Below are positions 1-64,000 of a stretch of 64,000 nucleotides of DNA, piece by piece. The position numbers and the translations under genes were made by a program. Every line of letters begins with the position of its first letter. Positions within the stretch are counted from its first letter, which is position 1. The notes under the pieces were generated by a model that was not told the origin of the DNA, made no database searches, and saw only the letters and a list, made by a program, of their open reading frames with translations. This DNA is from the human T2T-CHM13v2.0 reference genome, Homo sapiens. The DNA is taken from NCBI RefSeq assembly GCF_009914755.1, contig NC_060939.1. One strand, written 5' to 3'.

Positions 1-798
1 TGTTGATGATGGATGTGAGAGTGGTGAAGCCCTGCGGGATGATGTAGAGGACTTCCACATCCCTGGTGAGGAGCTGCCCCTTGGGTCTGAGTTTCTGGGA
101 GGGGAGAGGGAGAAGCTGGGTGAGGCAGGCATGAATCTTGAGGAGTCAGGGCTGGGGGACCGCTCATATTCTCCCGAGACCTGTGAGTCTCTGGGGGACT
201 CCTGGGTGCATGGGGCTGACTCCCGCAGGAACCTGGGGATGGCTGGAGAGTAACTGGGAGCCACAGGAGGGTCCCTGAGGCCTGGGGGTGAAGAGATGCA
301 AGACACAGGGGTGGAGCAGCGTGAGGCTCGTGAGTTTGTAGGTGATTCCTGGGTGTGGGGGGCTGACTCCAGCTGAAATCTGGGGTTGTTTGGAGAGTAG
401 CTGGGAGACACAGGAGACCCCCCGAGAGCTGGGGGTGAGCTGCTGGGTGATGGCAGTAAGAACATGTGGTATATTATTGATGAACGTGGGGACTCTGAGG
501 AGTCCTCAGAGGAGGACACGGCAGAGCCCAATGGCTTCATTGATTGCCCATCACGGTGAGGACAGGGAAATGGGAGCTTGTGGGATTCTGGTGATGACAG
601 AGGTGAGTGTGGTGAAGCCCTAGGGGATGGTGAATGGTAGTTCCGGATCCCTGGTGAGGAGCTTCCCCTTAAGCCTGAGTTTCTGAGAGGGGAGAGGGAG
701 AAGCTGGGTGAGGCTCGCATGGACCTTGGGGTGTCCGTGATGGGGGACCGTTCATAAGAAGAGCCAGACAAGACCCTACTGTTCTTAGGTGCAGACAT
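1..798 (-). CDS. 5' part (about 266 codons) of the Ser/Pro-rich CTD-like repeat ORF, copy 1; truncated by window start
   Basis: Matches 6597-7394 of the next copy; ATG is + strand cat at 796-798. Confidence 0.55.
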   Translation of the reverse strand, partial: MSAPKNSRVLSGSSYERSPITDTPRSMRASPSFSLSPLRNSGLRGSSSPGIRNYHSPSPRASPHSPLSSPESHKLPFPCPHRDGQSMKPLGSAVSSSEDSSESPRSSIIYHMFLLPSPSSSPPALGGSPVSPSYSPNNPRFQLESAPHTQESPTNSRASRCSTPVSCISSPPGLRDPPVAPSYSPAIPRFLRESAPCTQESPRDSQVSGEYERSPSPDSSRFMPASPSFSLSPPRNSDPRGSSSPGMWKSSTSSRRASPLSHPSST

Positions 799-859
799 GA
801 TTAGGAAACCTGCAGCTCCCAGGGGCCCCCACTAATGTTCTAACTCGCAGAAGGAAGGA

Positions 860-912
860 GTGTGTGTGCGTGTGTGCGTGTGCGTGTGCGTGTGTGTGTT
901 TGTGTGTGTGCG
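860..912. repeat. (TG)/(CG) alternating purine-pyrimidine microsatellite, in every unit
   Basis: gtgtgtgtgcgtgtgtgcgtgtgcg... read directly; length varies between unit types. Confidence 0.9.
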
Positions 913-960
913 GTGTGAGGTATGGGCCCCTTAAAGAAATGGAAATCAACCAACCAATGG

Positions 961-985
961 GACAGACAGACAGACAGACAGACAG
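961..985. repeat. (GACA)n microsatellite, in every unit
   Basis: About six gaca units read directly. Confidence 0.9.
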
Positions 986-1107
986 AGATTCACTTGCCCA
1001 AGTGTTCTGTCCTGTCCTCTGAATCCGCTTTCAAGTCGCAAGACGCTGTGAGCTCCAAGTCCACGCAGAGTCCGCCAAACGCTCCGGCCGCTGATCCGCT
1101 CCGCGAA

Positions 1108-1178
1108 GATCTGAGTACAGGCCAGCCAGGGTGGGTTTAAATAGCCTCGGGCGCAGCCTAGCAGCGGAAAGGGCGGAG
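1108..1178 (-). promoter_or_regulatory. Pol II core promoter: GC box (1171-1176), TATTTAAA (1143-1136), Inr TCAGATC (A+1 at 1112)
   Basis: The first T of the TATA box is 31 nt upstream of a perfect YYANWYY Inr, with GGGCGG at about -60 in a locally CpG-rich patch. TATA is retained at 7732, 14328, 20628, 26931, 33230, 39542, 45845, 52148 and 58743. Confidence 0.65.
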
Positions 1179-1719
1179 CCTCACTCCTCCTTTCCATCAG
1201 TCACCCCCAACTTTCCCAGGCTACACCTCGTAGGAAACTGTTCTCCTGCTTTGATTTCATGCGCCACCTTTGGGACAATCTAAGAACTTACAGGTTTTCT
1301 TGGCCAGATTTATTAGGAATTGTATGCACTGAAACACTGAAAACCAACTAGTGGTTCTGTGCTTCCCACGTTGTGGTTTTGACACCAGCAGCATCCTTGC
1401 CACAATCAAACCCCGGAGATCCGCAGATCTGTGTTGTAACAAGACCTCCCCCTGACCCTGAAGCATGGCAGTTGAAGAAGTCTTTCCGTGTAAGCGAAAA
1501 GACTTTGAAGAAAAGGTGGAGATATGCGTTGTATAAACATTCTTTTGCTCTGGAACCACGTAGAGACTTGGGAGCCAGTTGGGTGGAGCATTCGTTGGAT
1601 GAGGGTGCTCGGGTTAGGAATATCAAGGTGTTTCTCCAGATAATCCAATCATCTAATTAAGATTCCAGTTATGCTCATCTGTTTTAAAATTCCGTTTGGG
1701 TAAATTCTTTTAGTCAGAC

Positions 1720-2190
1720 TGAGAATGGCAAAGCCTCAACCCCAATTTCCAGGGAGGGTGGAGAGCCTCAGGTGGAGTTGATCACCAATAGCCTATGGTT
1801 TAACCCATCATGCCTATAGAATGAGGTCTCCATCAAAACCCAAAAGGACTGGGTTCAGAGAGCTTCTGGATAACACTTCCTGGAAGGTAGTGCACCCCTC
1901 CCCGCATGCCGGGCCCCACATTTATTTCTGAACTTTGTGCAATGTCCGCTAAAATACAACGGCAAATGTAAGTGTTTCCCTGCGTGCTGTGAGCTCTTCC
2001 AGCAAATGAATGCAACTAAATCTGGGAGTGGTGGCAACCTGATTTATAGCCAGTTGCTGAGAAGCACAGGTAAAACAACGTAGGGCTTCCCATTGTTGTT
2101 GGTGTGGGAGGCCTGTCTGGCGGGACTCGGCCCTTTGGAATCTAATGCTATGTCCCGGTAGATAGCGTCACCATTGAATTAGAAGACACA
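1720..2190 (+). mobile_element. MER21-like ERV LTR fragment, one per unit
   Basis: ttgatcaccaatagcc...catcatgcctatagaatgaggtctccatcaaaacccaaaaggactgggttcagagagcttc and gatagcgtcaccattgaattagaagacac resemble the MER21 consensus as recalled. Boundaries are approximate. Confidence 0.65.
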
Positions 2191-2364
2191 CATATGTGGA
2201 GAATAATCTTTCTGGTCATTTACTGCATGTCATATTTACAACATGTAATCAAATTCTTTATCCTGACCTTATGGCACCTGGGTTTAGGACCATGATTTGA
2301 ACCAAACGTTGGTCTGTCACTTTCTGAGTTTGAAACTTTATTTTGCCTTTAGCGTTTTGCTATT

Positions 2365-2665
2365 GCTTTTTCGTTTTCTTTTGTTTCGTTTCGTTTCTAA
2401 GTTCTGGGGTATATGTGCAGGATGTGCAGATTTGTTACTAAGGTAAACGTGTGCCATGGTGGTTTGCTGCACCTGTCAACCCGTCACCTAGGTATTAAGC
2501 CCAGCATGCAGTAGCTGTTTTTCTTAACGCTCTGCCTCCCGAAAGGCCCCAGTGTGTGTTGTTCCCCTTCCTGTGTCCATGGGATCTCACTTTTCAGCTC
2601 CCATTATAAGTGAGAAGGTGGCGTTTGGTTTTCTTTCCCTGGATTAGTTTGCTGACGATAATGAC
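2365..2665 (-). mobile_element. L1PA-family LINE-1 3' end with degenerate poly(A), antisense, one per unit
   Basis: A T-rich tail is followed by taagttctggggtatatgtgcaggatgtgcagatttgttac...gtgccatggtggtttgctgcacc...taggtattaagcccagcatgca, the characteristic primate L1 3' terminus in reverse. Confidence 0.85.
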
Positions 2666-2680
2666 CACACATCACCACTG

Positions 2681-3020
2681 TTTTTGTTTTTTAGTATAAA
2701 GAGTAGTATTTTATTGAATAAGATTTGCTCACAGAAAAATAAGCTTAAATCTACAATGAATGCCAGACCCTACAGCAGAAAGCAATTTTCTCACTTTTCC
2801 ACACACAATGGTTCCTACTAAGTGAAAAAAAAGCCATAAAATTTCATTCACAAATGTACTACTCTGTCTCAAAACATCTCACGTAATCATGCACTGTACT
2901 AAAGCCAACAGATCAGTTCTTCAGTCAGGTTAAAGAAGTATCCCTCTAATAACTGACTTTTATAATGCTATCAATATCCACTCCCAATCAGTCTGCCATT
3001 GTTAGTGGTGTACAGCATTA
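2681..3020 (-). other. Polyadenylated retrocopy-like fragment (3'UTR-like), one per unit
   Basis: Minus-strand AATAAA (+ tttatt 2710-2715) lies 17 nt before an A tract (+ T tract 2681-2692), with AT-rich UTR-like sequence. The parent is unknown and the 5' boundary is a guess. Confidence 0.45.
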
Positions 3021-3054
3021 CTGAATACAACGGAATTGATGACGCCCATATCCA

Positions 3055-3125
3055 CAGACAAACCGTGACTTATGATGGTTTGATTTATGATTTTTCAACG
3101 TTATGATGGGTTTATTGGAATATTA
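3055..3125. mobile_element. Short Tigger/MER47-like DNA transposon fragment
   Basis: gacttatgatggtttgatttatgatttttcaacgttatgatgggtttattgg resembles a CpG-decayed subterminal motif (gacttacgat...ttttcaacttacgatgggtttatcgg) as recalled. Confidence 0.4.
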
Positions 3126-3407
3126 GATTTGTTTCTGAGTTACACTGGGTTTATGAGTATGCGACCCTACACTCCAGAAACAGCTGTACAAGGAAAAACA
3201 GGTGTACCTAATAAAAATATGCTTAGTGACTTGGGATAAACCAATAGAAGTTCACAAGTGATGGAGAGCCGTGAAAGAGAGATAGCGGTAAATAGTTACA
3301 ATAACACAATTTTCCTGCACCTGTCGAGGATTTCCCCCAAAAAACGCAGAATGTGGGATGCACCTAAGGCATATGAAAGAGAGAGGGCAGAAGGAGTAAG
3401 AGAGAAA

Positions 3408-3525
3408 TAGGAGGAAGGAAGGAAGGAAGCAAGGAAGAAAGGAAGGTAGGAAAGAAGGAAGGTAGGACGGAAGGAAGGAAGGAAGGAAGGAAGGAAGGAA
3501 GGAAAGAAGGATGAAAGGAAGGAGA
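3408..3525 (+). repeat. (GGAA)n polypurine microsatellite, one per unit, variable in 4-bp steps
   Basis: Read directly; also at about 10005, 16600, 22890, 29190, 35500, 41800, 48105, 54410 and 61015. Confidence 0.95.
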
Positions 3526-3579
3526 AAACACCGGTGTTACTAAAACCCCCCAAAAAAATGGTTTCCCCCTGTGGGTAAG

Positions 3580-3910
3580 CCTACAATGTGGATGAATCTT
3601 GAAAATATTGTGCTACGTGTTATGTCAGTCATAGCAGCTCACCTATTGTGCAATTCCGTTTATAGGAAATGTCCACAATATGGAAATCTATGCATATGGG
3701 ATTGATCGCACTAGGTAGTTGCTACCTAGGGCTGAGGGTCAGGGAGAGGGTTTGAGACAGAATGAGGAGTGACTAATGTCTACAGGGTCTTTCTCTGGTC
3801 GGGGGTGATAAGACGTTTTACAATGGATTGCGAATTAAAATTGAATGTGCACAACCACAGGTATACTAAAAGCCACTCAATTCATGACCTTTAATGGGGG
3901 AATCTTACGT
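3580..3910 (+). mobile_element. Old L1M (L1MB/L1MD-like) 3'-region fragment, one per unit
   Basis: tggatgaatcttgaaaatattgtgcta...tattgtgcaattccgtttataggaaatgtcca...ggtagttgctacctagggctg...atactaaaagccactcaatt are typical mammalian L1M 3'UTR motifs. Confidence 0.65.
3890..3895 (-). terminator. Candidate poly(A) signal ATTAAA about 230 nt after the ORF stop
   Basis: + strand tttaat, followed on the minus strand by GT-rich sequence (gagtggcttttagtatacctgtggttgtg). Confidence 0.35.
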
Positions 3911-4121
3911 GGCGTAGTCTCATGGAGACCACGGCAGACATAGTGAGAGAGAAAAAGGTGAGTAAATATCTGAAACGGAGGCAGAAACAGAGAGAATGTA
4001 AAGCCCTGTGAATGGAAGGGAGAGCGAAAAGGGAAAATGGTCCTATTTACAAATGACAGATGTGAAACTGGGGTTCACATCAACAGTGTCACTGCCAGGA
4101 AGGAGGGTCATGCTAGCCATG

Positions 4122-7100
4122 TCACCGGTAGTGTGGCCCGCAGGGAGGCCGACCTGCTGGAGCGTCGTGCCAGCATGGGCTGTGGCAACCACGTGGGCCA
4201 GCAGGAGGTTCCCGCTGCACAGCTGTGGGGTGAGGATAGACTGGGTGGTGATATCGGCCATTACAGGGGCCTCTTCTGCTGGCAAGAGTGTGACAGTAGC
4301 AAGTAGATGGACAGGCCTGCGTGTGAGGACGGAATGCAGGAGGGGTTCTTGTGCGCCTGGGTGTGGGGCCCTCACGGGAACCGTGGAGAAATGGCCAGGT
4401 AACTGCGTCATGTGGGCTAGTAGATTGGCCAGGGCTTCGAACTGAAGGACGATAACGGGGAGTAGCTGTCAGGCCCTGGGAGTGCCTGAGTGTAAGTGGA
4501 GATGGGTTTGGGGTCACTGAGGGATGCGTGGGAGCCATCCCTGTATAGGTACAGGTCATAGGGAGATAGTCTCGTGAGGCCTGTGAGTGTCTAGGGTTGT
4601 CCTGGGTGCCTGGGGCTGACTGTGGCAGAAATCTGGGGAAGGCTGGAGAGAAGCTGGGAGACCCAGGAGAGTCCCTGAAGGCAGGGGGTGAAGAGGTGAA
4701 AGAAATGGGGGAGGGTTGCAGTAAGGTCCGTGAGTTTGTAGGTGATTCCTGGGTGCGGGAAGCTGACTCCAGATGAAATCTGGAGATGGTTGGAGAGTAG
4801 CTGAGAGAGACAGAAGAGTCCCTGAGGGCTGGGGGTGAGAACATGAGGGAGACGGGGGAGTAAGTCAGTGAAATTCGTGAGTTCGGTGGTGTATCGTGGG
4901 TGCCTGGAACTGACTCCAGCTGGAATCTAGAGAAGTTTTGAGAGTAGCTGAAGGAGACACAAGAGTCCCTGTGGGCTGAGGGCAAAGACCTGAGACAGAC
5001 CAGGGAGGACCTCAGTGAAGTCTGTGAGTCTGTAGGTGATTCCGGAGTGTGGGAGGCTGACTCCCGCTGAAATCTGGGCGTGGTGGGAGAGTAGCTGGGA
5101 CAGACAGGAGAGTCCCAGGGGGCTGGGGGTGAAGACGTGAGAGAGACTGGGGAGTAACTCAGTGAAATTGCTGAGTTGGTTGGTGATACCTGGGTGCCTG
5201 GAACTGACCCCCGCTGAAATCTGGGCATGGTTGGAGAGTAGCTGGGACACACAGGAGAGTCCCTGAGGGCTGGGGGTGAAGACATGAGCGAGACCGGGGA
5301 GTAACTGAGTGAAACTGGTGAGTTTGGTGGTGACTCCGGGGTGCCTGGAACTGACTCCAGCTGAAATGTGGGCGTGGTTGGAGAGTAGCTGGGACAGACA
5401 GGAGAGTCCCTGAGGACTGGTGAAGACATGAGAGAGACTGGAGAGTAATTGAGTGAAATTGGTGAGTTTGGTGGTGATTCCTGGGTGCCTGGAACTGACT
5501 CCCGCTGAAGTGTGGGCGTGGTTGGAGAGTAGCTGGGACACACAGGAGAGTCCCTGAGGGTTGGAGATAAAGACGTGCTAGAGACTGAGGAGTAACTGAG
5601 TGAAATTGGTGAGTTTGGTGGTGATTCCGGGGTGCCTGGAACGGACTCCAGCTGAAATGTGGGCGTGGTTGGAGAGTAGCTGGGACAGACGGGAGAGTCC
5701 CTGAGGGATGGTGAAGACATGAGAGAGACTGGGGAGTAACGCAGTGAAATTGGTGAGTTTGGTGGTGATTTCTGGGTGCCTGCAACGGACTCCCGCTGAA
5801 GTGTGGGCGTGCTTGGAGAGTAGCTGGGACAGACAGGCGAGTCCCTGAGGGTTGGAGATAAAGACGTGCTAGAGACTGAGGAGTAACTGAGTGAAATTGG
5901 TGAGTTTGGTGGTGATTCCGGGGTGCCTGGAACGGACTCCAGCTGAAATGTGGGCGTGGTTGGAGAGTAGCTGGGACAGACGGGAGAGTCCCTGAGGGAT
6001 GGTGAAGACATGAGAGAGACTGGGGAGTAACGCAGTGAAATTGGTGAGTTTGGTGGTGATTTCTGGGTGCCTGCAACGGACTCCCGCTGAAGTGTGGGCG
6101 TGCTTGGAGAGTAGCTGGGACAGACAGGCGAGTCCCTGAGGGTTGGAGATAAAGACGTGCTGGAGACTGGGGAGTAACTCAGTGAAAGTGGGGGGCTTGG
6201 TGGTGATCCCAGGGTTCCTGGAACTGACCCGCGCTGAAATGTGGGCGTGGTTGGAGAGTAGCTGGGACAGACTGGAGGGTCCGTAAGGGCTGGGGGTGAA
6301 GACGTGAGAGAGACTGGCGAGGATCTCACTGAGGTCTGTGAGTTTGTAGGTGTTTCTGGGGTGTGGGGTACAGACTCCCGCTGAAATCTGGGCGTAGTTG
6401 GAGAGTAGCTGGGACAGACAGGAGAGTCATGGGTGGCTGGGGGTGAGCTGCTGGATGATGGCAGTAAGAACATATGGTACATTATTGATGAATGAGGTGA
6501 CTGTGAAGAATCTCCAGAGGAGGACACGGGAGAACACAATGACATGAGTGACTGTCCTGCTTGGTTAGGAAAGGGAAACGTAAAGTTGTGGAATTCTGTT
6601 GATGATGGATGTGAGAGTGGTGAAGCCCTGCGGGATGATGTAGAGGACTTCCACATCCCTGGTGAGGAGCTGCCCCTTGGGTCTGAGTTTCTGGGAGGGG
6701 AGAGGGAGAAGCTGGGTGAGGCAGGCATGAATCTTGAGGAGTCAGGGCTGGGGGACCGCTCATATTCTCCCGAGACCTGTGAGTCTCTGGGGGACTCCTG
6801 GGTGCATGGGGCTGACTCCCGCAGGAACCTGGGGATGGCTGGAGAGTAACTGGGAGCCACAGGAGGGTCCCTGAGGCCTGGGGGTGAAGAGATGCAAGAC
6901 ACAGGGGTGGAGCAGCGTGAGGCTCGTGAGTTTGTAGGTGATTCCTGGGTGTGGGGGGCTGACTCCAGCTGAAATCTGGGGTTGTTTGGAGAGTAGCTGG
7001 GAGACACAGGAGACCCCCCGAGAGCTGGGGGTGAGCTGCTGGGTGATGGCAGTAAGAACATGTGGTATATTATTGATGAACGTGGGGACTCTGAGGAGTC

Positions 7101-7394
7101 CTCAGAGGAGGACACGGCAGAGCCCAATGGCTTCATTGATTGCCCATCACGGTGAGGACAGGGAAATGGGAGCTTGTGGGATTCTGGTGATGACAGAGGT
7201 GAGTGTGGTGAAGCCCTAGGGGATGGTGAATGGTAGTTCCGGATCCCTGGTGAGGAGCTTCCCCTTAAGCCTGAGTTTCTGAGAGGGGAGAGGGAGAAGC
7301 TGGGTGAGGCTCGCATGGACCTTGGGGTGTCCGTGATGGGGGACCGTTCATAAGAAGAGCCAGACAAGACCCTACTGTTCTTAGGTGCAGACAT
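4122..7394 (-). CDS. Putative Ser/Pro/Thr-rich disordered protein with Pol II CTD-like YSPTTP repeats, long form (1090 aa), copy 2
   Basis: Uninterrupted ATG-TGA ORF, A at Kozak -3, upstream TATA/Inr/GC box, 48/49-aa repeats. Translation is unproven. Confidence 0.65.
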   Translation of the reverse strand: MSAPKNSRVLSGSSYERSPITDTPRSMRASPSFSLSPLRNSGLRGSSSPGIRNYHSPSPRASPHSPLSSPESHKLPFPCPHRDGQSMKPLGSAVSSSEDSSESPRSSIIYHMFLLPSPSSSPPALGGSPVSPSYSPNNPRFQLESAPHTQESPTNSRASRCSTPVSCISSPPGLRDPPVAPSYSPAIPRFLRESAPCTQESPRDSQVSGEYERSPSPDSSRFMPASPSFSLSPPRNSDPRGSSSPGMWKSSTSSRRASPLSHPSSTEFHNFTFPFPNQAGQSLMSLCSPVSSSGDSSQSPHSSIMYHMFLLPSSSSSPPATHDSPVCPSYSPTTPRFQRESVPHTPETPTNSQTSVRSSPVSLTSSPPALTDPPVCPSYSPTTPTFQRGSVPGTLGSPPSPPLSLSYSPVSSTSLSPTLRDSPVCPSYSPSTPTLQRESVAGTQKSPPNSPISLRYSPVSLMSSPSLRDSPVCPSYSPTTPTFQLESVPGTPESPPNSPISLSYSSVSSTSLSPTLRDSPVCPSYSPSTPTLQRESVAGTQKSPPNSPISLRYSPVSLMSSPSLRDSPVCPSYSPTTPTFQLESVPGTPESPPNSPISLSYSSVSSTSLSPTLRDSPVCPSYSPTTPTLQRESVPGTQESPPNSPISLNYSPVSLMSSPVLRDSPVCPSYSPTTPTFQLESVPGTPESPPNSPVSLSYSPVSLMSSPPALRDSPVCPSYSPTMPRFQRGSVPGTQVSPTNSAISLSYSPVSLTSSPPAPWDSPVCPSYSPTTPRFQRESASHTPESPTDSQTSLRSSLVCLRSLPSAHRDSCVSFSYSQNFSRFQLESVPGTHDTPPNSRISLTYSPVSLMFSPPALRDSSVSLSYSPTISRFHLESASRTQESPTNSRTLLQPSPISFTSSPPAFRDSPGSPSFSPAFPRFLPQSAPGTQDNPRHSQASRDYLPMTCTYTGMAPTHPSVTPNPSPLTLRHSQGLTATPRYRPSVRSPGQSTSPHDAVTWPFLHGSREGPTPRRTRTPPAFRPHTQACPSTCYCHTLASRRGPCNGRYHHPVYPHPTAVQREPPAGPRGCHSPCWHDAPAGRPPCGPHYR
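4590..6450. repeat. 147/144-bp satellite block (ACRO1-like), present in every unit and extending in diverged form to about 7350
   Basis: The motif ggagagtagctgggacaga...gagtccctgaggg recurs every 144-147 bp. A 147-bp monomer is the known ACRO1 unit size. Confidence 0.85.
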
Positions 7395-7703
7395 GATTAG
7401 GAAACCTGCAGCTCCCAGGGGCCCCCACTAATGTTCTAACTCGCAGAAGGAAGGAGTGTGTGTGCGTGTGTGCGTGTGCGTGTGCGTGTGTGTGTTTGTG
7501 TGTGTGCGGTGTGAGGTATGGGCCCCTTAAAGAAATGGAAATCAACCAACCAATGGGACAGACAGACAGACAGACAGACAGAGATTCACTTGCCCAAGTG
7601 TTCTGTCCTGTCCTCTGAATCCGCTTTCAAGTCGCAAGACGCTGTGAGCTCCAAGTCCACGCAGAGTCCGCCAAACGCTCCGGCCGCTGATCCGCTCCGC
7701 GAA

Positions 7704-7774
7704 GATCTGAGTACAGGCCAGCCAGGGTGGGTTTAAATAGCCTCGGGCGCAGCCTAGCAGCGGAAAGGGCGGAG
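7704..7774 (-). promoter_or_regulatory. Core promoter of the copy 2 ORF (TATA 7739-7732, Inr A at 7708, GC box 7767-7772)
   Basis: Same motifs and spacing as at 1108-1178. Confidence 0.65.
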
Positions 7775-10717
7775 CCTCACTCCTCCTTTCCATCAGTCAC
7801 CCCCAACTTTCCCAGGCTACACCTCGTAGGAAACTGTTCTCCTGCTTTGATTTCATGCGCCACCTTTGGGACAATCTAAGAACTTACAGGTTTTCTTGGC
7901 CAGATTTATTAGGAATTGTATGCACTGAAACACTGAAAACCAACTAGTGGTTCTGTGCTTCCCACGTTGTGGTTTTGACACCAGCAGCATCCTTGCCACA
8001 ATCAAACCCCGGAGATCCGCAGATCTGTGTTGTAACAAGACCTCCCCCTGACCCTGAAGCATGGCAGTTGAAGAAGTCTTTCCGTGTAAGCGAAAAGACT
8101 TTGAAGAAAAGGTGGAGATATGCGTTGTATAAACATTCTTTTGCTCTGGAACCACGTAGAGACTTGGGAGCCAGTTGGGTGGAGCATTCGTTGGATGAGG
8201 GTGCTCGGGTTAGGAATATCAAGGTGTTTCTCCAGATAATCCAATCATCTAATTAAGATTCCAGTTATGCTCATCTGTTTTAAAATTCCGTTTGGGTAAA
8301 TTCTTTTAGTCAGACTGAGAATGGCAAAGCCTCAACCCCAATTTCCAGGGAGGGTGGAGAGCCTCAGGTGGAGTTGATCACCAATAGCCTATGGTTTAAC
8401 CCATCATGCCTATAGAATGAGGTCTCCATCAAAACCCAAAAGGACTGGGTTCAGAGAGCTTCTGGATAACACTTCCTGGAAGGTAGTGCACCCCTCCCCG
8501 CATGCCGGGCCCCACATTTATTTCTGAACTTTGTGCAATGTCCGCTAAAATACAACGGCAAATGTAAGTGTTTCCCTGCGTGCTGTGAGCTCTTCCAGCA
8601 AATGAATGCAACTAAATCTGGGAGTGGTGGCAACCTGATTTATAGCCAGTTGCTGAGAAGCACAGGTAAAACAACGTAGGGCTTCCCATTGTTGTTGGTG
8701 TGGGAGGCCTGTCTGGCGGGACTCGGCCCTTTGGAATCTAATGCTATGTCCCGGTAGATAGCGTCACCATTGAATTAGAAGACACACATATGTGGAGAAT
8801 AATCTTTCTGGTCATTTACTGCATGTCATATTTACAATATGTAATCAAATTCTTTATCCTGACCTTATGGCACCTGGGTTTAGGACCATGATTTGAACCA
8901 AACGTTGGTCTGTCACTTTCTGAGTTTGAAACTTTATTTTGCCTTTAGCGTTTTGCTATTGCTTTTTCGTTTTCTTTTGTTTCGTTTCGTTTCTAAGTTC
9001 TGGGGTATATGTGCAGGATGTGCAGATTTGTTACTAAGGTAAACGTGTGCCATGGTGGTTTGCTGCACCTGTCAACCCGTCACCTAGGTATTAAGCCCAG
9101 CATGCAGTAGCTGTTTTTCTTAACGCTCTGCCTCCCGAAAGGCCCCAGTGTGTGTTGTTCCCCTTCCTGTGTCCATGGGATCTCACTTTTCAGCTCCCAT
9201 TATAAGTGAGAAGGTGGCGTTTGGTTTTCTTTCCCTGGATTAGTTTGCTGACGATAATGACCACACATCACCACTGTTTTTGTTTTTTAGTATAAAGAGT
9301 AGTATTTTATTGAATAAGATTTGCTCACAGAAAAATAAGCTTAAATCTACAATGAATGCCAGACCCTACAGCAGAAAGCAATTTTCTCACTTTTCCACAC
9401 ACAATGGTTCCTACTAAGTGAAAAAAAAGCCATAAAATTTCATTCACAAATGTACTACTCTGTCTCAAAACATCTCACGTAATCATGCACTGTACTAAAG
9501 CCAACAGATCAGTTCTTCAGTCAGGTTAAAGAAGTATCCCTCTAATAACTGACTTTTATAATGCTATCAATATCCACTCCCAATCAGTCTGCCATTGTTA
9601 GTGGTGTACAGCATTACTGAATACAACGGAATTGATGACGCCCATATCCACAGACAAACCGTGACTTATGATGGTTTGATTTATGATTTTTCAACGTTAT
9701 GATGGGTTTATTGGAATATTAGATTCGTTTCTGAGTTACACTGGGTTTATGAGTATGCGACCCTACACTCCAGAAACAGCTGTACAAGGAAAAACAGGTG
9801 TACCTAATAAAAATATGCTTAGTGACTTGGGATAAACCAATAGAAGTTCACAAGTGATGGAGAGCCGTGAAAGAGAGATAGCGGTAAATAGTTACAATAA
9901 CACAATTTTCCTGCACCTGTCGAGGATTTCCCCCAAAAAACGCAGAATGTGGGATGCACCTAAGGCATATGAAAGAGAGAGGGCAGAAGGAGTAAGAGAG
10001 AAATAGGAGGAAGGAAGGAAGGAAGCAAGGAAGAAAGGAAGGTAGGAAAGAAGGAAGGTAGGACGGAAGGAAGGAAGGAAGGAAGGAAGGAAGGAAGGAA
10101 AGAAGGATGAAAGGAAGGAGAAAACACCGGTGTTACTAAAACCCCCCAAAAAAATGGTTTCCCCCTGTGGGTAAGCCTACAATGTGGATGAATCTTGAAA
10201 ATATTGTGCTACGTGTTATGTCAGTCATAGCAGCTCACCTATTGTGCAATTCCGTTTATAGGAAATGTCCACAATATGGAAATCTATGCATATGGGATTG
10301 ATCGCACTAGGTAGTTGCTACCTAGGGCTGAGGGTCAGGGAGAGGGTTTGAGACAGAATGAGGAGTGACTAATGTCTACAGGGTCTTTCTCTGGTCGGGG
10401 GTGATAAGACGTTTTACAATGGATTGCGAATTAAAATTGAATGTGCACAACCACAGGTATACTAAAAGCCACTCAATTCATGACCTTTAATGGGGGAATC
10501 TTACGTGGCGTAGTCTCATGGAGACCACGGCAGACATAGTGAGAGAGAAAAAGGTGAGTAAATATCTGAAACGGAGGCAGAAACAGAGAGAATGTAAAGC
10601 CCTGTGAATGGAAGGGAGAGCGAAAAGGGAAAATGGTCCTATTTACAAATGACAGATGTGAAACTGGGGTTCACATCAACAGTGTCACTGCCAGGAAGGA
10701 GGGTCATGCTAGCCATG

Positions 10718-13700
10718 TCACCGGTAGTGTGGCCCGCAGGGAGGCCGACCTGCTGGAGCGTCGTGCCAGCATGGGCTGTGGCAACCACGTGGGCCAGCAG
10801 GAGGTTCCCGCTGCACAGCTGTGGGGTGAGGATAGACTGGGTGGTGATATCGGCCATTACAGGGGCCTCTTCTGCTGGCAAGAGTGTGACAGTAGCAAGT
10901 AGATGGACAGGCCTGCGTGTGAGGACGGAATGCAGGAGGGGTTCTTGTGCGCCTGGGTGTGGGGCCCTCACGGGAACCATGGAGAAATGGCCAGGTAACT
11001 GCGTCATGTGGGCTAGTAGATTGGCCAGGGCTTCGAACTGAAGGACGATAACGGGGAGTAGCTGTCAGGCCCTGGGAGTGTCTGAGTGTAAGTGGAGATG
11101 GGTTTGGGGTCACTGAGGGATGCGTGGGAGCCATCCCTGTATAGGTACAGGTCATAGGGAGATAGTCTCGTGAGGCCTGTGAGTGTCTAGGGTTGTCCTG
11201 GGTGCCTGGGGCTGACTGTGGCAGAAATCTGGGGAAGGCTGGAGAGAAGCTGGGAGACCCAGGAGAGTCCCTGAAGGCAGGGGGTGAAGAGGTGAAAGAA
11301 ATGGGGGAGGGTTGCAGTAAGGTCCGTGAGTTTGTAGGTGATTCCTGGGTGCGGGAAGCTGACTCCAGGTGAAATCTGGAGATGGTTGGAGAGTAGCTGA
11401 GAGAGACAGAAGAGTCCCTGAGGGCTGGGGGTGAGAACATGAGGGAGACGGGGGAGTAAGTCAGTGAAATTCGTGAGTTCGGTGGTGTATCGTGGGTGCC
11501 TGGAACTGACTCCAGCTGGAATCTAGAGAAGTTTTGAGAGTAGCTGAAGGAGACACAAGAGTCCCTGTGGGCTGAGGGCAAAGACCTGAGACAGACCAGG
11601 GAGGACCTCAGTGAAGTCTGTGAGTCTGTAGGTGATTCCGGAGTGTGGGAGGCTGACTCCCGCTGAAATCTGGGCGTGGTGGGAGAGTAGCTGGGACAGA
11701 CAGGAGAGTCCCAGGGGGCTGGGGGTGAAGACGTGAGAGAGACTGGGGAGTAACTCAGTGAAATTGCTGAGTTGGTTGGTGATACCTGGGTGCCTGGAAC
11801 TGACCCCCGCTGAAATCTGGGCATGGTTGGAGAGTAGCTGGGACACACAGGAGAGTCCCTGAGGGCTGGGGGTGAAGACATGAGCGAGACCGGGGAGTAA
11901 CTGAGTGAAACTGGTGAGTTTGGTGGTGACTCCGGGGTGCCTGGAACTGACTCCAGCTGAAATGTGGGCGTGGTTGGAGAGTAGCTGGGACAGACAGGAG
12001 AGTCCCTGAGGACTGGTGAAGACATGAGAGAGACTGGAGAGTAATTGAGTGAAATTGGTGAGTTTGGTGGTGATTCCTGGGTGCCTGGAACTGACTCCCG
12101 CTGAAGTGTGGGCGTGGTTGGAGAGTAGCTGGGACACACAGGAGAGTCCCTGAGGGTTGGAGATAAAGACGTGCTAGAGACTGAGGAGTAACTGAGTGAA
12201 ATTGGTGAGTTTGGTGGTGATTCCGGGGTGCCTGGAACGGACTCCAGCTGAAATGTGGGCGTGGTTGGAGAGTAGCTGGGACAGACGGGAGAGTCCCTGA
12301 GGGATGGTGAAGACATGAGAGAGACTGGGGAGTAACGCAGTGAAATTGGTGAGTTTGGTGGTGATTTCTGGGTGCCTGCAACGGACTGCCGCTGAAGTGT
12401 GGGCGTGCTTGGAGAGTAGCTGGGACAGACAGGCGAGTCCCTGAGGGTTGGAGATAAAGACGTGCTAGAGACTGAGGAGTAACTGAGTGAAATTGGTGAG
12501 TTTGGTGGTGATTCCGGGGTGCCTGGAACGGACTCCAGCTGAAATGTGGGCGTGGTTGGAGAGTAGCTGGGACAGACGGGAGAGTCCCTGAGGGATGGTG
12601 AAGACATGAGAGAGACTGGGGAGTAACGCAGTGAAATTGGTGAGTTTGGTGGTGATTTCTGGGTGCCTGCAACGGACTCCCGCTGAAGTGTGGGCGTGCT
12701 TGGAGAGTAGCTGGGACAGACAGGCGAGTCCCTGAGGGTTGGAGATAAAGACGTGCTGGAGACTGGGGAGTAACTCAGTGAAAGTGGGGGGCTTGGTGGT
12801 GATCCCAGGGTTCCTGGAACTGACCCGCGCTGAAATGTGGGCGTGGTTGGAGAGTAGCTGGGACAGACTGGAGGGTCCGTAAGGGCTGGGGGTGAAGACG
12901 TGAGAGAGACTGGCGAGGATCTCACTGAGGTCTGTGAGTTTGTAGGTGTTTCTGGGGTGTGGGGTACAGACTCCCGCTGAAATCTGGGCGTAGTTGGAGA
13001 GTAGCTGGGACAGACAGGAGAGTCATGGGTGGCTGGGGGTGAGCTGCTGGATGATGGCAGTAAGAACATATGGTACATTATTGATGAATGAGGTGACTGT
13101 GAAGAATCTCCAGAGGAGGACACGGGAGAACACAATGACATGAGTGACTGTCCTGCTTGGTTAGGAAAGGGAAACGTAAAGTTGTGGAATTCTGTTGATG
13201 ATGGATGTGAGAGTGGTGAAGCCCTGCGGGATGATGTAGAGGACTTCCACATCCCTGGTGAGGAGCTGCCCCTTGGGTCTGAGTTTCTGGGAGGGGAGAG
13301 GGAGAAGCTGGGTGAGGCAGGCATGAATCTTGAGGAGTCAGGGCTGGGGGACCGCTCATATTCTCCCGAGACCTGTGAGTCTCTGGGGGACTCCTGGGTG
13401 CATGGGGCTGACTCCCGCAGGAACCTGGGGATGGCTGGAGAGTAACTGGGAGCCACAGGAGGGTCCCTGAGGCCTGGGGGTGAAGAGATGCAAGACACAG
13501 GGGTGGAGCAGCGTGAGGCTCGTGAGTTTGTAGGTGATTCCTGGGTGTGGGGGGCTGACTCCAGCTGAAATCTGGGGTTGTTTGGAGAGTAGCTGGGAGA
13601 CACAGGAGACCCCCCGAGAGCTGGGGGTGAGCTGCTGGGTGATGGCAGTAAGAACATGTGGTATATTATTGATGAACGTGGGGACTCTGAGGAGTCCTCA

Positions 13701-13990
13701 GAGGAGGACACGGCAGAGCCCAATGGCTTCATTGATTGCCCATCACGGTGAGGACAGGGAAATGGGAGCTTGTGGGATTCTGGTGATGACAGAGGTGAGT
13801 GTGGTGAAGCCCTAGGGGATGGTGAATGGTAGTTCCGGATCCCTGGTGAGGAGCTTCCCCTTAAGCCTGAGTTTCTGAGAGGGGAGAGGGAGAAGCTGGG
13901 TGAGGCTCGCATGGACCTTGGGGTGTCCGTGATGGGGGACCGTTCATAAGAAGAGCCAGACAAGACCCTACTGTTCTTAGGTGCAGACAT
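10718..13990 (-). CDS. CTD-like repeat protein, long form (1090 aa), copy 3
   Basis: Intact ORF nearly identical to copy 2 (QRESV>QRQSV change visible). Confidence 0.65.
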   Translation of the reverse strand: MSAPKNSRVLSGSSYERSPITDTPRSMRASPSFSLSPLRNSGLRGSSSPGIRNYHSPSPRASPHSPLSSPESHKLPFPCPHRDGQSMKPLGSAVSSSEDSSESPRSSIIYHMFLLPSPSSSPPALGGSPVSPSYSPNNPRFQLESAPHTQESPTNSRASRCSTPVSCISSPPGLRDPPVAPSYSPAIPRFLRESAPCTQESPRDSQVSGEYERSPSPDSSRFMPASPSFSLSPPRNSDPRGSSSPGMWKSSTSSRRASPLSHPSSTEFHNFTFPFPNQAGQSLMSLCSPVSSSGDSSQSPHSSIMYHMFLLPSSSSSPPATHDSPVCPSYSPTTPRFQRESVPHTPETPTNSQTSVRSSPVSLTSSPPALTDPPVCPSYSPTTPTFQRGSVPGTLGSPPSPPLSLSYSPVSSTSLSPTLRDSPVCPSYSPSTPTLQRESVAGTQKSPPNSPISLRYSPVSLMSSPSLRDSPVCPSYSPTTPTFQLESVPGTPESPPNSPISLSYSSVSSTSLSPTLRDSPVCPSYSPSTPTLQRQSVAGTQKSPPNSPISLRYSPVSLMSSPSLRDSPVCPSYSPTTPTFQLESVPGTPESPPNSPISLSYSSVSSTSLSPTLRDSPVCPSYSPTTPTLQRESVPGTQESPPNSPISLNYSPVSLMSSPVLRDSPVCPSYSPTTPTFQLESVPGTPESPPNSPVSLSYSPVSLMSSPPALRDSPVCPSYSPTMPRFQRGSVPGTQVSPTNSAISLSYSPVSLTSSPPAPWDSPVCPSYSPTTPRFQRESASHTPESPTDSQTSLRSSLVCLRSLPSAHRDSCVSFSYSQNFSRFQLESVPGTHDTPPNSRISLTYSPVSLMFSPPALRDSSVSLSYSPTISRFHLESASRTQESPTNSRTLLQPSPISFTSSPPAFRDSPGSPSFSPAFPRFLPQSAPGTQDNPRHSQASRDYLPMTCTYTGMAPTHPSVTPNPSPLTLRHSQGLTATPRYRPSVRSPGQSTSPHDAVTWPFLHGSREGPTPRRTRTPPAFRPHTQACPSTCYCHTLASRRGPCNGRYHHPVYPHPTAVQREPPAGPRGCHSPCWHDAPAGRPPCGPHYR

Positions 13991-16900
13991 GATTAGGAAA
14001 CCTGCAGCTCCCAGGGGCCCCCACTAATGTTCTAACTCGCAGAAGGAAGGAGTGTGTGTGCGTGTGTGCGTGTGCGTGTGCGTGTGTGTGTTTGTGTGTG
14101 TGCGGTGTGAGGTATGGGCCCCTTAAAGAAATGGAAATCAACCAACCAATGGGACAGACAGACAGACAGACAGACAGAGATTCACTTGCCCAAGTGTTCT
14201 GTCCTGTCCTCTGAATCCGCTTTCAAGTCGCAAGACGCTGTGAGCTCCAAGTCCACGCAGAGTCCGCCAAACGCTCCGGCCGCTGATCCGCTCCGCGAAG
14301 ATCTGAGTACAGGCCAGCCAGGGTGGGTTTAAATAGCCTCGGGCGCAGCCTAGCAGCGGAAAGGGCGGAGCCTCACTCCTCCTTTCCATCAGTCACCCCC
14401 AACTTTCCCAGGCTACACCTCGTAGGAAACTGTTCTCCTGCTTTGATTTCATGCGCCACCTTTGGGACAATCTAAGAACTTACAGGTTTTCTTGGCCAGA
14501 TTTATTAGGAATTGTATGCACTGAAACACTGAAAACCAACTAGTGGTTCTGTGCTTCCCACGTTGTGGTTTTGACACCAGCAGCATCCTTGCCACAATCA
14601 AACCCCGGAGATCCGCAGATCTGTGTTGTAACAAGACCTCCCCCTGACCCTGAAGCATGGCAGTTGAAGAAGTCTTTCCGTGTAAGCGAAAAGACTTTGA
14701 AGAAAAGGTGGAGATATGCGTTGTATAAACATTCTTTTGCTCTGGAACCACGTAGAGACTTGGGAGCCAGTTGGGTGGAGCATTCGTTGGATGAGGGTGC
14801 TCGGGTTAGGAATATCAAGGTGTTTCTCCAGATAATCCAATCATCTAATTAAGATTCCAGTTATGCTCATCTGTTTTAAAATTCCGTTTGGGTAAATTCT
14901 TTTAGTCAGACTGAGAATGGCAAAGCCTCAACCCCAATTTCCAGGGAGGGTGGAGAGCCTCAGGTGGAGTTGATCACCAATAGCCTATGGTTTAACCCAT
15001 CATGCCTATAGAATGAGGTCTCCATCAAAACCCAAAAGGACTGGGTTCAGAGAGCTTCTGGATAACACTTCCTGGAAGGTAGTGCACCCCTCCCCGCATG
15101 CCGGGCCCCACATTTATTTCTGAACTTTGTGCAATGTCCGCTAAAATACAACGGCAAATGTAAGTGTTTCCCTGCGTGCTGTGAGCTCTTCCAGCAAATG
15201 AATGCAACTAAATCTGGGAGTGGTGGCAACCTGATTTATAGCCAGTTGCTGAGAAGCACAGGTAAAACAACGTAGGGCTTCCCATTGTTGTTGGTGTGGG
15301 AGGCCTGTCTGGCGGGACTCGGCCCTTTGGAATCTAATGCTATGTCCCGGTAGATAGCGTCACCATTGAATTAGAAGACACACATATGTGGAGAATAATC
15401 TTTCTGGTCATTTACTGCATGTCATATTTACAATATGTAATCAAATTCTTTATCCTGACCTTATGGCACCTGGGTTTAGGACCATGATTTGAACCAAACG
15501 TTGGTCTGTCACTTCCTGAGTTTGAAACTTTATTTTGCCTTTAGCGTTTTGCTATTGCTTTTTCGTTTTCTTTTGTTTCGTTTCGTTTCTAAGTTCTGGG
15601 GTATATGTGCAGGATGTGCAGATTTGTTACTAAGGTAAACGTGTGCCATGGTGGTTTGCTGCACCTGTCAACCCGTCACCTAGGTATTAAGCCCAGCATG
15701 CAGTAGCTGTTTTTCTTAACGCTCTGCCTCCCGAAAGGCCCCAGTGTGTGTTGTTCCCCTTCCTGTGTCCATGGGATCTCACTTTTCAGCTCCCATTATA
15801 AGTGAGAAGGTGGCGTTTGGTTTTCTTTCCCTGGATTAGTTTGCTGACGATAATGACCACACATCACCACTGTTTTTGTTTTTTAGTATAAAGAGTAGTA
15901 TTTTATTGAATAAGATTTGCTCACAGAAAAATAAGCTTAAATCTACAATGAATGCCAGACCCTACAGCAGAAAGCAATTTTCTCACTTTTCCACACACAA
16001 TGGTTCCTACTAAGTGAAAAAAAAGCCATAAAATTTCATTCACAAATGTACTACTCTGTCTCAAAACATCTCACGTAATCATGCACTGTACTAAAGCCAT
16101 CAGATCAGTTCTTCAGTCAGGTTAAAGAAGTATCCCTCTAATAACTGACTTTTATAATGCTATCAATATCCACTCTCAATCAGTCTGCCATTATTAGTGG
16201 TGTACAGCATTACTGAATACAACGGAATTGATGACGCCCATATCCACAGGCAAACCGTGACTTATGATGGTTTGATTTATGATTTTTCAACGCTATGATG
16301 GGTTTATTGGAATATTAGATTCGTTTCTGAGTTACACTGGGTTTATGAGTATGCGACCCTACACTCCAGAAACAGCTGTACAAGGAAAAACAGGTGTACC
16401 TAATAAAAATATGCTTAGTGACTTGGGATAAACCAATAGAAGTTCACAAGTGATGGAGAGCCGTGAAAGAGAGATAGCGGTAAATAGTTACAATAACACA
16501 ATTTTCCTGCACCTGTCGAGGATTTCCCCCAAAAAACGCAGAATGTGGGATGCACCTAAGGCATATGAAAGAGAGAGGGCGGAAGGAGTAAGAGAGAAAT
16601 AGGAGGAAGGAAGGAAGGAAGCAAGGAAGAAAGGAAGGAAGGAAAGAAGGAAGGTAGGACGGAAGGAAGGAAGGAAGGAAGGAAGGAAGGAAAGAAGGAT
16701 GAAAGGAAGGAGAAAACACCGGTGTTACTAAAACCCCCCAAAAAAATGGTTTCCCCCTGTGGGTAAGCCTACAATGTGGATGAATCTTGAAAATATTGTG
16801 CTACGTGTTATGTCAGTCATAGCAGCTCACCTATTGTGCAATTCCGTTTATAGGAAATGTCCACAATATGGAAATCTATGCATATGGGATTGATCGCACT

Positions 16901-17309
16901 AGGTAGTTGCTACCTAGGGCTGAGGGTCAGGGAGAGGGTTTGAGACAGAATGAGGAGTGACTAATGTCTACAGGGTCTTTCTCTGGTCGGGGGTGATAAG
17001 ACGTTTTACAATGGATTGCGAATTAAAATTGAATGTGCACAACCACAGGTATACTAAAAGCCACTCAATTCATGACCTTTAATGGGGGAATCTTACGTGG
17101 CGTAGTCTCATGGAGACCACGGCAGACATAGTGAGAGAGAAAAAGGTGAGTAAATATCTGAAACGGAGGCAGAAACAGAGAGAATGTAAAGCCCTGTGAA
17201 TGGAAGGGAGAGCGAAAAGGGAAAATGGTCCTATTTACAAATGACAGATGTGAAACTGGGGTTCACATCAACAGTGTCACTGCCAGGAAGGAGGGTCATG
17301 CTAGCCATG

Positions 17310-20290
17310 TCACCGGTAGTGTGGCCCGCAGGGACGCCGACCTGCTGGAGCGTCGTGCCAGCATGGGCTGTGGCAACCACGTGGGCCAGCAGGAGGTTCC
17401 CGCTGCACAGCTGTGGGGTGAGGATAGACTGGGTGGTGATATCGGCCATTACAGGGGCCTCTTCTGCTGGCAAGAGTGTGACAGTAGCAAGTAGATGGAC
17501 AGGCCTGCGTGTGAGGACGGAATGCAGGAGGGGTTCTTGTGCGCCTGGGTGTGGGGCCCTCACGGGAACCGTGGAGAAATGGCCAGGTAACTGCGTCATG
17601 TGGGCTAGTAGATTGGCCAGGGCTTCGAACTGAAGGACGATAATGGGGAGTAGCTGTCAGGCCCTGGGAGTGCCTGAGTGTAAGTGGAGATGGGTTTGGG
17701 GTCACTGAGGGATGCGTGGGAGCCATCCCTGTATAGGTACAGGTCATAGGGAGATAGTCTCGTGAGGCCTGTGAGTGTCTAGGGTTGTCCTGGGTGCCTG
17801 GGGCTGACTGTGGCAGAAATCTGGGGAAGGCTGGAGAGAAGCTGGGAGACCCAGGAGAGTCCCTGAAGGCAGGGGGTGAAGAGGTGAAAGAAATGGGGGA
17901 GGGTTGCAGTAAGGTCCGTGAGTTTGTAGGTGATTCCTGGGTGCGGGAAGCTGACTCCAGGTGAAATCTGGAGATGGTTGGAGAGTAGCTGAGAGAGACA
18001 GAAGAGTCCCTGAGGGCTGGGGGTGAGAACATGAGGGAGACGGGGGAGTAAGTCAGTGAAATTCGTGAGTTCGGTGGTGTATCGTGGGTGCCTGGAACTG
18101 ACTCCAGCTGGAATCTAGAGAAGTTTTGAGAGTAGCTGAAGGAGACACAAGAGTCCCTGTGGGCTGAGGGCAAAGACCTGAGACAGACCAGGGAGGACCT
18201 CAGTGAAGTCTGTGAGTCTGTAGGTGATTCCGGAGTGTGGGAGGCTGACTCCCGCTGAAATCTGGGCGTGGTGGGAGAGTAGCTGGGACAGACAGGAGAG
18301 TCCCAGGGGGCTGGGGGTGAAGACGTGAGAGAGACTGGGGAGTAACTCAGTGAAATTGCTGAGTTGGTTGGTGATACCTGGGTGCCTGGAACTGACCCCC
18401 GCTGAAATATGGGCATGGTTGGAGAGTAGCTGGGACACACAGGAGAGTCCCTGAGGGCTGGGGGTGAAGACATGAGCGAGACCGGGGAGTAACTGAGTGA
18501 AACTGGTGAGTTTGGTGGTGACTCCGGGGTGCCTGGAACTGACTCCAGCTGAAATGTGGGCGTGGTTGGAGAGTAGCTGGGACAGACAGGAGAGTCCCTG
18601 AGGACTGGTGAAGACATGAGAGAGACTGGAGAGTAATTGAGTGAAATTGGTGAGTTTGGTGGTGATTCCTGGGTGCCTGGAACTGACTCCCGCTGAAGTG
18701 TGGGCGTGGTTGGAGAGTAGCTGGGACACACAGGAGAGTCCCTGAGGGTTGGAGATAAAGACGTGCTAGAGACTGAGGAGTAACTGAGTGAAATTGGTGA
18801 GTTTGGTGGTGATTCCGGGGTGCCTGGAACGGACTCCAGCTGAAATGTGGGCGTGGTTGGAGAGTAGCTGGGACAGACGGGAGAGTCCCTGAGGGATGGT
18901 GAAGACATGAGAGAGACTGGGGAGTAACGCAGTGAAATTGGTGAGTTTGGTGGTGATTTCTGGGTGCCTGCAACGGACTCCCGCTGAAGTGTGGGCGTGC
19001 TTGGCGAGTAGCTGGGACAGACAGACGAGTCCCTGAGGGTTGGAGATAAAGACGTGCTGGAGACTGGGGAGTAACTCAGTGAAAGTGGTGGGCTTGGTGG
19101 TGATCCCAGGGTTCCTGGAACTGACCCGCGCTGAAATGTGGGCGTGGTTGGAGAGTAGCTGGGACAGACTGGAGGGTCCGTAAGGGCTGGGGGTGAAGAC
19201 GTGAGAGAGACTGGCGGGGATCTCACTGAGGTCTGTGAGTTTGTAGGTGTTTCTGGGGTGTGGGGTACAGACTCCCGCTGAAATCTGGGCGTAGTTGGAG
19301 AGTAGCTGGGACAGACAGGAGAGTCATGGGTGGCTGGGGGTGAGCTGCTGGATGATGGCAGTAAGAACATATGGTACATTATTGATGAATGAGGTGACTG
19401 TGAAGAATCTCCAGAGGAGGACACGGGAGAACACAATGACATGAGTGACTGTCCTGCTTGGTTAGGAAAGGGAAACGTAAAGTTGTGGAATTCTGTTGAT
19501 GATGGATGTGAGAGTGGTGAAGCCCTGCGGGATGATGTAGAGGACTTCCACATCCCTGGTGAGGAGCTGCCCCTTGGGTCTGAGTTTCTGGGAGGGGAGA
19601 GGGAGAAGCTGGGTGAGGCAGGCATGAATCTTGAGGAGTCAGGGCTGGGGGACCGCTCATATTCTCCCGAGACCTGTGAGTCTCTGGGGGACTCCTGGGT
19701 GCATGGGGCTGGCTCCCGCAGGAACCTGGGGATGGCTGGAGAGTAACTGGGAGCCACAGGAGGGTCCCTGAGGCCTGGGGGTGAAGAGATGCAAGACACA
19801 GGGGTGGAGCAGCGTGAGGCTCGTGAGTTTGTAGGTGATTCCTGGGTGTGGGGGGCTGACTCCAGCTGAAATCTGGGGTTGTTTGGAGAGTAGCTGGGAG
19901 ACACAGGAGACCCCCCGAGAGCTGGGGGTGAGCTGCTGGGTGATGGCAGTAAGAACATCTGGTATATTATTGATGAACGTGGGGACTCTGAGGAGTCCTC
20001 AGAGGAGGACACGGCAGAGCCCAATGGCTTCATTGATTGCCCATCACGGTGAGGACAGGGAAATGGGAGCTTGTGGGATTCTGGTGATGACAGAGGTGAG
20101 TGTGGTGAAGCCCTAGGGGATGGTGAATGGTAGTTCCGGATCCCTGGTGAGGAGCTTCCCCTTAAGCCTGAGTTTCTGAGAGGGGAGAGGGAGAAGCTGG
20201 GTGAGGCTCGCATGGACCTTGGGTGTCCGTGCTGGGGGACCGTTCATAAGAAGAGCCAGACAAGACCCTACTGTTCTTAGGTGCAGACAT
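17310..20290 (-). pseudogene. CTD-like repeat gene copy 4, short form, with a 1-bp deletion near codon 24; 967-aa ORF remains from the ATG at 20213
   Basis: ccttGGGtgtcc at about 20217-20228 versus ccttGGGGtgtcc in copies 1-3 puts the ATG at 20290 out of frame. Confidence 0.6.
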
Positions 20291-23200
20291 GATTAGGAAA
20301 CCTGCAGCTCCCAGGGGCCCCCACTAATGTTCTAACTCGCAGAAGGAAGGAGTGTGTGTGCGTGTGTGCGTGTGCGTGTGCGTGTGTGTGTTTGTGTGTG
20401 TGCGGTGTGAGGTATGGGCCCCTTAAAGAAATGGAAATCAACCAACCAATGGGACAGACAGACAGACAGACAGACAGAGATTCACTTGCCCAAGTGTTCT
20501 GTCCTGTCCTCTGAATCCGCTTTCAAGTCGCAAGACGCTGTGAGCTCCAAGTCCACGCAGAGTCCGCCAAACGCTCCGGCCGCTGATCCGCTCCGCGAAG
20601 ATCTGAGTACAGGCCAGCCAGGGTGGGTTTAAATAGCCTCGGGCGCAGCCTAGCAGCGGAAAGGGCGGAGCTTCACTCCTCCTTTCCATCAGTCACCCCC
20701 AACTTTCCCAGGCTACACCTCGTAGGAAACTGTTCTCCTGCTTTGATTTCATGCGCCACCTTTGGGACAATCTAAGAACTTACAGGTTTTCTTGGCCAGA
20801 TTTATTAGGAATTGTATGCACTGAAACACTGAAAACCAACTAGTGGTTCTGTGCTTCCCACGTTGTGGTTTTGACACCAGCAGCATCCTTGCCACAATCA
20901 AACCCCGGAGATCCGCAGATCTGTGTTGTAACAAGACCTCCCCCTGACCCTGAAGCATGGCAGTTGAAGAAGTCTTTCCGTGTAAGCGAAAAGACTTTGA
21001 AGAAAAGGTGGAGATATGCGTTGTATAAACATTCTTTTGCTCTGGAACCACGTAGAGACTTGGGAGCCAGATGGGTGGAGCATTATTTGGATGAGGGTGC
21101 TCGGGTTAGGAATATCAAGGTGTGGCTCCAGATAATCCAATCATCTAATTAAGATTCCAGTTATGCTCATCTGTTTTAAAATTCCGTTTGGGTAAATTCT
21201 TTTAGTCAGACTGAGAATGGCAAAGCCTCAACCCCAATTTCCAGGGAGGGTGGAGAGCCTCAGGTGGAGTTGATCACCAATACCCTATGGTTTAACCCAT
21301 CATGCCTATAGAATGAGGTCTCCATCAAAACCCAAAAGGACTGGGTTCAGAGAGCTTCTGGATAACACTTCCTGGAAGGTAGTGCGCCCCTCCCCACATG
21401 GCGGGCCCCACATTTATTTCTGAACTTTGTGCAATGTCCGCTAAAATACAACGGCAAATGTAAGTGTTTCCCTGCGTGCTGTGAGCTCTTCCAGCAAATG
21501 AATGCAACTAAATCTGGGAGTGGTGGCAACCTGATTTATAGCCAGTTGCTGAGAAGTACAGGTAAAACAACTTAGGGCTTCCCATTGTTATTGGTGTGGG
21601 AGGCCTGTCTGGCGGGACTCGGCCCTTTGGAATCTAATGCTATGTCCCGATAGATAGCGTCACCATTGAATTAGAAGACACACATATGTGGAGAATAATC
21701 TTTCTGGTCATTTGCTGCATGTCTTATTTACAATATGTAATCAAATTCTTTATCCTGACCTTATGGCACCTGGGTTTGAACCAAACGTTGGTCTGTCACT
21801 TTCTGAGTTTGAAACTTTATTTTGCCTTTAGCGTTTTGCTATTGCTTTTTCGTTTTCTTTTGTTTCGTTTCGTTTCTAAGTTCTGGGGTATATGTGCAGG
21901 ATGTGCAGATTTGTTAGTAAGGTAAACGTGTGCCATGGTGGTTTGCTGCACCTGTCAACCCGTCACTTAGGTATTAAGCCCAGCATGCAGTAGCTGTTTT
22001 TCTTAACGCTCTGCCTCCCGAAAGGCCCCAGTGTGTGTTGTTCCCCTTCCTGTGTCCATGGGATCTCACTTTTCAGCTCCCATTATAAGTGAGAAGGTGG
22101 CGTTTGGTTTTCTTTCCCTGGATTAGTTTGCTGACGATAATGACCACACATCACCACTGTTTTTGTTTTTTAGTATAAAGAGTAGTATTTTATTGAATAA
22201 GATTTGCTCACAGAAAAATAAGCTTAAATCTACAATGAATGCCAGACCCTACAGCAGAAAGCAATTTTCTCACTTTTCCACACACAATGGTTCCTACTAA
22301 GTGAAAAAAAAGCCATAAAATTTCATTCACAAATGTACTACTCTGTCTCAAAACATCTCACGTAATCATGCACTGTACTAAAGCCATCAGATCAGTTCTT
22401 CAGTCAGGTTAAAGAAGTATCCCTCTAATAACTGACTCTTATAATGCTATCAATATCCACTCCCAATCAGTCTGCCATTGTTAATGGTGTACAGCATTAC
22501 TGAATACAACGGAATTGATGACGCCCATATCCACAGACAAACCGTGACTTATGATGGTTTGATTTATGATTTTTCAACGTTATGATGGGTTTATTGGAAT
22601 ATTAGATTCGTTTCTGAGTTACACTGGGTTTATGAGTATGCGACCCTACACTCCAGAAACAGCTGTATAAGGAAAAACAGGTGTACCTAATAAAAATATG
22701 CTTAGTGACTTGGGATAAACCAATAGATGTTCACAAGTGATGGAGAGCCGTGAAAGAGAGATAGCGGTAAATAGTTACAATAACACAATTTTCCTGCACC
22801 TGTCGAGGATTTCCCCCAAAAAACGCAGAATGTGGGATGCACCTAAGGCATATGAAAGAGAGAGGGCGGAAGGAGTAAGAGAGAAATAGGAGGAAGGGAG
22901 GAAGGAAGCAAGGAAGAAAGGAAGGAAGGAAAGAACGAAGGTAGGAAGGAAGGAAGGAAGGAAGGAAGGAAGGAAGGAAGGAAGGAAGGAAAGGAGGATG
23001 AAAGGAAGGAGAAAACACCGGTGTTACTAAAACCCCCCAAAAAATGGTTTCCCCCTGTGGGTAAGCCTACAATGTGGATGAATCTTGAAAATATTGTGCT
23101 ACGTGTTATGTCAGTCATAGCAGCTCACCTATTGTGCAATTCCGTTTATAGGAAATGTCCACAATATGGAAATCTATGCATATGGGATTGATCGCACTAG

Positions 23201-23607
23201 GTAGTTGCTACCTAGGGCTGAGGGTCAGGGAGAGGGTTTGAGACAGAATGAGGAGTGACTAATGTCTACAGGGTCTTTCTCTGGTCGGGGGTGATAAGAC
23301 GTTTTACAATGGATTGCGAATTAAAATTGAATGTGCACAACCACAGGTATACTAAAAGCCACTCAATTCATGACCTTTAATGGGGGAATCTTACGTGGCG
23401 TAGTCTCATGGAGACCACGGCAGACATAGTGAGAGAGAAAAAGGTGAGTAAATATCTGAAACGGAGGCAGAAACAGAGAGAATGAAAAGCCCTGTGAATG
23501 AAAGGGAGAGCGAAAAGGGAAAATGGTCCTATTTACAAATGACAGATGTGAAACTGGGGTTCACATCAACAGTGTCACTGCCAGGAAGGAGGGTCATGCT
23601 AGCCATG

Positions 23608-26589
23608 TCACCGGTAGTGTGGCCCGCAGGGACGCCGACCTGCTGGAGCGTCGTGCCAGCATGGGCTGTGGCAACCACGTGGGCCAGCAGGAGGTTCCCG
23701 CTGCACAGCTGTGGGGTGAGGATAGACTGGGTGGTGATATCGGCCATTACAGGGGCCTCTTCTGCTGGCAAGAGTGTGACAGTAGCAAGTAGATGGACAG
23801 GCCTGCGTGTGAGGACGGAATGCAGGAGGGGTTCTTGTGCGCCTGGGTGTGGGGCCCTCACGGGAACCGTGGAGAAATGGCCAGGTAACTGCGTCATGTG
23901 GGCTAGTAGATTGGCCAGGGCTTCGAACTGAAGGACGATAATGGGGAGTAGCTGTCAGGCCCTGGGAGTGCCTGAGTGTAAGTGGAGATGGGTTTGGGGT
24001 CACTGAGGGATGCGTGGGAGCCATCCCTGTATAGGTACAGGTCATAGGGAGATAGTCTCGTGAGGCCTGTGAGTGTCTAGGGTTGTCCTGGGTGCCTGGG
24101 GCTGACTGTGGCAGAAATCTGGGGAAGGCTGGAGAGAAGCTGGGAGACCCAGGAGAGTCCCTGAAGGCAGGGGGTGAAGAGGTGAAAGAAATGGGGGAGG
24201 GTTGCAGTAAGGTCCGTGAGTTTGTAGGTGATTCCTGGGTGCGGGAAGCTGACTCCAGGTGAAATCTGGAGATGGTTGGAGAGTAGCTGAGAGAGACAGA
24301 AGAGTCCCTGAGGGCTGGGGGTGAGAACATGAGGGAGACGGGGGAGTAAGTCAGTGAAATTCGTGAGTTCGGTGGTGTATCGTGGGTGCCTGGAACTGAC
24401 TCCAGCTGGAATCTAGAGAAGTTTTGAGAGTAGCTGAAGGAGACACAAGAGTCCCTGTGGGCTGAGGGCAAAGACCTGAGAGAGACCAGGGAGGACCTCA
24501 GTGAAGTCTGTGAGTCTGTAGGTGATTCCGGAGTGTGGGAGGCTGACTCCCGCTGAAATCTGGGCGTGGTGGGAGAGTAGCTGGGACAGACAGGAGAGTC
24601 CCAGGGGGCTGGGGGTGAAGACATGAGAGAGACTGGGGAGTAACTCAGTGAAATTGCTGAGTTGGTTGGTGATACCTGGGTGCCTGGAACTGACCCCCGC
24701 TGAAATCTGGGCATGGTTGGAGAGTAGCTGGGACACACAGGAGAGTTCCTGAGGGCTGGGGGTGAAGACATGAGCGAGACCGGGGAGTAACTGAGTGAAA
24801 CTGGTGAGTTTGGTGGTGACTCCGGGGTGCCTGGAACTGACTCCAGCTGAAATGTGGGCGTGGTTGGAGAGTAGCTGGGACAGACAGGAGAGTCCCTGAG
24901 GACTGGTGAAGACATGAGAGAGAGTGGAGAGTAATTGAGTGAAATTGGTGAGTTTGGTGGTGATTCCTGGGTGCCTGGAACTGACTCCCGCTGAAGTGTG
25001 GGCATGGTTGGAGAGTAGCTGGGACACACAGGAGAGTCCCTGAGGGTTGGAGATAAAGACGTGCTAGAGACTGAGGAGTAACTGAGTGAAATTGGTGAGT
25101 TTGGTGGTGATTCCGGGGTGCCTGGCACGGACTCCAGGTGAAATGTGGGCGTGGTTGGAGAGTAGCTGGGACAGACGGGAGAGTCCCTGAGGGATGGTGA
25201 AGACATGAGAGAGACTGGGGAGTAACGCAGTGAAATTGGTGAGTTTGGTGGTGATTTCTGGGTGCCTGCAACGGACTCCCGCTGAAGTGTGGGCGTGCTT
25301 GGAGAGTAGCTGGGACAGACAGGCGAGTCCCTGAGGGTTGGAGATAAAGACGTGCTGGAGACTGGGGAGTAACTCAGTGAAAGTGGTGGGCTTGGTGGTG
25401 ATCCCAGGGTTCCTGGAACTGACCCGCGCTGAAATGTGGGCGTGGTTGGAGAGTAGCTGGGACAGACTGGAGGGTCCGTAAGGGCTGGGGGTGAAGACGT
25501 GAGAGAGACTGGCGAGGATCTCACTGAGGTCTGTGAGTTTGTAGGTGTTTCTGGGGTGTGGGGTACAGACTCCCGCTGAAATCTGGGCGTAGTTGGAGAG
25601 TAGCTGGGACAGACAGGAGAGTCATGGGTGGCTGGGGGTGAGCTGCTGGATGATGGCAGTAAGAACATATGGTACATTATTGATGAATGAGGTGACTGTG
25701 AAGAATCTCCAGAGGAGGACACGGGAGAACACAATGACATGAGTGACTGTCCTGCTTGGTTAGGAAAGGGAAACGTAAAGTTGTGGAATTCTGTTGATGA
25801 TGGATGTGAGAGTGGTGAAGCCCTGCGGGATGATGTAGAGGACTTCCACATCCCTGGTGAGGAGCTGCCCCTTGGGTCTGAGTTTCTGGGAGGGGAGAGG
25901 GAGAAGCTGGGTGAGGCAGGCATGAATCTTGAGGAGTCAGGGCTGGGGGACCGCTCATATTCTCCCGAGACCTGTGAGTCTCTGGGGGACTCCTGGGTGC
26001 ATGGGGCTGGCTCCCGCAGGAACCTGGGCATGGCTGGAGAGTAACTGGGAGCCACAGGAGGGTCCCTGAGGCCTGGGGGTGAAGAGATGCAAGACACAGG
26101 GGTGGAGCAGCGTGAGGCTCGTGAGTTTGTAGGTGATTCCTGGGTGTGGGGGGCTGACTCCAGCTGAAATCTGGGGTTGTTTGGAGAGTAGCTGGGAGAC
26201 ACAGGAGACCCCCCGAGAGCTGGGGGTGAGCTGCTGGGTGATGGCAGTAAGAACATGTGGTATATTATTGATGAACGTGGGGACTCTGAGGAGTCCTCAG
26301 AGGAGGACACGGCAGAGCCCAATGGCTTCATTGATTGCCCATCACGGTGAGGACAGGGAAATGGGAGCTTGTGGGATTCTGGTGATGACAGAGGTGAGTG
26401 TGGTGAAGCCCTAGGGGATGGTGAATGGTAGTTCCGGATCCCTGGTGAGGAGCTTCCCCTTAAGCCTGAGTTTCTGAGAGGGGAGAGGGAGAAGCTGGGT
26501 GAGGCTCGCATGGACATTGGGGTGTCCGTGCTGCGGGACCGTTCATAAGAAGAGCCAGACAAGACCCTACTGTTCTTAGGTGCAGACAT
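23608..26589 (-). CDS. CTD-like repeat protein, short form (993 aa), copy 5
   Basis: Intact ORF lacking one 291-bp (97-aa) dimer relative to the long form. Confidence 0.65.
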   Translation of the reverse strand: MSAPKNSRVLSGSSYERSRSTDTPMSMRASPSFSLSPLRNSGLRGSSSPGIRNYHSPSPRASPHSPLSSPESHKLPFPCPHRDGQSMKPLGSAVSSSEDSSESPRSSIIYHMFLLPSPSSSPPALGGSPVSPSYSPNNPRFQLESAPHTQESPTNSRASRCSTPVSCISSPPGLRDPPVAPSYSPAMPRFLREPAPCTQESPRDSQVSGEYERSPSPDSSRFMPASPSFSLSPPRNSDPRGSSSPGMWKSSTSSRRASPLSHPSSTEFHNFTFPFPNQAGQSLMSLCSPVSSSGDSSQSPHSSIMYHMFLLPSSSSSPPATHDSPVCPSYSPTTPRFQRESVPHTPETPTNSQTSVRSSPVSLTSSPPALTDPPVCPSYSPTTPTFQRGSVPGTLGSPPSPPLSLSYSPVSSTSLSPTLRDSPVCPSYSPSTPTLQRESVAGTQKSPPNSPISLRYSPVSLMSSPSLRDSPVCPSYSPTTPTFHLESVPGTPESPPNSPISLSYSSVSSTSLSPTLRDSPVCPSYSPTMPTLQRESVPGTQESPPNSPISLNYSPLSLMSSPVLRDSPVCPSYSPTTPTFQLESVPGTPESPPNSPVSLSYSPVSLMSSPPALRNSPVCPSYSPTMPRFQRGSVPGTQVSPTNSAISLSYSPVSLMSSPPAPWDSPVCPSYSPTTPRFQRESASHTPESPTDSQTSLRSSLVSLRSLPSAHRDSCVSFSYSQNFSRFQLESVPGTHDTPPNSRISLTYSPVSLMFSPPALRDSSVSLSYSPTISRFHLESASRTQESPTNSRTLLQPSPISFTSSPPAFRDSPGSPSFSPAFPRFLPQSAPGTQDNPRHSQASRDYLPMTCTYTGMAPTHPSVTPNPSPLTLRHSQGLTATPHYRPSVRSPGQSTSPHDAVTWPFLHGSREGPTPRRTRTPPAFRPHTQACPSTCYCHTLASRRGPCNGRYHHPVYPHPTAVQREPPAGPRGCHSPCWHDAPAGRRPCGPHYR

Positions 26590-29500
26590 GATTAGGAAAC
26601 CTGCAGCTCCCAGGGGCCCCTACTAATGTTCTAACTCGCAGAAGGAAGGAGTGTGTGTGCGTGTGTGCGTGTGCGTGTGTGTGTGTGTGTGTGCTTGTGT
26701 GTGTGCGGTGTGAGGTATGTGCCCCTTAAGAAAATGGAAATCAACCAACCAATGAGACAGAGAGACAGACAGACAGACAGAGATTCACTTGCCCAAGTGT
26801 TCTGTCCTGTCCTCTGAATCCGCTTTCAAGTCGCAAGACGCTGTGAGCTCCAAGTCCACGCAGAGTCCGCCAAACGCTCCGGCCGCTGATCCGCTCCGCG
26901 AAGATCTGAGTACAGGCCAGCCAGGGTGGGTTTAAATAGCCTCGGGCGCAGCCTAGCAGCGGAAAGGGCGGAGCTTCACTCCTCCTTTCCATCAGTCACC
27001 CCCAACTTTCCCAGGCTACACCTCGTAGGAAACTGTTCTCCTGCTTTGATTTCATGCGCCACCTTTGGGACAATCTAAGAACTTACAGGTTTTCTTGGCC
27101 AGATTTATTAGGAATTGTATGCACTGAAACACTGAAAACCAACTAGTGGTTCTGTGCTTCCCACGTTGTGGTTTTGACACCAGCAGCATCCTTGCCACAA
27201 TCAAACCCCGGAGATCCGCAGATCTGTGTTGTAACAAGACCTCCCCCTGACCCTGAAGCATGGCAGTTGAAGAAGTCTTTCCGTGTAAGCGAAAAGACTT
27301 TGAAGAAAAGGTGGAGATATGCGTTGTATAAACATTCTTTTGCTCTGGAACCACGTAGAGACTTGGGAGCCAGATGGGTGGAGCATTATTTGGATGAGGG
27401 TGCTCGGGTTAGGAATATCAAGGTGTGGCTCCAGATAATCCAATCATCTAATTAAGATTCCAGTTATGCTCATCTGTTTTAAAATTCCGTTTGGGTAAAT
27501 TCTTTTAGTCAGACTGAGAATGGCAAAGCCTCAACCCCAATTTCCAGGGAGGGTGGAGAGCCTCAGGTGGAGTTGATCACCAATACCCTATGGTTTAACC
27601 CATCATGCCTATAGAATGAGGTCTCCATCAAAACCCAAAAGGACTGGGTTCAGAGAGCTTCTGGATAACACTTCCTGGAAGGTAGTGCGCCCCTCCCCAC
27701 ATGGCGGGCCCCACATTTATTTCTGAACTTTGTGCAATGTCCGCTAAAATACAACGGCAAATGTAAGTGTTTCCCTGCGTGCTGTGAGCTCTTCCAGCAA
27801 ATGAATGCAACTAAATCTGGGAGTGGTGGCAACCTGATTTATAGCCAGTTGCTGAGAAGTACAGGTAAAACAACTTAGGGCTTCCCATTGTTATTGGTGT
27901 GGGAGGCCTGTCTGGCGGGACTCGGCCCTTTGGAATCTAATGCTATGTCCCGATAGATAGCGTCACCATTGAATTAGAAGACACACATATGTGGAGAATA
28001 ATCTTTCTGGTCATTTGCTGCATGTCTTATTTACAATATGTAATCAAATTCTTTATCCTGACCTTATGGCACCTGGGTTTGAACCAAACGTTGGTCTGTC
28101 ACTTTCTGAGTTTGAAACTTTATTTTGCCTTTAGCGTTTTGCTATTGCTTTTTCGTTTTCTTTTGTTTCGTTTCGTTTCTAAGTTCTGGGGTATATGTGC
28201 AGGATGTGCAGATTTGTTAGTAAGGTAAACGTGTGCCATGGTGGTTTGCTGCACCTGTCAACCCGTCACTTAGGTATTAAGCCCAGCATGCAGTAGCTGT
28301 TTTTCTTAACGCTCTGCCTCCCGAAAGGCCCCAGTGTGTGTTGTTCCCCTTCCTGTGTCCATGGGATCTCACTTTTCAGCTCCCATTATAAGTGAGAAGG
28401 TGGCGTTTGGTTTTCTTTCCCTGGATTAGTTTGCTGACGATAATGACCACACATCACCACTGTTTTTGTTTTTTAGTATAAAGAGTAGTATTTTATTGAA
28501 TAAGATTTGCTCACAGAAAAATAAGCTTAAATCTACAATGAATGCCAGACCCTACAGCAGAAAGCAATTTTCTCACTTTTCCACACACAATGGTTCCTAC
28601 TAAGTGAAAAAAAAGCCATAAAATTTCATTCACAAATGTACTACTCTGTCTCAAAACATCTCACGTAATCATGCACTGTACTAAAGCCATCAGATCAGTT
28701 CTTCAGTCAGGTTAAAGAAGTATCCCTCTAATAACTGACTCTTATAATGCTATCAATATCCACTCCCAATCAGTCTGCCATTGTTAATGGTGTACAGCAT
28801 TACTGAATACAACGGAATTGATGACGCCCATATCCACAGACAAACCGTGACTTATGATGGTTTGATTTATGATTTTTCAACGTTATGATGGGTTTATTGG
28901 AATATTAGATTCGTTTCTGAGTTACACTGGGTTTATGAGTATGCGACCCTACACTCCAGAAACAGCTGTATAAGGAAAAACAGGTGTACCTAATAAAAAT
29001 ATGCTTAGTGACTTGGGATAAACCAATAGATGTTCACAAGTGATGGAGAGCCGTGAAAGAGAGATAGCGGTAAATAGTTACAATAACACAATTTTCCTGC
29101 ACCTGTCGAGGATTTCCCCCAAAAAACGCAGAATGTGGGATGCACCTAAGGCATATGAAAGAGAGAGGGCGGAAGGAGTAAGAGAGAAATAGGAGGAAGG
29201 GAGGAAGGAAGCAAGGAAGAAAGGAAGGAAGGAAAGAACGAAGGTAGGAAGGAAGGAAGGAAGGAAGGAAGGAAGGAAGGAAGGAAGGAAAGGAGGATGA
29301 AAGGAAGGAGAAAACACCGGTGTTACTAAAACCCCCCAAAAAATGGTTTCCCCCTGTGGGTAAGCCTACAATGTGGATGAATCTTGAAAATATTGTGCTA
29401 CGTGTTATGTCAGTCATAGCAGCTCACCTATTGTGCAATTCCGTTTATAGGAAATGTCCACAATATGGAAATCTATGCATATGGGATTGATCGCACTAGG

Positions 29501-29906
29501 TAGTTGCTACCTAGGGCTGAGGGTCAGGGAGAGGGTTTGAGACAGAATGAGGAGTGACTAATGTCTACAGGGTCTTTCTCTGGTCGGGGGTGATAAGACG
29601 TTTTACAATGGATTGCGAATTAAAATTGAATGTGCACAACCACAGGTATACTAAAAGCCACTCAATTCATGACCTTTAATGGGGGAATCTTACGTGGCGT
29701 AGTCTCATGGAGACCACGGCAGACATAGTGAGAAAGAAAAAGGTGAGTAAATATCTGAAACGGAGGCAGAAACAGAGAGAATGAAAAGCCCTGTGAATGG
29801 AAGGGAGAGCGAAAAGGGAAAATGGTCCTATTTACAAATGACAGATGTGAAACTGGGGTTCACATCAACAGTGTCACTGCCAGGAAGGAGGGTCATGCTA
29901 GCCATG

Positions 29907-32888
29907 TCACCGGTAGTGTGGCCCGCAGGGACGCCGACCTGCTGGAGCGTCGTGCCAGCATGGGCTGTGGCAACCACGTGGGCCAGCAGGAGGTTCCCGC
30001 TGCACAGCTGTGGGGTGAGGATAGACTGGGTGGTGATATCGGCCATTACAGGGGCCTCTTCTGCTGGCAAGAGTGTGACAGTAGCAAGTAGATGGACAGG
30101 CCTGCGTGTGAGGACGGAATGCAGGAGGGGTTCTTGTGCGCCTGGGTGTGGGGCCCTCACGGGAACCGTGGAGAAATGGCCAGGTAACTGCGTCATGTGG
30201 GCTAGTAGATTGGCCAGGGCTTCGAACTGAAGGACGATAATGGGGAGTAGCTGTCAGGCCCTGGGAGTGCCTGAGTGTAAGTGGAGATGGGTTTGGGGTC
30301 ACTGAGGGATGCGTGGGAGCCATCCCTGTATAGGTACAGGTCATAGGGAGATAGTCTCGTGAGGCCTGTGAGTGTCTAGGGTTGTCCTGGGTGCCTGGGG
30401 CTGACTGTGGCAGAAATCTGGGGAAGGCTGGAGAGAAGCTGGGAGACCCAGGAGAGTCCCTGAAGGCAGGGGGTGAAGAGGTGAAAGAAATGGGGGAGGG
30501 TTGCAGTAAGGTCCGTGAGTTTGTAGGTGATTCCTGGGTGCGGGAAGCTGACTCCAGGTGAAATCTGGAGATGGTTGGAGAGTAGCTGAGAGAGACAGAA
30601 GAGTCCCTGAGGGCTGGGGGTGAGAACATGAGGGAGACGGGGGAGTAAGTCAGTGAAATTCGTGAGTTCGGTGGTGTATCGTGGGTGCCTGGAACTGACT
30701 CCAGCTGGAATCTAGAGAAGTTTTGAGAGTAGCTGAAGGAGACACAAGAGTCCCTGTGGGCTGAGGGCAAAGACCTGAGACAGACCAGGGAGGACCTCAG
30801 TGAAGTCTGTGAGTCTGTAGGTGATTCCGGAGTGTGGGAGGCTGACTCCCGCTGAAATCTGGGCGTGGTGGGAGAGTAGCTGGGACAGACAGGAGAGTCC
30901 CAGGGGGCTGGGGGTGAAGACATGAGAGAGACTGGGGAGTAACTCAGTGAAATTGCTGAGTTGGTTGGTGATACCTGGGTGCCTGGAACTGACCCCCGCT
31001 GAAATCTGGGCATGGTTGGAGAGTAGCTGGGACACACAGGAGAGTCCCTGAGGGCTGGGGGTGAAGACATGAGCGAGACCGGGGAGTAACTGAGTGAAAC
31101 TGGTGAGTTTGGTGGTGACTCCGGGGTGCCTGGAACTGACTCCAGCTGAAATGTGGGCGTGGTTGGAGAGTAGCTGGGACAGACAGGAGAGTCCCTGAGG
31201 ACTGGTGAAGACATGAGAGAGACTGGAGAGTAATTGAGTGAAATTGGTGAGTTTGGTGGTGATTCCTGGGTGCCTGGAACTGACTCCCGCTGAAGTGTGG
31301 GCATGGTTGGAGAGTAGCTGGGACACACAGGAGAGTCCCTGAGGGTTGGAGATAAAGACGTGCTAGAGACTGAGGAGTAACTGAGTGAAATTGGTGAGTT
31401 TGGTGGTGATTCCGGGGTGCCTGGCACGGACTCCAGCTGAAATGTGGGCGTGGTTGGAGAGTAGCTGGGACAGACGGGAGAGTCCCTGAGGGATGGTGAA
31501 GACATGAGAGAGACTGGGGAGTAACGCAGTGAAATTGGTGAGTTTGGTGGTGATTTCTGGGTGCCTGCAACGGACTCCCGCTGAAGTGTGGGCGTGCTTG
31601 GAGAGTAGCTGGGACAGACAGGCGAGTCCCTGAGGGTTGGAGATAAAGACGTGCTGGAGACTGGGGAGTAACTCAGTGAAAGTGGTGGGCTTGGTGGTGA
31701 TCCCAGGGTTCCTGGAACTGACCCGCGCTGAAATGTGGGCGTGGTTGGAGAGTAGCTGGGACAGACTGGAGGGTCCGTAAGGGCTGGGGGTGAAGACGTG
31801 AGAGAGACTGGCGAGGATCTCACTGAGGTCTGTGAGTTTGTAGGTGTTTCTGGGGTGTGGGGTACAGACTCCCGCTGAAATCTGGGCGTAGTTGGAGAGT
31901 AGCTGGGACAGACAGGAGAGTCATGGGTGGCTGGGGGTGAGCTGCTGGATGATGGCAGTAAGAACATATGGTACATTATTGATGAATGAGGTGACTGTGA
32001 AGAATCTCCAGAGGAGGACACGGGAGAACACAATGACATGAGTGACTGTCCTGCTTGGTTAGGAAAGGGAAACGTAAAGTTGTGGAATTCTGTTGATGAT
32101 GGATGTGAGAGTGGTGAAGCCCTGCGGGATGATGTAGAGGACTTCCACATCCCTGGTGAGGAGCTGCCCCTTGGGTCTGAGTTTCTGGGAGGGGAGAGGG
32201 AGAAGCTGGGTGAGGCAGGCATGAATCTTGAGGAGTCAGGGCTGGGGGACCGCTCATATTCTCCCGAGACCTGTGAGTCTCTGGGGGACTCCTGGGTGCA
32301 TGGGGCTGGCTCCCGCAGGAACCTGGGCATGGCTGGAGAGTAACTGGGAGCCACAGGAGGGTCCCTGAGGCCTGGGGGTGAAGAGATGCAAGACACAGGG
32401 GTGGAGCAGCGTGAGGCTCGTGAGTTTGTAGGTGATTCCTGGGTGTGGGGGGCTGACTCCAGCTGAAATCTGGGGTTGTTTGGAGAGTAGCTGGGAGACA
32501 CAGGAGACCCCCCGAGAGCTGGGGGTGAGCTGCTGGGTGATGGCAGTAAGAACATGTGGTATATTATTGATGAACGTGGGGACTCTGAGGAGTCCTCAGA
32601 GGAGGACATGGCAGAGCCCAATGGCTTCATTGATTGCCCATCACGGTGAGGACAGGGAAATGGGAGCTTGTGGGATTCTGGTGATGACAGAGGTGAGTGT
32701 GGTGAAGCCCTAGGGGATGGTGAATGGTAGTTCCGGATCCCTGGTGAGGAGCTTCCCCTTAAGCCTGAGTTTCTGAGAGGGGAGAGGGAGAAGCTGGGTG
32801 AGGCTCGCATGGACATTGGGGTGTCCGTGCTGCGGGACCGTTCATAAGAAGAGCCAGACAAGACCCTACTGTTCTTAGGTGCAGACAT
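29907..32888 (-). CDS. CTD-like repeat protein, short form (993 aa), copy 6
   Basis: Intact ATG-TGA ORF. Confidence 0.65.
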   Translation of the reverse strand: MSAPKNSRVLSGSSYERSRSTDTPMSMRASPSFSLSPLRNSGLRGSSSPGIRNYHSPSPRASPHSPLSSPESHKLPFPCPHRDGQSMKPLGSAMSSSEDSSESPRSSIIYHMFLLPSPSSSPPALGGSPVSPSYSPNNPRFQLESAPHTQESPTNSRASRCSTPVSCISSPPGLRDPPVAPSYSPAMPRFLREPAPCTQESPRDSQVSGEYERSPSPDSSRFMPASPSFSLSPPRNSDPRGSSSPGMWKSSTSSRRASPLSHPSSTEFHNFTFPFPNQAGQSLMSLCSPVSSSGDSSQSPHSSIMYHMFLLPSSSSSPPATHDSPVCPSYSPTTPRFQRESVPHTPETPTNSQTSVRSSPVSLTSSPPALTDPPVCPSYSPTTPTFQRGSVPGTLGSPPSPPLSLSYSPVSSTSLSPTLRDSPVCPSYSPSTPTLQRESVAGTQKSPPNSPISLRYSPVSLMSSPSLRDSPVCPSYSPTTPTFQLESVPGTPESPPNSPISLSYSSVSSTSLSPTLRDSPVCPSYSPTMPTLQRESVPGTQESPPNSPISLNYSPVSLMSSPVLRDSPVCPSYSPTTPTFQLESVPGTPESPPNSPVSLSYSPVSLMSSPPALRDSPVCPSYSPTMPRFQRGSVPGTQVSPTNSAISLSYSPVSLMSSPPAPWDSPVCPSYSPTTPRFQRESASHTPESPTDSQTSLRSSLVCLRSLPSAHRDSCVSFSYSQNFSRFQLESVPGTHDTPPNSRISLTYSPVSLMFSPPALRDSSVSLSYSPTISRFHLESASRTQESPTNSRTLLQPSPISFTSSPPAFRDSPGSPSFSPAFPRFLPQSAPGTQDNPRHSQASRDYLPMTCTYTGMAPTHPSVTPNPSPLTLRHSQGLTATPHYRPSVRSPGQSTSPHDAVTWPFLHGSREGPTPRRTRTPPAFRPHTQACPSTCYCHTLASRRGPCNGRYHHPVYPHPTAVQREPPAGPRGCHSPCWHDAPAGRRPCGPHYR

Positions 32889-35800
32889 GATTAGGAAACC
32901 TGCAGCTCCCAGGGGCCCCTACTAATGTTCTAACTCGCAGAAGGAAGGAGTGTGTGTGCGTGTGTGCGTGTGCGTGTGTGTGTGTGTGTGTGCTTGTGTG
33001 TGTGCGGTGTGAGGTATGTGCCCCTTAAGAAAATGGAAATCAACCAACCAATGAGACAGAGAGACAGACAGACAGACAGAGATTCACTTGCCCAAGTGTT
33101 CTGTCCTGTCCTCTGAATCCGCTTTCAAGTCGCAAGACGCTGTGAGCTCCAAGTCCACGCAGAGTCCGCCAAACGCTCCGGCCGCTGATCCGCTCCGCGA
33201 AGATCTGAGTACAGGCCAGCCAGGGTGGGTTTAAATAGCCTCGGGCGCAGCCTAGCAGCGGAAAGGGCGGAGCTTCACTCCTCCTTTCCATCAGTCACCC
33301 CCAACTTTCCCAGGCTACACCTCGTAGGAAACTGTTCTCCTGCTTTGATTTCATGCGCCACCTTTGGGACAATCTAAGAACTTACAGGTTTTCTTGGCCA
33401 GATTTATTAGGAATTGTATGCACTGAAACACTGAAAACCAACTAGTGGTTCTGTGCTTCCCACGTTGTGGTTTTGACACCAGCAGCATCCTTGCCACAAT
33501 CAAACCCCGGAGATCCGCAGATCTGTGTTGTAACAAGACCTCCCCCTGACCCTGAAGCATGGCAGTTGAAGAAGTCTTTCCGTGTAAGCGAAAAGACTTT
33601 GAAGAAAAGGTGGAGATATGCGTTGTATAAACATTCTTTTGCTCTGGAACCACGTAGAGACTTGGGAGCCAGATGGGTGGAGCATTATTTGGATGAGGGT
33701 GCTCGGGTTAGGAATATCAAGGTGTGGCTCCAGATAATCCAATCATCTAATTAAGATTCCAGTTATGCTCATCTGTTTTAAAATTCCGTTTGGGTAAATT
33801 CTTTTAGTCAGACTGAGAATGGTAAAGCCTCAACCCCAATTTCCAGGGAGGGTGGAGAGCCTCAGGTGGAGTTGATTACCAATAGCCTATGGTTTAACCC
33901 ATCATGCCTATAGAATGAGGTCTCCATCAAAACCCAAAAGGACTGGGTTCAGAGAGCTTCTGGATAACACTTCCTGGAAGGTAGTGCGCCCCTCCCCGCA
34001 TGCCGGGCCCCACATTTATTTCTGAACTTTGTGCAATGTCCGCTAAAATACAACGGCAAATGTAAGTGTTTCCCTGCGTGCTGTGAGCTCTTCCAGCAAA
34101 TGAATGCAACTAAATCTGGGAGTGGTGGCAACCTGATTTATAGCCAGTTGCTGAGAAGCACAGGTAAAACAACGTAGGGCTTCCCATTGTTGTTGGTGTG
34201 GGAGGCCTGTCTGGCGGGACTCGGCCCTTTGGAATCTAATGCTATGTCCCGGTAGATAGCGTCACCATTGAATTAGAAGACACACATATGTGGAGAATAA
34301 TCTTTCTGGTCATTTACTGCATGTCATATTTACAATATGTAATCAAATTCTTTATCCTGACCTTATGGCACCTGGGTTTAGGACCATGATTTGAACCAAA
34401 CGTTGGTCTGTCACTTTCTGAGTTTGAAACTTTATTTTGCCTTTAGCGTTTTGCTATTGCTTTTTCGTTTTCTTTTGTTTCGTTTCGTTTCTAAGTTCTG
34501 GGGTATATGTGCAGGATGTGCAGATTTGTTAGTAAGGTAAACGTGTGCCATGGTGGTTTGCTGCACCTGTCAACCCGTCACCTAGGTATTAAGCCCAGCA
34601 TGCAGTAGCTGTTTTTCTTAACGCTCTGCCTCCCGAAAGGCCCCAGTGTGTGTTGTTCCCCTTCCTGTGTCCATGGGATCTCACTTTTCAGCTCCCATTA
34701 TAAGTGAGAAGGTGGCGTTTGGTTTTCTTTCCCTGGATTAGTTTGCTGACGATAATGACCACACATCACCACTGTTTTTGTTTTTTAGTATAAAGAGTAG
34801 TATTTTATTGAATAAGATTTGCTCACAGAAAAATAAGCTTAAATCTACAATGAATGCCAGACCCTACAGCAGAAAGCAATTTTCTCACTTTTCCACACAC
34901 AATGGTTCCTACTAAGTGAAAAAAAAGCCATAAAATTTCATTCACAAATGTACTACTCTGTCTCAAAACATCTCACGTAATCATGCACTGTACTAAAGCC
35001 ATCAGATCAGTTCTTCAGTCAGGTTAAAGAAGTATCCCTCTAATAACTGACTCTTATAATGCTATCAATATCCACTCCCAATCAGTCTGCCATTGTTAAT
35101 GGTGTACAGCATTACTGAATACAACGGAATTGATGACGCCCATATCCACAGACAAACCGTGACTTATGATGGTTTGATTTATGATTTTTCAACGTTATGA
35201 TGGGTTTATTGGAATATTAGATTCGTTTCTGAGTTACACTGGGTTTATGAGTATGCGACCCTACACTCCAGAAACAGCTGTATAAGGAAAAACAGGTGTA
35301 CCTAATAAAAATATGCTTAGTGACTTGGGATAAACCAATAGATGTTCACAAGTGATGGAGAGCCGTGAAAGAGAGATAGCGGTAAATAGTTACAATAACA
35401 CAATTTTCCTGCACCTGTCGAGGATTTCCCCCAAAAAACGCAGAATGTGGGATGCACCTAAGGCATATGAAAGAGAGAGGGCGGAAGGAGTAAGAGAGAA
35501 ATAGGAGGAAGGGAGGAAGGAAGCAAGGAAGAAAGGAAGGAAGGAAAGAACGAAGGTAGGAAGGAAGGAAGGAAGGAAGGAAGGAAGGAAGGAAGGAAGG
35601 AAAGGAGGATGAAAGGAAGGAGAAAACACCGGTGTTACTAAAACCCCCCAAAAAATGGTTTCCCCCTGTGGGTAAGCCTACAATGTGGATGAATCTTGAA
35701 AATATTGTGCTACGTGTTATGTCAGTCATAGCAGCTCACCTATTGTGCAATTCCGTTTATAGGAAATGTCCACAATATGGAAATCTATGCATATGGGATT

Positions 35801-36218
35801 GATCGCACTAGGTAGTTGCTACCTAGGGCTGAGGGTCAGGGAGAGGGTTTGAGACAGAATGAGGAGTGACTAATGTCTACAGGGTCTTTCTCTGGTCGGG
35901 GGTGATAAGACGTTTTACAATGGATTGCGAATTAAAATTGAATGTGCACAACCACAGGTATACTAAAAGCCACTCAATTCATGACCTTTAATGGGGGAAT
36001 CTTACGTGGCGTAGTCTCATGGAGACCACGGCAGACATAGTGAGAGAGAAAAAGGTGAGTAAATATCTGAAACGGAGGCAGAAACAGAGAGAATGAAAAG
36101 CCCTGTGAATGAAAGGGAGAGCGAAAAGGGAAAATGGTCCTATTTACAAATGACAGATGTGAAACTGGGGTTCACATCAACAGTGTCACTGCCAGGAAGG
36201 AGGGTCATGCTAGCCATG

Positions 36219-39200
36219 TCACCGGTAGTGTGGCCCGCAGGGACGCCGACCTGCTGGAGCGTCGTGCCAGCATGGGCTGTGGCAACCACGTGGGCCAGCA
36301 GGAGGTTCCCGCTGCACAGCTGTGGGGTGAGGATAGACTGGGTGGTGATATCGGCCATTACAGGGGCCTCTTCTGCTGGCAAGAGTGTGACAGTAGCAAG
36401 TAGATGGACAGGCCTGCGTGTGAGGACGGAATGCAGGAGGGGTTCTTGTGCGCCTGGGTGTGGGGCCCTCACGGGAACCGTGGAGAAATGGCCAGGTAAC
36501 TGCGTCATGTGGGCTAGTAGATTGGCCAGGGCTTCGAACTGAAGGACGATAATGGGGAGTAGCTGTCAGGCCCTGGGAGTGCCTGAGTGTAAGTGGAGAT
36601 GGGTTTGGGGTCACTGAGGGATGCGTGGGAGCCATCCCTGTATAGGTACAGGTCATAGGGAGATAGTCTCGTGAGGCCTGTGAGTGTCTAGGGTTGTCCT
36701 GGGTGCCTGGGGCTGACTGTGGCAGAAATCTGGGGAAGGCTGGAGAGAAGCTGGGAGACCCAGGAGAGTCCCTGAAGGCAGGGGGTGAAGAGGTGAAAGA
36801 AATGGGGGAGGGTTGCAGTAAGGTCCGTGAGTTTGTAGGTGATTCCTGGGTGCGGGAAGCTGACTCCAGGTGAAATCTGGAGATGGTTGGAGAGTAGCTG
36901 AGAGAGACAGAAGAGTCCCTGAGGGCTGGGGGTGAGAACATGAGGGAGACGGGGGAGTAAGTCAGTGAAATTCGTGAGTTCGGTGGTGTATCGTGGGTGC
37001 CTGGAACTGACTCCAGCTGGAATCTAGAGAAGTTTTGAGAGTAGCTGAAGGAGACACAAGAGTCCCTGTGGGCTGAGGGCAAAGACCTGAGAGAGACCAG
37101 GGAGGACCTCAGTGAAGTCTGTGAGTCTGTAGGTGATTCCGGAGTGTGGGAGGCTGACTCCCGCTGAAATCTGGGCGTGGTGGGAGAGTAGCTGGGACAG
37201 ACAGGAGAGTCCCAGGGGGCTGGGGGTGAAGACATGAGAGAGACTGGGGAGTAACACAGTGAAATTGCTGAGTTGGTTGGTGATACCTGGGTGCCTGGAA
37301 CTGACCCCCGCTGAAATCTGGGCATGGTTGGAGAGTAGCTGGGACACACAGGAGAGTTCCTGAGGGCTGGGGGTGAAGACATGAGCGAGACCGGGGAGTA
37401 ACTGAGTGAAACTGGTGAGTTTGGTGGTGACTCCGGGGTGCCTGGAACTGACTCCAGCTGAAATGTGGGCGTGGTTGGAGAGTAGCTGGGACAGACAGGA
37501 GAGTCCCTGAGGACTGGTGAAGACATGAGAGAGAGTGGAGAGTAATTGAGTGAAATTGGTGAGTTTGGTGGTGATTCCTGGGTGCCTGGAACTGACTCCC
37601 GCTGAAGTGTGGGCATGGTTGGAGAGTAGCTGGGACACACAGGAGAGTCCCTGAGGGTTGGAGATAAAGACGTGCTAGAGACTGAGGAGTAACTGAGTGA
37701 AATTGGTGAGTTTGGTGGTGATTCCGGGGTGCCTGGCACGGACTCCAGCTGAAATGTGGGCGTGGTTGGAGAGTAGCTGGGACAGACGGGAGAGTCCCTG
37801 AGGGATGGTGAAGACATGAGAGAGACTGGGGAGTAACGCAGTGAAATTGGTGAGTTTGGTGGTGATTTCTGGGTGCCTGCAACGGACTCCCGCTGAAGTG
37901 TGGGCGTGCTTGGAGAGTAGCTGGGACAGACAGGCGAGTCCCTGAGGGTTGGAGATAAAGACGTGCTGGAGACTGGGGAGTAACTCAGTGAAAGTGGTGG
38001 GCTTGGTGGTGATCCCAGGGTTCCTGGAACTGACCCGCGCTGAAATGTGGGCGTGGTTGGAGAGTAGCTGGGACAGACTGGAGGGTCCGTAAGGGCTGGG
38101 GGTGAAGACGTGAGAGAGACTGGCGAGGATCTCACTGAGGTCTGTGAGTTTGTAGGTGTTTCTGGGGTGTGGGGTACAGACTCCCGCTGAAATCTGGGCG
38201 TAGTTGGAGAGTAGCTGGGACAGACAGGAGAGTCATGGGTGGCTGGGGGTGAGCTGCTGGATGATGGCAGTAAGAACATATGGTACATTATTGATGAATG
38301 AGGTGACTGTGAAGAATCTCCAGAGGAGGACACGGGAGAACACAATGACATGAGTGACTGTCCTGCTTGGTTAGGAAAGGGAAACGTAAAGTTGTGGAAT
38401 TCTGTTGATGATGGATGTGAGAGTGGTGAAGCCCTGCGGGATGATGTAGAGGACTTCCACATCCCTGGTGAGGAGCTGCCCCTTGGGTCTGAGTTTCTGG
38501 GAGGGGAGAGGGAGAAGCTGGGTGAGGCAGGCATGAATCTTGAGGAGTCAGGGCTGGGGGACCGCTCATATTCTCCCGAGACCTGTGAGTCTCTGGGGGA
38601 CTCCTGGGTGCATGGGGCTGGCTCCCGCAGGAACCTGGGCATGGCTGGAGAGTAACTGGGAGCCACAGGAGGTTCCCTGAGGCCTGGGGGTGAAGAGATG
38701 CAAGACACAGGGGTGGAGCAGCGTGAGGCTCGTGAGTTTGTAGGTGATTCCTGGGTGTGGGGGGCTGACTCCAGCTGAAATCTGGGGTTGTTTGGAGAGT
38801 AGCTGGGAGACACAGGAGACCCCCCGAGAGCTGGGGGTGAGCTGCTGGGTGATGGCAGTAAGAACATGTGGTATATTATTGATGAACGTAGGGACTCTGA
38901 GGAGTCCTCAGAGGAGGACACGGCAGAGCCCAATGGCTTCATTGATTGCCCATCACGGTGAGGACAGGGAAATGGGAGCTTGTGGGATTCTGGTGATGAC
39001 AGAGGTGAGTGTGGTGAAGCCCTAGGGGATGGTGAATGGTAGTTCCGGATCCCTGGTGAGGAGCTTCCCCTTAAGCCTGAGTTTCTGAGAGGGGAGAGGG
39101 AGAAGCTGGGTGAGGCTCGCATGGACATTGGGGTGTCCGTGCTGCGGGACCGTTCATAAGAAGAGCCAGACAAGACCCTACTGTTCTTAGGTGCAGACAT
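36219..39200 (-). CDS. CTD-like repeat protein, short form (993 aa), copy 7
   Basis: Intact ATG-TGA ORF. Confidence 0.65.
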   Translation of the reverse strand: MSAPKNSRVLSGSSYERSRSTDTPMSMRASPSFSLSPLRNSGLRGSSSPGIRNYHSPSPRASPHSPLSSPESHKLPFPCPHRDGQSMKPLGSAVSSSEDSSESLRSSIIYHMFLLPSPSSSPPALGGSPVSPSYSPNNPRFQLESAPHTQESPTNSRASRCSTPVSCISSPPGLREPPVAPSYSPAMPRFLREPAPCTQESPRDSQVSGEYERSPSPDSSRFMPASPSFSLSPPRNSDPRGSSSPGMWKSSTSSRRASPLSHPSSTEFHNFTFPFPNQAGQSLMSLCSPVSSSGDSSQSPHSSIMYHMFLLPSSSSSPPATHDSPVCPSYSPTTPRFQRESVPHTPETPTNSQTSVRSSPVSLTSSPPALTDPPVCPSYSPTTPTFQRGSVPGTLGSPPSPPLSLSYSPVSSTSLSPTLRDSPVCPSYSPSTPTLQRESVAGTQKSPPNSPISLRYSPVSLMSSPSLRDSPVCPSYSPTTPTFQLESVPGTPESPPNSPISLSYSSVSSTSLSPTLRDSPVCPSYSPTMPTLQRESVPGTQESPPNSPISLNYSPLSLMSSPVLRDSPVCPSYSPTTPTFQLESVPGTPESPPNSPVSLSYSPVSLMSSPPALRNSPVCPSYSPTMPRFQRGSVPGTQVSPTNSAISLCYSPVSLMSSPPAPWDSPVCPSYSPTTPRFQRESASHTPESPTDSQTSLRSSLVSLRSLPSAHRDSCVSFSYSQNFSRFQLESVPGTHDTPPNSRISLTYSPVSLMFSPPALRDSSVSLSYSPTISRFHLESASRTQESPTNSRTLLQPSPISFTSSPPAFRDSPGSPSFSPAFPRFLPQSAPGTQDNPRHSQASRDYLPMTCTYTGMAPTHPSVTPNPSPLTLRHSQGLTATPHYRPSVRSPGQSTSPHDAVTWPFLHGSREGPTPRRTRTPPAFRPHTQACPSTCYCHTLASRRGPCNGRYHHPVYPHPTAVQREPPAGPRGCHSPCWHDAPAGRRPCGPHYR

Positions 39201-42200
39201 GATTAGGAAACCTGCAGCTCCCAGGGGCCCCTACTAATGTTCTAACTCGCAGAAGGAAGGAGTGTGTGTGCGTGTGTGCGTGTGCGTGTGTGTGTGTGTG
39301 TGTGCTTGTGTGTGTGCGGTGTGAGGTATGTGCCCCTTAAGAAAATGGAAATCAACCAACCAATGAGACAGAGAGACAGACAGACAGACAGAGATTCACT
39401 TGCCCAAGTGTTCTGTCCTGTCCTCTGAATCCGCTTTCAAGTCGCAAGACGCTGTGAGCTCCAAGTCCACGCAGAGTCCGCCAAACGCTCCGGCCGCTGA
39501 TCCGCTCCGCGAAGATCTGAGTACAGGCCAGCCAGGGTGGGTTTAAATAGCCTCGGGCGCAGCCTAGCAGCGGAAAGGGCGGAGCTTCACTCCTCCTTTC
39601 CATCAGTCACCCCCAACTTTCCCAGGCTACACCTCGTAGGAAACTGTTCTCCTGCTTTGATTTCATGCGCCACCTTTGGGACAATCTAAGAACTTACAGG
39701 TTTTCTTGGCCAGATTTATTAGGAATTGTATGCACTGAAACACTGAAAACCAACTAGTGGTTCTGTGCTTCCCACGTTGTGGTTTTGACACCAGCAGCAT
39801 CCTTGCCACAATCAAACCCCGGAGATCCGCAGATCTGTGTTGTAACAAGACCTCCCCCTGACCCTGAAGCATGGCAGTTGAAGAAGTCTTTCCGTGTAAG
39901 CGAAAAGACTTTGAAGAAAAGGTGGAGATATGCGTTGTATAAACATTCTTTTGCTCTGGAACCACGTAGAGACTTGGGAGCCAGATGGGTGGAGCATTAT
40001 TTGGATGAGGGTGCTCGGGTTAGGAATATCAAGGTGTGGCTCCAGATAATCCAATCATCTAATTAAGATTCCAGTTATGCTCATCTGTTTTAAAATTCCG
40101 TTTGGGTAAATTCTTTTAGTCAGACTGAGAATGGCAAAGCCTCAACCCCAATTTCCAGGGAGGGTGGAGAGCCTCAGGTGGAGTTGATCACCAATACCCT
40201 ATGGTTTAACCCATCATGCCTATAGAATGAGGTCTCCATCAAAACCCAAAAGGACTGGGTTCAGAGAGCTTCTGGATAACACTTCCTGGAAGGTAGTGCG
40301 CCCCTCCCCACATGGCGGGCCCCACATTTATTTCTGAACTTTGTGCAATGTCCGCTAAAATACAACGGCAAATGTAAGTGTTTCCCTGCGTGCTGTGAGC
40401 TCTTCCAGCAAATGAATGCAACTAAATCTGGGAGTGGTGGCAACCTGATTTATAGCCAGTTGCTGAGAAGTACAGGTAAAACAACTTAGGGCTTCCCATT
40501 GTTATTGGTGTGGGAGGCCTGTCTGGCGGGACTCGGCCCTTTGGAATCTAATGCTATGTCCCGATAGATAGCGTCACCATTGAATTAGAAGACACACATA
40601 TGTGGAGAATAATCTTTCTGGTCATTTGCTGCATGTCTTATTTACAATATGTAATCAAATTCTTTATCCTGACCTTATGGCACCTGGGTTTGAACCAAAC
40701 GTTGGTCTGTCACTTTCTGAGTTTGAAACTTTATTTTGCCTTTAGCGTTTTGCTATTGCTTTTTCGTTTTCTTTTGTTTCGTTTCGTTTCTAAGTTCTGG
40801 GGTATATGTGCAGGATGTGCAGATTTGTTAGTAAGGTAAACGTGTGCCATGGTGGTTTGCTGCACCTGTCAACCCGTCACCTAGGTATTAAGCCCAGCAT
40901 GCAGTAGCTGTTTTTCTTAACGCTCTGCCTCCCGAAAGGCCCCAGTGTGTGTTGTTCCCCTTCCTGTGTCCATGGGATCTCACTTTTCAGCTCCCATTAT
41001 AAGTGAGAAGGTGGCGTTTGGTTTTCTTTCCCTGGATTAGTTTGCTGACGATAATGACCACACATCACCACTGTTTTTGTTTTTTAGTATAAAGAGTAGT
41101 ATTTTATTGAATAAGATTTGCTCACAGAAAAATAAGCTTAAATCTACAATGAATGCCAGACCCTACAGCAGAAAGCAATTTTCTCACTTTTCCACACACA
41201 ATGGTTCCTACTAAGTGAAAAAAAAGCCATAAAATTTCATTCACAAATGTACTACTCTGTCTCAAAACATCTCACGTAATCATGCACTGTACTAAAGCCA
41301 TCAGATCAGTTCTTCAGTCAGGTTAAAGAAGTATCCCTCTAATAACTGACTCTTATAATGCTATCAATATCCACTCCCAATCAGTCTGCCATTGTTAATG
41401 GTGTACAGCATTACTGAATACAACGGAATTGATGACGCCCATATCCACAGACAAACCGTGACTTATGATGGTTTGATTTATGATTTTTCAACGTTATGAT
41501 GGGTTTATTGGAATATTAGATTCGTTTCTGAGTTACACTGGGTTTATGAGTATGCGACCCTACACTCCAGAAACAGCTGTATAAGGAAAAACAGGTGTAC
41601 CTAATAAAAATATGCTTAGTGACTTGGGATAAACCAATAGATGTTCACAAGTGATGGAGAGCCGTGAAAGAGAGATAGCGGTAAATAGTTACAATAACAC
41701 AATTTTCCTGCACCTGTCGAGGATTTCCCCCAAAAAACGCAGAATGTGGGATGCACCTAAGGCATATGAAAGAGAGAGGGCGGAAGGAGTAAGAGAGAAA
41801 TAGGAGGAAGGGAGGAAGGAAGCAAGGAAGAAAGGAAGGAAGGAAAGAACGAAGGTAGGAAGGAAGGAAGGAAGGAAGGAAGGAAGGAAGGAAGGAAGGA
41901 AGGAAAGGAGGATGAAAGGAAGGAGAAAACACCGGTGTTACTAAAACCCCCCAAAAAATGGTTTCCCCCTGTGGGTAAGCCTACAATGTGGATGAATCTT
42001 GAAAATATTGTGCTACGTGTTATGTCAGTCATAGCAGCTCACCTATTGTGCAATTCCGTTTATAGGAAATGTCCACAATATGGAAATCTATGCATATGGG
42101 ATTGATCGCACTAGGTAGTTGCTACCTAGGGCTGAGGGTCAGGGAGAGGGTTTGAGACAGAATGAGGAGTGACTAATGTCTACAGGGTCTTTCTCTGGTC

Positions 42201-42521
42201 GGGGGTGATAAGACGTTTTACAATGGATTGCGAATTAAAATTGAATGTGCACAACCACAGGTATACTAAAAGCCACTCAATTCATGACCTTTAATGGGGG
42301 AATCTTACGTGGCGTAGTCTCATGGAGACCACGGCAGACATAGTGAGAGAGAAAAAGGTGAGTAAATATCTGAAACGGAGGCAGAAACAGAGAGAATGAA
42401 AAGCCCTGTGAATGAAAGGGAGAGCGAAAAGGGAAAATGGTCCTATTTACAAATGACAGATGTGAAACTGGGGTTCACATCAACAGTGTCACTGCCAGGA
42501 AGGAGGGTCATGCTAGCCATG

Positions 42522-45503
42522 TCACCGGTAGTGTGGCCCGCAGGGACGCCGACCTGCTGGAGCGTCGTGCCAGCATGGGCTGTGGCAACCACGTGGGCCA
42601 GCAGGAGGTTCCCGCTGCACAGCTGTGGGGTGAGGATAGACTGGGTGGTGATATCGGCCATTACAGGGGCCTCTTCTGCTGGCAAGAGTGTGACAGTAGC
42701 AAGTAGATGGACAGGCCTGCGTGTGAGGACGGAATGCAGGAGGGGTTCTTGTGCGCCTGGGTGTGGGGCCCTCACGGGAACCGTGGAGAAATGGCCAGGT
42801 AACTGCGTCATGTGGGCTAGTAGATTGGCCAGGGCTTCGAACTGAAGGACGATAATGGGGAGTAGCTGTCAGGCCCTGGGAGTGCCTGAGTGTAAGTGGA
42901 GATGGGTTTGGGGTCACTGAGGGATGCGTGGGAGCCATCCCTGTATAGGTACAGGTCATAGGGAGATAGTCTCGTGAGGCCTGTGAGTGTCTAGGGTTGT
43001 CCTGGGTGCCTGGGGCTGACTGTGGCAGAAATCTGGGGAAGGCTGGAGAGAAGCTGGGAGACCCAGGAGAGTCCCTGAAGGCAGGGGGTGAAGAGGTGAA
43101 AGAAATGGGGGAGGGTTGCAGTAAGGTCCGTGAGTTTGTAGGTGATTCCTGGGTGCGGGAAGCTGACTCCAGGTGAAATCTGGAGATGGTTGGAGAGTAG
43201 CTGAGAGAGACAGAAGAGTCCCTGAGGGCTGGGGGTGAGAACATGAGGGAGACGGGGGAGTAAGTCAGTGAAATTCGTGAGTTCGGTGGTGTATCGTGGG
43301 TGCCTGGAACTGACTCCAGCTGGAATCTAGAGAAGTTTTGAGAGTAGCTGAAGGAGACACAAGAGTCCCTGTGGGCTGAGGGCAAAGACCTGAGAGAGAC
43401 CAGGGAGGACCTCAGTGAAGTCTGTGAGTCTGTAGGTGATTCCGGAGTGTGGGAGGCTGACTCCCGCTGAAATCTGGGCGTAGTGGGAGAGTAGCTGGGA
43501 CAGACAGGAGAGTCCCAGGGGGCTGGGGGTGAAGACATGAGAGAGACTGGGGAGTAACTCAGTGAAATTGCTGAGTTGGTTGGTGATACCTGGGTGCCTG
43601 GAACTGACCCCCGCTGAAATCTGGGCATGGTTGGAGAGTAGCTGGGACACACAGGAGAGTTCCTGAGGGCTGGGGGTGAAGACATGAGCGAGACCGGGGA
43701 GTAACTGAGTGAAACTGGTGAGTTTGGTGGTGACTCCGGGGTGCCTGGAACTGACTCCAGCTGAAATGTGGGCGTGGTTGGAGAGTAGCTGGGACAGACA
43801 GGAGAGTCCCTGAGGACTGGTGAAGACATGAGAGAGACTGGAGAGTAATTGAGTGAAATTGGTGAGTTTGGTGGTGATTCCTGGGTGCCTGGAACTGACT
43901 CCCGCTGAAGTGTGGGCATGGTTGGAGAGTAGCTGGGACACACAGGAGAGTCCCTGAGGGTTGGAGATAAAGACGTGCTAGAGACTGAGGAGTAACTGAG
44001 TGAAATTGGTGAGTTTGGTGGTGATTCCGGGGTGCCTGGCACGGACTCCAGCTGAAATGTGGGCGTGGTTGGAGAGTAGCTGGGACAGACGGGAGAGTCC
44101 CTGAGGGATGGTGAAGACATGAGAGAGACTGGGGAGTAACGCAGTGAAATTGGTGAGTTTGGTGGTGATTTCTGGGTGCCTGCAACGGACTCCCGCTGAA
44201 GTGTGGGCGTGCTTGGAGAGTAGCTGGGACAGACAGGCGAGTCCCTGAGGGTTGGAGATAAAGACGTGCTGGAGACTGGGGAGTAACTCAGTGAAAGTGG
44301 TGGGCTTGGTGGTGATCCCAGGGTTCCTGGAACTGACCCGCGCTGAAATGTGGGCGTGGTTGGAGAGTAGCTGGGACAGACTGGAGGGTCCGTAAGGGCT
44401 GGGGGTGAAGACGTGAGAGAGACTGGCGAGGATCTCACTGAGGTCTGTGAGTTTGTAGGTGTTTCTGGGGTGTGGGGTACAGACTCCCGCTGAAATCTGG
44501 GCGTAGTTGGAGAGTAGCTGGGACAGACAGGAGAGTCATGGGTGGCTGGGGGTGAGCTGCTGGATGATGGCAGTAAGAACATATGGTACATTATTGATGA
44601 ATGAGGTGACTGTGAAGAATCTCCAGAGGAGGACACGGGAGAACACAATGACATGAGTGACTGTCCTGCTTGGTTAGGAAAGGGAAACGTAAAGTTGTGG
44701 AATTCTGTTGATGATGGATGTGAGAGTGGTGAAGCCCTGCGGGATGATGTAGAGGACTTCCACATCCCTGGTGAGGAGCTGCCCCTTGGGTCTGAGTTTC
44801 TGGGAGGGGAGAGGGAGAAGCTGGGTGAGGCAGGCATGAATCTTGAGGAGTCAGGGCTGGGGGACCGCTCATATTCTCCCGAGACCTGTGAGTCTCTGGG
44901 GGACTCCTGGGTGCATGGGGCTGGCTCCCGCAGGAACCTGGGCATGGCTGGAGAGTAACTGGGAGCCACAGGAGGGTCCCTGAGGCCTGGGGGTGAAGAG
45001 ATGCAAGACACAGGGGTGGAGCAGCCTGAGGCTCGTGAGTTTGTAGGTGATTCCTGGGTGTGGGGGGCTGACTCCAGCTGAAATCTGGGGTTGTTTGGAG
45101 AGTAGCTGGGAGACACAGGAGAACCCCCGAGAGCTGGGGGTGAGCTGCTGGGTGATGGCAGTAAGAACATGTGGTATATTATTGATGAACGTAGGGACTC
45201 TGAGGAGTCCTCAGAGGAGGACATGGCAGAGCCCAATGGCTTCATTGATTGCCCATCACGGTGAGGACAGGGAAATGGGAGCTTGTGGGATTCTGGTGAT
45301 GACAGAGGTGAGTGTGGTGAAGCCCTAGGGGATGGTGAATGGTAGTTCCGGATCCCTGGTGAGGAGCTTCCCCTTAAGCCTGAGTTTCTGAGAGGGGAGA
45401 GGGAGAAGCTGGGTGAGGCTCGCATGGACATTGGGGTGTCCGTGCTGCGGGACCGTTCATAAGAAGAGCCAGACAAGACCCTACTGTTCTTAGGTGCAGA
45501 CAT
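42522..45503 (-). CDS. CTD-like repeat protein, short form (993 aa), copy 8
   Basis: Intact ATG-TGA ORF. Confidence 0.65.
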   Translation of the reverse strand: MSAPKNSRVLSGSSYERSRSTDTPMSMRASPSFSLSPLRNSGLRGSSSPGIRNYHSPSPRASPHSPLSSPESHKLPFPCPHRDGQSMKPLGSAMSSSEDSSESLRSSIIYHMFLLPSPSSSPPALGGSPVSPSYSPNNPRFQLESAPHTQESPTNSRASGCSTPVSCISSPPGLRDPPVAPSYSPAMPRFLREPAPCTQESPRDSQVSGEYERSPSPDSSRFMPASPSFSLSPPRNSDPRGSSSPGMWKSSTSSRRASPLSHPSSTEFHNFTFPFPNQAGQSLMSLCSPVSSSGDSSQSPHSSIMYHMFLLPSSSSSPPATHDSPVCPSYSPTTPRFQRESVPHTPETPTNSQTSVRSSPVSLTSSPPALTDPPVCPSYSPTTPTFQRGSVPGTLGSPPSPPLSLSYSPVSSTSLSPTLRDSPVCPSYSPSTPTLQRESVAGTQKSPPNSPISLRYSPVSLMSSPSLRDSPVCPSYSPTTPTFQLESVPGTPESPPNSPISLSYSSVSSTSLSPTLRDSPVCPSYSPTMPTLQRESVPGTQESPPNSPISLNYSPVSLMSSPVLRDSPVCPSYSPTTPTFQLESVPGTPESPPNSPVSLSYSPVSLMSSPPALRNSPVCPSYSPTMPRFQRGSVPGTQVSPTNSAISLSYSPVSLMSSPPAPWDSPVCPSYSPTTPRFQRESASHTPESPTDSQTSLRSSLVSLRSLPSAHRDSCVSFSYSQNFSRFQLESVPGTHDTPPNSRISLTYSPVSLMFSPPALRDSSVSLSYSPTISRFHLESASRTQESPTNSRTLLQPSPISFTSSPPAFRDSPGSPSFSPAFPRFLPQSAPGTQDNPRHSQASRDYLPMTCTYTGMAPTHPSVTPNPSPLTLRHSQGLTATPHYRPSVRSPGQSTSPHDAVTWPFLHGSREGPTPRRTRTPPAFRPHTQACPSTCYCHTLASRRGPCNGRYHHPVYPHPTAVQREPPAGPRGCHSPCWHDAPAGRRPCGPHYR

Positions 45504-48500
45504 GATTAGGAAACCTGCAGCTCCCAGGGGCCCCTACTAATGTTCTAACTCGCAGAAGGAAGGAGTGTGTGTGCGTGTGTGCGTGTGCGTGTGTGTGTGT
45601 GTGTGTGCTTGTGTGTGTGCGGTGTGAGGTATGTGCCCCTTAAGAAAATGGAAATCAACCAACCAATGAGACAGAGAGACAGACAGACAGACAGAGATTC
45701 ACTTGCCCAAGTGTTCTGTCCTGTCCTCTGAATCCGCTTTCAAGTCGCAAGACGCTGTGAGCTCCAAGTCCACGCAGAGTCCGCCAAACGCTCCGGCCGC
45801 TGATCCGCTCCGCGAAGATCTGAGTACAGGCCAGCCAGGGTGGGTTTAAATAGCCTCGGGCGCAGCCTAGCAGCGGAAAGGGCGGAGCTTCACTCCTCCT
45901 TTCCATCAGTCACCCCCAACTTTCCCAGGCTACACCTCGTAGGAAACTGTTCTCCTGCTTTGATTTCATGCGCCACCTTTGGGACAATCTAAGAACTTAC
46001 AGGTTTTCTTGGCCAGATTTATTAGGAATTGTATGCACTGAAACACTGAAAACCAACTAGTGGTTCTGTGCTTCCCACGTTGTGGTTTTGACACCAGCAG
46101 CATCCTTGCCACAATCAAACCCCGGAGATCCGCAGATCTGTGTTGTAACAAGACCTCCCCCTGACCCTGAAGCATGGCAGTTGAAGAAGTCTTTCCGTGT
46201 AAGCGAAAAGACTTTGAAGAAAAGGTGGAGATATGCGTTGTATAAACATTCTTTTGCTCTGGAACCACGTAGAGACTTGGGAGCCAGATGGGTGGAGCAT
46301 TATTTGGATGAGGGTGCTCGGGTTAGGAATATCAAGGTGTGGCTCCAGATAATCCAATCATCTAATTAAGATTCCAGTTATGCTCATCTGTTTTAAAATT
46401 CCGTTTGGGTAAATTCCTTTAGTCAGACTGAGAATGGCAAAGCCTCAACCCCAATTTCCAGGGAGGGTGGAGAGCCTCAGGTGGAGTTGATCACCAATAC
46501 CCTATGGTTTAACCCATCATGCCTATAGAATGAGGTCTCCATCAAAACCCAAAAGGACTGGGTTCAGAGAGCTTCTGGATAACACTTCCTGGAAGGTAGT
46601 GCGCCCCTCCCCACATGGCGGGCCCCACATTTATTTCTGAACTTTGTGCAATGTCCGCTAAAATACAACGGCAAATGTAAGTGTTTCCCTGCGTGCTGTG
46701 AGCTCTTCCAGCAAATGAATGCAACTAAATCTGGGAGTGGTGGCAACCTGATTTATAGCCAGTTGCTGAGAAGTACAGGTAAAACAACTTAGGGCTTCCC
46801 ATTGTTATTGGTGTGGGAGGCCTGTCTGGCGGGACTCGGCCCTTTGGAATCTAATGCTATGTCCCGATAGATAGCGTCACCATTGAATTAGAAGACACAC
46901 ATATGTGGAGAATAATCTTTCTGGTCATTTGCTGCATGTCTTATTTACAATATGTAATCAAATTCTTTATCCTGACCTTATGGCACCTGGGTTTGAACCA
47001 AACGTTGGTCTGTCACTTTCTGAGTTTGAAACTTTATTTTGCCTTTAGCGTTTTGCTATTGCTTTTTCGTTTTCTTTTGTTTCGTTTCGTTTCTAAGTTC
47101 TGGGGTATATGTGCAGGATGTGCAGATTTGTTAGTAAGGTAAACGTGTGCCATGGTGGTTTGCTGCACCTGTCAACCCGTCACTTAGGTATTAAGCCCAG
47201 CATGCAGTAGCTGTTTTTCTTAACGCTCTGCCTCCCGAAAGGCCCCAGTGTGTGTTGTTCCCCTTCCTGTGTCCATGGGATCTCACTTTTCAGCTCCCAT
47301 TATAAGTGAGAAGGTGGCGTTTGGTTTTCTTTCCCTGGATTAGTTTGCTGACGATAATGACCACACATCACCACTGTTTTTGTTTTTTAGTATAAAGAGT
47401 AGTATTTTATTGAATAAGATTTGCTCACAGAAAAATAAGCTTAAATCTACAATGAATGCCAGACCCTACAGCAGAAAGCAATTTTCTCACTTTTCCACAC
47501 ACAATGGTTCCTACTAAGTGAAAAAAAAGCCATAAAATTTCATTCACAAATGTACTACTCTGTCTCAAAACATCTCACGTAATCATGCACTGTACTAAAG
47601 CCATCAGATCAGTTCTTCAGTCAGGTTAAAGAAGTATCCCTCTAATAACTGACTCTTATAATGCTATCAATATCCACTCCCAATCAGTCTGCCATTGTTA
47701 ATGGTGTACAGCATTACTGAATACAACGGAATTGATGACGCCCATATCCACAGACAAACCGTGACTTATGATGGTTTGATTTATGATTTTTCAACGTTAT
47801 GATGGGTTTATTGGAATATTAGATTCGTTTCTGAGTTACACTGGGTTTATGAGTATGCGACCCTACACTCCAGAAACAGCTGTATAAGGAAAAACAGGTG
47901 TACCTAATAAAAATATGCTTAGTGACTTGGGATAAACCAATAGATGTTCACAAGTGATGGAGAGCCGTGAAAGAGAGATAGCGGTAAATAGTTACAATAA
48001 CACAATTTTCCTGCACCTGTCGAGGATTTCCCCCAAAAAACGCAGAATGTGGGATGCACCTAAGGCATATGAAAGAGAGAGGGCGGAAGGAGTAAGAGAG
48101 AAATAGGAGGAAGGGAGGAAGGAAGCAAGGAAGAAAGGAAGGAAGGAAAGAACGAAGGTAGGAAGGAAGGAAGGAAGGAAGGAAGGAAGGAAGGAAGGAA
48201 GGAAGGAAAGGAGGATGAAAGGAAGGAGAAAACACCGGTGTTACTAAAACCCCCCAAAAAATGGTTTCCCCCTGTGGGTAAGCCTACAATGTGGATGAAT
48301 CTTGAAAATATTGTGCTACGTGTTATGTCAGTCATAGCAGCTCACCTATTGTGCAATTCCGTTTATAGGAAATGTCCACAATATGGAAATCTATGCATAT
48401 GGGATTGATCGCACTAGGTAGTTGCTACCTAGGGCTGAGGGTCAGGGAGAGGGTTTGAGACAGAATGAGGAGTGACTAATGTCTACAGGGTCTTTCTCTG

Positions 48501-48824
48501 GTCGGGGGTGATAAGACGTTTTACAATGGATTGCGAATTAAAATTGAATGTGCACAACCACAGGTATACTAAAAGCCACTCAATTCATGACCTTTAATGG
48601 GGGAATCTTACGTGGCGTAGTCTCATGGAGACCACGGCAGACATAGTGAGAAAGAAAAAGGTGAGTAAATATCTGAAACGGAGGCAGAAACAGAGAGAAT
48701 GAAAAGCCCTGTGAATGAAAGGGAGAGCGAAAAGGGAAAATGGTCCTATTTACAAATGACAGATGTGAAACTGGGGTTCACATCAACAGTGTCACTGCCA
48801 GGAAGGAGGGTCATGCTAGCCATG

Positions 48825-51806
48825 TCACCGGTAGTGTGGCCCGCAGGGACGCCGACCTGCTGGAGCGTCGTGCCAGCATGGGCTGTGGCAACCACGTGGG
48901 CCAGCAGGAGGTTCCCGCTGCACAGCTGTGGGGTGAGGATAGACTGGGTGGTGATATCGGCCATTACAGGGGCCTCTTCTGCTGGCAAGAGTGTGACAGT
49001 AGCAAGTAGATGGACAGGCCTGCGTGTGAGGACGGAATGCAGGAGGGGTTCTTGTGCGCCTGGGTGTGGGGCCCTCACGGGAACCGTGGAGAAATGGCCA
49101 GGTAACTGCGTCATGTGGGCTAGTAGATTGGCCAGGGCTTCGAACTGAAGGACGATAATGGGGAGTAGCTGTCAGGCCCTGGGAGTGCCTGAGTGTAAGT
49201 GGAGATGGGTTTGGGGTCACTGAGGGATGCGTGGGAGCCATCCCTGTATAGGTACAGGTCATAGGGAGATAGTCTCGTGAGGCCTGTGAGTGTCTAGGGT
49301 TGTCCTGGGTGCCTGGGGCTGACTGTGGCAGAAATCTGGGGAAGGCTGGAGAGAAGCTGGGAGACCCAGGAGAGTCCCTGAAGGCAGGGGGTGAAGAGGT
49401 GAAAGAAATGGGGGAGGGTTGCAGTAAGGTCCGTGAGTTTGTAGGTGATTCCTGGGTGCGGGAAGCTGACTCCAGGTGAAATCTGGAGATGGTTGGAGAG
49501 TAGCTGAGAGAGACAGAAGAGTCCCTGAGGGCTGGGGGTGAGAACATGAGGGAGACGGGGGAGTAAGTCAGTGAAATTCGTGAGTTCGGTGGTGTATCGT
49601 GGGTGCCTGGAACTGACTCCAGCTGGAATCTAGAGAAGTTTTGAGAGTAGCTGAAGGAGACACAAGAGTCCCTGTGGGCTGAGGGCAAAGACCTGAGAGA
49701 GACCAGGGAGGACCTCAGTGAAGTCTGTGAGTCTGTAGGTGATTCCGGAGTGTGGGAGGCTGACTCCCGCTGAAATCTGGGCGTAGTGGGAGAGTAGCTG
49801 GGACAGACAGGAGAGTCCCAGGGGGCTGGGGGTGAAGACATGAGAGAGACTGGGGAGTAACTCAGTGAAATTGCTGAGTTGGTTGGTGATACCTGGGTGC
49901 CTGGAACTGACCCCCGCTGAAATCTGGGCATGGTTGGAGAGTAGCTGGGACACACAGGAGAGTTCCTGAGGGCTGGGGGTGAAGACATGAGCGAGACCGG
50001 GGAGTAACTGAGTGAAACTGGTGAGTTTGGTGGTGACTCCGGGGTGCCTGGAACTGACTCCAGCTGAAATGTGGGCGTGGTTGGAGAGTAGCTGGGACAG
50101 ACAGGAGAGTCCCTGAGGACTGGTGAAGACATGAGAGAGACTGGAGAGTAATTGAGTGAAATTGGTGAGTTTGGTGGTGATTCCTGGGTGCCTGGAACTG
50201 ACTCCCGCTGAAGTGTGGGCATGGTTGGAGAGTAGCTGGGACACACAGGAGAGTCCCTGAGGGTTGGAGATAAAGACGTGCTAGAGACTGAGGAGTAACT
50301 GAGTGAAATTGGTGAGTTTGGTGGTGATTCCGGGGTGCCTGGCACGGACTCCAGCTGAAATGTGGGCGTGGTTGGAGAGTAGCTGGGACAGACGGGAGAG
50401 TCCCTGAGGGATGGTGAAGACATGAGAGAGACTGGGGAGTAACGCAGTGAAATTGGTGAGTTTGGTGGTGATTTCTGGGTGCCTGCAACGGACTCCCGCT
50501 GAAGTGTGGGCGTGCTTGGAGAGTAGCTGGGACAGACAGGCGAGTCCCTGAGGGTTGGAGATAAAGACGTGCTGGAGACTGGGGAGTAACTCAGTGAAAG
50601 TGGTGGGCTTGGTGGTGATCCCAGGGTTCCTGGAACTGACCCGCGCTGAAATGTGGGCGTGGTTGGAGAGTAGCTGGGACAGACTGGAGGGTCCGTAAGG
50701 GCTGGGGGTGAAGACGTGAGAGAGACTGGCGAGGATCTCACTGAGGTCTGTGAGTTTGTAGGTGTTTCTGGGGTGTGGGGTACAGACTCCCGCTGAAATC
50801 TGGGCGTAGTTGGAGAGTAGCTGGGACAGACAGGAGAGTCATGGGTGGCTGGGGGTGAGCTGCTGGATGATGGCAGTAAGAACATATGGTACATTATTGA
50901 TGAATGAGGTGACTGTGAAGAATCTCCAGAGGAGGACACGGGAGAACACAATGACATGAGTGACTGTCCTGCTTGGTTAGGAAAGGGAAACGTAAAGTTG
51001 TGGAATTCTGTTGATGATGGATGTGAGAGTGGTGAAGCCCTGCGGGATGATGTAGAGGACTTCCACATCCCTGGTGAGGAGCTGCCCCTTGGGTCTGAGT
51101 TTCTGGGAGGGGAGAGGGAGAAGCTGGGTGAGGCAGGCATGAATCTTGAGGAGTCAGGGCTGGGGGACCGCTCATATTCTCCCGAGACCTGTGAGTCTCT
51201 GGGGGACTCCTGGGTGCATGGGGCTGGCTCCCGCAGGAACCTGGGCATGGCTGGAGAGTAACTGGGAGCCACAGGAGGGTCCCTGAGGCCTGGGGGTGAA
51301 GAGATGCAAGACACAGGGGTGGAGCAGCCTGAGGCTCGTGAGTTTGTAGGTGATTCCTGGGTGTGGGGGGCTGACTCCAGCTGAAATCTGGGGTTGTTTG
51401 GAGAGTAGCTGGGAGACACAGGAGAACCCCCGAGAGCTGGGGGTGAGCTGCTGGGTGATGGCAGTAAGAACATGTGGTATATTATTGATGAACGTGGGGA
51501 CTCTGAGGAGTCCTCAGAGGAGGACACGGCAGAGCCCAATGGCTTCATTGATTGCCCATCACGGTGAGGACAGGGAAATGGGAGATTGTGGGATTCTGGT
51601 GATGACAGAGGTGAGTGTGGTGAAGCCCTAGGGGATGGTGAATGGTAGTTCCGGATCCCTGGTGAGGAGCTTCCCCTTAAGCCTGAGTTTCTGAGAGGGG
51701 AGAGGGAGAAGCTGGGTGAGGCTCGCATGGACATTGGGGTGTCCGTGCTGCGGGACCGTTCATAAGAAGAGCCAGACAAGACCCTACTGTTCTTAGGTGC
51801 AGACAT
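48825..51806 (-). CDS. CTD-like repeat protein, short form (993 aa), copy 9
   Basis: Intact ATG-TGA ORF. Confidence 0.65.
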   Translation of the reverse strand: MSAPKNSRVLSGSSYERSRSTDTPMSMRASPSFSLSPLRNSGLRGSSSPGIRNYHSPSPRASPHSPLSSPESHNLPFPCPHRDGQSMKPLGSAVSSSEDSSESPRSSIIYHMFLLPSPSSSPPALGGSPVSPSYSPNNPRFQLESAPHTQESPTNSRASGCSTPVSCISSPPGLRDPPVAPSYSPAMPRFLREPAPCTQESPRDSQVSGEYERSPSPDSSRFMPASPSFSLSPPRNSDPRGSSSPGMWKSSTSSRRASPLSHPSSTEFHNFTFPFPNQAGQSLMSLCSPVSSSGDSSQSPHSSIMYHMFLLPSSSSSPPATHDSPVCPSYSPTTPRFQRESVPHTPETPTNSQTSVRSSPVSLTSSPPALTDPPVCPSYSPTTPTFQRGSVPGTLGSPPSPPLSLSYSPVSSTSLSPTLRDSPVCPSYSPSTPTLQRESVAGTQKSPPNSPISLRYSPVSLMSSPSLRDSPVCPSYSPTTPTFQLESVPGTPESPPNSPISLSYSSVSSTSLSPTLRDSPVCPSYSPTMPTLQRESVPGTQESPPNSPISLNYSPVSLMSSPVLRDSPVCPSYSPTTPTFQLESVPGTPESPPNSPVSLSYSPVSLMSSPPALRNSPVCPSYSPTMPRFQRGSVPGTQVSPTNSAISLSYSPVSLMSSPPAPWDSPVCPSYSPTTPRFQRESASHTPESPTDSQTSLRSSLVSLRSLPSAHRDSCVSFSYSQNFSRFQLESVPGTHDTPPNSRISLTYSPVSLMFSPPALRDSSVSLSYSPTISRFHLESASRTQESPTNSRTLLQPSPISFTSSPPAFRDSPGSPSFSPAFPRFLPQSAPGTQDNPRHSQASRDYLPMTCTYTGMAPTHPSVTPNPSPLTLRHSQGLTATPHYRPSVRSPGQSTSPHDAVTWPFLHGSREGPTPRRTRTPPAFRPHTQACPSTCYCHTLASRRGPCNGRYHHPVYPHPTAVQREPPAGPRGCHSPCWHDAPAGRRPCGPHYR

Positions 51807-54800
51807 GATTAGGAAACCTGCAGCTCCCAGGGGCCCCTACTAATGTTCTAACTCGCAGAAGGAAGGAGTGTGTGTGCGTGTGTGCGTGTGCGTGTGTGTG
51901 TGTGTGTGTGCTTGTGTGTGTGCGGTGTGAGGTATGTGCCCCTTAAGAAAATGGAAATCAACCAACCAATGAGACAGAGAGACAGACAGACAGACAGAGA
52001 TTCACTTGCCCAAGTGTTCTGTCCTGTCCTCTGAATCCGCTTTCAAGTCGCAAGACGCTGTGAGCTCCAAGTCCACGCAGAGTCCGCCAAACGCTCCGGC
52101 CGCTGATCCGCTCCGCGAAGATCTGAGTACAGGCCAGCCAGGGTGGGTTTAAATAGCCTCGGGCGCAGCCTAGCAGCGGAAAGGGCGGAGCTTCACTCCT
52201 CCTTTCCATCAGTCACCCCCAACTTTCCCAGGCTACACCTCGTAGGAAACTGTTCTCCTGCTTTGATTTCATGCGCCACCTTTGGGACAATCTAAGAACT
52301 TACAGGTTTTCTTGGCCAGATTTATTAGGAATTGTATGCACTGAAACACTGAAAACCAACTAGTGGTTCTGTGCTTCCCACGTTGTGGTTTTGACACCAG
52401 CAGCATCCTTGCCACAATCAAACCCCGGAGATCCGCAGATCTGTGTTGTAACAAGACCTCCCCCTGACCCTGAAGCATGGCAGTTGAAGAAGTCTTTCCG
52501 TGTAAGCGAAAAGACTTTGAAGAAAAGGTGGAGATATGCGTTGTATAAACATTCTTTTGCTCTGGAACCACGTAGAGACTTGGGAGCCAGATGGGTGGAG
52601 CATTATTTGGATGAGGGTGCTCGGGTTAGGAATATCAAGGTGTGGCTCCAGATAATCCAATCATCTAATTAAGATTCCAGTTATGCTCATCTGTTTTAAA
52701 ATTCCGTTTGGGTAAATTCTTTTAGTCAGACTGAGAATGGCAAAGCCTCAACCCCAATTTCCAGGGAGGGTGGAGAGCCTCAGGTGGAGTTGATCACCAA
52801 TACCCTATGGTTTAACCCATCATGCCTATAGAATGAGGTCTCCATCAAAACCCAAAAGGACTGGGTTCAGAGAGCTTCTGGATAACACTTCCTGGAAGGT
52901 AGTGCGCCCCTCCCCACATGGCGGGCCCCACATTTATTTCTGAACTTTGTGCAATGTCCGCTAAAATACAACGGCAAATGTAAGTGTTTCCCTGCGTGCT
53001 GTGAGCTCTTCCAGCAAATGAATGCAACTAAATCTGGGAGTGGTGGCAACCTGATTTATAGCCAGTTGCTGAGAAGTACAGGTAAAACAACTTAGGGCTT
53101 CCCATTGTTATTGGTGTGGGAGGCCTGTCTGGCGGGACTCGGCCCTTTGGAATCTAATGCTATGTCCCGATAGATAGCGTCACCATTGAATTAGAAGACA
53201 CACATATGTGGAGAATAATCTTTCTGGTCATTTGCTGCATGTCTTATTTACAATATGTAATCAAATTCTTTATCCTGACCTTATGGCACCTGGGTTTGAA
53301 CCAAACGTTGGTCTGTCACTTTCTGAGTTTGAAACTTTATTTTGCCTTTAGCGTTTTGCTATTGCTTTTTCGTTTTCTTTTGTTTCGTTTCGTTTCTAAG
53401 TTCTGGGGTATATGTGCAGGATGTGCAGATTTGTTAGTAAGGTAAACGTGTGCCATGGTGGTTTGCTGCACCTGTCAACCCGTCACTTAGGTATTAAGCC
53501 CAGCATGCAGTAGCTGTTTTTCTTAACGCTCTGCCTCCCGAAAGGCCCCAGTGTGTGTTGTTCCCCTTCCTGTGTCCATGGGATCTCACTTTTCAGCTCC
53601 CATTATAAGTGAGAAGGTGGCGTTTGGTTTTCTTTCCCTGGATTAGTTTGCTGACGATAATGACCACACATCACCACTGTTTTTGTTTTTTAGTATAAAG
53701 AGTAGTATTTTATTGAATAAGATTTGCTCACAGAAAAATAAGCTTAAATCTACAATGAATGCCAGACCCTACAGCAGAAAGCAATTTTCTCACTTTTCCA
53801 CACACAATGGTTCCTACTAAGTGAAAAAAAAGCCATAAAATTTCATTCACAAATGTACTACTCTGTCTCAAAACATCTCACGTAATCATGCACTGTACTA
53901 AAGCCATCAGATCAGTTCTTCAGTCAGGTTAAAGAAGTATCCCTCTAATAACTGACTCTTATAATGCTATCAATATCCACTCCCAATCAGTCTGCCATTG
54001 TTAATGGTGTACAGCATTACTGAATACAACGGAATTGATGACGCCCATATCCACAGACAAACCGTGACTTATGATGGTTTGATTTATGATTTTTCAACGT
54101 TATGATGGGTTTATTGGAATATTAGATTCGTTTCTGAGTTACACTGGGTTTATGAGTATGCGACCCTACACTCCAGAAACAGCTGTATAAGGAAAAACAG
54201 GTGTACCTAATAAAAATATGCTTAGTGACTTGGGATAAACCAATAGATGTTCACAAGTGATGGAGAGCCGTGAAAGAGAGATAGCGGTAAATAGTTACAA
54301 TAACACAATTTTCCTGCACCTGTCGAGGATTTCCCCCAAAAAACGCAGAATGTGGGATGCACCTAAGGCATATGAAAGAGAGAGGGCGGAAGGAGTAAGA
54401 GAGAAATAGGAGGAAGGGAGGAAGGAAGCAAGGAAGAAAGGAAGGAAGGAAAGAACGAAGGTAGGAAGGAAGGAAGGAAGGAAGGACGGAAGGAAGGAAG
54501 GAAGGAAGGAAGGAAGGAAAGGAGGATGAAAGGAAGGAGAAAACACCGGTGTTACTAAAACCCCCCAAAAAATGGATTCCCCCTGTGGGTAAGCCTACAA
54601 TGTGGATGAATCTTGAAAATATTGTGCTACGTGTTATGTCAGTCATAGCAGCTCACCTATTGTGCAATTCCGTGTATAGGAAATGTCCACAATATGGAAA
54701 TCTATGCATATGGGATTGATCGCACTAGGTAGTTGCTACCTAGGGCTGAGGGTCAGGGAGAGGGTTTGAGACAGAGTGAGGAGTGACTAATGTCTACAGG

Positions 54801-55135
54801 GTCTTTCTCTGGTCGGGGGTGATAAGACGTTTTACAATGGATTGCGAATTAAAATTGAATGTGCACAACCACAGGTATACTAAAAGCCACTCAATTCATG
54901 ACCTGTAATGGGGGAATCTTACGTGGCGTAGTCTCATGGAGACCACGGCAGACATAGTGAGAAAGAAAAAGGTGAGTAAATATCTGAAACGGAGGCAGAA
55001 ACAGAGAGAATGAAAAGCCCTGTGAATGAAAGGGAGAGCGAAAAGGGAAAATGGTCCTATTTACAAATGACAGATGTGAAACTGGGGTTCACATCAACAG
55101 TGTCACTGCCAGGAAGGAGGGTCATGCTAGCCATG

Positions 55136-58100
55136 TCACCGGTAGTGTGGCCCGCAGGGACGCCGACCTGCTGGAGCGTCGTGCCAGCATGGGCTGTGGC
55201 AACCACGTGGGCCAGCAGGAGGTTCCCGCTGCACAGCTGTGGGGTGAGGATAGACTGGGTGGTGATATCGGCCATTACAGGGGCCTCTTCTGCTGGCAAG
55301 AGTGTGACAGTAGCAAGTAGATGGACAGGCCTGCGTGTGAGGACGGAATGCAGGAGGGGTTCTTGTGCGTCTGGGTGTGGGGCCCTCACGGGAACCGTGG
55401 AGAAATGGCCAGGTAACTGCGTCATGTGGGCTAGTAGATTGGCCAGGGCTTCGAACTGAAGGACGATAATGGGGAGTAGCTGTCAGGCCCTGGGAGTGCC
55501 TGAGTGTAAGTGGAGATGGGTTTGGGGTCACTGAGGGATGCGTGGGAGCCATCCCTGTATAGGTACAGGTCATAGGGAGATAGTCTCGTGAGGCCTGTGA
55601 GTGTCTAGGGTTGTCCTGGGTGCCTGGGGCTGACTGTGGCAGAAATCTGGGGAAGGCTGGAGAGAAGCTGGGAGACCCAGGAGAGTCCCTGAAGGCAGGG
55701 GGTGAAGAGGTGAAAGAAATGGGGGAGGGTTGCAGTAAGGTCCGTGAGTTTGTAGGTGATTCCTGGGTGCGGGAAGCTGACTCCAGGTGAAATCTGGAGA
55801 TGGTTGGAGAGTAGCTGAGAGAGACAGAAGAGTCCCTGAGGGCTGGGGGTGAGAACATGAGGGAGACGGGGGAGTAAGTCAGTGAAATTCGTGAGTTCGG
55901 TGGTGTATCGTGGGTGCCTGGAACTGACTCCAGCTGGAATCTAGAGAAGTTTTGAGAGTAGCTGAAGGAGACACAAGAGTCCCTGTGGGCTGAGGGCAAA
56001 GACCTGAGACAGACCAGGGAGGACCTCAGTGAAGTCTGTGAGTCTGTAGGTGATTCCGGAGTGTGGGAGGCTGACTCCCGCTGAAATCTGGGCGTGGTGG
56101 GAGAGTAGCTGGGACAGACAGGAGAGTCCCAGGGGGCTGGGGGTGAAGACGTGAGAGAGACTGGGGAGTAACTCAGTGAAATTGCTGAGTTGGTTGGTGA
56201 TACCTGGGTGCCTGGAACTGACCCCCGCTGAAATCTGGGCATGGTTGGAGAGTAGCTGGGACACACAGGAGAGTCCCTGAGGGCTGGGGGTGAAGACATG
56301 AGCGAGACCGGGGAGTAACTGAGTGAAACTGGTGAGTTTGGTGGTGACTCCGGGGTGCCTGGAACTGACTCCAGCTGAAATGTGGGCGTGGTTGGAGAGT
56401 AGCTGGGACAGACAGGAGAGTCCCTGAGGACTGGTGAAGACATGAGAGAGACTGGAGAATAATTGAGTGAAATTGGTGAGTTTGGTGGTGATTCCTGGGT
56501 GCCTGGAACTGACTCCCGCTGAAGTGTGGGCGTGGTTGGAGAGTAGCTGGGACACACAGGAGAGTCCCTGAGGGTTGGAGATAAAGACGTGCTAGAGACT
56601 GAGGAGTAACTGAGTGAAATTGGTGAGTTTGGTGGTGATTCCGGGGTGCCTGGAACGGACTCCAGCTGAAATGTGGGCGTGGTTGGAGAGTAGCTGGGAC
56701 AGACGGGAGAGTCCCTGAGGGATGGTGAAGACATGAGAGAGACTGGGGAGTAACGCAGTGAAATTGGTGAGTTTGGTGGTGATTTCTGGGTGCCTGCAAC
56801 GGACTCCCGCTGAAGTGTGGGCGTGCTTGGAGAGTAGCTGGGACACACAGGAGAGTCCCTGAGGGTTGGAGATAAAGACGTGCTAGAGACTGAGGAGTAA
56901 CTGAGTGAAATTGGTGAGTTTGGTGGTGATTCCGGGGTGCCTGGCACGGACTCCAGCTGAAATGTGGGCGTGGTTGGAGAGTAGCTGGGACAGACGGGAG
57001 AGTCCCTGAGGGATGGTGAAGACATGAGAGAGACTGGGGAGTAACGCAGTGAAATTGGTGAGTTTGGTGGTGATTTCTGGGTGCCTGCAACGGACTCCCG
57101 CTGAAGTGTGGGCGTGCTTGGAGAGTAGCTGGGACAGACAGGCGAGTCCCTGAGGGTTGGAGATAAAGACGTGCTGGAGACTGGGGAGTAACTCAGTGAA
57201 AGTGGTGGGCTTGGTGGTGATCCCAGGGTTCCTGGAACTGACCCGCGCTGAAATGTGGGCGTGGTTGGAGAGTAGCTGGGAGAGACTGGAGGGTCCGTAA
57301 GGGCTGGGGGTGAAGACGTGACAGAGACTGGCGGGGATCTCACTGAGGTCTGTGAGTTTGTAGGTGTTTCTGGGGTGTGGGGTACAGACTCCCGCTGAAA
57401 TCTGGGCGTAGTTGGAGAGTAGCTGGGACAGACAGGAGAGTCATGGGTGGCTGGGGGTGAGCTGCTGGATGATGGCAGTAAGAACATATGGTACATTATT
57501 GATGAATGAGGTGACTGTGAAGAATCTCCAGAGGAGGACACGGGAGAACACAATGACATGAGTGACTGTCCTGCTTGGTTAGGAAAGGGAAACGTAAAGT
57601 TGTGGAATTCTGTTGATGATGGATGTGAGAGTGGTGAAGCCCTGCGGGATGATGTAGAGGACTTCCACATCCCTGGTGAGGAGCTGCCCCTTGGGTCTGA
57701 GTTTCTGGGAGGGGAGAGGGAGAAGCTGGGTGAGGCAGGCATGAATCTTGAGGAGTCAGGGCTGGGGGACCGCTCATATTCTCCCGAGACCTGTGAGTCT
57801 CTGGGGGACTCCTGGGTGCATGGGGCTGGCTCCCGCAGGAACCTGGGGATGGCTGGAGAGTAACTGGGAGCCACAGGAGGGTCCCTGAGGCCTGGGGGTG
57901 AAGAGATGCAAGACACAGTGGTGGAGCAGCGTGAGGCTCGTGAGTTTGTAGGTGATTCCTGGGTGTGGGGGGGCTGACTCCAGCTGAAATCTGGGGTTGT
58001 TTGGAGAGTAGCTGGGAGACACAGGAGACCCCCCGAGAGCTGGGGGTGAGCTGCTGGGTGATGGCAGTAAGAACATGTGGTATATTATTGATGAACGTGG

Positions 58101-58409
58101 GGACTCTGAGGAGTCCTCAGAGGAGGACACGGCAGAGCCCAATGGCTTCATTGATTGCCCATCACGGTGAGGACAGGGAAATGGGAGCTTGTGGGATTCT
58201 GGTGATGACAGAGGTGAGTGTGGTGAAGCCCTAGGGGATGGTGAATGGTAGTTCCGGATCCCTGGTGAGGAGCTTCCCCTTAAGCCTGAGTTTCTGAGAG
58301 GGGAGAGGGAGAAGCTGGGTGAGGCTCGCATGGACCTTGGGGTGTCCGTGCTGGGGGACCGTTCATAAGAAGAGCCAGACAAGACCCTACTGTTCTTAGG
58401 TGCAGACAT
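55136..58409 (-). pseudogene. CTD-like repeat gene copy 10, long form, +1 frameshift giving a truncated 211-aa product
   Basis: G7 at 57967-57973 versus G6 in other copies; the ORF is split into 57774..58409 and 55136..57916, and the latter has a non-ATG start. Confidence 0.65.
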
Positions 58410-61400
58410 GATTAGGAAACCTGCAGCTCCCAGGGGCCCCCACTAATGTTCTAACTCGCAGAAGGAAGGAGTGTGTGTGCGTGTGTGCGTGTGCGTGTGT
58501 GTGTGTGTGTTTGTGTGTGTGCGGTGTGAGGTATGGGCCCCTTAAGGAAATGGAAATCAACCAACCAATGGGACAGACAGACAGACAGACAGAGATTCAC
58601 TTGCCCAAGTGTTCTGTCCTGTCCTCTGAATCCGCTTTCAAGTCGCAAGACGCTGTGAGCTCCAAGTCCACGCAGAGTCCGCCAAACGCTCCGGCCGCTG
58701 ATCCGCTCCGCGAAGATCTGAGTACAGGCCAGCCAGGGTGGGTTTAAATAGCCTCGGGCGCAGCCTAGCAGCGGAAAGGGCGGAGCTTCACTCCTCCTTT
58801 CCATCAGTCACCCCCAACTTTCCCAGGCTACACCTCGTAGGAAACTGTTCTCCTGCTTTGATTTCATGCGCCACCTTTGGGACAATCTAAGAACTTACAG
58901 GTTTTCTTGGCCAGATTTATTAGGAATTGTATGCACTGAAACACTGAAAACCAACTAGTGGTTCTGTGCTTCCCACGTTGTGGTTTTGACACCAGCAGCA
59001 TCCTTGCCACAATCAAACCCCGGAGATCCGCAGATCTGTGTTGTAACAAGACCTCCCCCTGACCCTGAAGCATGGCAGTTGAAGAAGTCTTTCCGTGTAA
59101 GCGAAAAGACTTTGAAGAAAAGGTGGAGATATGCGTTGTATAAACATTCTTTGGCTCTGGAACCACGTAGAGACTTGGGAGCCAGTTGGGTGGAGCATTC
59201 GTTGGATGAGGGTGCTCGGGTTAGGAATATCAAGGTGTTTCTCCAGATAATCCAATCATCTAATTAAGATTCCAGTTATGCTCATCTGTTTTAAAATTCC
59301 GTTTGGGTAAATTCTTTTAGTCAGACTGAGAATGGCAAAGCCTCAACCCCAATTTCCAGGGAGGGTGGAGAGCCTCAGGTGGAGTTGATCACCAATAGCC
59401 TATGGTTTAACCCATCATGCCTATAGAATGAGGTCTCCATCAAAACCCAAAAGGACTGGGTTCAGAGAGCTTCTGGATAACACTTCCTGGAAGGTAGTGC
59501 GCCCCTCCCCGCATGCCGGGCCCCACATTTATTTCTGAACTTTGTGCAATGTCCGCTAAAATACAACGGCAAATGTAAGTGTTTCCCTGCGTGCTGTGAG
59601 CTCTTCCAGCAAATGAATGCAACTAAATCTGGGAGTGGTGGCAACCTGATTTATAGCCAGTTGCTGAGAAGCACAGGTAAAACAACGTAGGGCTTCCCAT
59701 TGTTGTTGGTGTGGGAGGCCTGTCTGGCGGGACTCGGCCCTTTGGAATCTAATGCTATGTCCCGGTAGATAGCGTCACCATTGAATTAGAAGACACACAT
59801 ATGTGGAGAATAATCTTTCTGGTCATTTACTGCATGTCATATTTACAATATGTAATCAAATTCTTTATCCTGACCTTATGGCACCTGGGTTTAGGACCAT
59901 GATTTGAACCAAACGTTGGTCTGTCACTTTCTGAGTTTGAAACTTTATTTTGCCTTCAGCGTTTTGCTATTGCTTTTTCGTTTTCTTTTGTTTCGTTTCG
60001 TTTCTAAGTTCTGGGGTATATGTGCAGGATGTGCAGATTTGTTACTAAGGTAAACGTGTGCCATGGTGGTTTGCTGCACCTGTCAACCCGTCACTTAGGT
60101 ATTAAGCCCAGCATGCAGTAGCTGTTTTTCTTAACGCTCTGCCTCCCGAAAGGCCCCAGTGTGTGTTGTTCCCCTTCCTGTGTCCATGGGATCTCACTTT
60201 TCAGCTCCCATTATAAGTGAGAAGGTGGCGTTTGGTTTTCTTTCCCTGGATTGGTTTGCTGACGATAATGACCACACATCACCACTGTTTTTGTTTCTTA
60301 GTATAAAGAGTAGTATTTTATTGAATAAGATTTGCTCACAGAAAAATAAGCTTAAATCTACAATGAATGCCAGACCCTACAGCAGAAAGCAATTTTCTCA
60401 CTTTTCCACACCAATGGTTCCTACTAAGTGAAAAAAAAGCCATAAAATTTCATTCACAAATGTACTACTCTGTCTCAAAACATCTCACGTAATCATGCAC
60501 TGTACTAAAGCCATCAGATCAGTTCTTCAGTCAGGTTAAAGAAGTATCCCTCTAATAACTGACTTTTATAATGCTATCAATATCCACTCCCAATCGGTCT
60601 GCCATTGTTAATGGTGTACAGCATTACTGAATACAACGGAATTGATGACGCCCATATCCACAGACAAACCGTGACTTATGATGGTTTGATTTATGATTTT
60701 TCAACGTTATGATGGGTTTATTGGAATACTAGATTCGTTTCTGAGTTACACTGGGTTTATGAGTATGCGACCCTACACTCCAGAAACAGCTGTACAAGGA
60801 AAAACAGGTGTACCTAATAAAAATATGCTTAGTGACTTGGGATAAACCAATAGATGTTCACAAGTGATGGAGAGCCGTGAAAGAGAGATAGCGGTAAATA
60901 GTTACAATAACACAATTTTCCTGCACCTGTCGAGGATTTCCCCCAAAAAACGCAGAATGTGGGATGCACCTAAGGCATATGAAAGAGAGAGGGCAGAAGG
61001 AGTAAGAGAGAAATAGGAGGAAGGAAGGAAGGAAGCAAGGAAGAAAGGAAGGAAGGAAAGAAGGAAGGTAGGACGGAAGGAAGGAAGGAAGGAAGGAAGG
61101 AAGGAAGGAAGGAAAGAAGGATGAAAGGAAGGAGAAAACACCGGTGTTACTAAAACCCCCCAAAAAATGGTTTCCCCCTGTGGGTAAGCCTACAATGTGG
61201 ATGAATCTTGAAAATATTGTGCTACGTGTTATGTCAGTCATAGCAGCTCACCTATTGTGCAATTCCGTTTATAGGAAATGTCCACAATATGGAAATCTAT
61301 GCATATGGGATTGATCGCACTAGGTAGTTGCTACCTAGGGCTGAGGGTCAGGGAGAGGGTTTGAGACAGAATGAGGAGTGACTAATGTCTACAGGGTCTT

Positions 61401-61730
61401 TCTCTGGTCGGGGGTGATAAGACGTTTTACAATGGATTGCGAATTAAAATTGAATGTGCACAACCACAGGTATACTAAAAGCCGCTCAATTCATGACCTT
61501 TAATGGGGGAATCTTACGTGGCGTAGTCTCATGGAGACCACGGCAGACATAGTGAGAGAGAAAAAGGTGAGTAAATATCTGAAACGGAGGCAGAAACAGA
61601 GAGAATGAAAAGCCCTGTGAATGGAAGGGAGAGCGAAAAGGGAAAATGGTCCTATTTACAAATGACAGATGTGAAACTGGGGTTCACATCAACAGTGTCA
61701 CTGCCAGGAAGGAGGGTCATGCTAGCCATG

Positions 61731-64000
61731 TCACCGGTAGTGTGGCCCGCAGGGACGCCGACCTGCTGGAGCGTCGTGCCAGCATGGGCTGTGGCAAGCA
61801 CGTGGGCCAGCAGGAGGTTCCCGCTGCACAGCTGTGGGGTGAGGATAGACTGGGTGGTGATATCGGCCATTACAGGGGCCTCTTCTGCTGGCAAGAGTGT
61901 GACAGTAGCAAGTAGATGGACAGGCCTGCATGTGAGGACGGAATGCAGGAGGGGTTCTTGTGCGCCTGGGTGTGGGGCCCTCACGGGAACCGTGGAGAAA
62001 TGGCCAGGTAACTGCGTCATGTGGGCTAGTAGATTGGCCAGGGCTTCGAACTGAAGGACGATAATGGGGAGTAGCTGTCAGGCCCTGGGAGTGCCTGAGT
62101 GTAAGTGGAGATGGGTTTGGGGTCACTGAGGGATGTGTGGGAGCCATCCCTGTATAGGTACAGGTAGGTCATAGGGAGATAGTCTCGTGAGGCCTGTGAG
62201 TGTCTAGGGTTGTCCTGGGTGCCTGGGGCTGACTGTGGCAGAAATCTGGGGAAGGCTGGAGAGAAGCTGGGAGACCCAGGAGAGTCCCTGAAGGCAGGGG
62301 GTGAAGAGGTGAAAGAAATGGGGGAGGGTTGCAGTAAGGTCCGTGAGTTTGTAGGTGATTCCTGGGTGCGGGAAGCTGACTCCAGGTGAAATCTGGAGAT
62401 GGTTGGAGAGTAGCTGAGAGAGACAGAAGAGTCCCTGAGGGCTGGGGGTGAGAACATGAGGGAGACGGGGGAGTAAGTCAGTGAAATTCGTGAGTTCGGT
62501 GGTGTATCGTGGGTGCCTGGAACTGACTCCAGCTGGAATCTAGAGAAGTTTTGAGAGTAGCTGAAGGAGACACAAGAGTCCCTGTGGGCTGAGGGCAAAG
62601 ACCTGAGAGAGACCAGGGAGGACCTCAGTGAAGTCTGTGAGTCTGTAGGTGATTCCGGAGTGTGGGAGGCTGACTCCCGCTGAAATCTGGGCGTGGTGGG
62701 AGAGTAGCTGGGACAGACAGGAGAGTCCCAGGGGGCTGGGGGTGAAGACATGAGAGAGACTGGGGAGTAACTCAGTGAAATTGCTGAGTTGGTTGGTGAT
62801 ACCTGGGTGCCTGGAACTGACCCCCGCTGAAATCTGGGCATGGTTGGAGAGTAGCTGGGACACACAAGAGAGTCCCTGAGGGCTGGGGGTGAAGACATGA
62901 GCGAGACCGGGGAGTAACTGAGTGAAACTGGTGAGTTTGGTGGTGACTCCGGGGTGCCTGGAACTGACACCAGCTGAAATGTGGGCGTGGTTGGAGAGTA
63001 GCTGAGACAGACAGGAGAGTCCCTGAGGACTGGTGAAGACATGAGAGAGACTGGAGGGTAATTGAGTGAAATTGGTGAGTTTGGTGGTGATTCCTGGGTG
63101 CCTGGAACTGACTCCCGCTGAAGTGTGGGCGTGGTTGGAGAGTAGCTGGGACACACAGGAGAGTCCCTGAGGGTTGGAGATAAAGACGTGCTAGAGACTG
63201 AGGAGTAACTGAGTGAAATTGGTGAGTTTGGTGGTGATTCCGGGGTGCCTGGAACGGACTCCAGCTGAAACGTGGGCGTGGTTGGAGAGTAGCTGGGACA
63301 GACGGGAGAGTCCCTGAGGGATGGTGAAGACATGAGAGAGACTGGGGAGTAACGCAGTGAAATTGGTGAGTTTGGTGGTGATTTCTGGGTGCCTGCAGCG
63401 GACTCCCGCTGAAGTGTGGGCGTGCTTGGAGAGTAGCTGGGACAGACAGGCGAGTCCCTGAGGGTTGGAGATAAAGACGTGCTAGAGACTGAGGAGTAAC
63501 TGAGTGAATTTGGTGAGTTTGGTGGTGATTCCGGGGTGCCTGGAACGGACTCCGGCTGAAATGTGGGCGTGGTTGGAGAGTAGCTGGGACAGACGGGAGA
63601 GTCCCTGAGGGATGGTGAAGACATGAGAGAGACTGGGGAGTAACGCAGTGAAATTGGTGAGTTTGGTGGTGATTTCTGGGTGCCTGCAACGGACTCCCGC
63701 TGAAGTGTGGGCGTGCTTGGAGAGTAGCTGGGACAGACAGGCGAGTCCCTGAGGGTTGGAGATAAAGACGTGCTGGAGACTGGGGAGTAACTCAGTGAAA
63801 GTGGTGGGCTTGGTGGTGATCCCAGGGTTCCTGGAACTGACCCGCGCTGAAATGTGGGCGTGGTTGGAGAGTAGCTGGGACAGACTGGAGGGTCCGTAAG
63901 GGCTGGGGGTGAAGACGTGAGAGAGACTGGCGAGGATCTCACTGAGGTCTGTGAGTTTGTAGGTGTTTCTGGGGTGTGGGGTACAGACTCCCGCTGAAAT
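61731..64000 (-). pseudogene. 3' part of CTD-like repeat gene copy 11, long form, with a 4-bp duplication frameshifting the C-terminal tail; runs off window end
   Basis: acAGGTAGGTcata at about 62160-62173 versus acAGGTcata elsewhere; new stop at 62026. Confidence 0.6.

What the first reader, a model, noticed from the sequence alone, without database searches (positions are those of the whole stretch)
799..1178. Textbook TATA(-31)+Inr+GC-box promoter and an ATG-free leader pointing into the ORF in all ten copies
Seen: the minus strand reads GC box, TATTTAAA, then TCAGATC with canonical spacing in a CpG-retaining patch. No ATG occurs between the predicted TSS (1112) and the ORF start (798), which has A at -3. 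This arrangement is independent of the ORF and is not expected for inert satellite, so it is the best sequence-only support for a real gene.
Basis: partly seen in the sequence, partly recalled or inferred. Interest (0 to 1): 0.72.

Follow-up and report, generated by a model that had tools for sequence, protein, structure and literature searches.

The report
Hidden embryo gene inside ACRO satellite
Each unit of the ACRO "satellite" on human acrocentric short arms carries a promoter-shaped sequence and usually a 1,000-codon reading frame with relatives in marmoset and rabbit, so this supposed junk is likely an old mammalian gene in about 200 copies, predicted to be switched on by DUX4 in the early embryo.

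Summary
Observation confirmed. GC box, TATTTAAA (-31), initiator (A at 1112) and an ATG-free leader sit in all 10 copies, but the copies are about 99% identical and 2 of 9 complete ORFs are frameshifted. The window is the ACRO composite array (147-bp ACRO1 in a 6.3-6.6 kb unit). [quoted passage not shown] Papers report that ACRO1 RNA is DUX4-induced and peaks at the 4-cell stage. Against: pN/pS near 1 among human paralogs, no TSS or peptide data, and the RNA stalls Pol II in HeLa. The ORF has been noted in passing and by automatic annotation; I found no account of the gene anatomy or the non-primate origin. Real promoter about 0.8; functional protein about 0.6.

The parts
1641..1651 (+). DUX4 consensus site (CC flavour), about 530 bp upstream of the predicted TSS
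   Evidence: 10 of 10 copies. Matches TAAT[T/C][T/C]AATCA, all four flavours bound and active in PMC4730607. Consensus kept in 16 of 18 paralogs, 5 as the TC flavour. Absent from the chr8 relic.
1170..1179 (+). GC box (Sp1-type, reads AGGGCGGAGC on +), -67 to -58
   Evidence: unchanged in 16 of 18 paralogs
1136..1143 (-). TATA-like box TATTTAAA, first T at -31
   Evidence: unchanged in 17 of 18 paralogs; 180 exact copies of the 18-mer around it in the genome; decayed in the chr8 relic
1108..1114 (-). Initiator TCAGATC; predicted TSS A at 1112
   Evidence: 18 of 18 paralogs and the chr8 relic; TSS itself not measured
998..1112 (-). Predicted non-coding exon 1 (115 nt), CpG-rich
   Evidence: inferred
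810..997 (-). Predicted leader intron (188 nt): donor G|GCAAGT at 997, acceptor CAG|G at 810, alternative acceptor TAG at 840; holds (GACA)n 961-986 and (GT)n 860-910
   Evidence: Donor is G|GTAAGT in 4 of 18 paralogs and in the chr8 relic. Donor block 49/54 and acceptor-ATG block 36/38 identical to chr8 against 290/381 in the flank. Microsatellites. Splicing not shown.
1..798 (-). Start of the ORF of the first copy (266 codons, cut by the window edge)
4122..7394 (-). Complete ORF of the next copy, 1090 aa: duplicated N-domain, 48/49-aa repeats, Cys/His C-terminal region. Its promoter is TATA 7739, Inr 7708.
4600..6446 (.). ACRO1 147-bp array (12.6 units), in frame inside the ORF
3890..3895 (-). 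Candidate poly(A) signal ATTAAA 227 nt after the stop, followed by a GT-rich tract
   Evidence: present in 7 of 7 paralogs where the anchor was found (8 tried); ATTTAA in the chr8 relic; use not shown
20164..20290 (-). Frameshifted copy (1-bp deletion, stop after 42 aa) with an intact promoter
57774..58409 (-). Frameshifted copy (1-bp insertion, stop after 211 aa) with an intact promoter

Best explanation
The motif cluster is likely the RNA polymerase II promoter of a two-exon protein-coding gene that forms the core of each ACRO unit, predicted to be switched on briefly by DUX4 in cleavage-stage embryos. Shown: the promoter, splice, DUX4 and poly(A) motifs, the long ORF, and homologous proteins in marmoset, rabbit and an unnamed one-repeat relative. 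From papers: ACRO1 is hypomethylated in the male germ line, its RNA peaks at the 4-cell stage and is raised by DUX4. Inferred: DUX4 binds at -530; Sp1/TFIID start at 1112; a leader intron is removed; ribosomes scan the ATG-free leader to 798; the transcript ends after ATTAAA. The product would be a disordered Ser/Pro/Thr-rich protein with about 100 S/T-P sites and a conserved Cys/His tail. In the human lineage its repeats gained many YSPT motifs, so it would most likely act as a transient phospho-substrate or decoy for Pol II CTD kinases and readers during genome activation (speculative, about 0.25 for that exact role). Tandem amplification on the short arms would supply dose for a short expression window.
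For: Motifs and shuffles. Core-promoter footprint among 18 paralogs, p=0.005 against the near flank. GT donor in older paralogs; donor and acceptor blocks kept in a 70%-identical chr8 relic, Fisher p=0.014 and 0.007. Marmoset protein 66% identical over the first 593 aa from the same start. Rabbit protein: C-terminal match beats 3000 of 3000 shuffles and scores E=4e-6 with a profile built without it; 49-residue period z=5.5; 8 of its 10 hits to the human repeat profile exceed the best of 500 shuffles. P0016, with no human match above 49%, has MSAP start, one repeat and the same C-terminal end, and its 50 upstream residues align with the human leader (0 of 10,000 shuffles, 50). DUX4 site kept in 16 of 18 paralogs through a consensus-compatible change. 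ORF open to the C-terminal motif in 9 of 18 sampled loci across chr2, 3, 4, 13, 14, 21, 22; about 11 stops expected among the intact ones under neutrality (67; biased, they were picked as intact). Expression and methylation passages.
Against: No amino-acid constraint among human paralogs: pN/pS 0.82-2.31 in 17 window-versus-paralog pairs; 0.79 among window copies, 0.74 among internal repeats, 0.59 between the duplicated N-domains. 2 of 9 window ORFs and 9 of 18 sampled loci are broken. One chr14 distal copy has lost GC box, TATA and donor yet keeps a 993-aa ORF, and two distal copies lost the DUX4 site. In the chr8 relic the core promoter is no better kept than the flank (80/110 against 290/381). 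The GC donor has a weak exon side and the 810 acceptor a poor pyrimidine tract. The marmoset record has a stretch that looks out of frame and ends earlier. Boots 2020 found no stable ACRO1 RNA in HeLa and that ACRO1 inserts block elongation. The passages read give no strand or TSS for embryo RNA (11, 89). RefSeq shows no gene here (hub note). YSPT is absent in rabbit and single in P0016. No confident fold for the tail (pTM 0.12).
Confidence: 0.62

Rival explanations
1. Relic gene: the unit descends from a real mammalian gene and the promoter still fires under DUX4, but the human protein no longer matters. ORFs stay open because arrays are young and homogenised.
For: pN/pS near 1; half of the sampled loci broken; frameshifts inside the array; promoter decay in a chr14 copy with an open ORF (62, 63); copy losses between generations in a pedigree.
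Against: Several separately diverged lineages (chr21 distal at 188/2982 differences, chr4, chr2q, chr14/22 distal) are all open where about 11 stops were expected; core-promoter footprint; DUX4 site changed within its consensus; arrays on all rDNA-bearing ape short arms.
Confidence: 0.25
2. The promoter is real but the product that matters is the RNA or the act of transcription (nucleolar or heterochromatin organisation, Pol II-binding aptamers); the ORF is a leftover.
For: ACRO1 RNA binds Pol II and stalls it in cis; ACRO sits distal to rDNA on ape acrocentrics; promoter constrained while amino acids are not.
Against: Frame, start, stop and the Cys/His motif are kept out to rabbit and P0016; repeat units are multiples of three (147/144/291 bp); the leader is ATG-free.
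Confidence: 0.1
3. Chance motifs in inert satellite, or a transposon-derived promoter unrelated to the ORF.
For: TATA plus Inr alone arises in half of shuffles; the unit holds LINE and LTR pieces; copies are not independent.
Against: Triple motif 3 of 500 shuffles; leader and start homologous in the chr8 relic and P0016; only 180 and 226 genome matches to promoter words, the listed ones clustered at ACRO-type loci.
Confidence: 0.03

Closest known systems
ACRO composite / ACRO1 satellite (Boots 2020 PMC7714431; Hoyt bioRxiv 2021.07.12.451456; acrocentric preprint 2025.12.22.696095)
   Same: This is it: 147-bp ACRO1 array in a roughly 6-kb unit, tandem on acrocentric short arms. CTD-like translation already noted; 'putative protein coding gene' mentioned in PMC12746033.
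   Different: Those texts treat it as a primate-specific satellite, possibly from CTD mRNA. Here it has promoter, intron and poly(A) anatomy, a DUX4 site, and homologs outside primates; the CTD-like words are a late gain.
Macrosatellite-encoded and tandem DUX4-target genes (DUX4 in D4Z4; eight composites with coding annotation in Hoyt; USP17L, TAF11L, FAM90A, PRR20 recalled, not from a call)
   Same: One short gene per kb-sized tandem unit, concerted evolution, mix of intact and broken copies, early-embryo expression.
   Different: About 200 copies over five short arms and chr3/4; a second, inner tandem repeat that is coding; no Pfam family (0 hits for 7 proteins); unannotated in this RefSeq release.
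RNA polymerase II RPB1 C-terminal domain (the automatic name given to the marmoset and rabbit records)
   Same: Tyr-Ser-Pro-Thr words, 50% Ser/Thr/Pro, predicted disorder.
   Different: No YSPTSPS heptad, 49-residue period, no polymerase domain; the rabbit homolog has no YSP. The name is a mis-annotation.
'Putative extensin-like' 993-aa cluster, ESM Atlas (70 members, Chordata)
   Same: Same length as the main human ORF; probably the same protein (inferred, score under the tool's bar).
   Different: Automatic name only; no signal peptide or hydrophobic N-terminus in the human ORF.

Membership tests
TATA/Inr/GC-box Pol II core promoter | TATAWAWR-like box with first T near -31 (consensus recalled) | tested here: met
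   7 of 8 positions, 31 nt from the Inr A
TATA/Inr/GC-box Pol II core promoter | YYANWYY initiator and upstream GC box (recalled) | tested here: met
   TCAGATC; GGGCGG on + at -67 to -58
TATA/Inr/GC-box Pol II core promoter | Measured initiation at the Inr | not testable with these tools
   no CAGE, RACE or reporter data at hand
CpG island | 200 bp, GC over 50%, o/e over 0.6 (recalled) | tested here: met
   1001-1200: GC 0.60, o/e 0.84
CpG island | Stricter 500-bp definition (recalled) | tested here: not met
   flanking 200-bp bins o/e 0.45 and 0.29
ACRO composite | 147-bp array inside a roughly 6-kb tandem unit on an acrocentric short arm | tested here: met
   description
ACRO composite | L1PA10, MER21B and L1MB8 pieces | not testable with these tools
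   no repeat library; an L1-like 3' end near 2340-2640 is by recall only
Direct DUX4 target | TAAT[T/C][T/C]AATCA near the promoter | tested here: met
Direct DUX4 target | DUX4 occupancy and induction from this TSS | not testable with these tools
   family-level induction only, through secondary citations of Hendrickson 2017; the primary paper was not held
U2-type leader intron | GT/GC donor with RAGT and a YAG acceptor, conserved | tested here: met
U2-type leader intron | Clear branch point and pyrimidine tract; spliced reads | tested here: inconclusive
   pyrimidine fraction 0.45 before 810 and 0.75 before 840; no convincing branch point by eye; no RNA data
Protein-coding gene | ORF with homologous start, stop and motifs across species | tested here: met
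Protein-coding gene | dN/dS clearly below 1 | tested here: inconclusive
   about 1 among human paralogs, many of them dead copies (64); 0.59-0.79 in internal comparisons (57); no ortholog DNA available
Protein-coding gene | Translation (ribosome footprints, peptides) | not testable with these tools
   none
RPB1 CTD | Tandem YSPTSPS heptads | tested here: not met
   0 exact heptads; 7 YSPTTP at 48/49-aa spacing
RPB1 CTD | Descent from POLR2A (CTD words ancestral) | tested here: not met
   YSP[T/S] count: rabbit 0, P0016 1, marmoset 2, human 9-11

The most novel reading that the evidence does not exclude
ACRO is an unannotated, roughly 200-copy, DUX4-driven protein-coding gene family of genome activation, among the highest-copy human genes. 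It descends from a small mammalian gene whose single 49-codon segment was amplified into the ACRO1 'satellite' and drifted into a Pol II CTD mimic that titrates CTD kinases or readers in cleavage embryos and in FSHD muscle.
Probability: 0.3. Interest if true: 0.92.

Novelty: new member of a known kind. Interest (0 to 1): 0.73.

Why it matters
The acrocentric short arms are described as holding mostly non-coding or pseudogene annotation, and ACRO is called their most universally enriched satellite with no known role. If each unit is a gene, a named satellite becomes a high-copy embryonic gene family whose copy number changes between generations. That makes its 4-cell expression, germ-line hypomethylation and FSHD derepression directly testable with one TSS, one splice junction and shared tryptic peptides. 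It also replaces the published idea that ACRO1 is primate-only and derived from CTD mRNA with an origin inside an older mammalian ORF.

Tried and rejected
Pfam: 0 families for 7 proteins. PDB sequences: 0 hits for the C-terminal profile. Rfam gathering scan of 1-8000: 0. AlphaFold2 of the C-terminal 149 aa with 7 sequences: pLDDT 53, pTM 0.12, so no fold search was run and a zinc site in the Cys/His motif stays a guess. Atlas feature search of the marmoset tail: no usable hit; the human ORF and P0016 could not be looked up there. dN/dS tests gave no clear purifying signal. P0020, P0022, P0024 and P0027 of the 20 profile hits (45) were set aside as multi-stretch, likely low-complexity matches (only P0020 was read). 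The 122-aa ORF at 4043-4411 was treated as an overlapping frame of the 3' end, no Pfam hit. The post hoc window 1260-1105 was replaced by a fixed TSS-100..+10 window for the footprint test. Of 20 loci fetched, L015 and L016 had no promoter match in the stretch held and L028 was left out of the tree alignment for its shorter upstream match. POLR2A origin rejected. Hendrickson 2017 was not held, so DUX4 induction rests on secondary citations. Supplementary Fig. 11 of PMC12746033 (PDF, too large to read) may name the putative gene; its two readable supplements had no hit. Boots 2020 SI Fig. S3 and Hoyt Fig. S10 were not seen and may show the unit's layout.

Full report
OBSERVATION. On the minus strand the window reads GC box 1179-1170, TATTTAAA 1143-1136, TCAGATC with A at 1112, then 314 nt without ATG to ATCATGT at 798. 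All 10 copies show this, with 31 nt from the first T to the Inr A. The 200 bp at 1001-1200 hold 15 CpG (o/e 0.84), a narrow patch. With recalled consensus patterns, TATA-like plus Inr appears in 51% of 500 dinucleotide shuffles of the 3.3-kb non-ORF part, the triple with a GC box in 3 of 500, and in 0 of 2000 shuffles of the 500 bp above the ATG; an ATG-free leader occurs in 2.5% of 5000 shuffles. The ten copies are one observation (about 99% identical). Of 9 whole ORFs, 7 are open (993 or 1090 aa) and 2 carry 1-bp frameshifts.

WHAT THE REPEAT IS. Units of 6.3-6.6 kb with an inner 147-bp array on chr15p match the ACRO composite as described in Boots 2020 (PMC7714431; parts 1-3 of 5 read), Hoyt (bioRxiv, passages) and the ape acrocentric preprint (passages of two versions). 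The ACRO1 array lies in frame inside the ORF as 48/49-aa repeats. Exact promoter words occur 180 times (TATA 18-mer) and 226 times (GC-box 26-mer, up to 3 mismatches) in the genome; reversed controls 0 (only the first 100 places were listed).

MISSED PARTS OF THE GENE. (a) A DUX4 site, TAATCCAATCA, at 1641-1651 in 10 of 10 copies; a looser pattern arose in 14 of 500 shuffles. It is one of four flavours that bind and activate in PMC4730607 (abstract and passages). Among 18 aligned paralogs (window plus 17 of 20 fetched loci) 11 have this flavour, 5 older ones the TC flavour, and 2 distal-array copies have lost it. (b) A leader intron. The window has G|GCAAGT at 997; 4 of 18 paralogs have G|GTAAGT, 13 the GC form, 1 neither. 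A search for the GT form found a further locus at chr8 48.46 Mb, a frameshifted paralog of about 70% identity that keeps the Inr, the donor block (49/54) and the CAG|G acceptor-ATG block (36/38) better than the flank (290/381), while TATA and GC box have decayed, the core promoter is no better kept than the flank (80/110), and the DUX4 segment has no counterpart (the blocks were chosen after seeing the alignment). The acceptor is 810 by conservation or 840 by pyrimidine content; either product is ATG-free. (c) ATTAAA 227 nt after the stop, followed by a GT-rich tract, in 7 of 7 paralogs where the anchor was found. (d) Footprint: non-CpG parsimony changes are 11 in 86 sites at TSS-100..+10 against 109 in 392 in the near flank (p=0.005). 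TATA is intact in 17 of 18, Inr in 18 of 18, GC box in 16 of 18.

THE ORF IS OLD. A protein search gave 5 hits at E below 1e-20 among 7979 scored candidates, including records named for marmoset and rabbit. The marmoset protein is 66% identical over 593 aa from the same start but has a stretch that looks out of frame. The rabbit protein shares the C-terminal motif around CPSxCYCH and CNGxxHHP; the match beats 3000 shuffles and a rabbit-free profile gives E=4e-6. It has its own 49-residue period, and 8 of 10 hits of the human repeat profile exceed the best of 500 shuffles. A profile search of 1.84 billion proteins gave 20 hits. One, unnamed P0016, has the N-domain once, one repeat, the tail and the same end, has no human match above 49%, and its 50 residues before MSAP align with the translated human leader (0 of 10,000 shuffles), with V-S over the donor and L-G-A-A over the acceptor (the DNA behind these residues is inferred). 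So the leader, start, repeat and tail predate the arrays. YSP[T/S] counts are 0 in rabbit, 1 in P0016, 2 in marmoset and 9-11 in human, and no YSPTSPS occurs: the CTD likeness is a late gain, against the published suggestion of descent from CTD mRNA and the statement that no non-primate homologue exists.

EXPRESSION IN PRINT (family level, passages only). ACRO1 RNA peaks at the 4-cell stage (PMC6545021; no strand given in the passages). ACRO1 is hypomethylated in spermatogonial stem cells and sperm and rises in the early embryo (PMC5832720). DUX4 raises ACRO1 RNA (PMC8990217; PMC11467316; both cite Hendrickson 2017, not seen). ACRO1 is among the most hypomethylated repeats in FSHD-mutant cells (PMC12776069). 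[quoted passage not shown] PMC10616205 and PMC13639854 had no relevant passage for the terms tried.

AGAINST. pN/pS is 0.82-2.31 in 17 pairs of window against paralog and 0.59-0.79 in three internal comparisons. 9 of 18 sampled loci are broken, mostly dispersed ones. Among the window ORF and 9 intact loci, 371 changes would give about 11 stops under neutrality, but these were chosen as intact. One chr14 copy has lost GC box, TATA and donor with its ORF open. ACRO1 inserts stall Pol II and no stable RNA was seen in HeLa. No domain, solved relative or confident model exists.

VERDICT. Descent from a real mammalian gene about 0.93; active DUX4-responsive promoter about 0.8; functional protein about 0.6; CTD-decoy role about 0.25. 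It works like a macrosatellite-encoded early-embryo gene and is not an RPB1 fragment. Ten full-text searches showed no paper describing the promoter, intron, DUX4 site or non-primate homologs; only listings were seen for most hits, subscription papers are missing, and unseen supplements may bear on this. The ORF itself is already in automatic annotation and noted in passing. New member of a known kind; interest 0.73.

Noticed in passing
L031 (G000:C8:48455500-48465400, minus strand): Old, frameshifted paralog of about 70% identity with promoter, intron, several repeats and 3' end; candidate for the ancestral or earliest duplicated locus. It has about 2 kb extra upstream and lacks the roughly 95-bp segment (window 1608-1702) that carries the DUX4 site, so that site may have been gained by the amplified lineage.
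   Followed up: partly
L013 (G000:C2:161735500-161742500): Dispersed chr2q copy with an intact 358-aa ORF and complete promoter; short architecture like P0016 and P0028. The easiest copy to map uniquely.
   Followed up: partly
L012, L014, L032 (chr19 47.23-47.28 Mb): Four promoter copies, three with the GT donor; the two ORFs translated stop early (82 and 687 aa). Most diverged clade together with the chr2 132.7 Mb and chr20 copies.
   Followed up: partly
L025 (chr14 distal array): GC box, TATA and donor all changed while the 993-aa ORF is open; many chr14 distal units lack the exact TATA 18-mer. A natural promoter-mutant control.
   Followed up: no
L019, L026 (chr15 and chr21 distal arrays): DUX4 site broken; L026 keeps a 1233-aa ORF. 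These arrays should not respond to DUX4 if the site matters.
   Followed up: no
window 4122-7394 versus 23608-26589: Copies differ by one 291-bp (97-codon) block; the window holds two sub-families of units (6.6 and 6.3 kb) that differ at 30-47 non-ORF sites.
   Followed up: partly
window 4043-4411 (-): 122-aa ORF overlapping the end of the long ORF in another frame, repeated in most units; no Pfam hit; probably incidental.
   Followed up: partly
P0002: Only 5 lysines in 993 aa against many arginines, no hydrophobic N-terminus; fits a disordered intracellular protein rather than a mucin or extensin.
   Followed up: no
P0019, P0023, P0025, P0026: Unnamed distant relatives of the C-terminal region, several looking frameshifted, which suggests the family decays often in other genomes too.
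   Followed up: no

What the first reader, a model, noticed from the sequence alone, without database searches (positions are those of the whole stretch)
4122..7774. A 'satellite' that reads as a tandemly amplified gene family encoding a ~1000-aa RNA Pol II CTD-mimic protein
Seen: each unit has promoter, ATG, a 3.0-3.3 kb open frame, a stop and poly(A) candidates on one strand. The frame stays open through the homogeneous satellite, the diverged 5' region (about 300 codons) and the non-repetitive 3' tail (about 140 codons); six complete copies are intact. The product is S/P/T-rich, nearly Lys-free, with many YSPTTP/YSPVS motifs. Known: the POLR2A CTD is (YSPTSPS)n, phosphorylated by CDK7/9/12 and bound by CID/WW/SRI-domain proteins. 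I recall that in-silico similarity of ACRO1 to the CTD has been noted before in work on Pol II-binding RNA aptamers. Inference: the unit may be a real multicopy gene, possibly germline- or embryo-restricted like other macrosatellite genes (DUX4, TAF11L, USP17L), whose product acts as a free CTD decoy, kinase sink or condensate scaffold.
Basis: partly seen in the sequence, partly recalled or inferred. Interest (0 to 1): 0.92.

Follow-up and report, generated by a model that had tools for sequence, protein, structure and literature searches.

The report
Conserved open frame in ACRO satellite
Each 6-kb unit of the human acrocentric ACRO satellite carries a roughly 1000-codon reading frame that has stayed open across primates while its amino acids drift freely, so it may be a hidden embryo-stage gene family, but nobody has shown that it makes protein.

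Summary
All ORFs of 300 aa or more lie on the minus strand. 7 of 10 units hold an intact 993- or 1090-codon ATG frame; 3 carry frameshifting indels.

Already in print: the resemblance to the Pol II CTD, DUX4-induced and 4-cell-stage ACRO1 RNA, and a passing "putative protein coding gene" remark.

New here:
- The frame is X domain, 49-aa repeats, then a Cys/His-rich tail.
- It starts at the first ATG behind a TATA-like box, a CpG peak and a DUX4-type motif.
- 227 genomic copies match the start-codon 30-mer.
- Colinear open frames occur in marmoset, at a single-copy chr2 site and in a 47%-identical unnamed record.

Evidence is split.
- For coding: 0 internal stops against 12 and 18 in the sister frames. 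Old frameshifting indels are about 28-fold rarer than indels in the flank (p 2e-4 to 7e-6).
- Against: pN/pS is about 1, and replacements are no more conservative than random. Frame-scrambled copies still give 400-550-aa ORFs. Published work shows the sense RNA blocks its own elongation.

My odds: frame-maintained, probably translated disordered protein 0.45; by-product of a stop-poor repeat 0.38; decaying relic 0.12. CTD mimicry is untested.

The parts
4122..7394 (-). ORF of unit 1: 1090 codons plus stop (the finding's frame)
7035..7394 (-). X1: N-terminal 120 codons. Not alignable in register to core ACRO1 monomers at DNA level (66-67% different). Holds the conserved island IIYHMF.
6783..7034 (-). 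Short ACRO1 block, about 2 diverged 49-codon monomers, with SPVSPSYSP..PRF
   Evidence: Boots 2020 mentions a 256-bp array
6447..6782 (-). X2: diverged paralogue of X1 (26-35% nt difference), same frame
4575..6446 (-). Main ACRO1 array. Monomers of 147/144 bp (49/48 codons), each made of seven 21-bp sub-repeats.
4125..4574 (-). Non-repeat Cys/His-rich tail, 150 codons, with the conserved island CPSTCYCHTLA.RR..NGR
7395..7710 (-). Putative leader of about 316 nt with (GTCT)n and (CA)n and no ATG
   Evidence: No uATG in 25 of 25 copies with the TATA box. Shuffles give P(0 ATG)=0.04 (measured on unit 4).
7732..7739 (-). TATTTAAA box about 345 nt upstream of the ATG. It lies inside the unit's CpG peak, measured in unit 4 at 26807-27006: 15 CpG per 200 bp, o/e 0.84.
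8237..8247 (+). [quoted passage not shown] One per unit, about 850 nt upstream of the ATG.
   Evidence: 10 of 10 units, against 0.19 expected per window; 26 of 27 copies examined. PMC4730607 passages.
3890..3895 (-). First poly(A)-signal-like hexamer (ATTAAA), 227 nt after the stop
10718..13990 (-). Unit 2 ORF, 1090 codons, intact
17310..20290 (-). Unit 3 frame, broken by a 1-nt deletion at codon 23 (C4 to C3). 967 aa remain from a later ATG.
23608..26589 (-). Unit 4 ORF, 993 codons, intact. Units 5-8 are alike: 29907-32888, 36219-39200, 42522-45503, 48825-51806.
55136..58409 (-). Unit 9 frame, broken by a 1-nt insertion at codon 146 (C6 to C7)
61732..64000 (-). Unit 10 frame (partial, cut by the window end), broken by a 4-nt tandem duplication at codon 947

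Best explanation
The ACRO composite unit (ACRO1 satellite plus flanks) is a tandemly amplified, intronless transcription unit built around an old, primate-restricted orphan reading frame. The frame consists of an X domain, one to about nineteen 49-residue CTD-like repeats, and a Cys/His-rich tail.

Shown:
- The frame starts at the first ATG behind a TATA-like box, a CpG peak and a DUX4-type site.
- It has been kept free of stops and frameshifts on the lineages that seeded arrays and dispersed copies.
- Its amino-acid sequence drifts at about the neutral rate.

Inferred:
- The unit is transcribed on the C-rich strand when DUX4 is on, in cleavage-stage embryos and in FSHD or other de-repressed cells.
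- It is translated into a long, disordered protein rich in proline-directed serine and threonine.
- What matters about that protein is its bulk properties (length, 114 [ST]P sites, SPSYSP-type motifs), not its exact sequence.

Acting as bait for CTD kinases or CTD readers is a plausible but untested sub-hypothesis.
For: 1. Same-strand control. The ORF frame has 0 internal stops; the other two frames have 12 and 18. The mutational target for new stops is, if anything, largest in the ORF frame: 3.6% against 2.75% and 2.9% of substitutions. In the non-array parts, shuffles give P(no stop) of 0.06, 0.05 and 0.019.

2. Indel filter.
- Among recent variants inside the window, the ORF (3 frameshifting indels per 54 substitutions) and the spacer (3 per 59) look alike.
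- Among old differences to chr2, chr4, chr19 and chr14-type copies, the ORF has 1 frameshifting indel per 704 pairwise substitutions. The upstream flank has 12 per 306.
- Fisher p = 6.6e-6, or 2.3e-4 with shared events collapsed.
- Within the ORF, recent against old gives p = 0.0015-0.003.
- The other small old ORF indels are +3, +3, -3 and +30.

3. Stop gains. There are 6-8 in the ORF frame against about 15 expected after calibration on the other frames (p 0.007-0.03).

4. Colinear open frames elsewhere.
- Callithrix model P0005: 832 aa, same Met, same tail, one 1-aa gap in the first 343 residues.
- Human chr2 single copy: 358 aa, 5.2% diverged, same start and stop.
- Unnamed P0010: 98% identical, 361 aa.
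- Unnamed P0044: 47% identical, same Met to the same C-terminus, with only one repeat.
- Neutral simulation from the chr2 frame gives P(no stop) = 0.0025 at marmoset-like divergence and 0 of 400 at P0044-like divergence.

5. Leader. No ATG in 25 of 25 copies examined that have the TATA box. P = 0.04 by shuffles.

6. Promoter signs and expression. The TATA box, CpG peak and DUX4 motif are kept in the chr1, chr2 and chr19 copies. Published work reports DUX4 activation of ACRO1 RNA, a 4-cell peak and germline hypomethylation (passages).
Against: 1. No amino-acid constraint.
- pN/pS is 1.17 for chr15-type against chr14-type (52 nonsynonymous, 16 synonymous), with 1.05 and 1.12 in the control frames.
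- It is 0.96 for chr2 (controls 0.93, 0.80).
- 60 synonymous events were observed against 56 expected, of 210.
- Human-marmoset replacements have mean BLOSUM62 -0.92 against -0.73 expected for random single-nucleotide changes.
- Only the oldest internal duplication hints at constraint: pN/pS 0.66, differences by codon position 28/40/50.

2. Copy decay. 3 of 10 units in the window are frameshifted. 6 of 40 scored full-length copies carry a stop. 4 of the 5 complete dispersed copies fetched (chr19a, chr19b, chr4a, chr4b) carry stops; the chr2 copy is intact and the chr1 copy is truncated.

3. Stop-poor strand. Frame-scrambled relatives still give ORFs of 426-546 aa (P0007, P0046, P0052, P0075). 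Databases list only open frames, so the cross-species evidence is ascertained.

4. Self-silencing RNA. Boots et al. 2020 (sections read) found no stable ACRO1 transcript in HeLa. 1.1-1.4 kb of sense ACRO1 almost abolished reporter RNA in cis. The natural frame holds 1.55-1.85 kb of array.

5. Annotation. There is no RefSeq gene model in this window (hub table), no Pfam family, and no relative outside this family among 1.8 billion representatives.

6. Possible assembly error. Two of the three recent frameshifts are 1-nt changes in C runs. If both are dropped, the recent-against-old contrast loses significance (p 0.17).
Confidence: 0.45

Rival explanations
1. By-product. ACRO is a non-coding satellite whose function, if any, lies in its DNA or RNA: Pol II-binding aptamers that silence their own transcription, or nucleolar and heterochromatin organisation. 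The long frame follows from a C-rich strand built of 21-bp sub-repeats within 147-bp monomers (both multiples of 3). That strand is poor in stops in every frame and was recently homogenised. The look-alikes in other species are the lucky survivors that databases record.
For: - The 21-bp sub-period exists at DNA level: identity 0.42 at lag 21 against 0.28 background. There is no general 3-nt periodicity (0.275 against 0.28).
- The other two frames have open runs of 339 and 216 codons.
- Scrambled-frame ORFs of 426-546 aa exist.
- pN/pS is about 1 in every recent comparison, and replacements are not conservative.
- 3 of 10 window units are broken.
- The RNA-level activity is the only experimentally shown one (PMC7714431).
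- There is no human gene model here (hub table).
Against: - It does not explain 0 stops against 12 and 18 in the sister frames when the stop targets are equal or larger.
- It does not explain the open X1, X2 and tail, which are not satellite.
- It does not explain the roughly 28-fold deficit of old frameshifting indels relative to the flank, given that recent indels hit ORF and spacer alike.
- It does not explain the same Met and the same C-terminus in a 47%-identical relative that has a single repeat.
- It does not explain the ATG-free leader.
Confidence: 0.38
2. Relic. An older single-copy, short-form gene (X domain, one repeat, tail) was once translated and kept in frame. After its repeat expanded and the unit became a macrosatellite, constraint was lost. 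The human copies are a young, slowly decaying pseudogene family.
For: - Short forms with 1 repeat (P0044) and 2 repeats (chr2) exist beside the forms with about 19 repeats.
- pN/pS is 0.66 in the oldest internal duplication but about 1 in all recent comparisons.
- Nonsense and frameshift variants are present in arrays and in dispersed copies.
Against: - Most array units are still intact: 7 of 10 in the window, and 34 of 40 scored genome-wide.
- The array-type sequences differ by up to 2.3-2.7% without a shared stop: 0 stop gains among 69 shared variants.
- The chr2 short form is only 5.2% from the array units. It reads as an in-frame internal deletion of 1905 nt, so it is probably derived, not ancestral.
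Confidence: 0.12

Closest known systems
ACRO1 satellite / ACRO composite ('ACRE', ACRO_Comp)
   Same: It is this element.
- 147-bp monomers sit in a 6.3-6.6 kb higher-order unit containing L1 and LTR fragments, on acrocentric short arms plus chr1, 2, 3, 4 and 19.
- Sources, passages read: Boots 2020; Hoyt et al. preprint 10.1101/2021.07.12.451456; preprint 10.64898/2025.12.22.696095.
- Boots 2020 already reported 23 of 49 residues identical to the CTD on in-silico translation.
   Different: The papers I could search describe the translated monomer only, or speak of a 'putative protein coding gene' in passing (PMC12746033). I found no description of the complete frame, its non-satellite X and tail parts, its start behind a promoter-like region, its cross-primate colinearity, or tests of selection. 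Searches. Supplements were not seen.
RNA polymerase II largest-subunit C-terminal domain (RPB1/POLR2A CTD)
   Same: - It has heptad-phased Ser-Pro with Tyr. Each 49-residue monomer is seven heptads.
- The SPSYSP(T) core matches the S5-P6-S7-Y1-S2-P3-T4 stretch of the consensus.
- RPB1 chains are the only PDB sequence matches (E 7e-7, 30.7 bits with bias 223).
- A single monomer scores 83 against a yeast-type CTD, versus 48 +/- 9 for its shuffles (0 of 1000 reach it).
   Different: There is no exact YSPTSPS in 1090 residues, no Pfam PF05001 match and no polymerase body. The heptads follow a 21-bp DNA sub-repeat. Common descent from POLR2A was not tested.
Macrosatellite-embedded, DUX4-network gene arrays (D4Z4/DUX4, TAF11L, RS447/USP17L). 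Comparison from general knowledge.
   Same: Kb-scale tandem units each carry a complete intronless frame with promoter-like sequence. They are primate-restricted and copy-number variable. RNA is induced by DUX4 and at cleavage stage (papers).
   Different: Those genes encode folded domains under purifying selection, and their proteins have been demonstrated. Here there is no domain, pN/pS is about 1, and no protein or strand evidence exists.
Mucin-type PTS tandem-repeat exons. Analogy from general knowledge.
   Same: Ser/Thr/Pro-rich repeat frames in which the reading frame and the composition are kept while the repeat sequence and number drift.
   Different: There is no signal peptide or hydrophobic segment: the most hydrophobic 19-mer scores 0.65. 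There are no flanking folded domains.

Membership tests
RNA polymerase II CTD (RPB1 C-terminal heptad repeats) | Tandem heptads matching the consensus Y-S-P-T-S-P-S | tested here: not met
   0 exact YSPTSPS, 9 YSPT and 20 YSP in 1090 aa. SP dipeptides do keep a heptad phase: 18 of 39 fall in one residue class mod 7 in residues 1-442. Boots 2020 reports 23 of 49 identical.
RNA polymerase II CTD (RPB1 C-terminal heptad repeats) | Match to Pfam PF05001 (RNA_pol_Rpb1_R) | tested here: not met
   hmmscan of P0001 against Pfam-A at E up to 10 gave only a chance hit to Adeno_shaft. The whole-genome PF05001 search rang nowhere, the controls included, so it is uninformative.
RNA polymerase II CTD (RPB1 C-terminal heptad repeats) | Sits at the C-terminus of the RPB1 catalytic subunit | tested here: not met
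   No other RPB1 domain in the frame. The frame is flanked by orphan X and tail sequences.
RNA polymerase II CTD (RPB1 C-terminal heptad repeats) | Phosphorylated by CDK7/9/12 and bound by CID, WW or SRI readers | not testable with these tools
   Needs kinase and binding assays.
Macrosatellite-embedded gene array (D4Z4/DUX4 type) | Kb-scale unit in tandem, each with a complete intronless ORF | tested here: met
   Ten units of 6.3-6.6 kb, 7 with an intact frame. 227 genomic matches to the start-codon 30-mer, against 0 for the control pattern.
Macrosatellite-embedded gene array (D4Z4/DUX4 type) | Own promoter in each unit, and a capped, polyadenylated sense transcript | tested here: inconclusive
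   A TATA-like box, a CpG peak, a DUX4-type motif and an ATG-free leader are present and conserved. ACRO1 RNA is reported, but its strand, start and end were not available to me.
Macrosatellite-embedded gene array (D4Z4/DUX4 type) | Protein product under purifying selection | tested here: inconclusive
   Amino-acid level not met: pN/pS 1.17, 0.96 and about 1. Reading-frame level met: frameshift deficit p 2e-4 to 7e-6 and stop deficit p 0.007-0.03. The protein itself is not testable here.
ACRO1 satellite / ACRO composite | 147-bp monomer arrays inside a unit of about 6 kb, on acrocentric short arms | tested here: met
   TRF gives period 147 with 10.6-12.6 copies per unit, and unit spacing of 6298-6596 nt. 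Copies are on C13, C14, C15, C21 and C22, plus C1-C4 and C19.
Pol II-binding RNA aptamer (RAP) element | RNA of this strand binds Pol II and stops elongation in cis | not testable with these tools
   Shown by SELEX and reporters in Boots 2020. That the aptamer strand is the ORF strand is my inference, from their translating the enriched sense strand.

The most novel reading that the evidence does not exclude
About 200 copies of a DUX4-switched gene on the acrocentric short arms encode a free, 1000-residue CTD-like polypeptide. It is made in a burst at human genome activation, and wrongly in FSHD muscle and some tumours. There it competes with Pol II for CTD kinases, phosphatases and readers, or joins Pol II condensates, so tuning transcription genome-wide. 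The same sense RNA binds Pol II, so RNA and protein from one satellite would target the same enzyme.
Probability: 0.1. Interest if true: 0.9.

Novelty: new member of a known kind. Interest (0 to 1): 0.62.

Why it matters
If the frame is translated, the human acrocentric short arms would hold a large, copy-number-variable protein-coding family that reference annotations miss. These arms are usually treated as rDNA plus junk.

The family would be switched on by DUX4 at genome activation and in FSHD. Its product is built from CTD-like heptads, so it bears on how Pol II is regulated in the first embryonic divisions.

It would also be a clear case of selection keeping a frame open without constraining its sequence.

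If the frame is not translated, it is a useful warning. A stop-poor repeat whose period is a multiple of 3 can mimic a gene well enough to be auto-named 'RPB1-like' in several primate annotations, and even in a Plasmodium record.

Tried and rejected
- Whole-genome search with Pfam PF05001, meant to locate the POLR2A CTD exons for a DNA-level test of common origin. Nothing rang, the controls included. The origin test was not done.
- Structure prediction of the chr2 short form with alignment A2. The tool accepted no jobs. 'Disordered' therefore rests on composition only.
- Rfam scan of one unit: 0 families.
- The sigma-70 and terminator scan is not relevant to a human locus and was ignored.
I used classes of private and shared variants instead.
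- Paper search for translation evidence: it returned 49,497 papers because of loose terms and added nothing. The ACRO1-specific searches found no Ribo-seq or peptide report.
- An intrinsic 3-nt bias of indels as the explanation for frame-keeping: rejected. The 3 recent ORF indels are 1, 1 and 4 nt. However, two of the old 3-nt indels lie 144 nt apart and may be one monomer-type exchange.
- The chr2 copy as the ancestral locus: rejected as unlikely. It is 5.2% diverged and reads as an in-frame 1905-nt internal deletion.

Full report
**What is there.** The window is ten 6.3-6.6 kb units of the ACRO composite satellite (spacing 6298-6596 nt). Each has a 147-bp ACRO1 array of 10.6-12.6 copies.
- All 11 ORFs of at least 300 aa lie on the minus strand.
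- Seven units carry a complete ATG-to-stop frame of 1090 codons (two units) or 993 codons (five units).
- Three are broken by small indels: -1 nt in a C4 run (unit 3), +1 nt in a C6 run (unit 9), and a 4-nt tandem duplication (unit 10).
Intact copies number seven, not six.

**Anatomy (unit 1, minus strand).** In order:
- a DUX4-type motif, TAATCCAATCA (8237-8247);
- a TATTTAAA box (7732-7739) inside the unit's CpG peak (measured in unit 4: 15 CpG per 200 bp, o/e 0.84);
- a leader of about 316 nt with (GTCT)n and (CA)n and no ATG;
- the ATG at 7394;
- X1, 120 codons;
- two diverged ACRO1 monomers;
- X2, a paralogue of X1;
- the main array of 49/48-codon monomers;
- a 150-codon Cys/His-rich tail;
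- the stop at 4122-4124;
- ATTAAA 227 nt further on.

X1 is not alignable in register to core monomers at DNA level (66-67% different). About 40% of the frame is therefore not satellite. The product is 49.7% Ser+Thr+Pro, has 6 Lys and 114 [ST]P sites, and has no hydrophobic segment.

**Is the open frame more than chance?** Partly expected. The strand is 40% C, and the other two frames have only 12 and 18 stops, with open runs of 339 and 216 codons. The monomer is seven 21-bp sub-repeats (identity 0.42 at lag 21 against 0.28 background), so every period is a multiple of 3. Degenerate relatives whose frames are scrambled still give ORFs of 426-546 aa (P0007, P0046, P0052, P0075).

But the ORF frame has no stop at all, although its target for stop-creating substitutions is the largest of the three (3.6% against 2.75% and 2.9%). 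In the non-array parts the other frames hold 3+6 stops (X1), 1+3 (X2) and 3+4 (tail). Shuffles give P(no stop) of 0.06, 0.05 and 0.019. The ATG-free leader has P = 0.04 and is ATG-free in 25 of 25 copies that have the TATA box.

**Copies in the genome.** The 30-mer around the ATG occurs 227 times with up to 3 mismatches (control 0), on C1, C2, C3, C4, C13, C14, C15, C19, C21 and C22. Of 40 full-length protein matches scored, 34 have no stop and 6 have one. Only 46 of 2562 candidates were scored, best first, so this sample leans towards intact copies.

Dispersed copies fetched:
- chr2: a 358-codon short form with the same start and stop, 5.2% diverged, intact;
- chr19a: 2 stops and a +1 frameshift;
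- chr19b: 3 stops;
- chr4: two copies with 1 stop each;
- chr1: truncated after 782 nt.

**Selection tests, amino-acid level.**
- pN/pS between the chr15-type and chr14-type arrays (68 differences in 2979 nt) is 1.17 in the ORF frame, and 1.05 and 1.12 in the two control frames.
- For the chr2 copy it is 0.96 (controls 0.93, 0.80), with differences by codon position of 16/22/18.
- Among 210 variant events in 30 copies, 60 are synonymous against 56 expected.
- Human-marmoset replacements in the N-terminus and tail (129 of 460 positions) average BLOSUM62 -0.92, against -0.73 for random single-nucleotide changes.
- Only the oldest internal duplication (block A against block B, 118 differences in 546 nt) leans coding-like: 28/40/50 by codon position, pN/pS 0.66.
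- Conclusion: no measurable constraint on the residues.

**Selection tests, frame level.**
- Stop gains among 550 variant events in 28 distinct sequences: 6-8 in the ORF frame, 12 and 12 in the others. Calibrated on those, about 15 were expected (p 0.007-0.03).
- Recent indels within the window: 3 frameshifting indels per 54 substitutions in the ORF, and 3 non-microsatellite indels per 59 in the spacer. The ORF is therefore not intrinsically protected.
- Old differences to the chr2, chr4, chr19 and chr14-type copies: 1 frameshifting indel per 704 pairwise substitutions in the ORF, against 12 per 306 in 845 nt of upstream flank. Fisher p = 6.6e-6, or 2.3e-4 with shared events collapsed.
- The other small old ORF indels are +3, +3, -3 and +30. 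Two of these, 144 nt apart, may be one monomer exchange.
- Recent against old within the ORF gives p = 0.0015-0.003. This falls to 0.17 if the two homopolymer indels are set aside as possible assembly errors.

**Other species.** Protein libraries hold:
- a Callithrix jacchus model (P0005, 832 aa, auto-named RPB1), colinear from the same Met to the same tail. Identity is 130 of 196, 112 of 146 and 98 of 133 by region, with one 1-aa gap in the first 343 residues and one stretch of about 60 residues in another frame that returns to frame;
- truncated or frameshifted 'RPB1-like' models from Papio and Piliocolobus, and tail fragments from Plecturocebus;
- an unnamed 361-aa record 98% identical to the chr2 form (P0010);
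- an unnamed 355-aa record (P0044), 47% identical, colinear from MSAP to the C-terminus with a single repeat. P0097 and P0056 are partial relatives of the same kind.

Conserved islands are IIYHMF, SPVSPSYSP..PRF, QGLTAT and CPSTCYCHTLA.RR..NGR.

A neutral simulation from the chr2 frame gives a mean of 5.7 stops and P(no stop) = 0.0025 at marmoset-like divergence. At P0044-like divergence it gives 9.7 stops and 0 of 400 runs without a stop. Weakness: libraries list only open frames, so ascertainment over copies and species may cost two orders of magnitude, and I had no non-human DNA. No relative outside this family appeared among 1.8 billion representatives (61 hits).

**CTD likeness.**
- RPB1 chains are the only PDB sequence matches (best E 7e-7, 30.7 bits, bias 223).
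- One monomer scores 83 against a yeast-type CTD, versus 48 +/- 9 for its shuffles (0 of 1000 reach it). The likeness is therefore more than composition.
- It is not a CTD: no exact heptad, no PF05001 match, no polymerase body.
- The likeness was published by Boots et al. 2020 (23 of 49 identical; passages and sections 7 and 9 read).

**Context in print (passages read).**
- ACRO is a 6-kb composite of ACRO1, L1PA10, MER21B and L1MB8 (10.64898/2025.12.22.696095).
- DUX4 activates ACRO1 transcription (PMC8990217; FSHD nanopore preprint).
- ACRO1 RNA peaks at the 4-cell stage (PMC6545021).
- ACRO1 is hypomethylated in spermatogonial stem cells and sperm (PMC5832720).
- TAATCCAATCA is one of four DUX4 consensus flavours (PMC4730607).
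- Against easy expression: no stable transcript in HeLa, and 1.1-1.4 kb of sense ACRO1 almost abolishes reporter RNA in cis (PMC7714431).
- None of these gives the strand of the embryonic or DUX4-induced RNA.

**Synthesis.** Two results pull apart. Residues drift neutrally, yet stops and above all frameshifts have been filtered from the lineages that propagate. I read this as a frame kept open for a product whose bulk properties matter (0.45). The rivals are a by-product of a stop-poor repeat whose period is a multiple of 3 (0.38) and a decaying relic (0.12). The remaining 0.05 is left for readings not listed. The CTD-decoy idea is allowed by the data but rests on no test (about 0.1).

**Not done.** Structure prediction, the Atlas look-up, the earlier findings of this scan and ancestral-state counting were unavailable. 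The POLR2A origin test failed at the search step. Supplements of the cited papers were not seen.

Noticed in passing
G000:C3:95757153-95858984 (loci L007-L010, L012, L013, L016, L017, L020): An array of at least 17 ACRO units near the chr3 centromere is 99% identical to the chr15 units: 11 differences in 2979 nt of ORF. This points to a very recent transfer between a non-acrocentric chromosome and the acrocentrics.
   Followed up: partly
L031 = G000:C2:161738801-161743800 (frame at locus 1033-2109): A single-copy short form of the frame in chr2 euchromatin: 358 codons, same start and stop, 2 repeats. At least 1 kb of the promoter side is kept, and homology ends 53 nt after the stop. An unnamed record (P0010) holds a 98%-identical 361-aa version.
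   Followed up: partly
L032 and L033 = G000:C19:47231501-47236500 and 47280001-47285500: Two decayed copies in opposite orientation, about 52 kb apart on chr19. They are 3.95% apart from each other and share one nonsense change (codon 978).
   Followed up: partly
L024 = G000:C22:9795038-9801016: A copy with an intact frame (1.6% diverged) whose upstream sequence changes exactly at the ATG. It appears to be an inverted piece of the unit's own spacer, so it has neither the TATA box nor the DUX4 motif.
   Followed up: partly
window 1-64000: The window switches unit type. Units of 6.6 kb with 12.6 monomers (1090 codons) sit at both ends. Six 6.3-kb units with 10.6 monomers (993 codons) sit in the middle. 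The difference is 291 nt, two monomers, in frame.
   Followed up: yes
proteins P0038 and P0022: A record named 'RPB1, partial [Plasmodium ovale wallikeri]' is an ACRO-frame look-alike. P0022 joins ACRO-frame sequence to AT-rich, unrelated coding sequence. Both look like host contamination or chimeric contigs in public databases.
   Followed up: no
window 29190-29320 and equivalents (the masked stretches in the hub's list): A (TTCC)n microsatellite in each spacer varies by 8-20 nt between neighbouring units. (GTCT)n and (CA)n in the leader vary too. These give most of the length differences between units.
   Followed up: yes
window 28200-28460 (-) and equivalents: A fragment that I recognise from memory as an L1 3' end lies in the same orientation as the frame, between the previous stop and the promoter-like region.
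   Followed up: no

What the first reader, a model, noticed from the sequence alone, without database searches (positions are those of the whole stretch)
4800..6420. The 147-bp monomer is 7 x 21 bp: seven degenerate CTD heptads in register
Seen: the 49-aa unit parses as YSPTTPT/FQLESVP/GTPESPP/NSPVSLS/YSPVSLM/SSPPALR/DSPVCPS. Six of seven heptads keep x-S/T-P at positions 1-3, and several keep S5, P6 or S7, matching the Y1S2P3T4S5P6S7 register. The 144-bp variant lacks exactly one codon. Inference: the satellite arose from a 21-bp heptad-coding array, either a captured POLR2A CTD exon/retrocopy or a convergent sequence, and was then amplified as a heptamer of heptads.
Basis: partly seen in the sequence, partly recalled or inferred. 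Interest (0 to 1): 0.8.

Follow-up and report, generated by a model that had tools for sequence, protein, structure and literature searches.

The report
ACRO1 satellite with CTD-like heptads
This is the known human ACRO1 satellite: its 147-base unit is made of seven worn 21-base sub-repeats that, when translated, resemble the tail of RNA polymerase II, a resemblance already published in 2020.

Summary
Window 4573-6447 is a 147-bp tandem array, and a shorter array lies at 6772-7035. Both sit inside a 6.3-6.6 kb unit that repeats ten times in the window. The consensus monomer matches itself at lag 21 in 66 of 147 positions, against 42±5 in shuffles (0 of 5000 reach it). On the minus strand it reads as seven heptads, 23 of 49 residues identical to YSPTSPS x7. 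The 144-bp variant lacks exactly codon 38.

This is not new. Boots et al. 2020 (PMC7714431) reported the ACRO1 translation, the 23/49 identity, the heptad periodicity and a possible origin from Pol II CTD mRNA.

New tests against the POLR2A last exon taken from the same genome give:
- nucleotide identity of 82/147 (5 of 5000 periodicity-preserving permutations reach it);
- matching serine codon families (305 of 20000);
- variation among the heptads concentrated at third codon positions (P=0.003).

Against capture: no POLR2A flank homology, no Pfam CTD-repeat match, older monomer layers are no more CTD-like, and an unrelated 21-bp array on chr7 matches the CTD protein as well.

The frame stays open for 1101 codons, beyond chance in the flanks (23 of 20000), yet pN/pS looks neutral. 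The origin from POLR2A remains unproven, at about 20%.

The parts
4573..6447 (-). Main ACRO1 array: twelve full 147/144-bp monomers plus partial copies at both ends. The central copies are the most alike.
   Evidence: TRF. nhmmer with a profile of the monomers: all copies in one codon phase. Identity gradient 68-100%.
5241..5387 (-).
   Evidence: residues 681-729 of the frame.
6772..7035 (-). Short ACRO1 array, about 1.8 degenerate monomers. It corresponds to the '256 bp' array of the published ACRE.
   Evidence: nhmmer hits with E 1.8e-33, 1.8e-12 and 8.9e-05. Boots et al. passage.
4122..7427 (-). Stop-to-stop open frame of 1101 codons, in phase with the heptad frame. Its first in-frame ATG is at 7394. 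It runs through both arrays, two paralogous 'head' pieces (7427-7036 and 6771-6448) and a non-periodic tail (4572-4125).
   Evidence: Zero stops in 387 non-array codons against 8 and 13 in the other two frames. Conservative test gives 23 of 20000.
1..6596 (.). One unit of the 6.3-6.6 kb macro-repeat (ACRE / ACRO composite). There are ten units in the window. The long (6596 bp) and short (about 6300 bp) forms differ by two monomers (291 bp).
   Evidence: Start-to-start spacings 6596, 6596, 6300, 6303, 6299, 6312, 6303, 6303, 6595. 12.6 against 10.6 monomer copies.
8237..8247 (+). One match per macro-unit to the DUX4 binding consensus (motif recalled from memory), 843 bp upstream of the frame's ATG on the minus strand. 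The other nine copies start at 1641, 14833, 21133, 27436, 33735, 40047, 46350, 52653 and 59248.
   Evidence: 10 matches against 0.39 expected in 64 kb. Distance to the ATG.

Best explanation
This is the ACRO1 satellite inside the roughly 6-kb ACRO composite ('ACRE') macrosatellite of the acrocentric short arms. I put that identity at about 0.95.

Structure. The locus is a three-tier repeat. A 21-bp sub-repeat was multiplied and diverged. A block of seven sub-repeats (147 bp) was then amplified as the monomer. An array of those monomers, together with its older worn copies and flanking transposon pieces, was amplified again as a 6.3-6.6 kb unit.

The CTD-like reading. On the minus strand, in one frame, each 21-mer is a degenerate Y-S-P-x-S-P/L-S heptad. 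The resemblance to the Pol II CTD is therefore real. It also extends to the nucleotides.

Coding imprint. The older layer of divergence, between the seven heptads, carries a coding-type imprint. Third codon positions vary most, and the frame stays open far into non-repeat flanks. The younger layer, between monomers and between families, looks neutral. My reading, at about 0.55, is that the sub-repeat array was once read in this frame and is now free of selection on its amino-acid sequence. The source gene is not identified. POLR2A's last exon is the only candidate found, and I give it about 0.2.

How it works (taken from papers, not tested here). RNA from the C-rich strand binds Pol II and aborts elongation in cis (Boots et al. 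2020). DUX4 switches ACRO1 transcription on in cleavage-stage embryos.
For: Identity:
- 147-bp monomer.
- Arrays of 1.5-1.8 kb in the window and about 260 bp (6772-7035), inside a unit repeating every 6.3-6.6 kb, as described for ACRO1/ACRE (passages of PMC7714431).
- Copies on contigs 13, 15, 21, 22, 3 and 4 of this genome.
- A 6-kb composite of ACRO1, L1PA10, MER21B and L1MB8 is described in a preprint (passages of bioRxiv 10.64898/2025.12.22.696095).

Seven times 21:
- Lag 21 gives 66/147 against 42 (sd 5), 0 of 5000.
- Residue lag 7 gives 17/49 against 6.2 (sd 2.1), 0 of 20000.
- Lag 21 is also the top lag in the two head pieces outside the recognised arrays: 0.341 and 0.363, reached by 5 and 4 of 3000 codon shuffles.

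CTD likeness:
- 23/49 identities against 13.0 (sd 1.4) in residue shuffles.
- 13 of 14 PDB matches are RPB1, best E 1.1e-6, but with a bias term of 224 bits.
- Nucleotide tests as given.

Coding-type imprint:
- Pair identity among the seven 21-mers is 0.517 at codon positions 1+2 and 0.245 at position 3 (P=0.0026; the other two frames give P=0.95 and 0.78).
- That conservation profile correlates with the profile of the 47 real CTD heptads (r=0.58, P=0.002, rank 1 of 21 cyclic shifts).
- Head A plus tail (279 codons) have 0 stops in this frame, against 7 and 10 in the other frames. The dinucleotide-shuffle mean is 6.4, and 23 of 20000 shuffles have none.

Neutral now:
- pN/pS among 11 unique monomers is 0.74, against 1.16 and 0.79 in the control frames.
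- Between families, the head gives 0.72 (controls 0.87, 1.00) and the tail 0.90 (controls 1.20, 0.73).

Mechanism: passages read.
Against: - I could not compare with the Dfam/Repbase ACRO1 consensus. The name rests on published descriptions, not on a sequence match.
- The coding-imprint tests were devised after seeing the frame, and they are few (P=0.003 and P=0.001).
- Head A and head B are paralogues. For that reason only one of them was counted in the conservative test.
- Among monomer variants, stop-creating changes are depleted as much in frame 1 (4 observed, 9.1 expected) as in the heptad frame (4 observed, 9.9 expected). That test therefore shows no frame-specific selection.
- A second frame is open for 735-909 codons in the contig 21 and 15 distal families. 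This shows that long open frames arise easily on this C-rich strand.
- Predicted monkey proteins leave the frame part-way.
- The mechanism is taken from one laboratory's reporter assays and yeast Pol II SELEX. I tested none of it here.
Confidence: 0.7

Rival explanations
1. Capture from POLR2A. A DNA copy or retrocopy of the last POLR2A exon, which encodes the whole CTD as a 21-bp-periodic array, landed near a centromere in an early primate. It decayed, and a seven-heptad block was amplified as ACRO1. This is the proposal of the first reader and of Boots et al.
For: - In-register nucleotide match of 0.497, against at most 0.375 in the 41 other registers. None of 5000 mono-shuffles, codon-shuffles or column permutations reach it.
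- 82/147 identical, with 5 of 5000 permutations reaching that.
- Synonymous codon match, 305 of 20000. Serine is TCN at positions 2 and 5 and AGY at position 7 in both sequences.
- Five 21-mers score 13-15/21, inside the 12-21/21 range of real CTD heptads. This implies only 0.16 extra substitutions per site.
- The third-position pattern correlates with that of the CTD.
- PF05001 finds no other heptad-coding exon in this genome. All 5 matches are in POLR2A, although only 150 of 629 candidates were scored.
Against: - No flank homology. The 29 blastn matches outside the CTD exon all have E of 0.04 or more, and the 22 tblastx matches outside it are short (14-31 residues, at most 29.5 bits).
- The only other copy of the POLR2A 3'UTR (contig 1, 79% over 222 bases) has no ACRO1 next to it.
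- Heptads 2 and 3 are at chance. Taking all seven heptads, the distance is 0.38 substitutions per site. By my recalled estimate of primate neutral rates, that is more than a primate-only element should have accumulated.
- No source segment stands out within the CTD.
- Older layers are not more CTD-like: 20-21 of 49 against 21-23 of 49.
- The majority 21-mer alone is unremarkable, 641 of 5000.
- A 21-bp array on contig 7, with units reading ISPTSAS and IIPTSAS, matches the CTD protein better (E 1e-37, 52-57% identity) than ACRO1 does (E 7e-23, 42-47%).
- This scenario does not explain why the frame stays open in flanks unrelated to RPB1.
Confidence: 0.2
2. Chance. ACRO1 grew from an ordinary non-coding C/T-rich 21-bp minisatellite. 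One of its six frames happens to read S-P-rich heptads, and both the CTD likeness and the long open frame are by-products of composition and periodicity.
For: - Unrelated arrays of period 21 (contig 7) and 42 (contig 16) are the top non-self matches to the CTD protein in this genome, ahead of ACRO1.
- There is no Pfam CTD-repeat match.
- pN/pS is near the control frames.
- A second frame is open for 735-909 codons in some families.
- The resemblance was noticed after the fact.
- The majority 21-mer test gives only 641 of 5000.
Against: - Third-codon-position variability is specific to this frame (P=0.0026), and it is absent from the contig 7 array used as a control (P=0.66).
- Non-repeat flanks are open in phase with the array, 23 of 20000.
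- The 147-mer nucleotide test (5 of 5000) and the register test (0 of 5000) both keep composition and periodicity, and the observed match still exceeds them.
- With 3.3% of substitutions creating a stop in this frame, the chance of no new stop is 0.013 at 4% divergence per lineage and 0.00016 at 8%.
Confidence: 0.4
3. A living gene. Each ACRO unit is a DUX4-switched transcription unit whose roughly 1000-1500-codon frame is still translated into an S/P-rich, CTD-like disordered protein. Selection would then act on the frame staying open and on composition rather than on exact sequence.
For: - The frame is open for 1003-1291 codons, with the same start (…IMSAPKN…) and the same end in representatives of families on contigs 3, 13, 15, 21 and 22. 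It is also open for 1027 codons on contig 4, where it starts later, in the second head piece.
- The flanks are open beyond chance.
- Persistence of the open frame is unlikely under neutrality.
- There is one DUX4-consensus match per unit, 843 bp upstream of the ATG, and a polyadenylation hexamer 226 bases after the stop.
- ACRO1 RNA peaks at the 4-cell stage and is DUX4-induced (passages).
- A 2025 preprint calls it 'a putative protein coding gene' (passage of PMC12746033).
- Gene predictors model it in marmoset, baboon and colobus, where it is automatically named RPB1 or RPB1-like.
Against: - pN/pS is 0.72-0.90, close to the control frames.
- The human-marmoset identity of 70% is about what I would expect for unconstrained sequence. 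That expectation is my own estimate.
- The monkey models leave the frame.
- Some human families carry a frameshift or a stop: the 956-codon form, and the contig 4 copy with TGA.
- Six upstream ATGs lie between the DUX4 motif and the ATG.
- There is no Pfam domain.
- RefSeq annotates no coding gene here (hub table).
- Boots et al. found no stable transcripts in HeLa cells.
Confidence: 0.08

Closest known systems
ACRO1 satellite / ACRE (Boots et al. 2020, Transcription 11:217, PMC7714431); 'ACRO' composite of the T2T ape papers
   Same: - A 147-bp monomer.
- A long array and an array of about 256 bp inside a roughly 6-kb unit.
- Location on acrocentric short arms plus chromosomes 3 and 4.
- A translation 23/49 identical to the CTD, with heptad periodicity.
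- The same proposed origin from CTD mRNA.
   Different: Nothing differs in kind. This report adds the nucleotide-level, codon-position and open-frame tests. In the passages I read, that paper used only a global protein alignment.
RNA polymerase II CTD heptad repeats (POLR2A last exon; Pfam PF05001)
   Same: - A 21-bp / 7-residue period.
- S-P at positions 2-3, S at position 5, P at position 6 in some heptads, and S at position 7 with AGY codons.
- Third positions are the variable ones.
   Different: - Only 23/49 identities.
- Two of the seven heptads are unrelated to the CTD.
- No PF05001 match.
- No flank homology.
- No selection on the residues now.
- It is embedded in heterochromatic macrosatellite arrays.
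D4Z4 macrosatellite with the DUX4 open frame, and other macrosatellites carrying a frame in each unit
   Same: A kilobase-scale unit repeated in tandem, each copy holding one long open frame. It is primate-restricted and transcribed in cleavage-stage embryos.
   Different: The D4Z4 frame encodes a folded homeodomain protein with proven function. The frame here is low-complexity, has no domain, and shows no residue-level constraint.
Higher-order repeat satellites such as alpha satellite
   Same: Hierarchical amplification: a block of diverged sub-units becomes the new unit. The centre of the array is homogenised and the edges are old.
   Different: The sub-unit here is 21 bp and keeps a codon phase. 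The higher-order unit equals 147 bp.
21-bp tandem array at contig 7:107.946 Mb of this genome (locus L016)
   Same: Period 21. One frame reads ISPTSAS or IIPTSAS, and it gives a stronger CTD protein match than ACRO1 does.
   Different: It is about 120 near-identical copies with no higher-order 147-bp unit. It shows no codon-position pattern (P=0.66) and a lower nucleotide match to the CTD (11/21 against 13/21 for the ACRO1 majority 21-mer).

Membership tests
ACRO1 satellite / ACRE composite | Monomer of 147 bp in tandem arrays | tested here: met
   Period 147 with 10.6-12.6 copies in each of 10 arrays. 147-column alignment of 12 monomers.
ACRO1 satellite / ACRE composite | A long array (1.3-2.4 kb) and a short array (about 256 bp) inside a higher-order unit of about 6 kb | tested here: met
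   Arrays at 4573-6447 and 6772-7035. Unit spacing of 6299-6596 bp. The description comes from passages of PMC7714431.
ACRO1 satellite / ACRE composite | Copies on acrocentric short arms, plus chromosomes 3 and 4 | tested here: met
   The window is on the chr15 short arm (hub table). Near-identical copies lie on contigs 13, 15, 21, 22 and 3, and on contig 4.
ACRO1 satellite / ACRE composite | Sequence match to the curated Dfam/Repbase ACRO1 consensus | not testable with these tools
   No repeat library is on hand. The name rests on the published description.
Pol II CTD repeat (Pfam PF05001, RNA_pol_Rpb1_R) | Profile score over the curated cut-off | tested here: not met
   No PF05001 match for the 1101-residue translation at E up to 10. 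In the whole genome, the 5 matches all lie in POLR2A, with 150 of 629 candidates scored.
Pol II CTD repeat | Tandem heptads with consensus Y1S2P3T4S5P6S7 | tested here: inconclusive
   The heptad period is met. Identity is 23/49. Among 720 column orders that keep the period, 12 reach 23. Two heptads score 1/7 and 3/7 in the consensus of 172 monomers (from the heptads listed).
Copy of the POLR2A last exon (retrocopy or segmental copy) | Homology of flanks (intron, upstream exons, 3'UTR) | tested here: not met
   All 29 blastn matches outside the CTD exon have E of 0.04 or more. The only other 3'UTR copy is on contig 1, without ACRO1.
Copy of the POLR2A last exon | Nucleotide similarity beyond residue composition, including synonymous sites | tested here: met
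   0 of 5000, 5 of 5000 and 305 of 20000. The majority 21-mer alone gives 641 of 5000.
Protein-coding gene | Purifying selection on residues (pN/pS clearly below the control frames) | tested here: not met
   0.74 against 1.16 and 0.79. 0.72 against 0.87 and 1.00, and 0.90 against 1.20 and 0.73.
Protein-coding gene | Open frame longer than composition allows | tested here: met
   0 stops in 279 independent flank codons, with 23 of 20000 shuffles having none. In all 387 non-array codons, 0 of 3000 shuffles have none.

The most novel reading that the evidence does not exclude
Each ACRO unit is a DUX4-switched gene-like element. Its open frame would descend from a heptad-coding exon, possibly the POLR2A CTD exon, and would still be kept open by selection. 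Cleavage-stage embryos would then make, from hundreds of copies, an S/P-rich protein that mimics the Pol II tail. The same RNA would also bind Pol II.
Probability: 0.07. Interest if true: 0.8.

Novelty: already known. Interest (0 to 1): 0.3.

Why it matters
If ACRO1 really descends from the POLR2A tail exon, it would be a rare documented case of a satellite born from a coding exon of an essential gene. It would also give the reported Pol II binding by its RNA an evolutionary rationale.

As it stands, the resemblance, the heptad register and the origin idea have been in print since 2020, so the finding is a rediscovery.

It also shows that the heptad frame stays open beyond chance in non-repeat flanks. 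Together these make the 'once coding' question testable with the new primate T2T assemblies.

Tried and rejected
1. I tested whether the monomer corresponds to the first seven (irregular) CTD heptads. Gapped global alignment of all 7 rotations against every CTD window put the start of the CTD low (score 5, against a best of 28). No window stands out.

2. I looked for frame-specific avoidance of stop-creating variants among 172 unique monomers. The heptad frame is depleted (4 observed, 9.9 expected, P=0.004), but so is frame 1 (4 observed, 9.1 expected, P=0.005). I rejected this as evidence.

3. The raw stop counts in 32 arrays are 5, 166 and 96 for the three frames. They look striking, but they mostly reflect stops inherited from the ancestral monomer and many near-identical copies. 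I did not use them as evidence.

4. I first argued that the distance to the CTD was too large for a primate-only element, assuming 100% starting identity (Jukes-Cantor 0.44-0.67). I corrected this after seeing that real CTD heptads are only 16.0/21 identical to their own majority. The extra distance is 0.16 for five heptads and 0.38 for all seven.

5. Lower-identity proteins from the protein database (38-50%) turned out to be frame-hopping gene models of the same DNA, not older relatives.

6. Rfam gave no family in 1-7500. Pfam gave only a noise match, Adeno_shaft at E 5.7.

8. No non-primate eukaryote genomes are on hand, so I could not search for a single-copy ancestral locus.
Full report
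**What is there.** Tandem Repeats Finder reports a 147-bp array at 4600-6446, with 12.6 copies and 81% matches. It also fits periods of 291 and 438. Nine further arrays of 10.6-12.6 copies lie elsewhere in the window. These arrays sit in a larger unit that recurs ten times, with start-to-start spacings of 6596, 6596, 6300, 6303, 6299, 6312, 6303, 6303 and 6595 bp. The long and short forms differ by two monomers. A profile built from the twelve monomers places copies at 6447-4573 on the minus strand and about 1.8 degenerate copies at 7035-6772. All of them are in one codon phase. Identity to the central copies falls toward the array edges, from 100% to 68%. This is the usual sign of a homogenised centre and old periphery.

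**Checking the observation.**
- On the minus strand, one frame is open through the whole array.
- The consensus of the twelve window monomers matches itself at circular lag 21 in 66 of 147 positions. Mono-, dinucleotide- and codon-shuffles give 41.8-42.6 (sd 5.1-5.3), and 0 of 5000 reach 66 in each.
- Taking the best of all 73 lags, 1, 7 and 2 of 5000 shuffles reach 66.
- In the raw array, lag 21 (0.418) is the highest of lags 1-63.
- At residue level, using the consensus of 172 unique monomers, lag 7 gives 17/49 against 6.2 (sd 2.1), 0 of 20000. All 8 [ST]P dipeptides fall in two heptad phases, 6 in one and 2 in the other. Identities to YSPTSPS x7 number 23, against 13.0 (sd 1.4).
- 71 of 172 unique monomers lack exactly codon 38.

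**It is already known.** A full-text search for ACRO1, acrocentric and satellite returned 19 papers. In Boots et al. 2020 (PMC7714431) I read passages and one whole section. They state the following:
- ACRO1 is 147 bp and occurs as arrays of 1.3-2.4 kb and 256 bp within a 6-kb 'ACRE'.
[quoted passage not shown] - ACRO1 RNA was a top Pol II-binding aptamer and blocked elongation in cis in reporters.
- No non-primate homologue was found.

Their comparison was a global protein alignment. A search for ACRO1 with CTD found three papers, and only that one treats the topic.

Other passages add context:
- A preprint calls ACRO a 6-kb composite of ACRO1, L1PA10, MER21B and L1MB8, almost exclusive to acrocentrics.
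- ACRO1 RNA peaks at the 4-cell stage.
- DUX4 activates ACRO1 transcription.
- ACRO1 is among the G-quadruplex-enriched satellites.

**Testing the POLR2A idea at nucleotide level.** The window's own genome can be searched. Pfam PF05001 hits only contig 17:7417552-7418190, with 5 matches. I fetched that region as locus L014. The whole CTD lies in one open stretch, L014:3042-4241.

Results in favour:
- Against a position matrix of 47 regular CTD heptads, the ACRO1 consensus scores 0.497 in the heptad register. The other 41 registers and strands give 0.248 (sd 0.064, maximum 0.375).
- Mono-shuffles, codon-shuffles and permutations of the 21 columns, which keep the periodicity, never reach 0.497 (0 of 5000 each). 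Among the 720 cyclic orders of the seven codon columns, 5 reach it.
- 82 of 147 bases equal the CTD majority 21-mer repeated seven times. The null is 64.0 (sd 3.8), and 5 of 5000 reach 82.
- At the 23 sites where the residues agree, ACRO1's codons fit the CTD's position-specific usage better than when ACRO1's synonymous codons are permuted (0.349 against 0.290, sd 0.025; 305 of 20000). Serine is TCN at heptad positions 2 and 5 and AGY at position 7 in both.
- Five 21-mers are 13-15/21 identical to the CTD majority. Real CTD heptads are 12-21/21 identical, with a mean of 16.0.

Results against:
- The majority 21-mer alone matches at 13/21, and 641 of 5000 permutations do as well.
- Heptads 2 and 3 match at 4/21 and 7/21.
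- blastn and tblastx of one whole unit against 7 kb around the exon find nothing credible outside the CTD (29 and 22 weak matches).
- The only other copy of the 3'UTR, on contig 1, has no ACRO1.
- No CTD segment stands out as the source.
- The translation has no PF05001 match.
- The PDB search gives RPB1 in 13 of 14 matches, but at E 1.1e-6 with a bias term of 224 bits.
- When the CTD protein is searched against the genome, the best non-self matches are a 21-bp array on contig 7 (E 1e-37, 52-57% identity) and a 42-bp array on contig 16. ACRO1 comes only after them (E 7e-23, 42-47%).

Protein-level E-values for periodic S/P-rich sequence are therefore a poor guide.

**An older layer.** The protein database holds a marmoset protein, automatically named RPB1, that is 70% identical to residues 1-420 of the frame. 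It also holds RPB1-like models from baboon and red colobus. Marmoset monomers line up position by position with the human ones, at 30-34 of 49 identical, so the unit's layout predates that split. The consensus of marmoset plus peripheral human monomers has 20-21 identities to the CTD, against 21-23 for the modern human consensus. Similarity to the CTD therefore does not rise going back in time. This is mildly against capture.

**A coding-type imprint.**
- Among the seven 21-mers, pair identity is 0.517 at codon positions 1+2 of the heptad frame and 0.245 at position 3 (P=0.0026). The other frames give P=0.95 and 0.78.
- The conservation profile correlates with that of real CTD heptads (r=0.58, P=0.002).
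- The contig 7 array shows no such pattern (P=0.66).
- The frame is open from 7427 to 4122, which is 1101 codons.
- Outside the arrays (387 codons) it has 0 stops, against 8 and 13 in the other frames. Dinucleotide shuffles expect 8.8 (0 of 3000 have none).
- Counting only one of the two paralogous head pieces plus the tail (279 codons), 23 of 20000 shuffles have none.
- Using the substitution spectrum seen between families, 3.3% of changes would create a stop in this frame. The chance of gaining none is then 0.013 at 4% divergence and 0.00016 at 8%.

**The younger layers look neutral.**
- pN/pS among monomers is 0.74, against 1.16 and 0.79 in the control frames.
- Between families, the head gives 0.72 (controls 0.87, 1.00) and the tail 0.90 (controls 1.20, 0.73).
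- Stop-creating variants are no more depleted in this frame than in frame 1.
- A second frame is open for 735-909 codons in some families.
- The monkey models leave the frame part-way.
- Some human copies carry a stop or a frameshift.

**Reading.** The locus is ACRO1 within the ACRO composite, and its 147-bp unit is a heptamer of 21-bp sub-repeats. The CTD likeness reaches the nucleotide level, but it does not prove descent from POLR2A. I give the three origins these weights:
- Capture from POLR2A: about 0.2.
- A once-translated array of another or unknown source: about 0.35. This includes about 0.08 for a frame that is still translated.
- A plain non-coding minisatellite: about 0.4.

The mechanism of action is taken from the literature and was not tested here.

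**Anatomy relevant to the gene-like reading.** There is one match to the DUX4 consensus per unit (10 in the window, against 0.39 expected). It lies 843 bp upstream of the first in-frame ATG at 7394. Six other ATGs lie between them, and a polyadenylation hexamer follows the stop by 226 bases. A 2025 preprint already speaks of 'a putative protein coding gene' in the ACRO1 array (passage). A search for ACRO1 with 'open reading frame' found 10 papers (8 listed). Of these I read ACRO1 passages in three, and none of those passages analyses the frame.

**Verdict.** This is a correct rediscovery of a published observation and hypothesis. The new tests sharpen the origin question but do not settle it.

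Noticed in passing
window 4122-7427 (-), and the same frame in loci L027-L041: A 1101-codon open frame runs through both arrays and non-repeat flanks. In other families it is 1003-1291 codons with the same start and end. The flanks are open beyond chance (23 of 20000), yet pN/pS is near the control frames. A 2025 preprint mentions a 'putative protein coding gene' in ACRO1.
   Followed up: yes
window 1641-1651, 8237-8247 and eight more, one per macro-unit (+): Exactly one match to the DUX4 binding consensus (motif recalled from memory) per unit: 10 matches against 0.39 expected. It lies 843 bp upstream of the frame's ATG. This fits the published DUX4 induction of ACRO1 RNA.
   Followed up: partly
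L016:1175-3684 (contig 7:107.946 Mb): A 21-bp tandem array of about 120 copies whose units read ISPTSAS, IIPTSAS or LIPTSAS in one frame. It is the best non-self match to the CTD protein in this genome. I do not know whether any gene is annotated there.
   Followed up: partly
L017:522-2540 (contig 16:95.73 Mb): A 42-bp tandem array of 48 copies at 97% identity that also matches the CTD protein (E 6.5e-36, 38% identity).
   Followed up: no
L043:1501-1718 (contig 1:236979577-236979794): The only second copy of part of the POLR2A 3'UTR in the genome (79% identity over 222 bases). There is no CTD-like or ACRO1 sequence beside it.
   Followed up: partly
window units starting at 1, 6597, 13193, 57611 versus the six units that start from 19494 to 51009: Two length forms of the macro-unit, 6596 bp and about 6300 bp, differ by one 291-bp pair of monomers (147+144). 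The long forms sit at both ends of the window and the short forms in the middle.
   Followed up: partly
proteins P0005, P0013, P0015, P0019: Public protein records of this frame are automatically named RPB1 or RPB1-like in marmoset, colobus and baboon. One record, 94% identical to the human frame, is filed under a Plasmodium species. That looks like host DNA in the assembly.
   Followed up: no
window 3412-3523 and 860-910, recurring in each unit: An (AGGA)n run of 27-32 copies whose length varies between units, and a (GT)n run, both inside the macro-unit.
   Followed up: no
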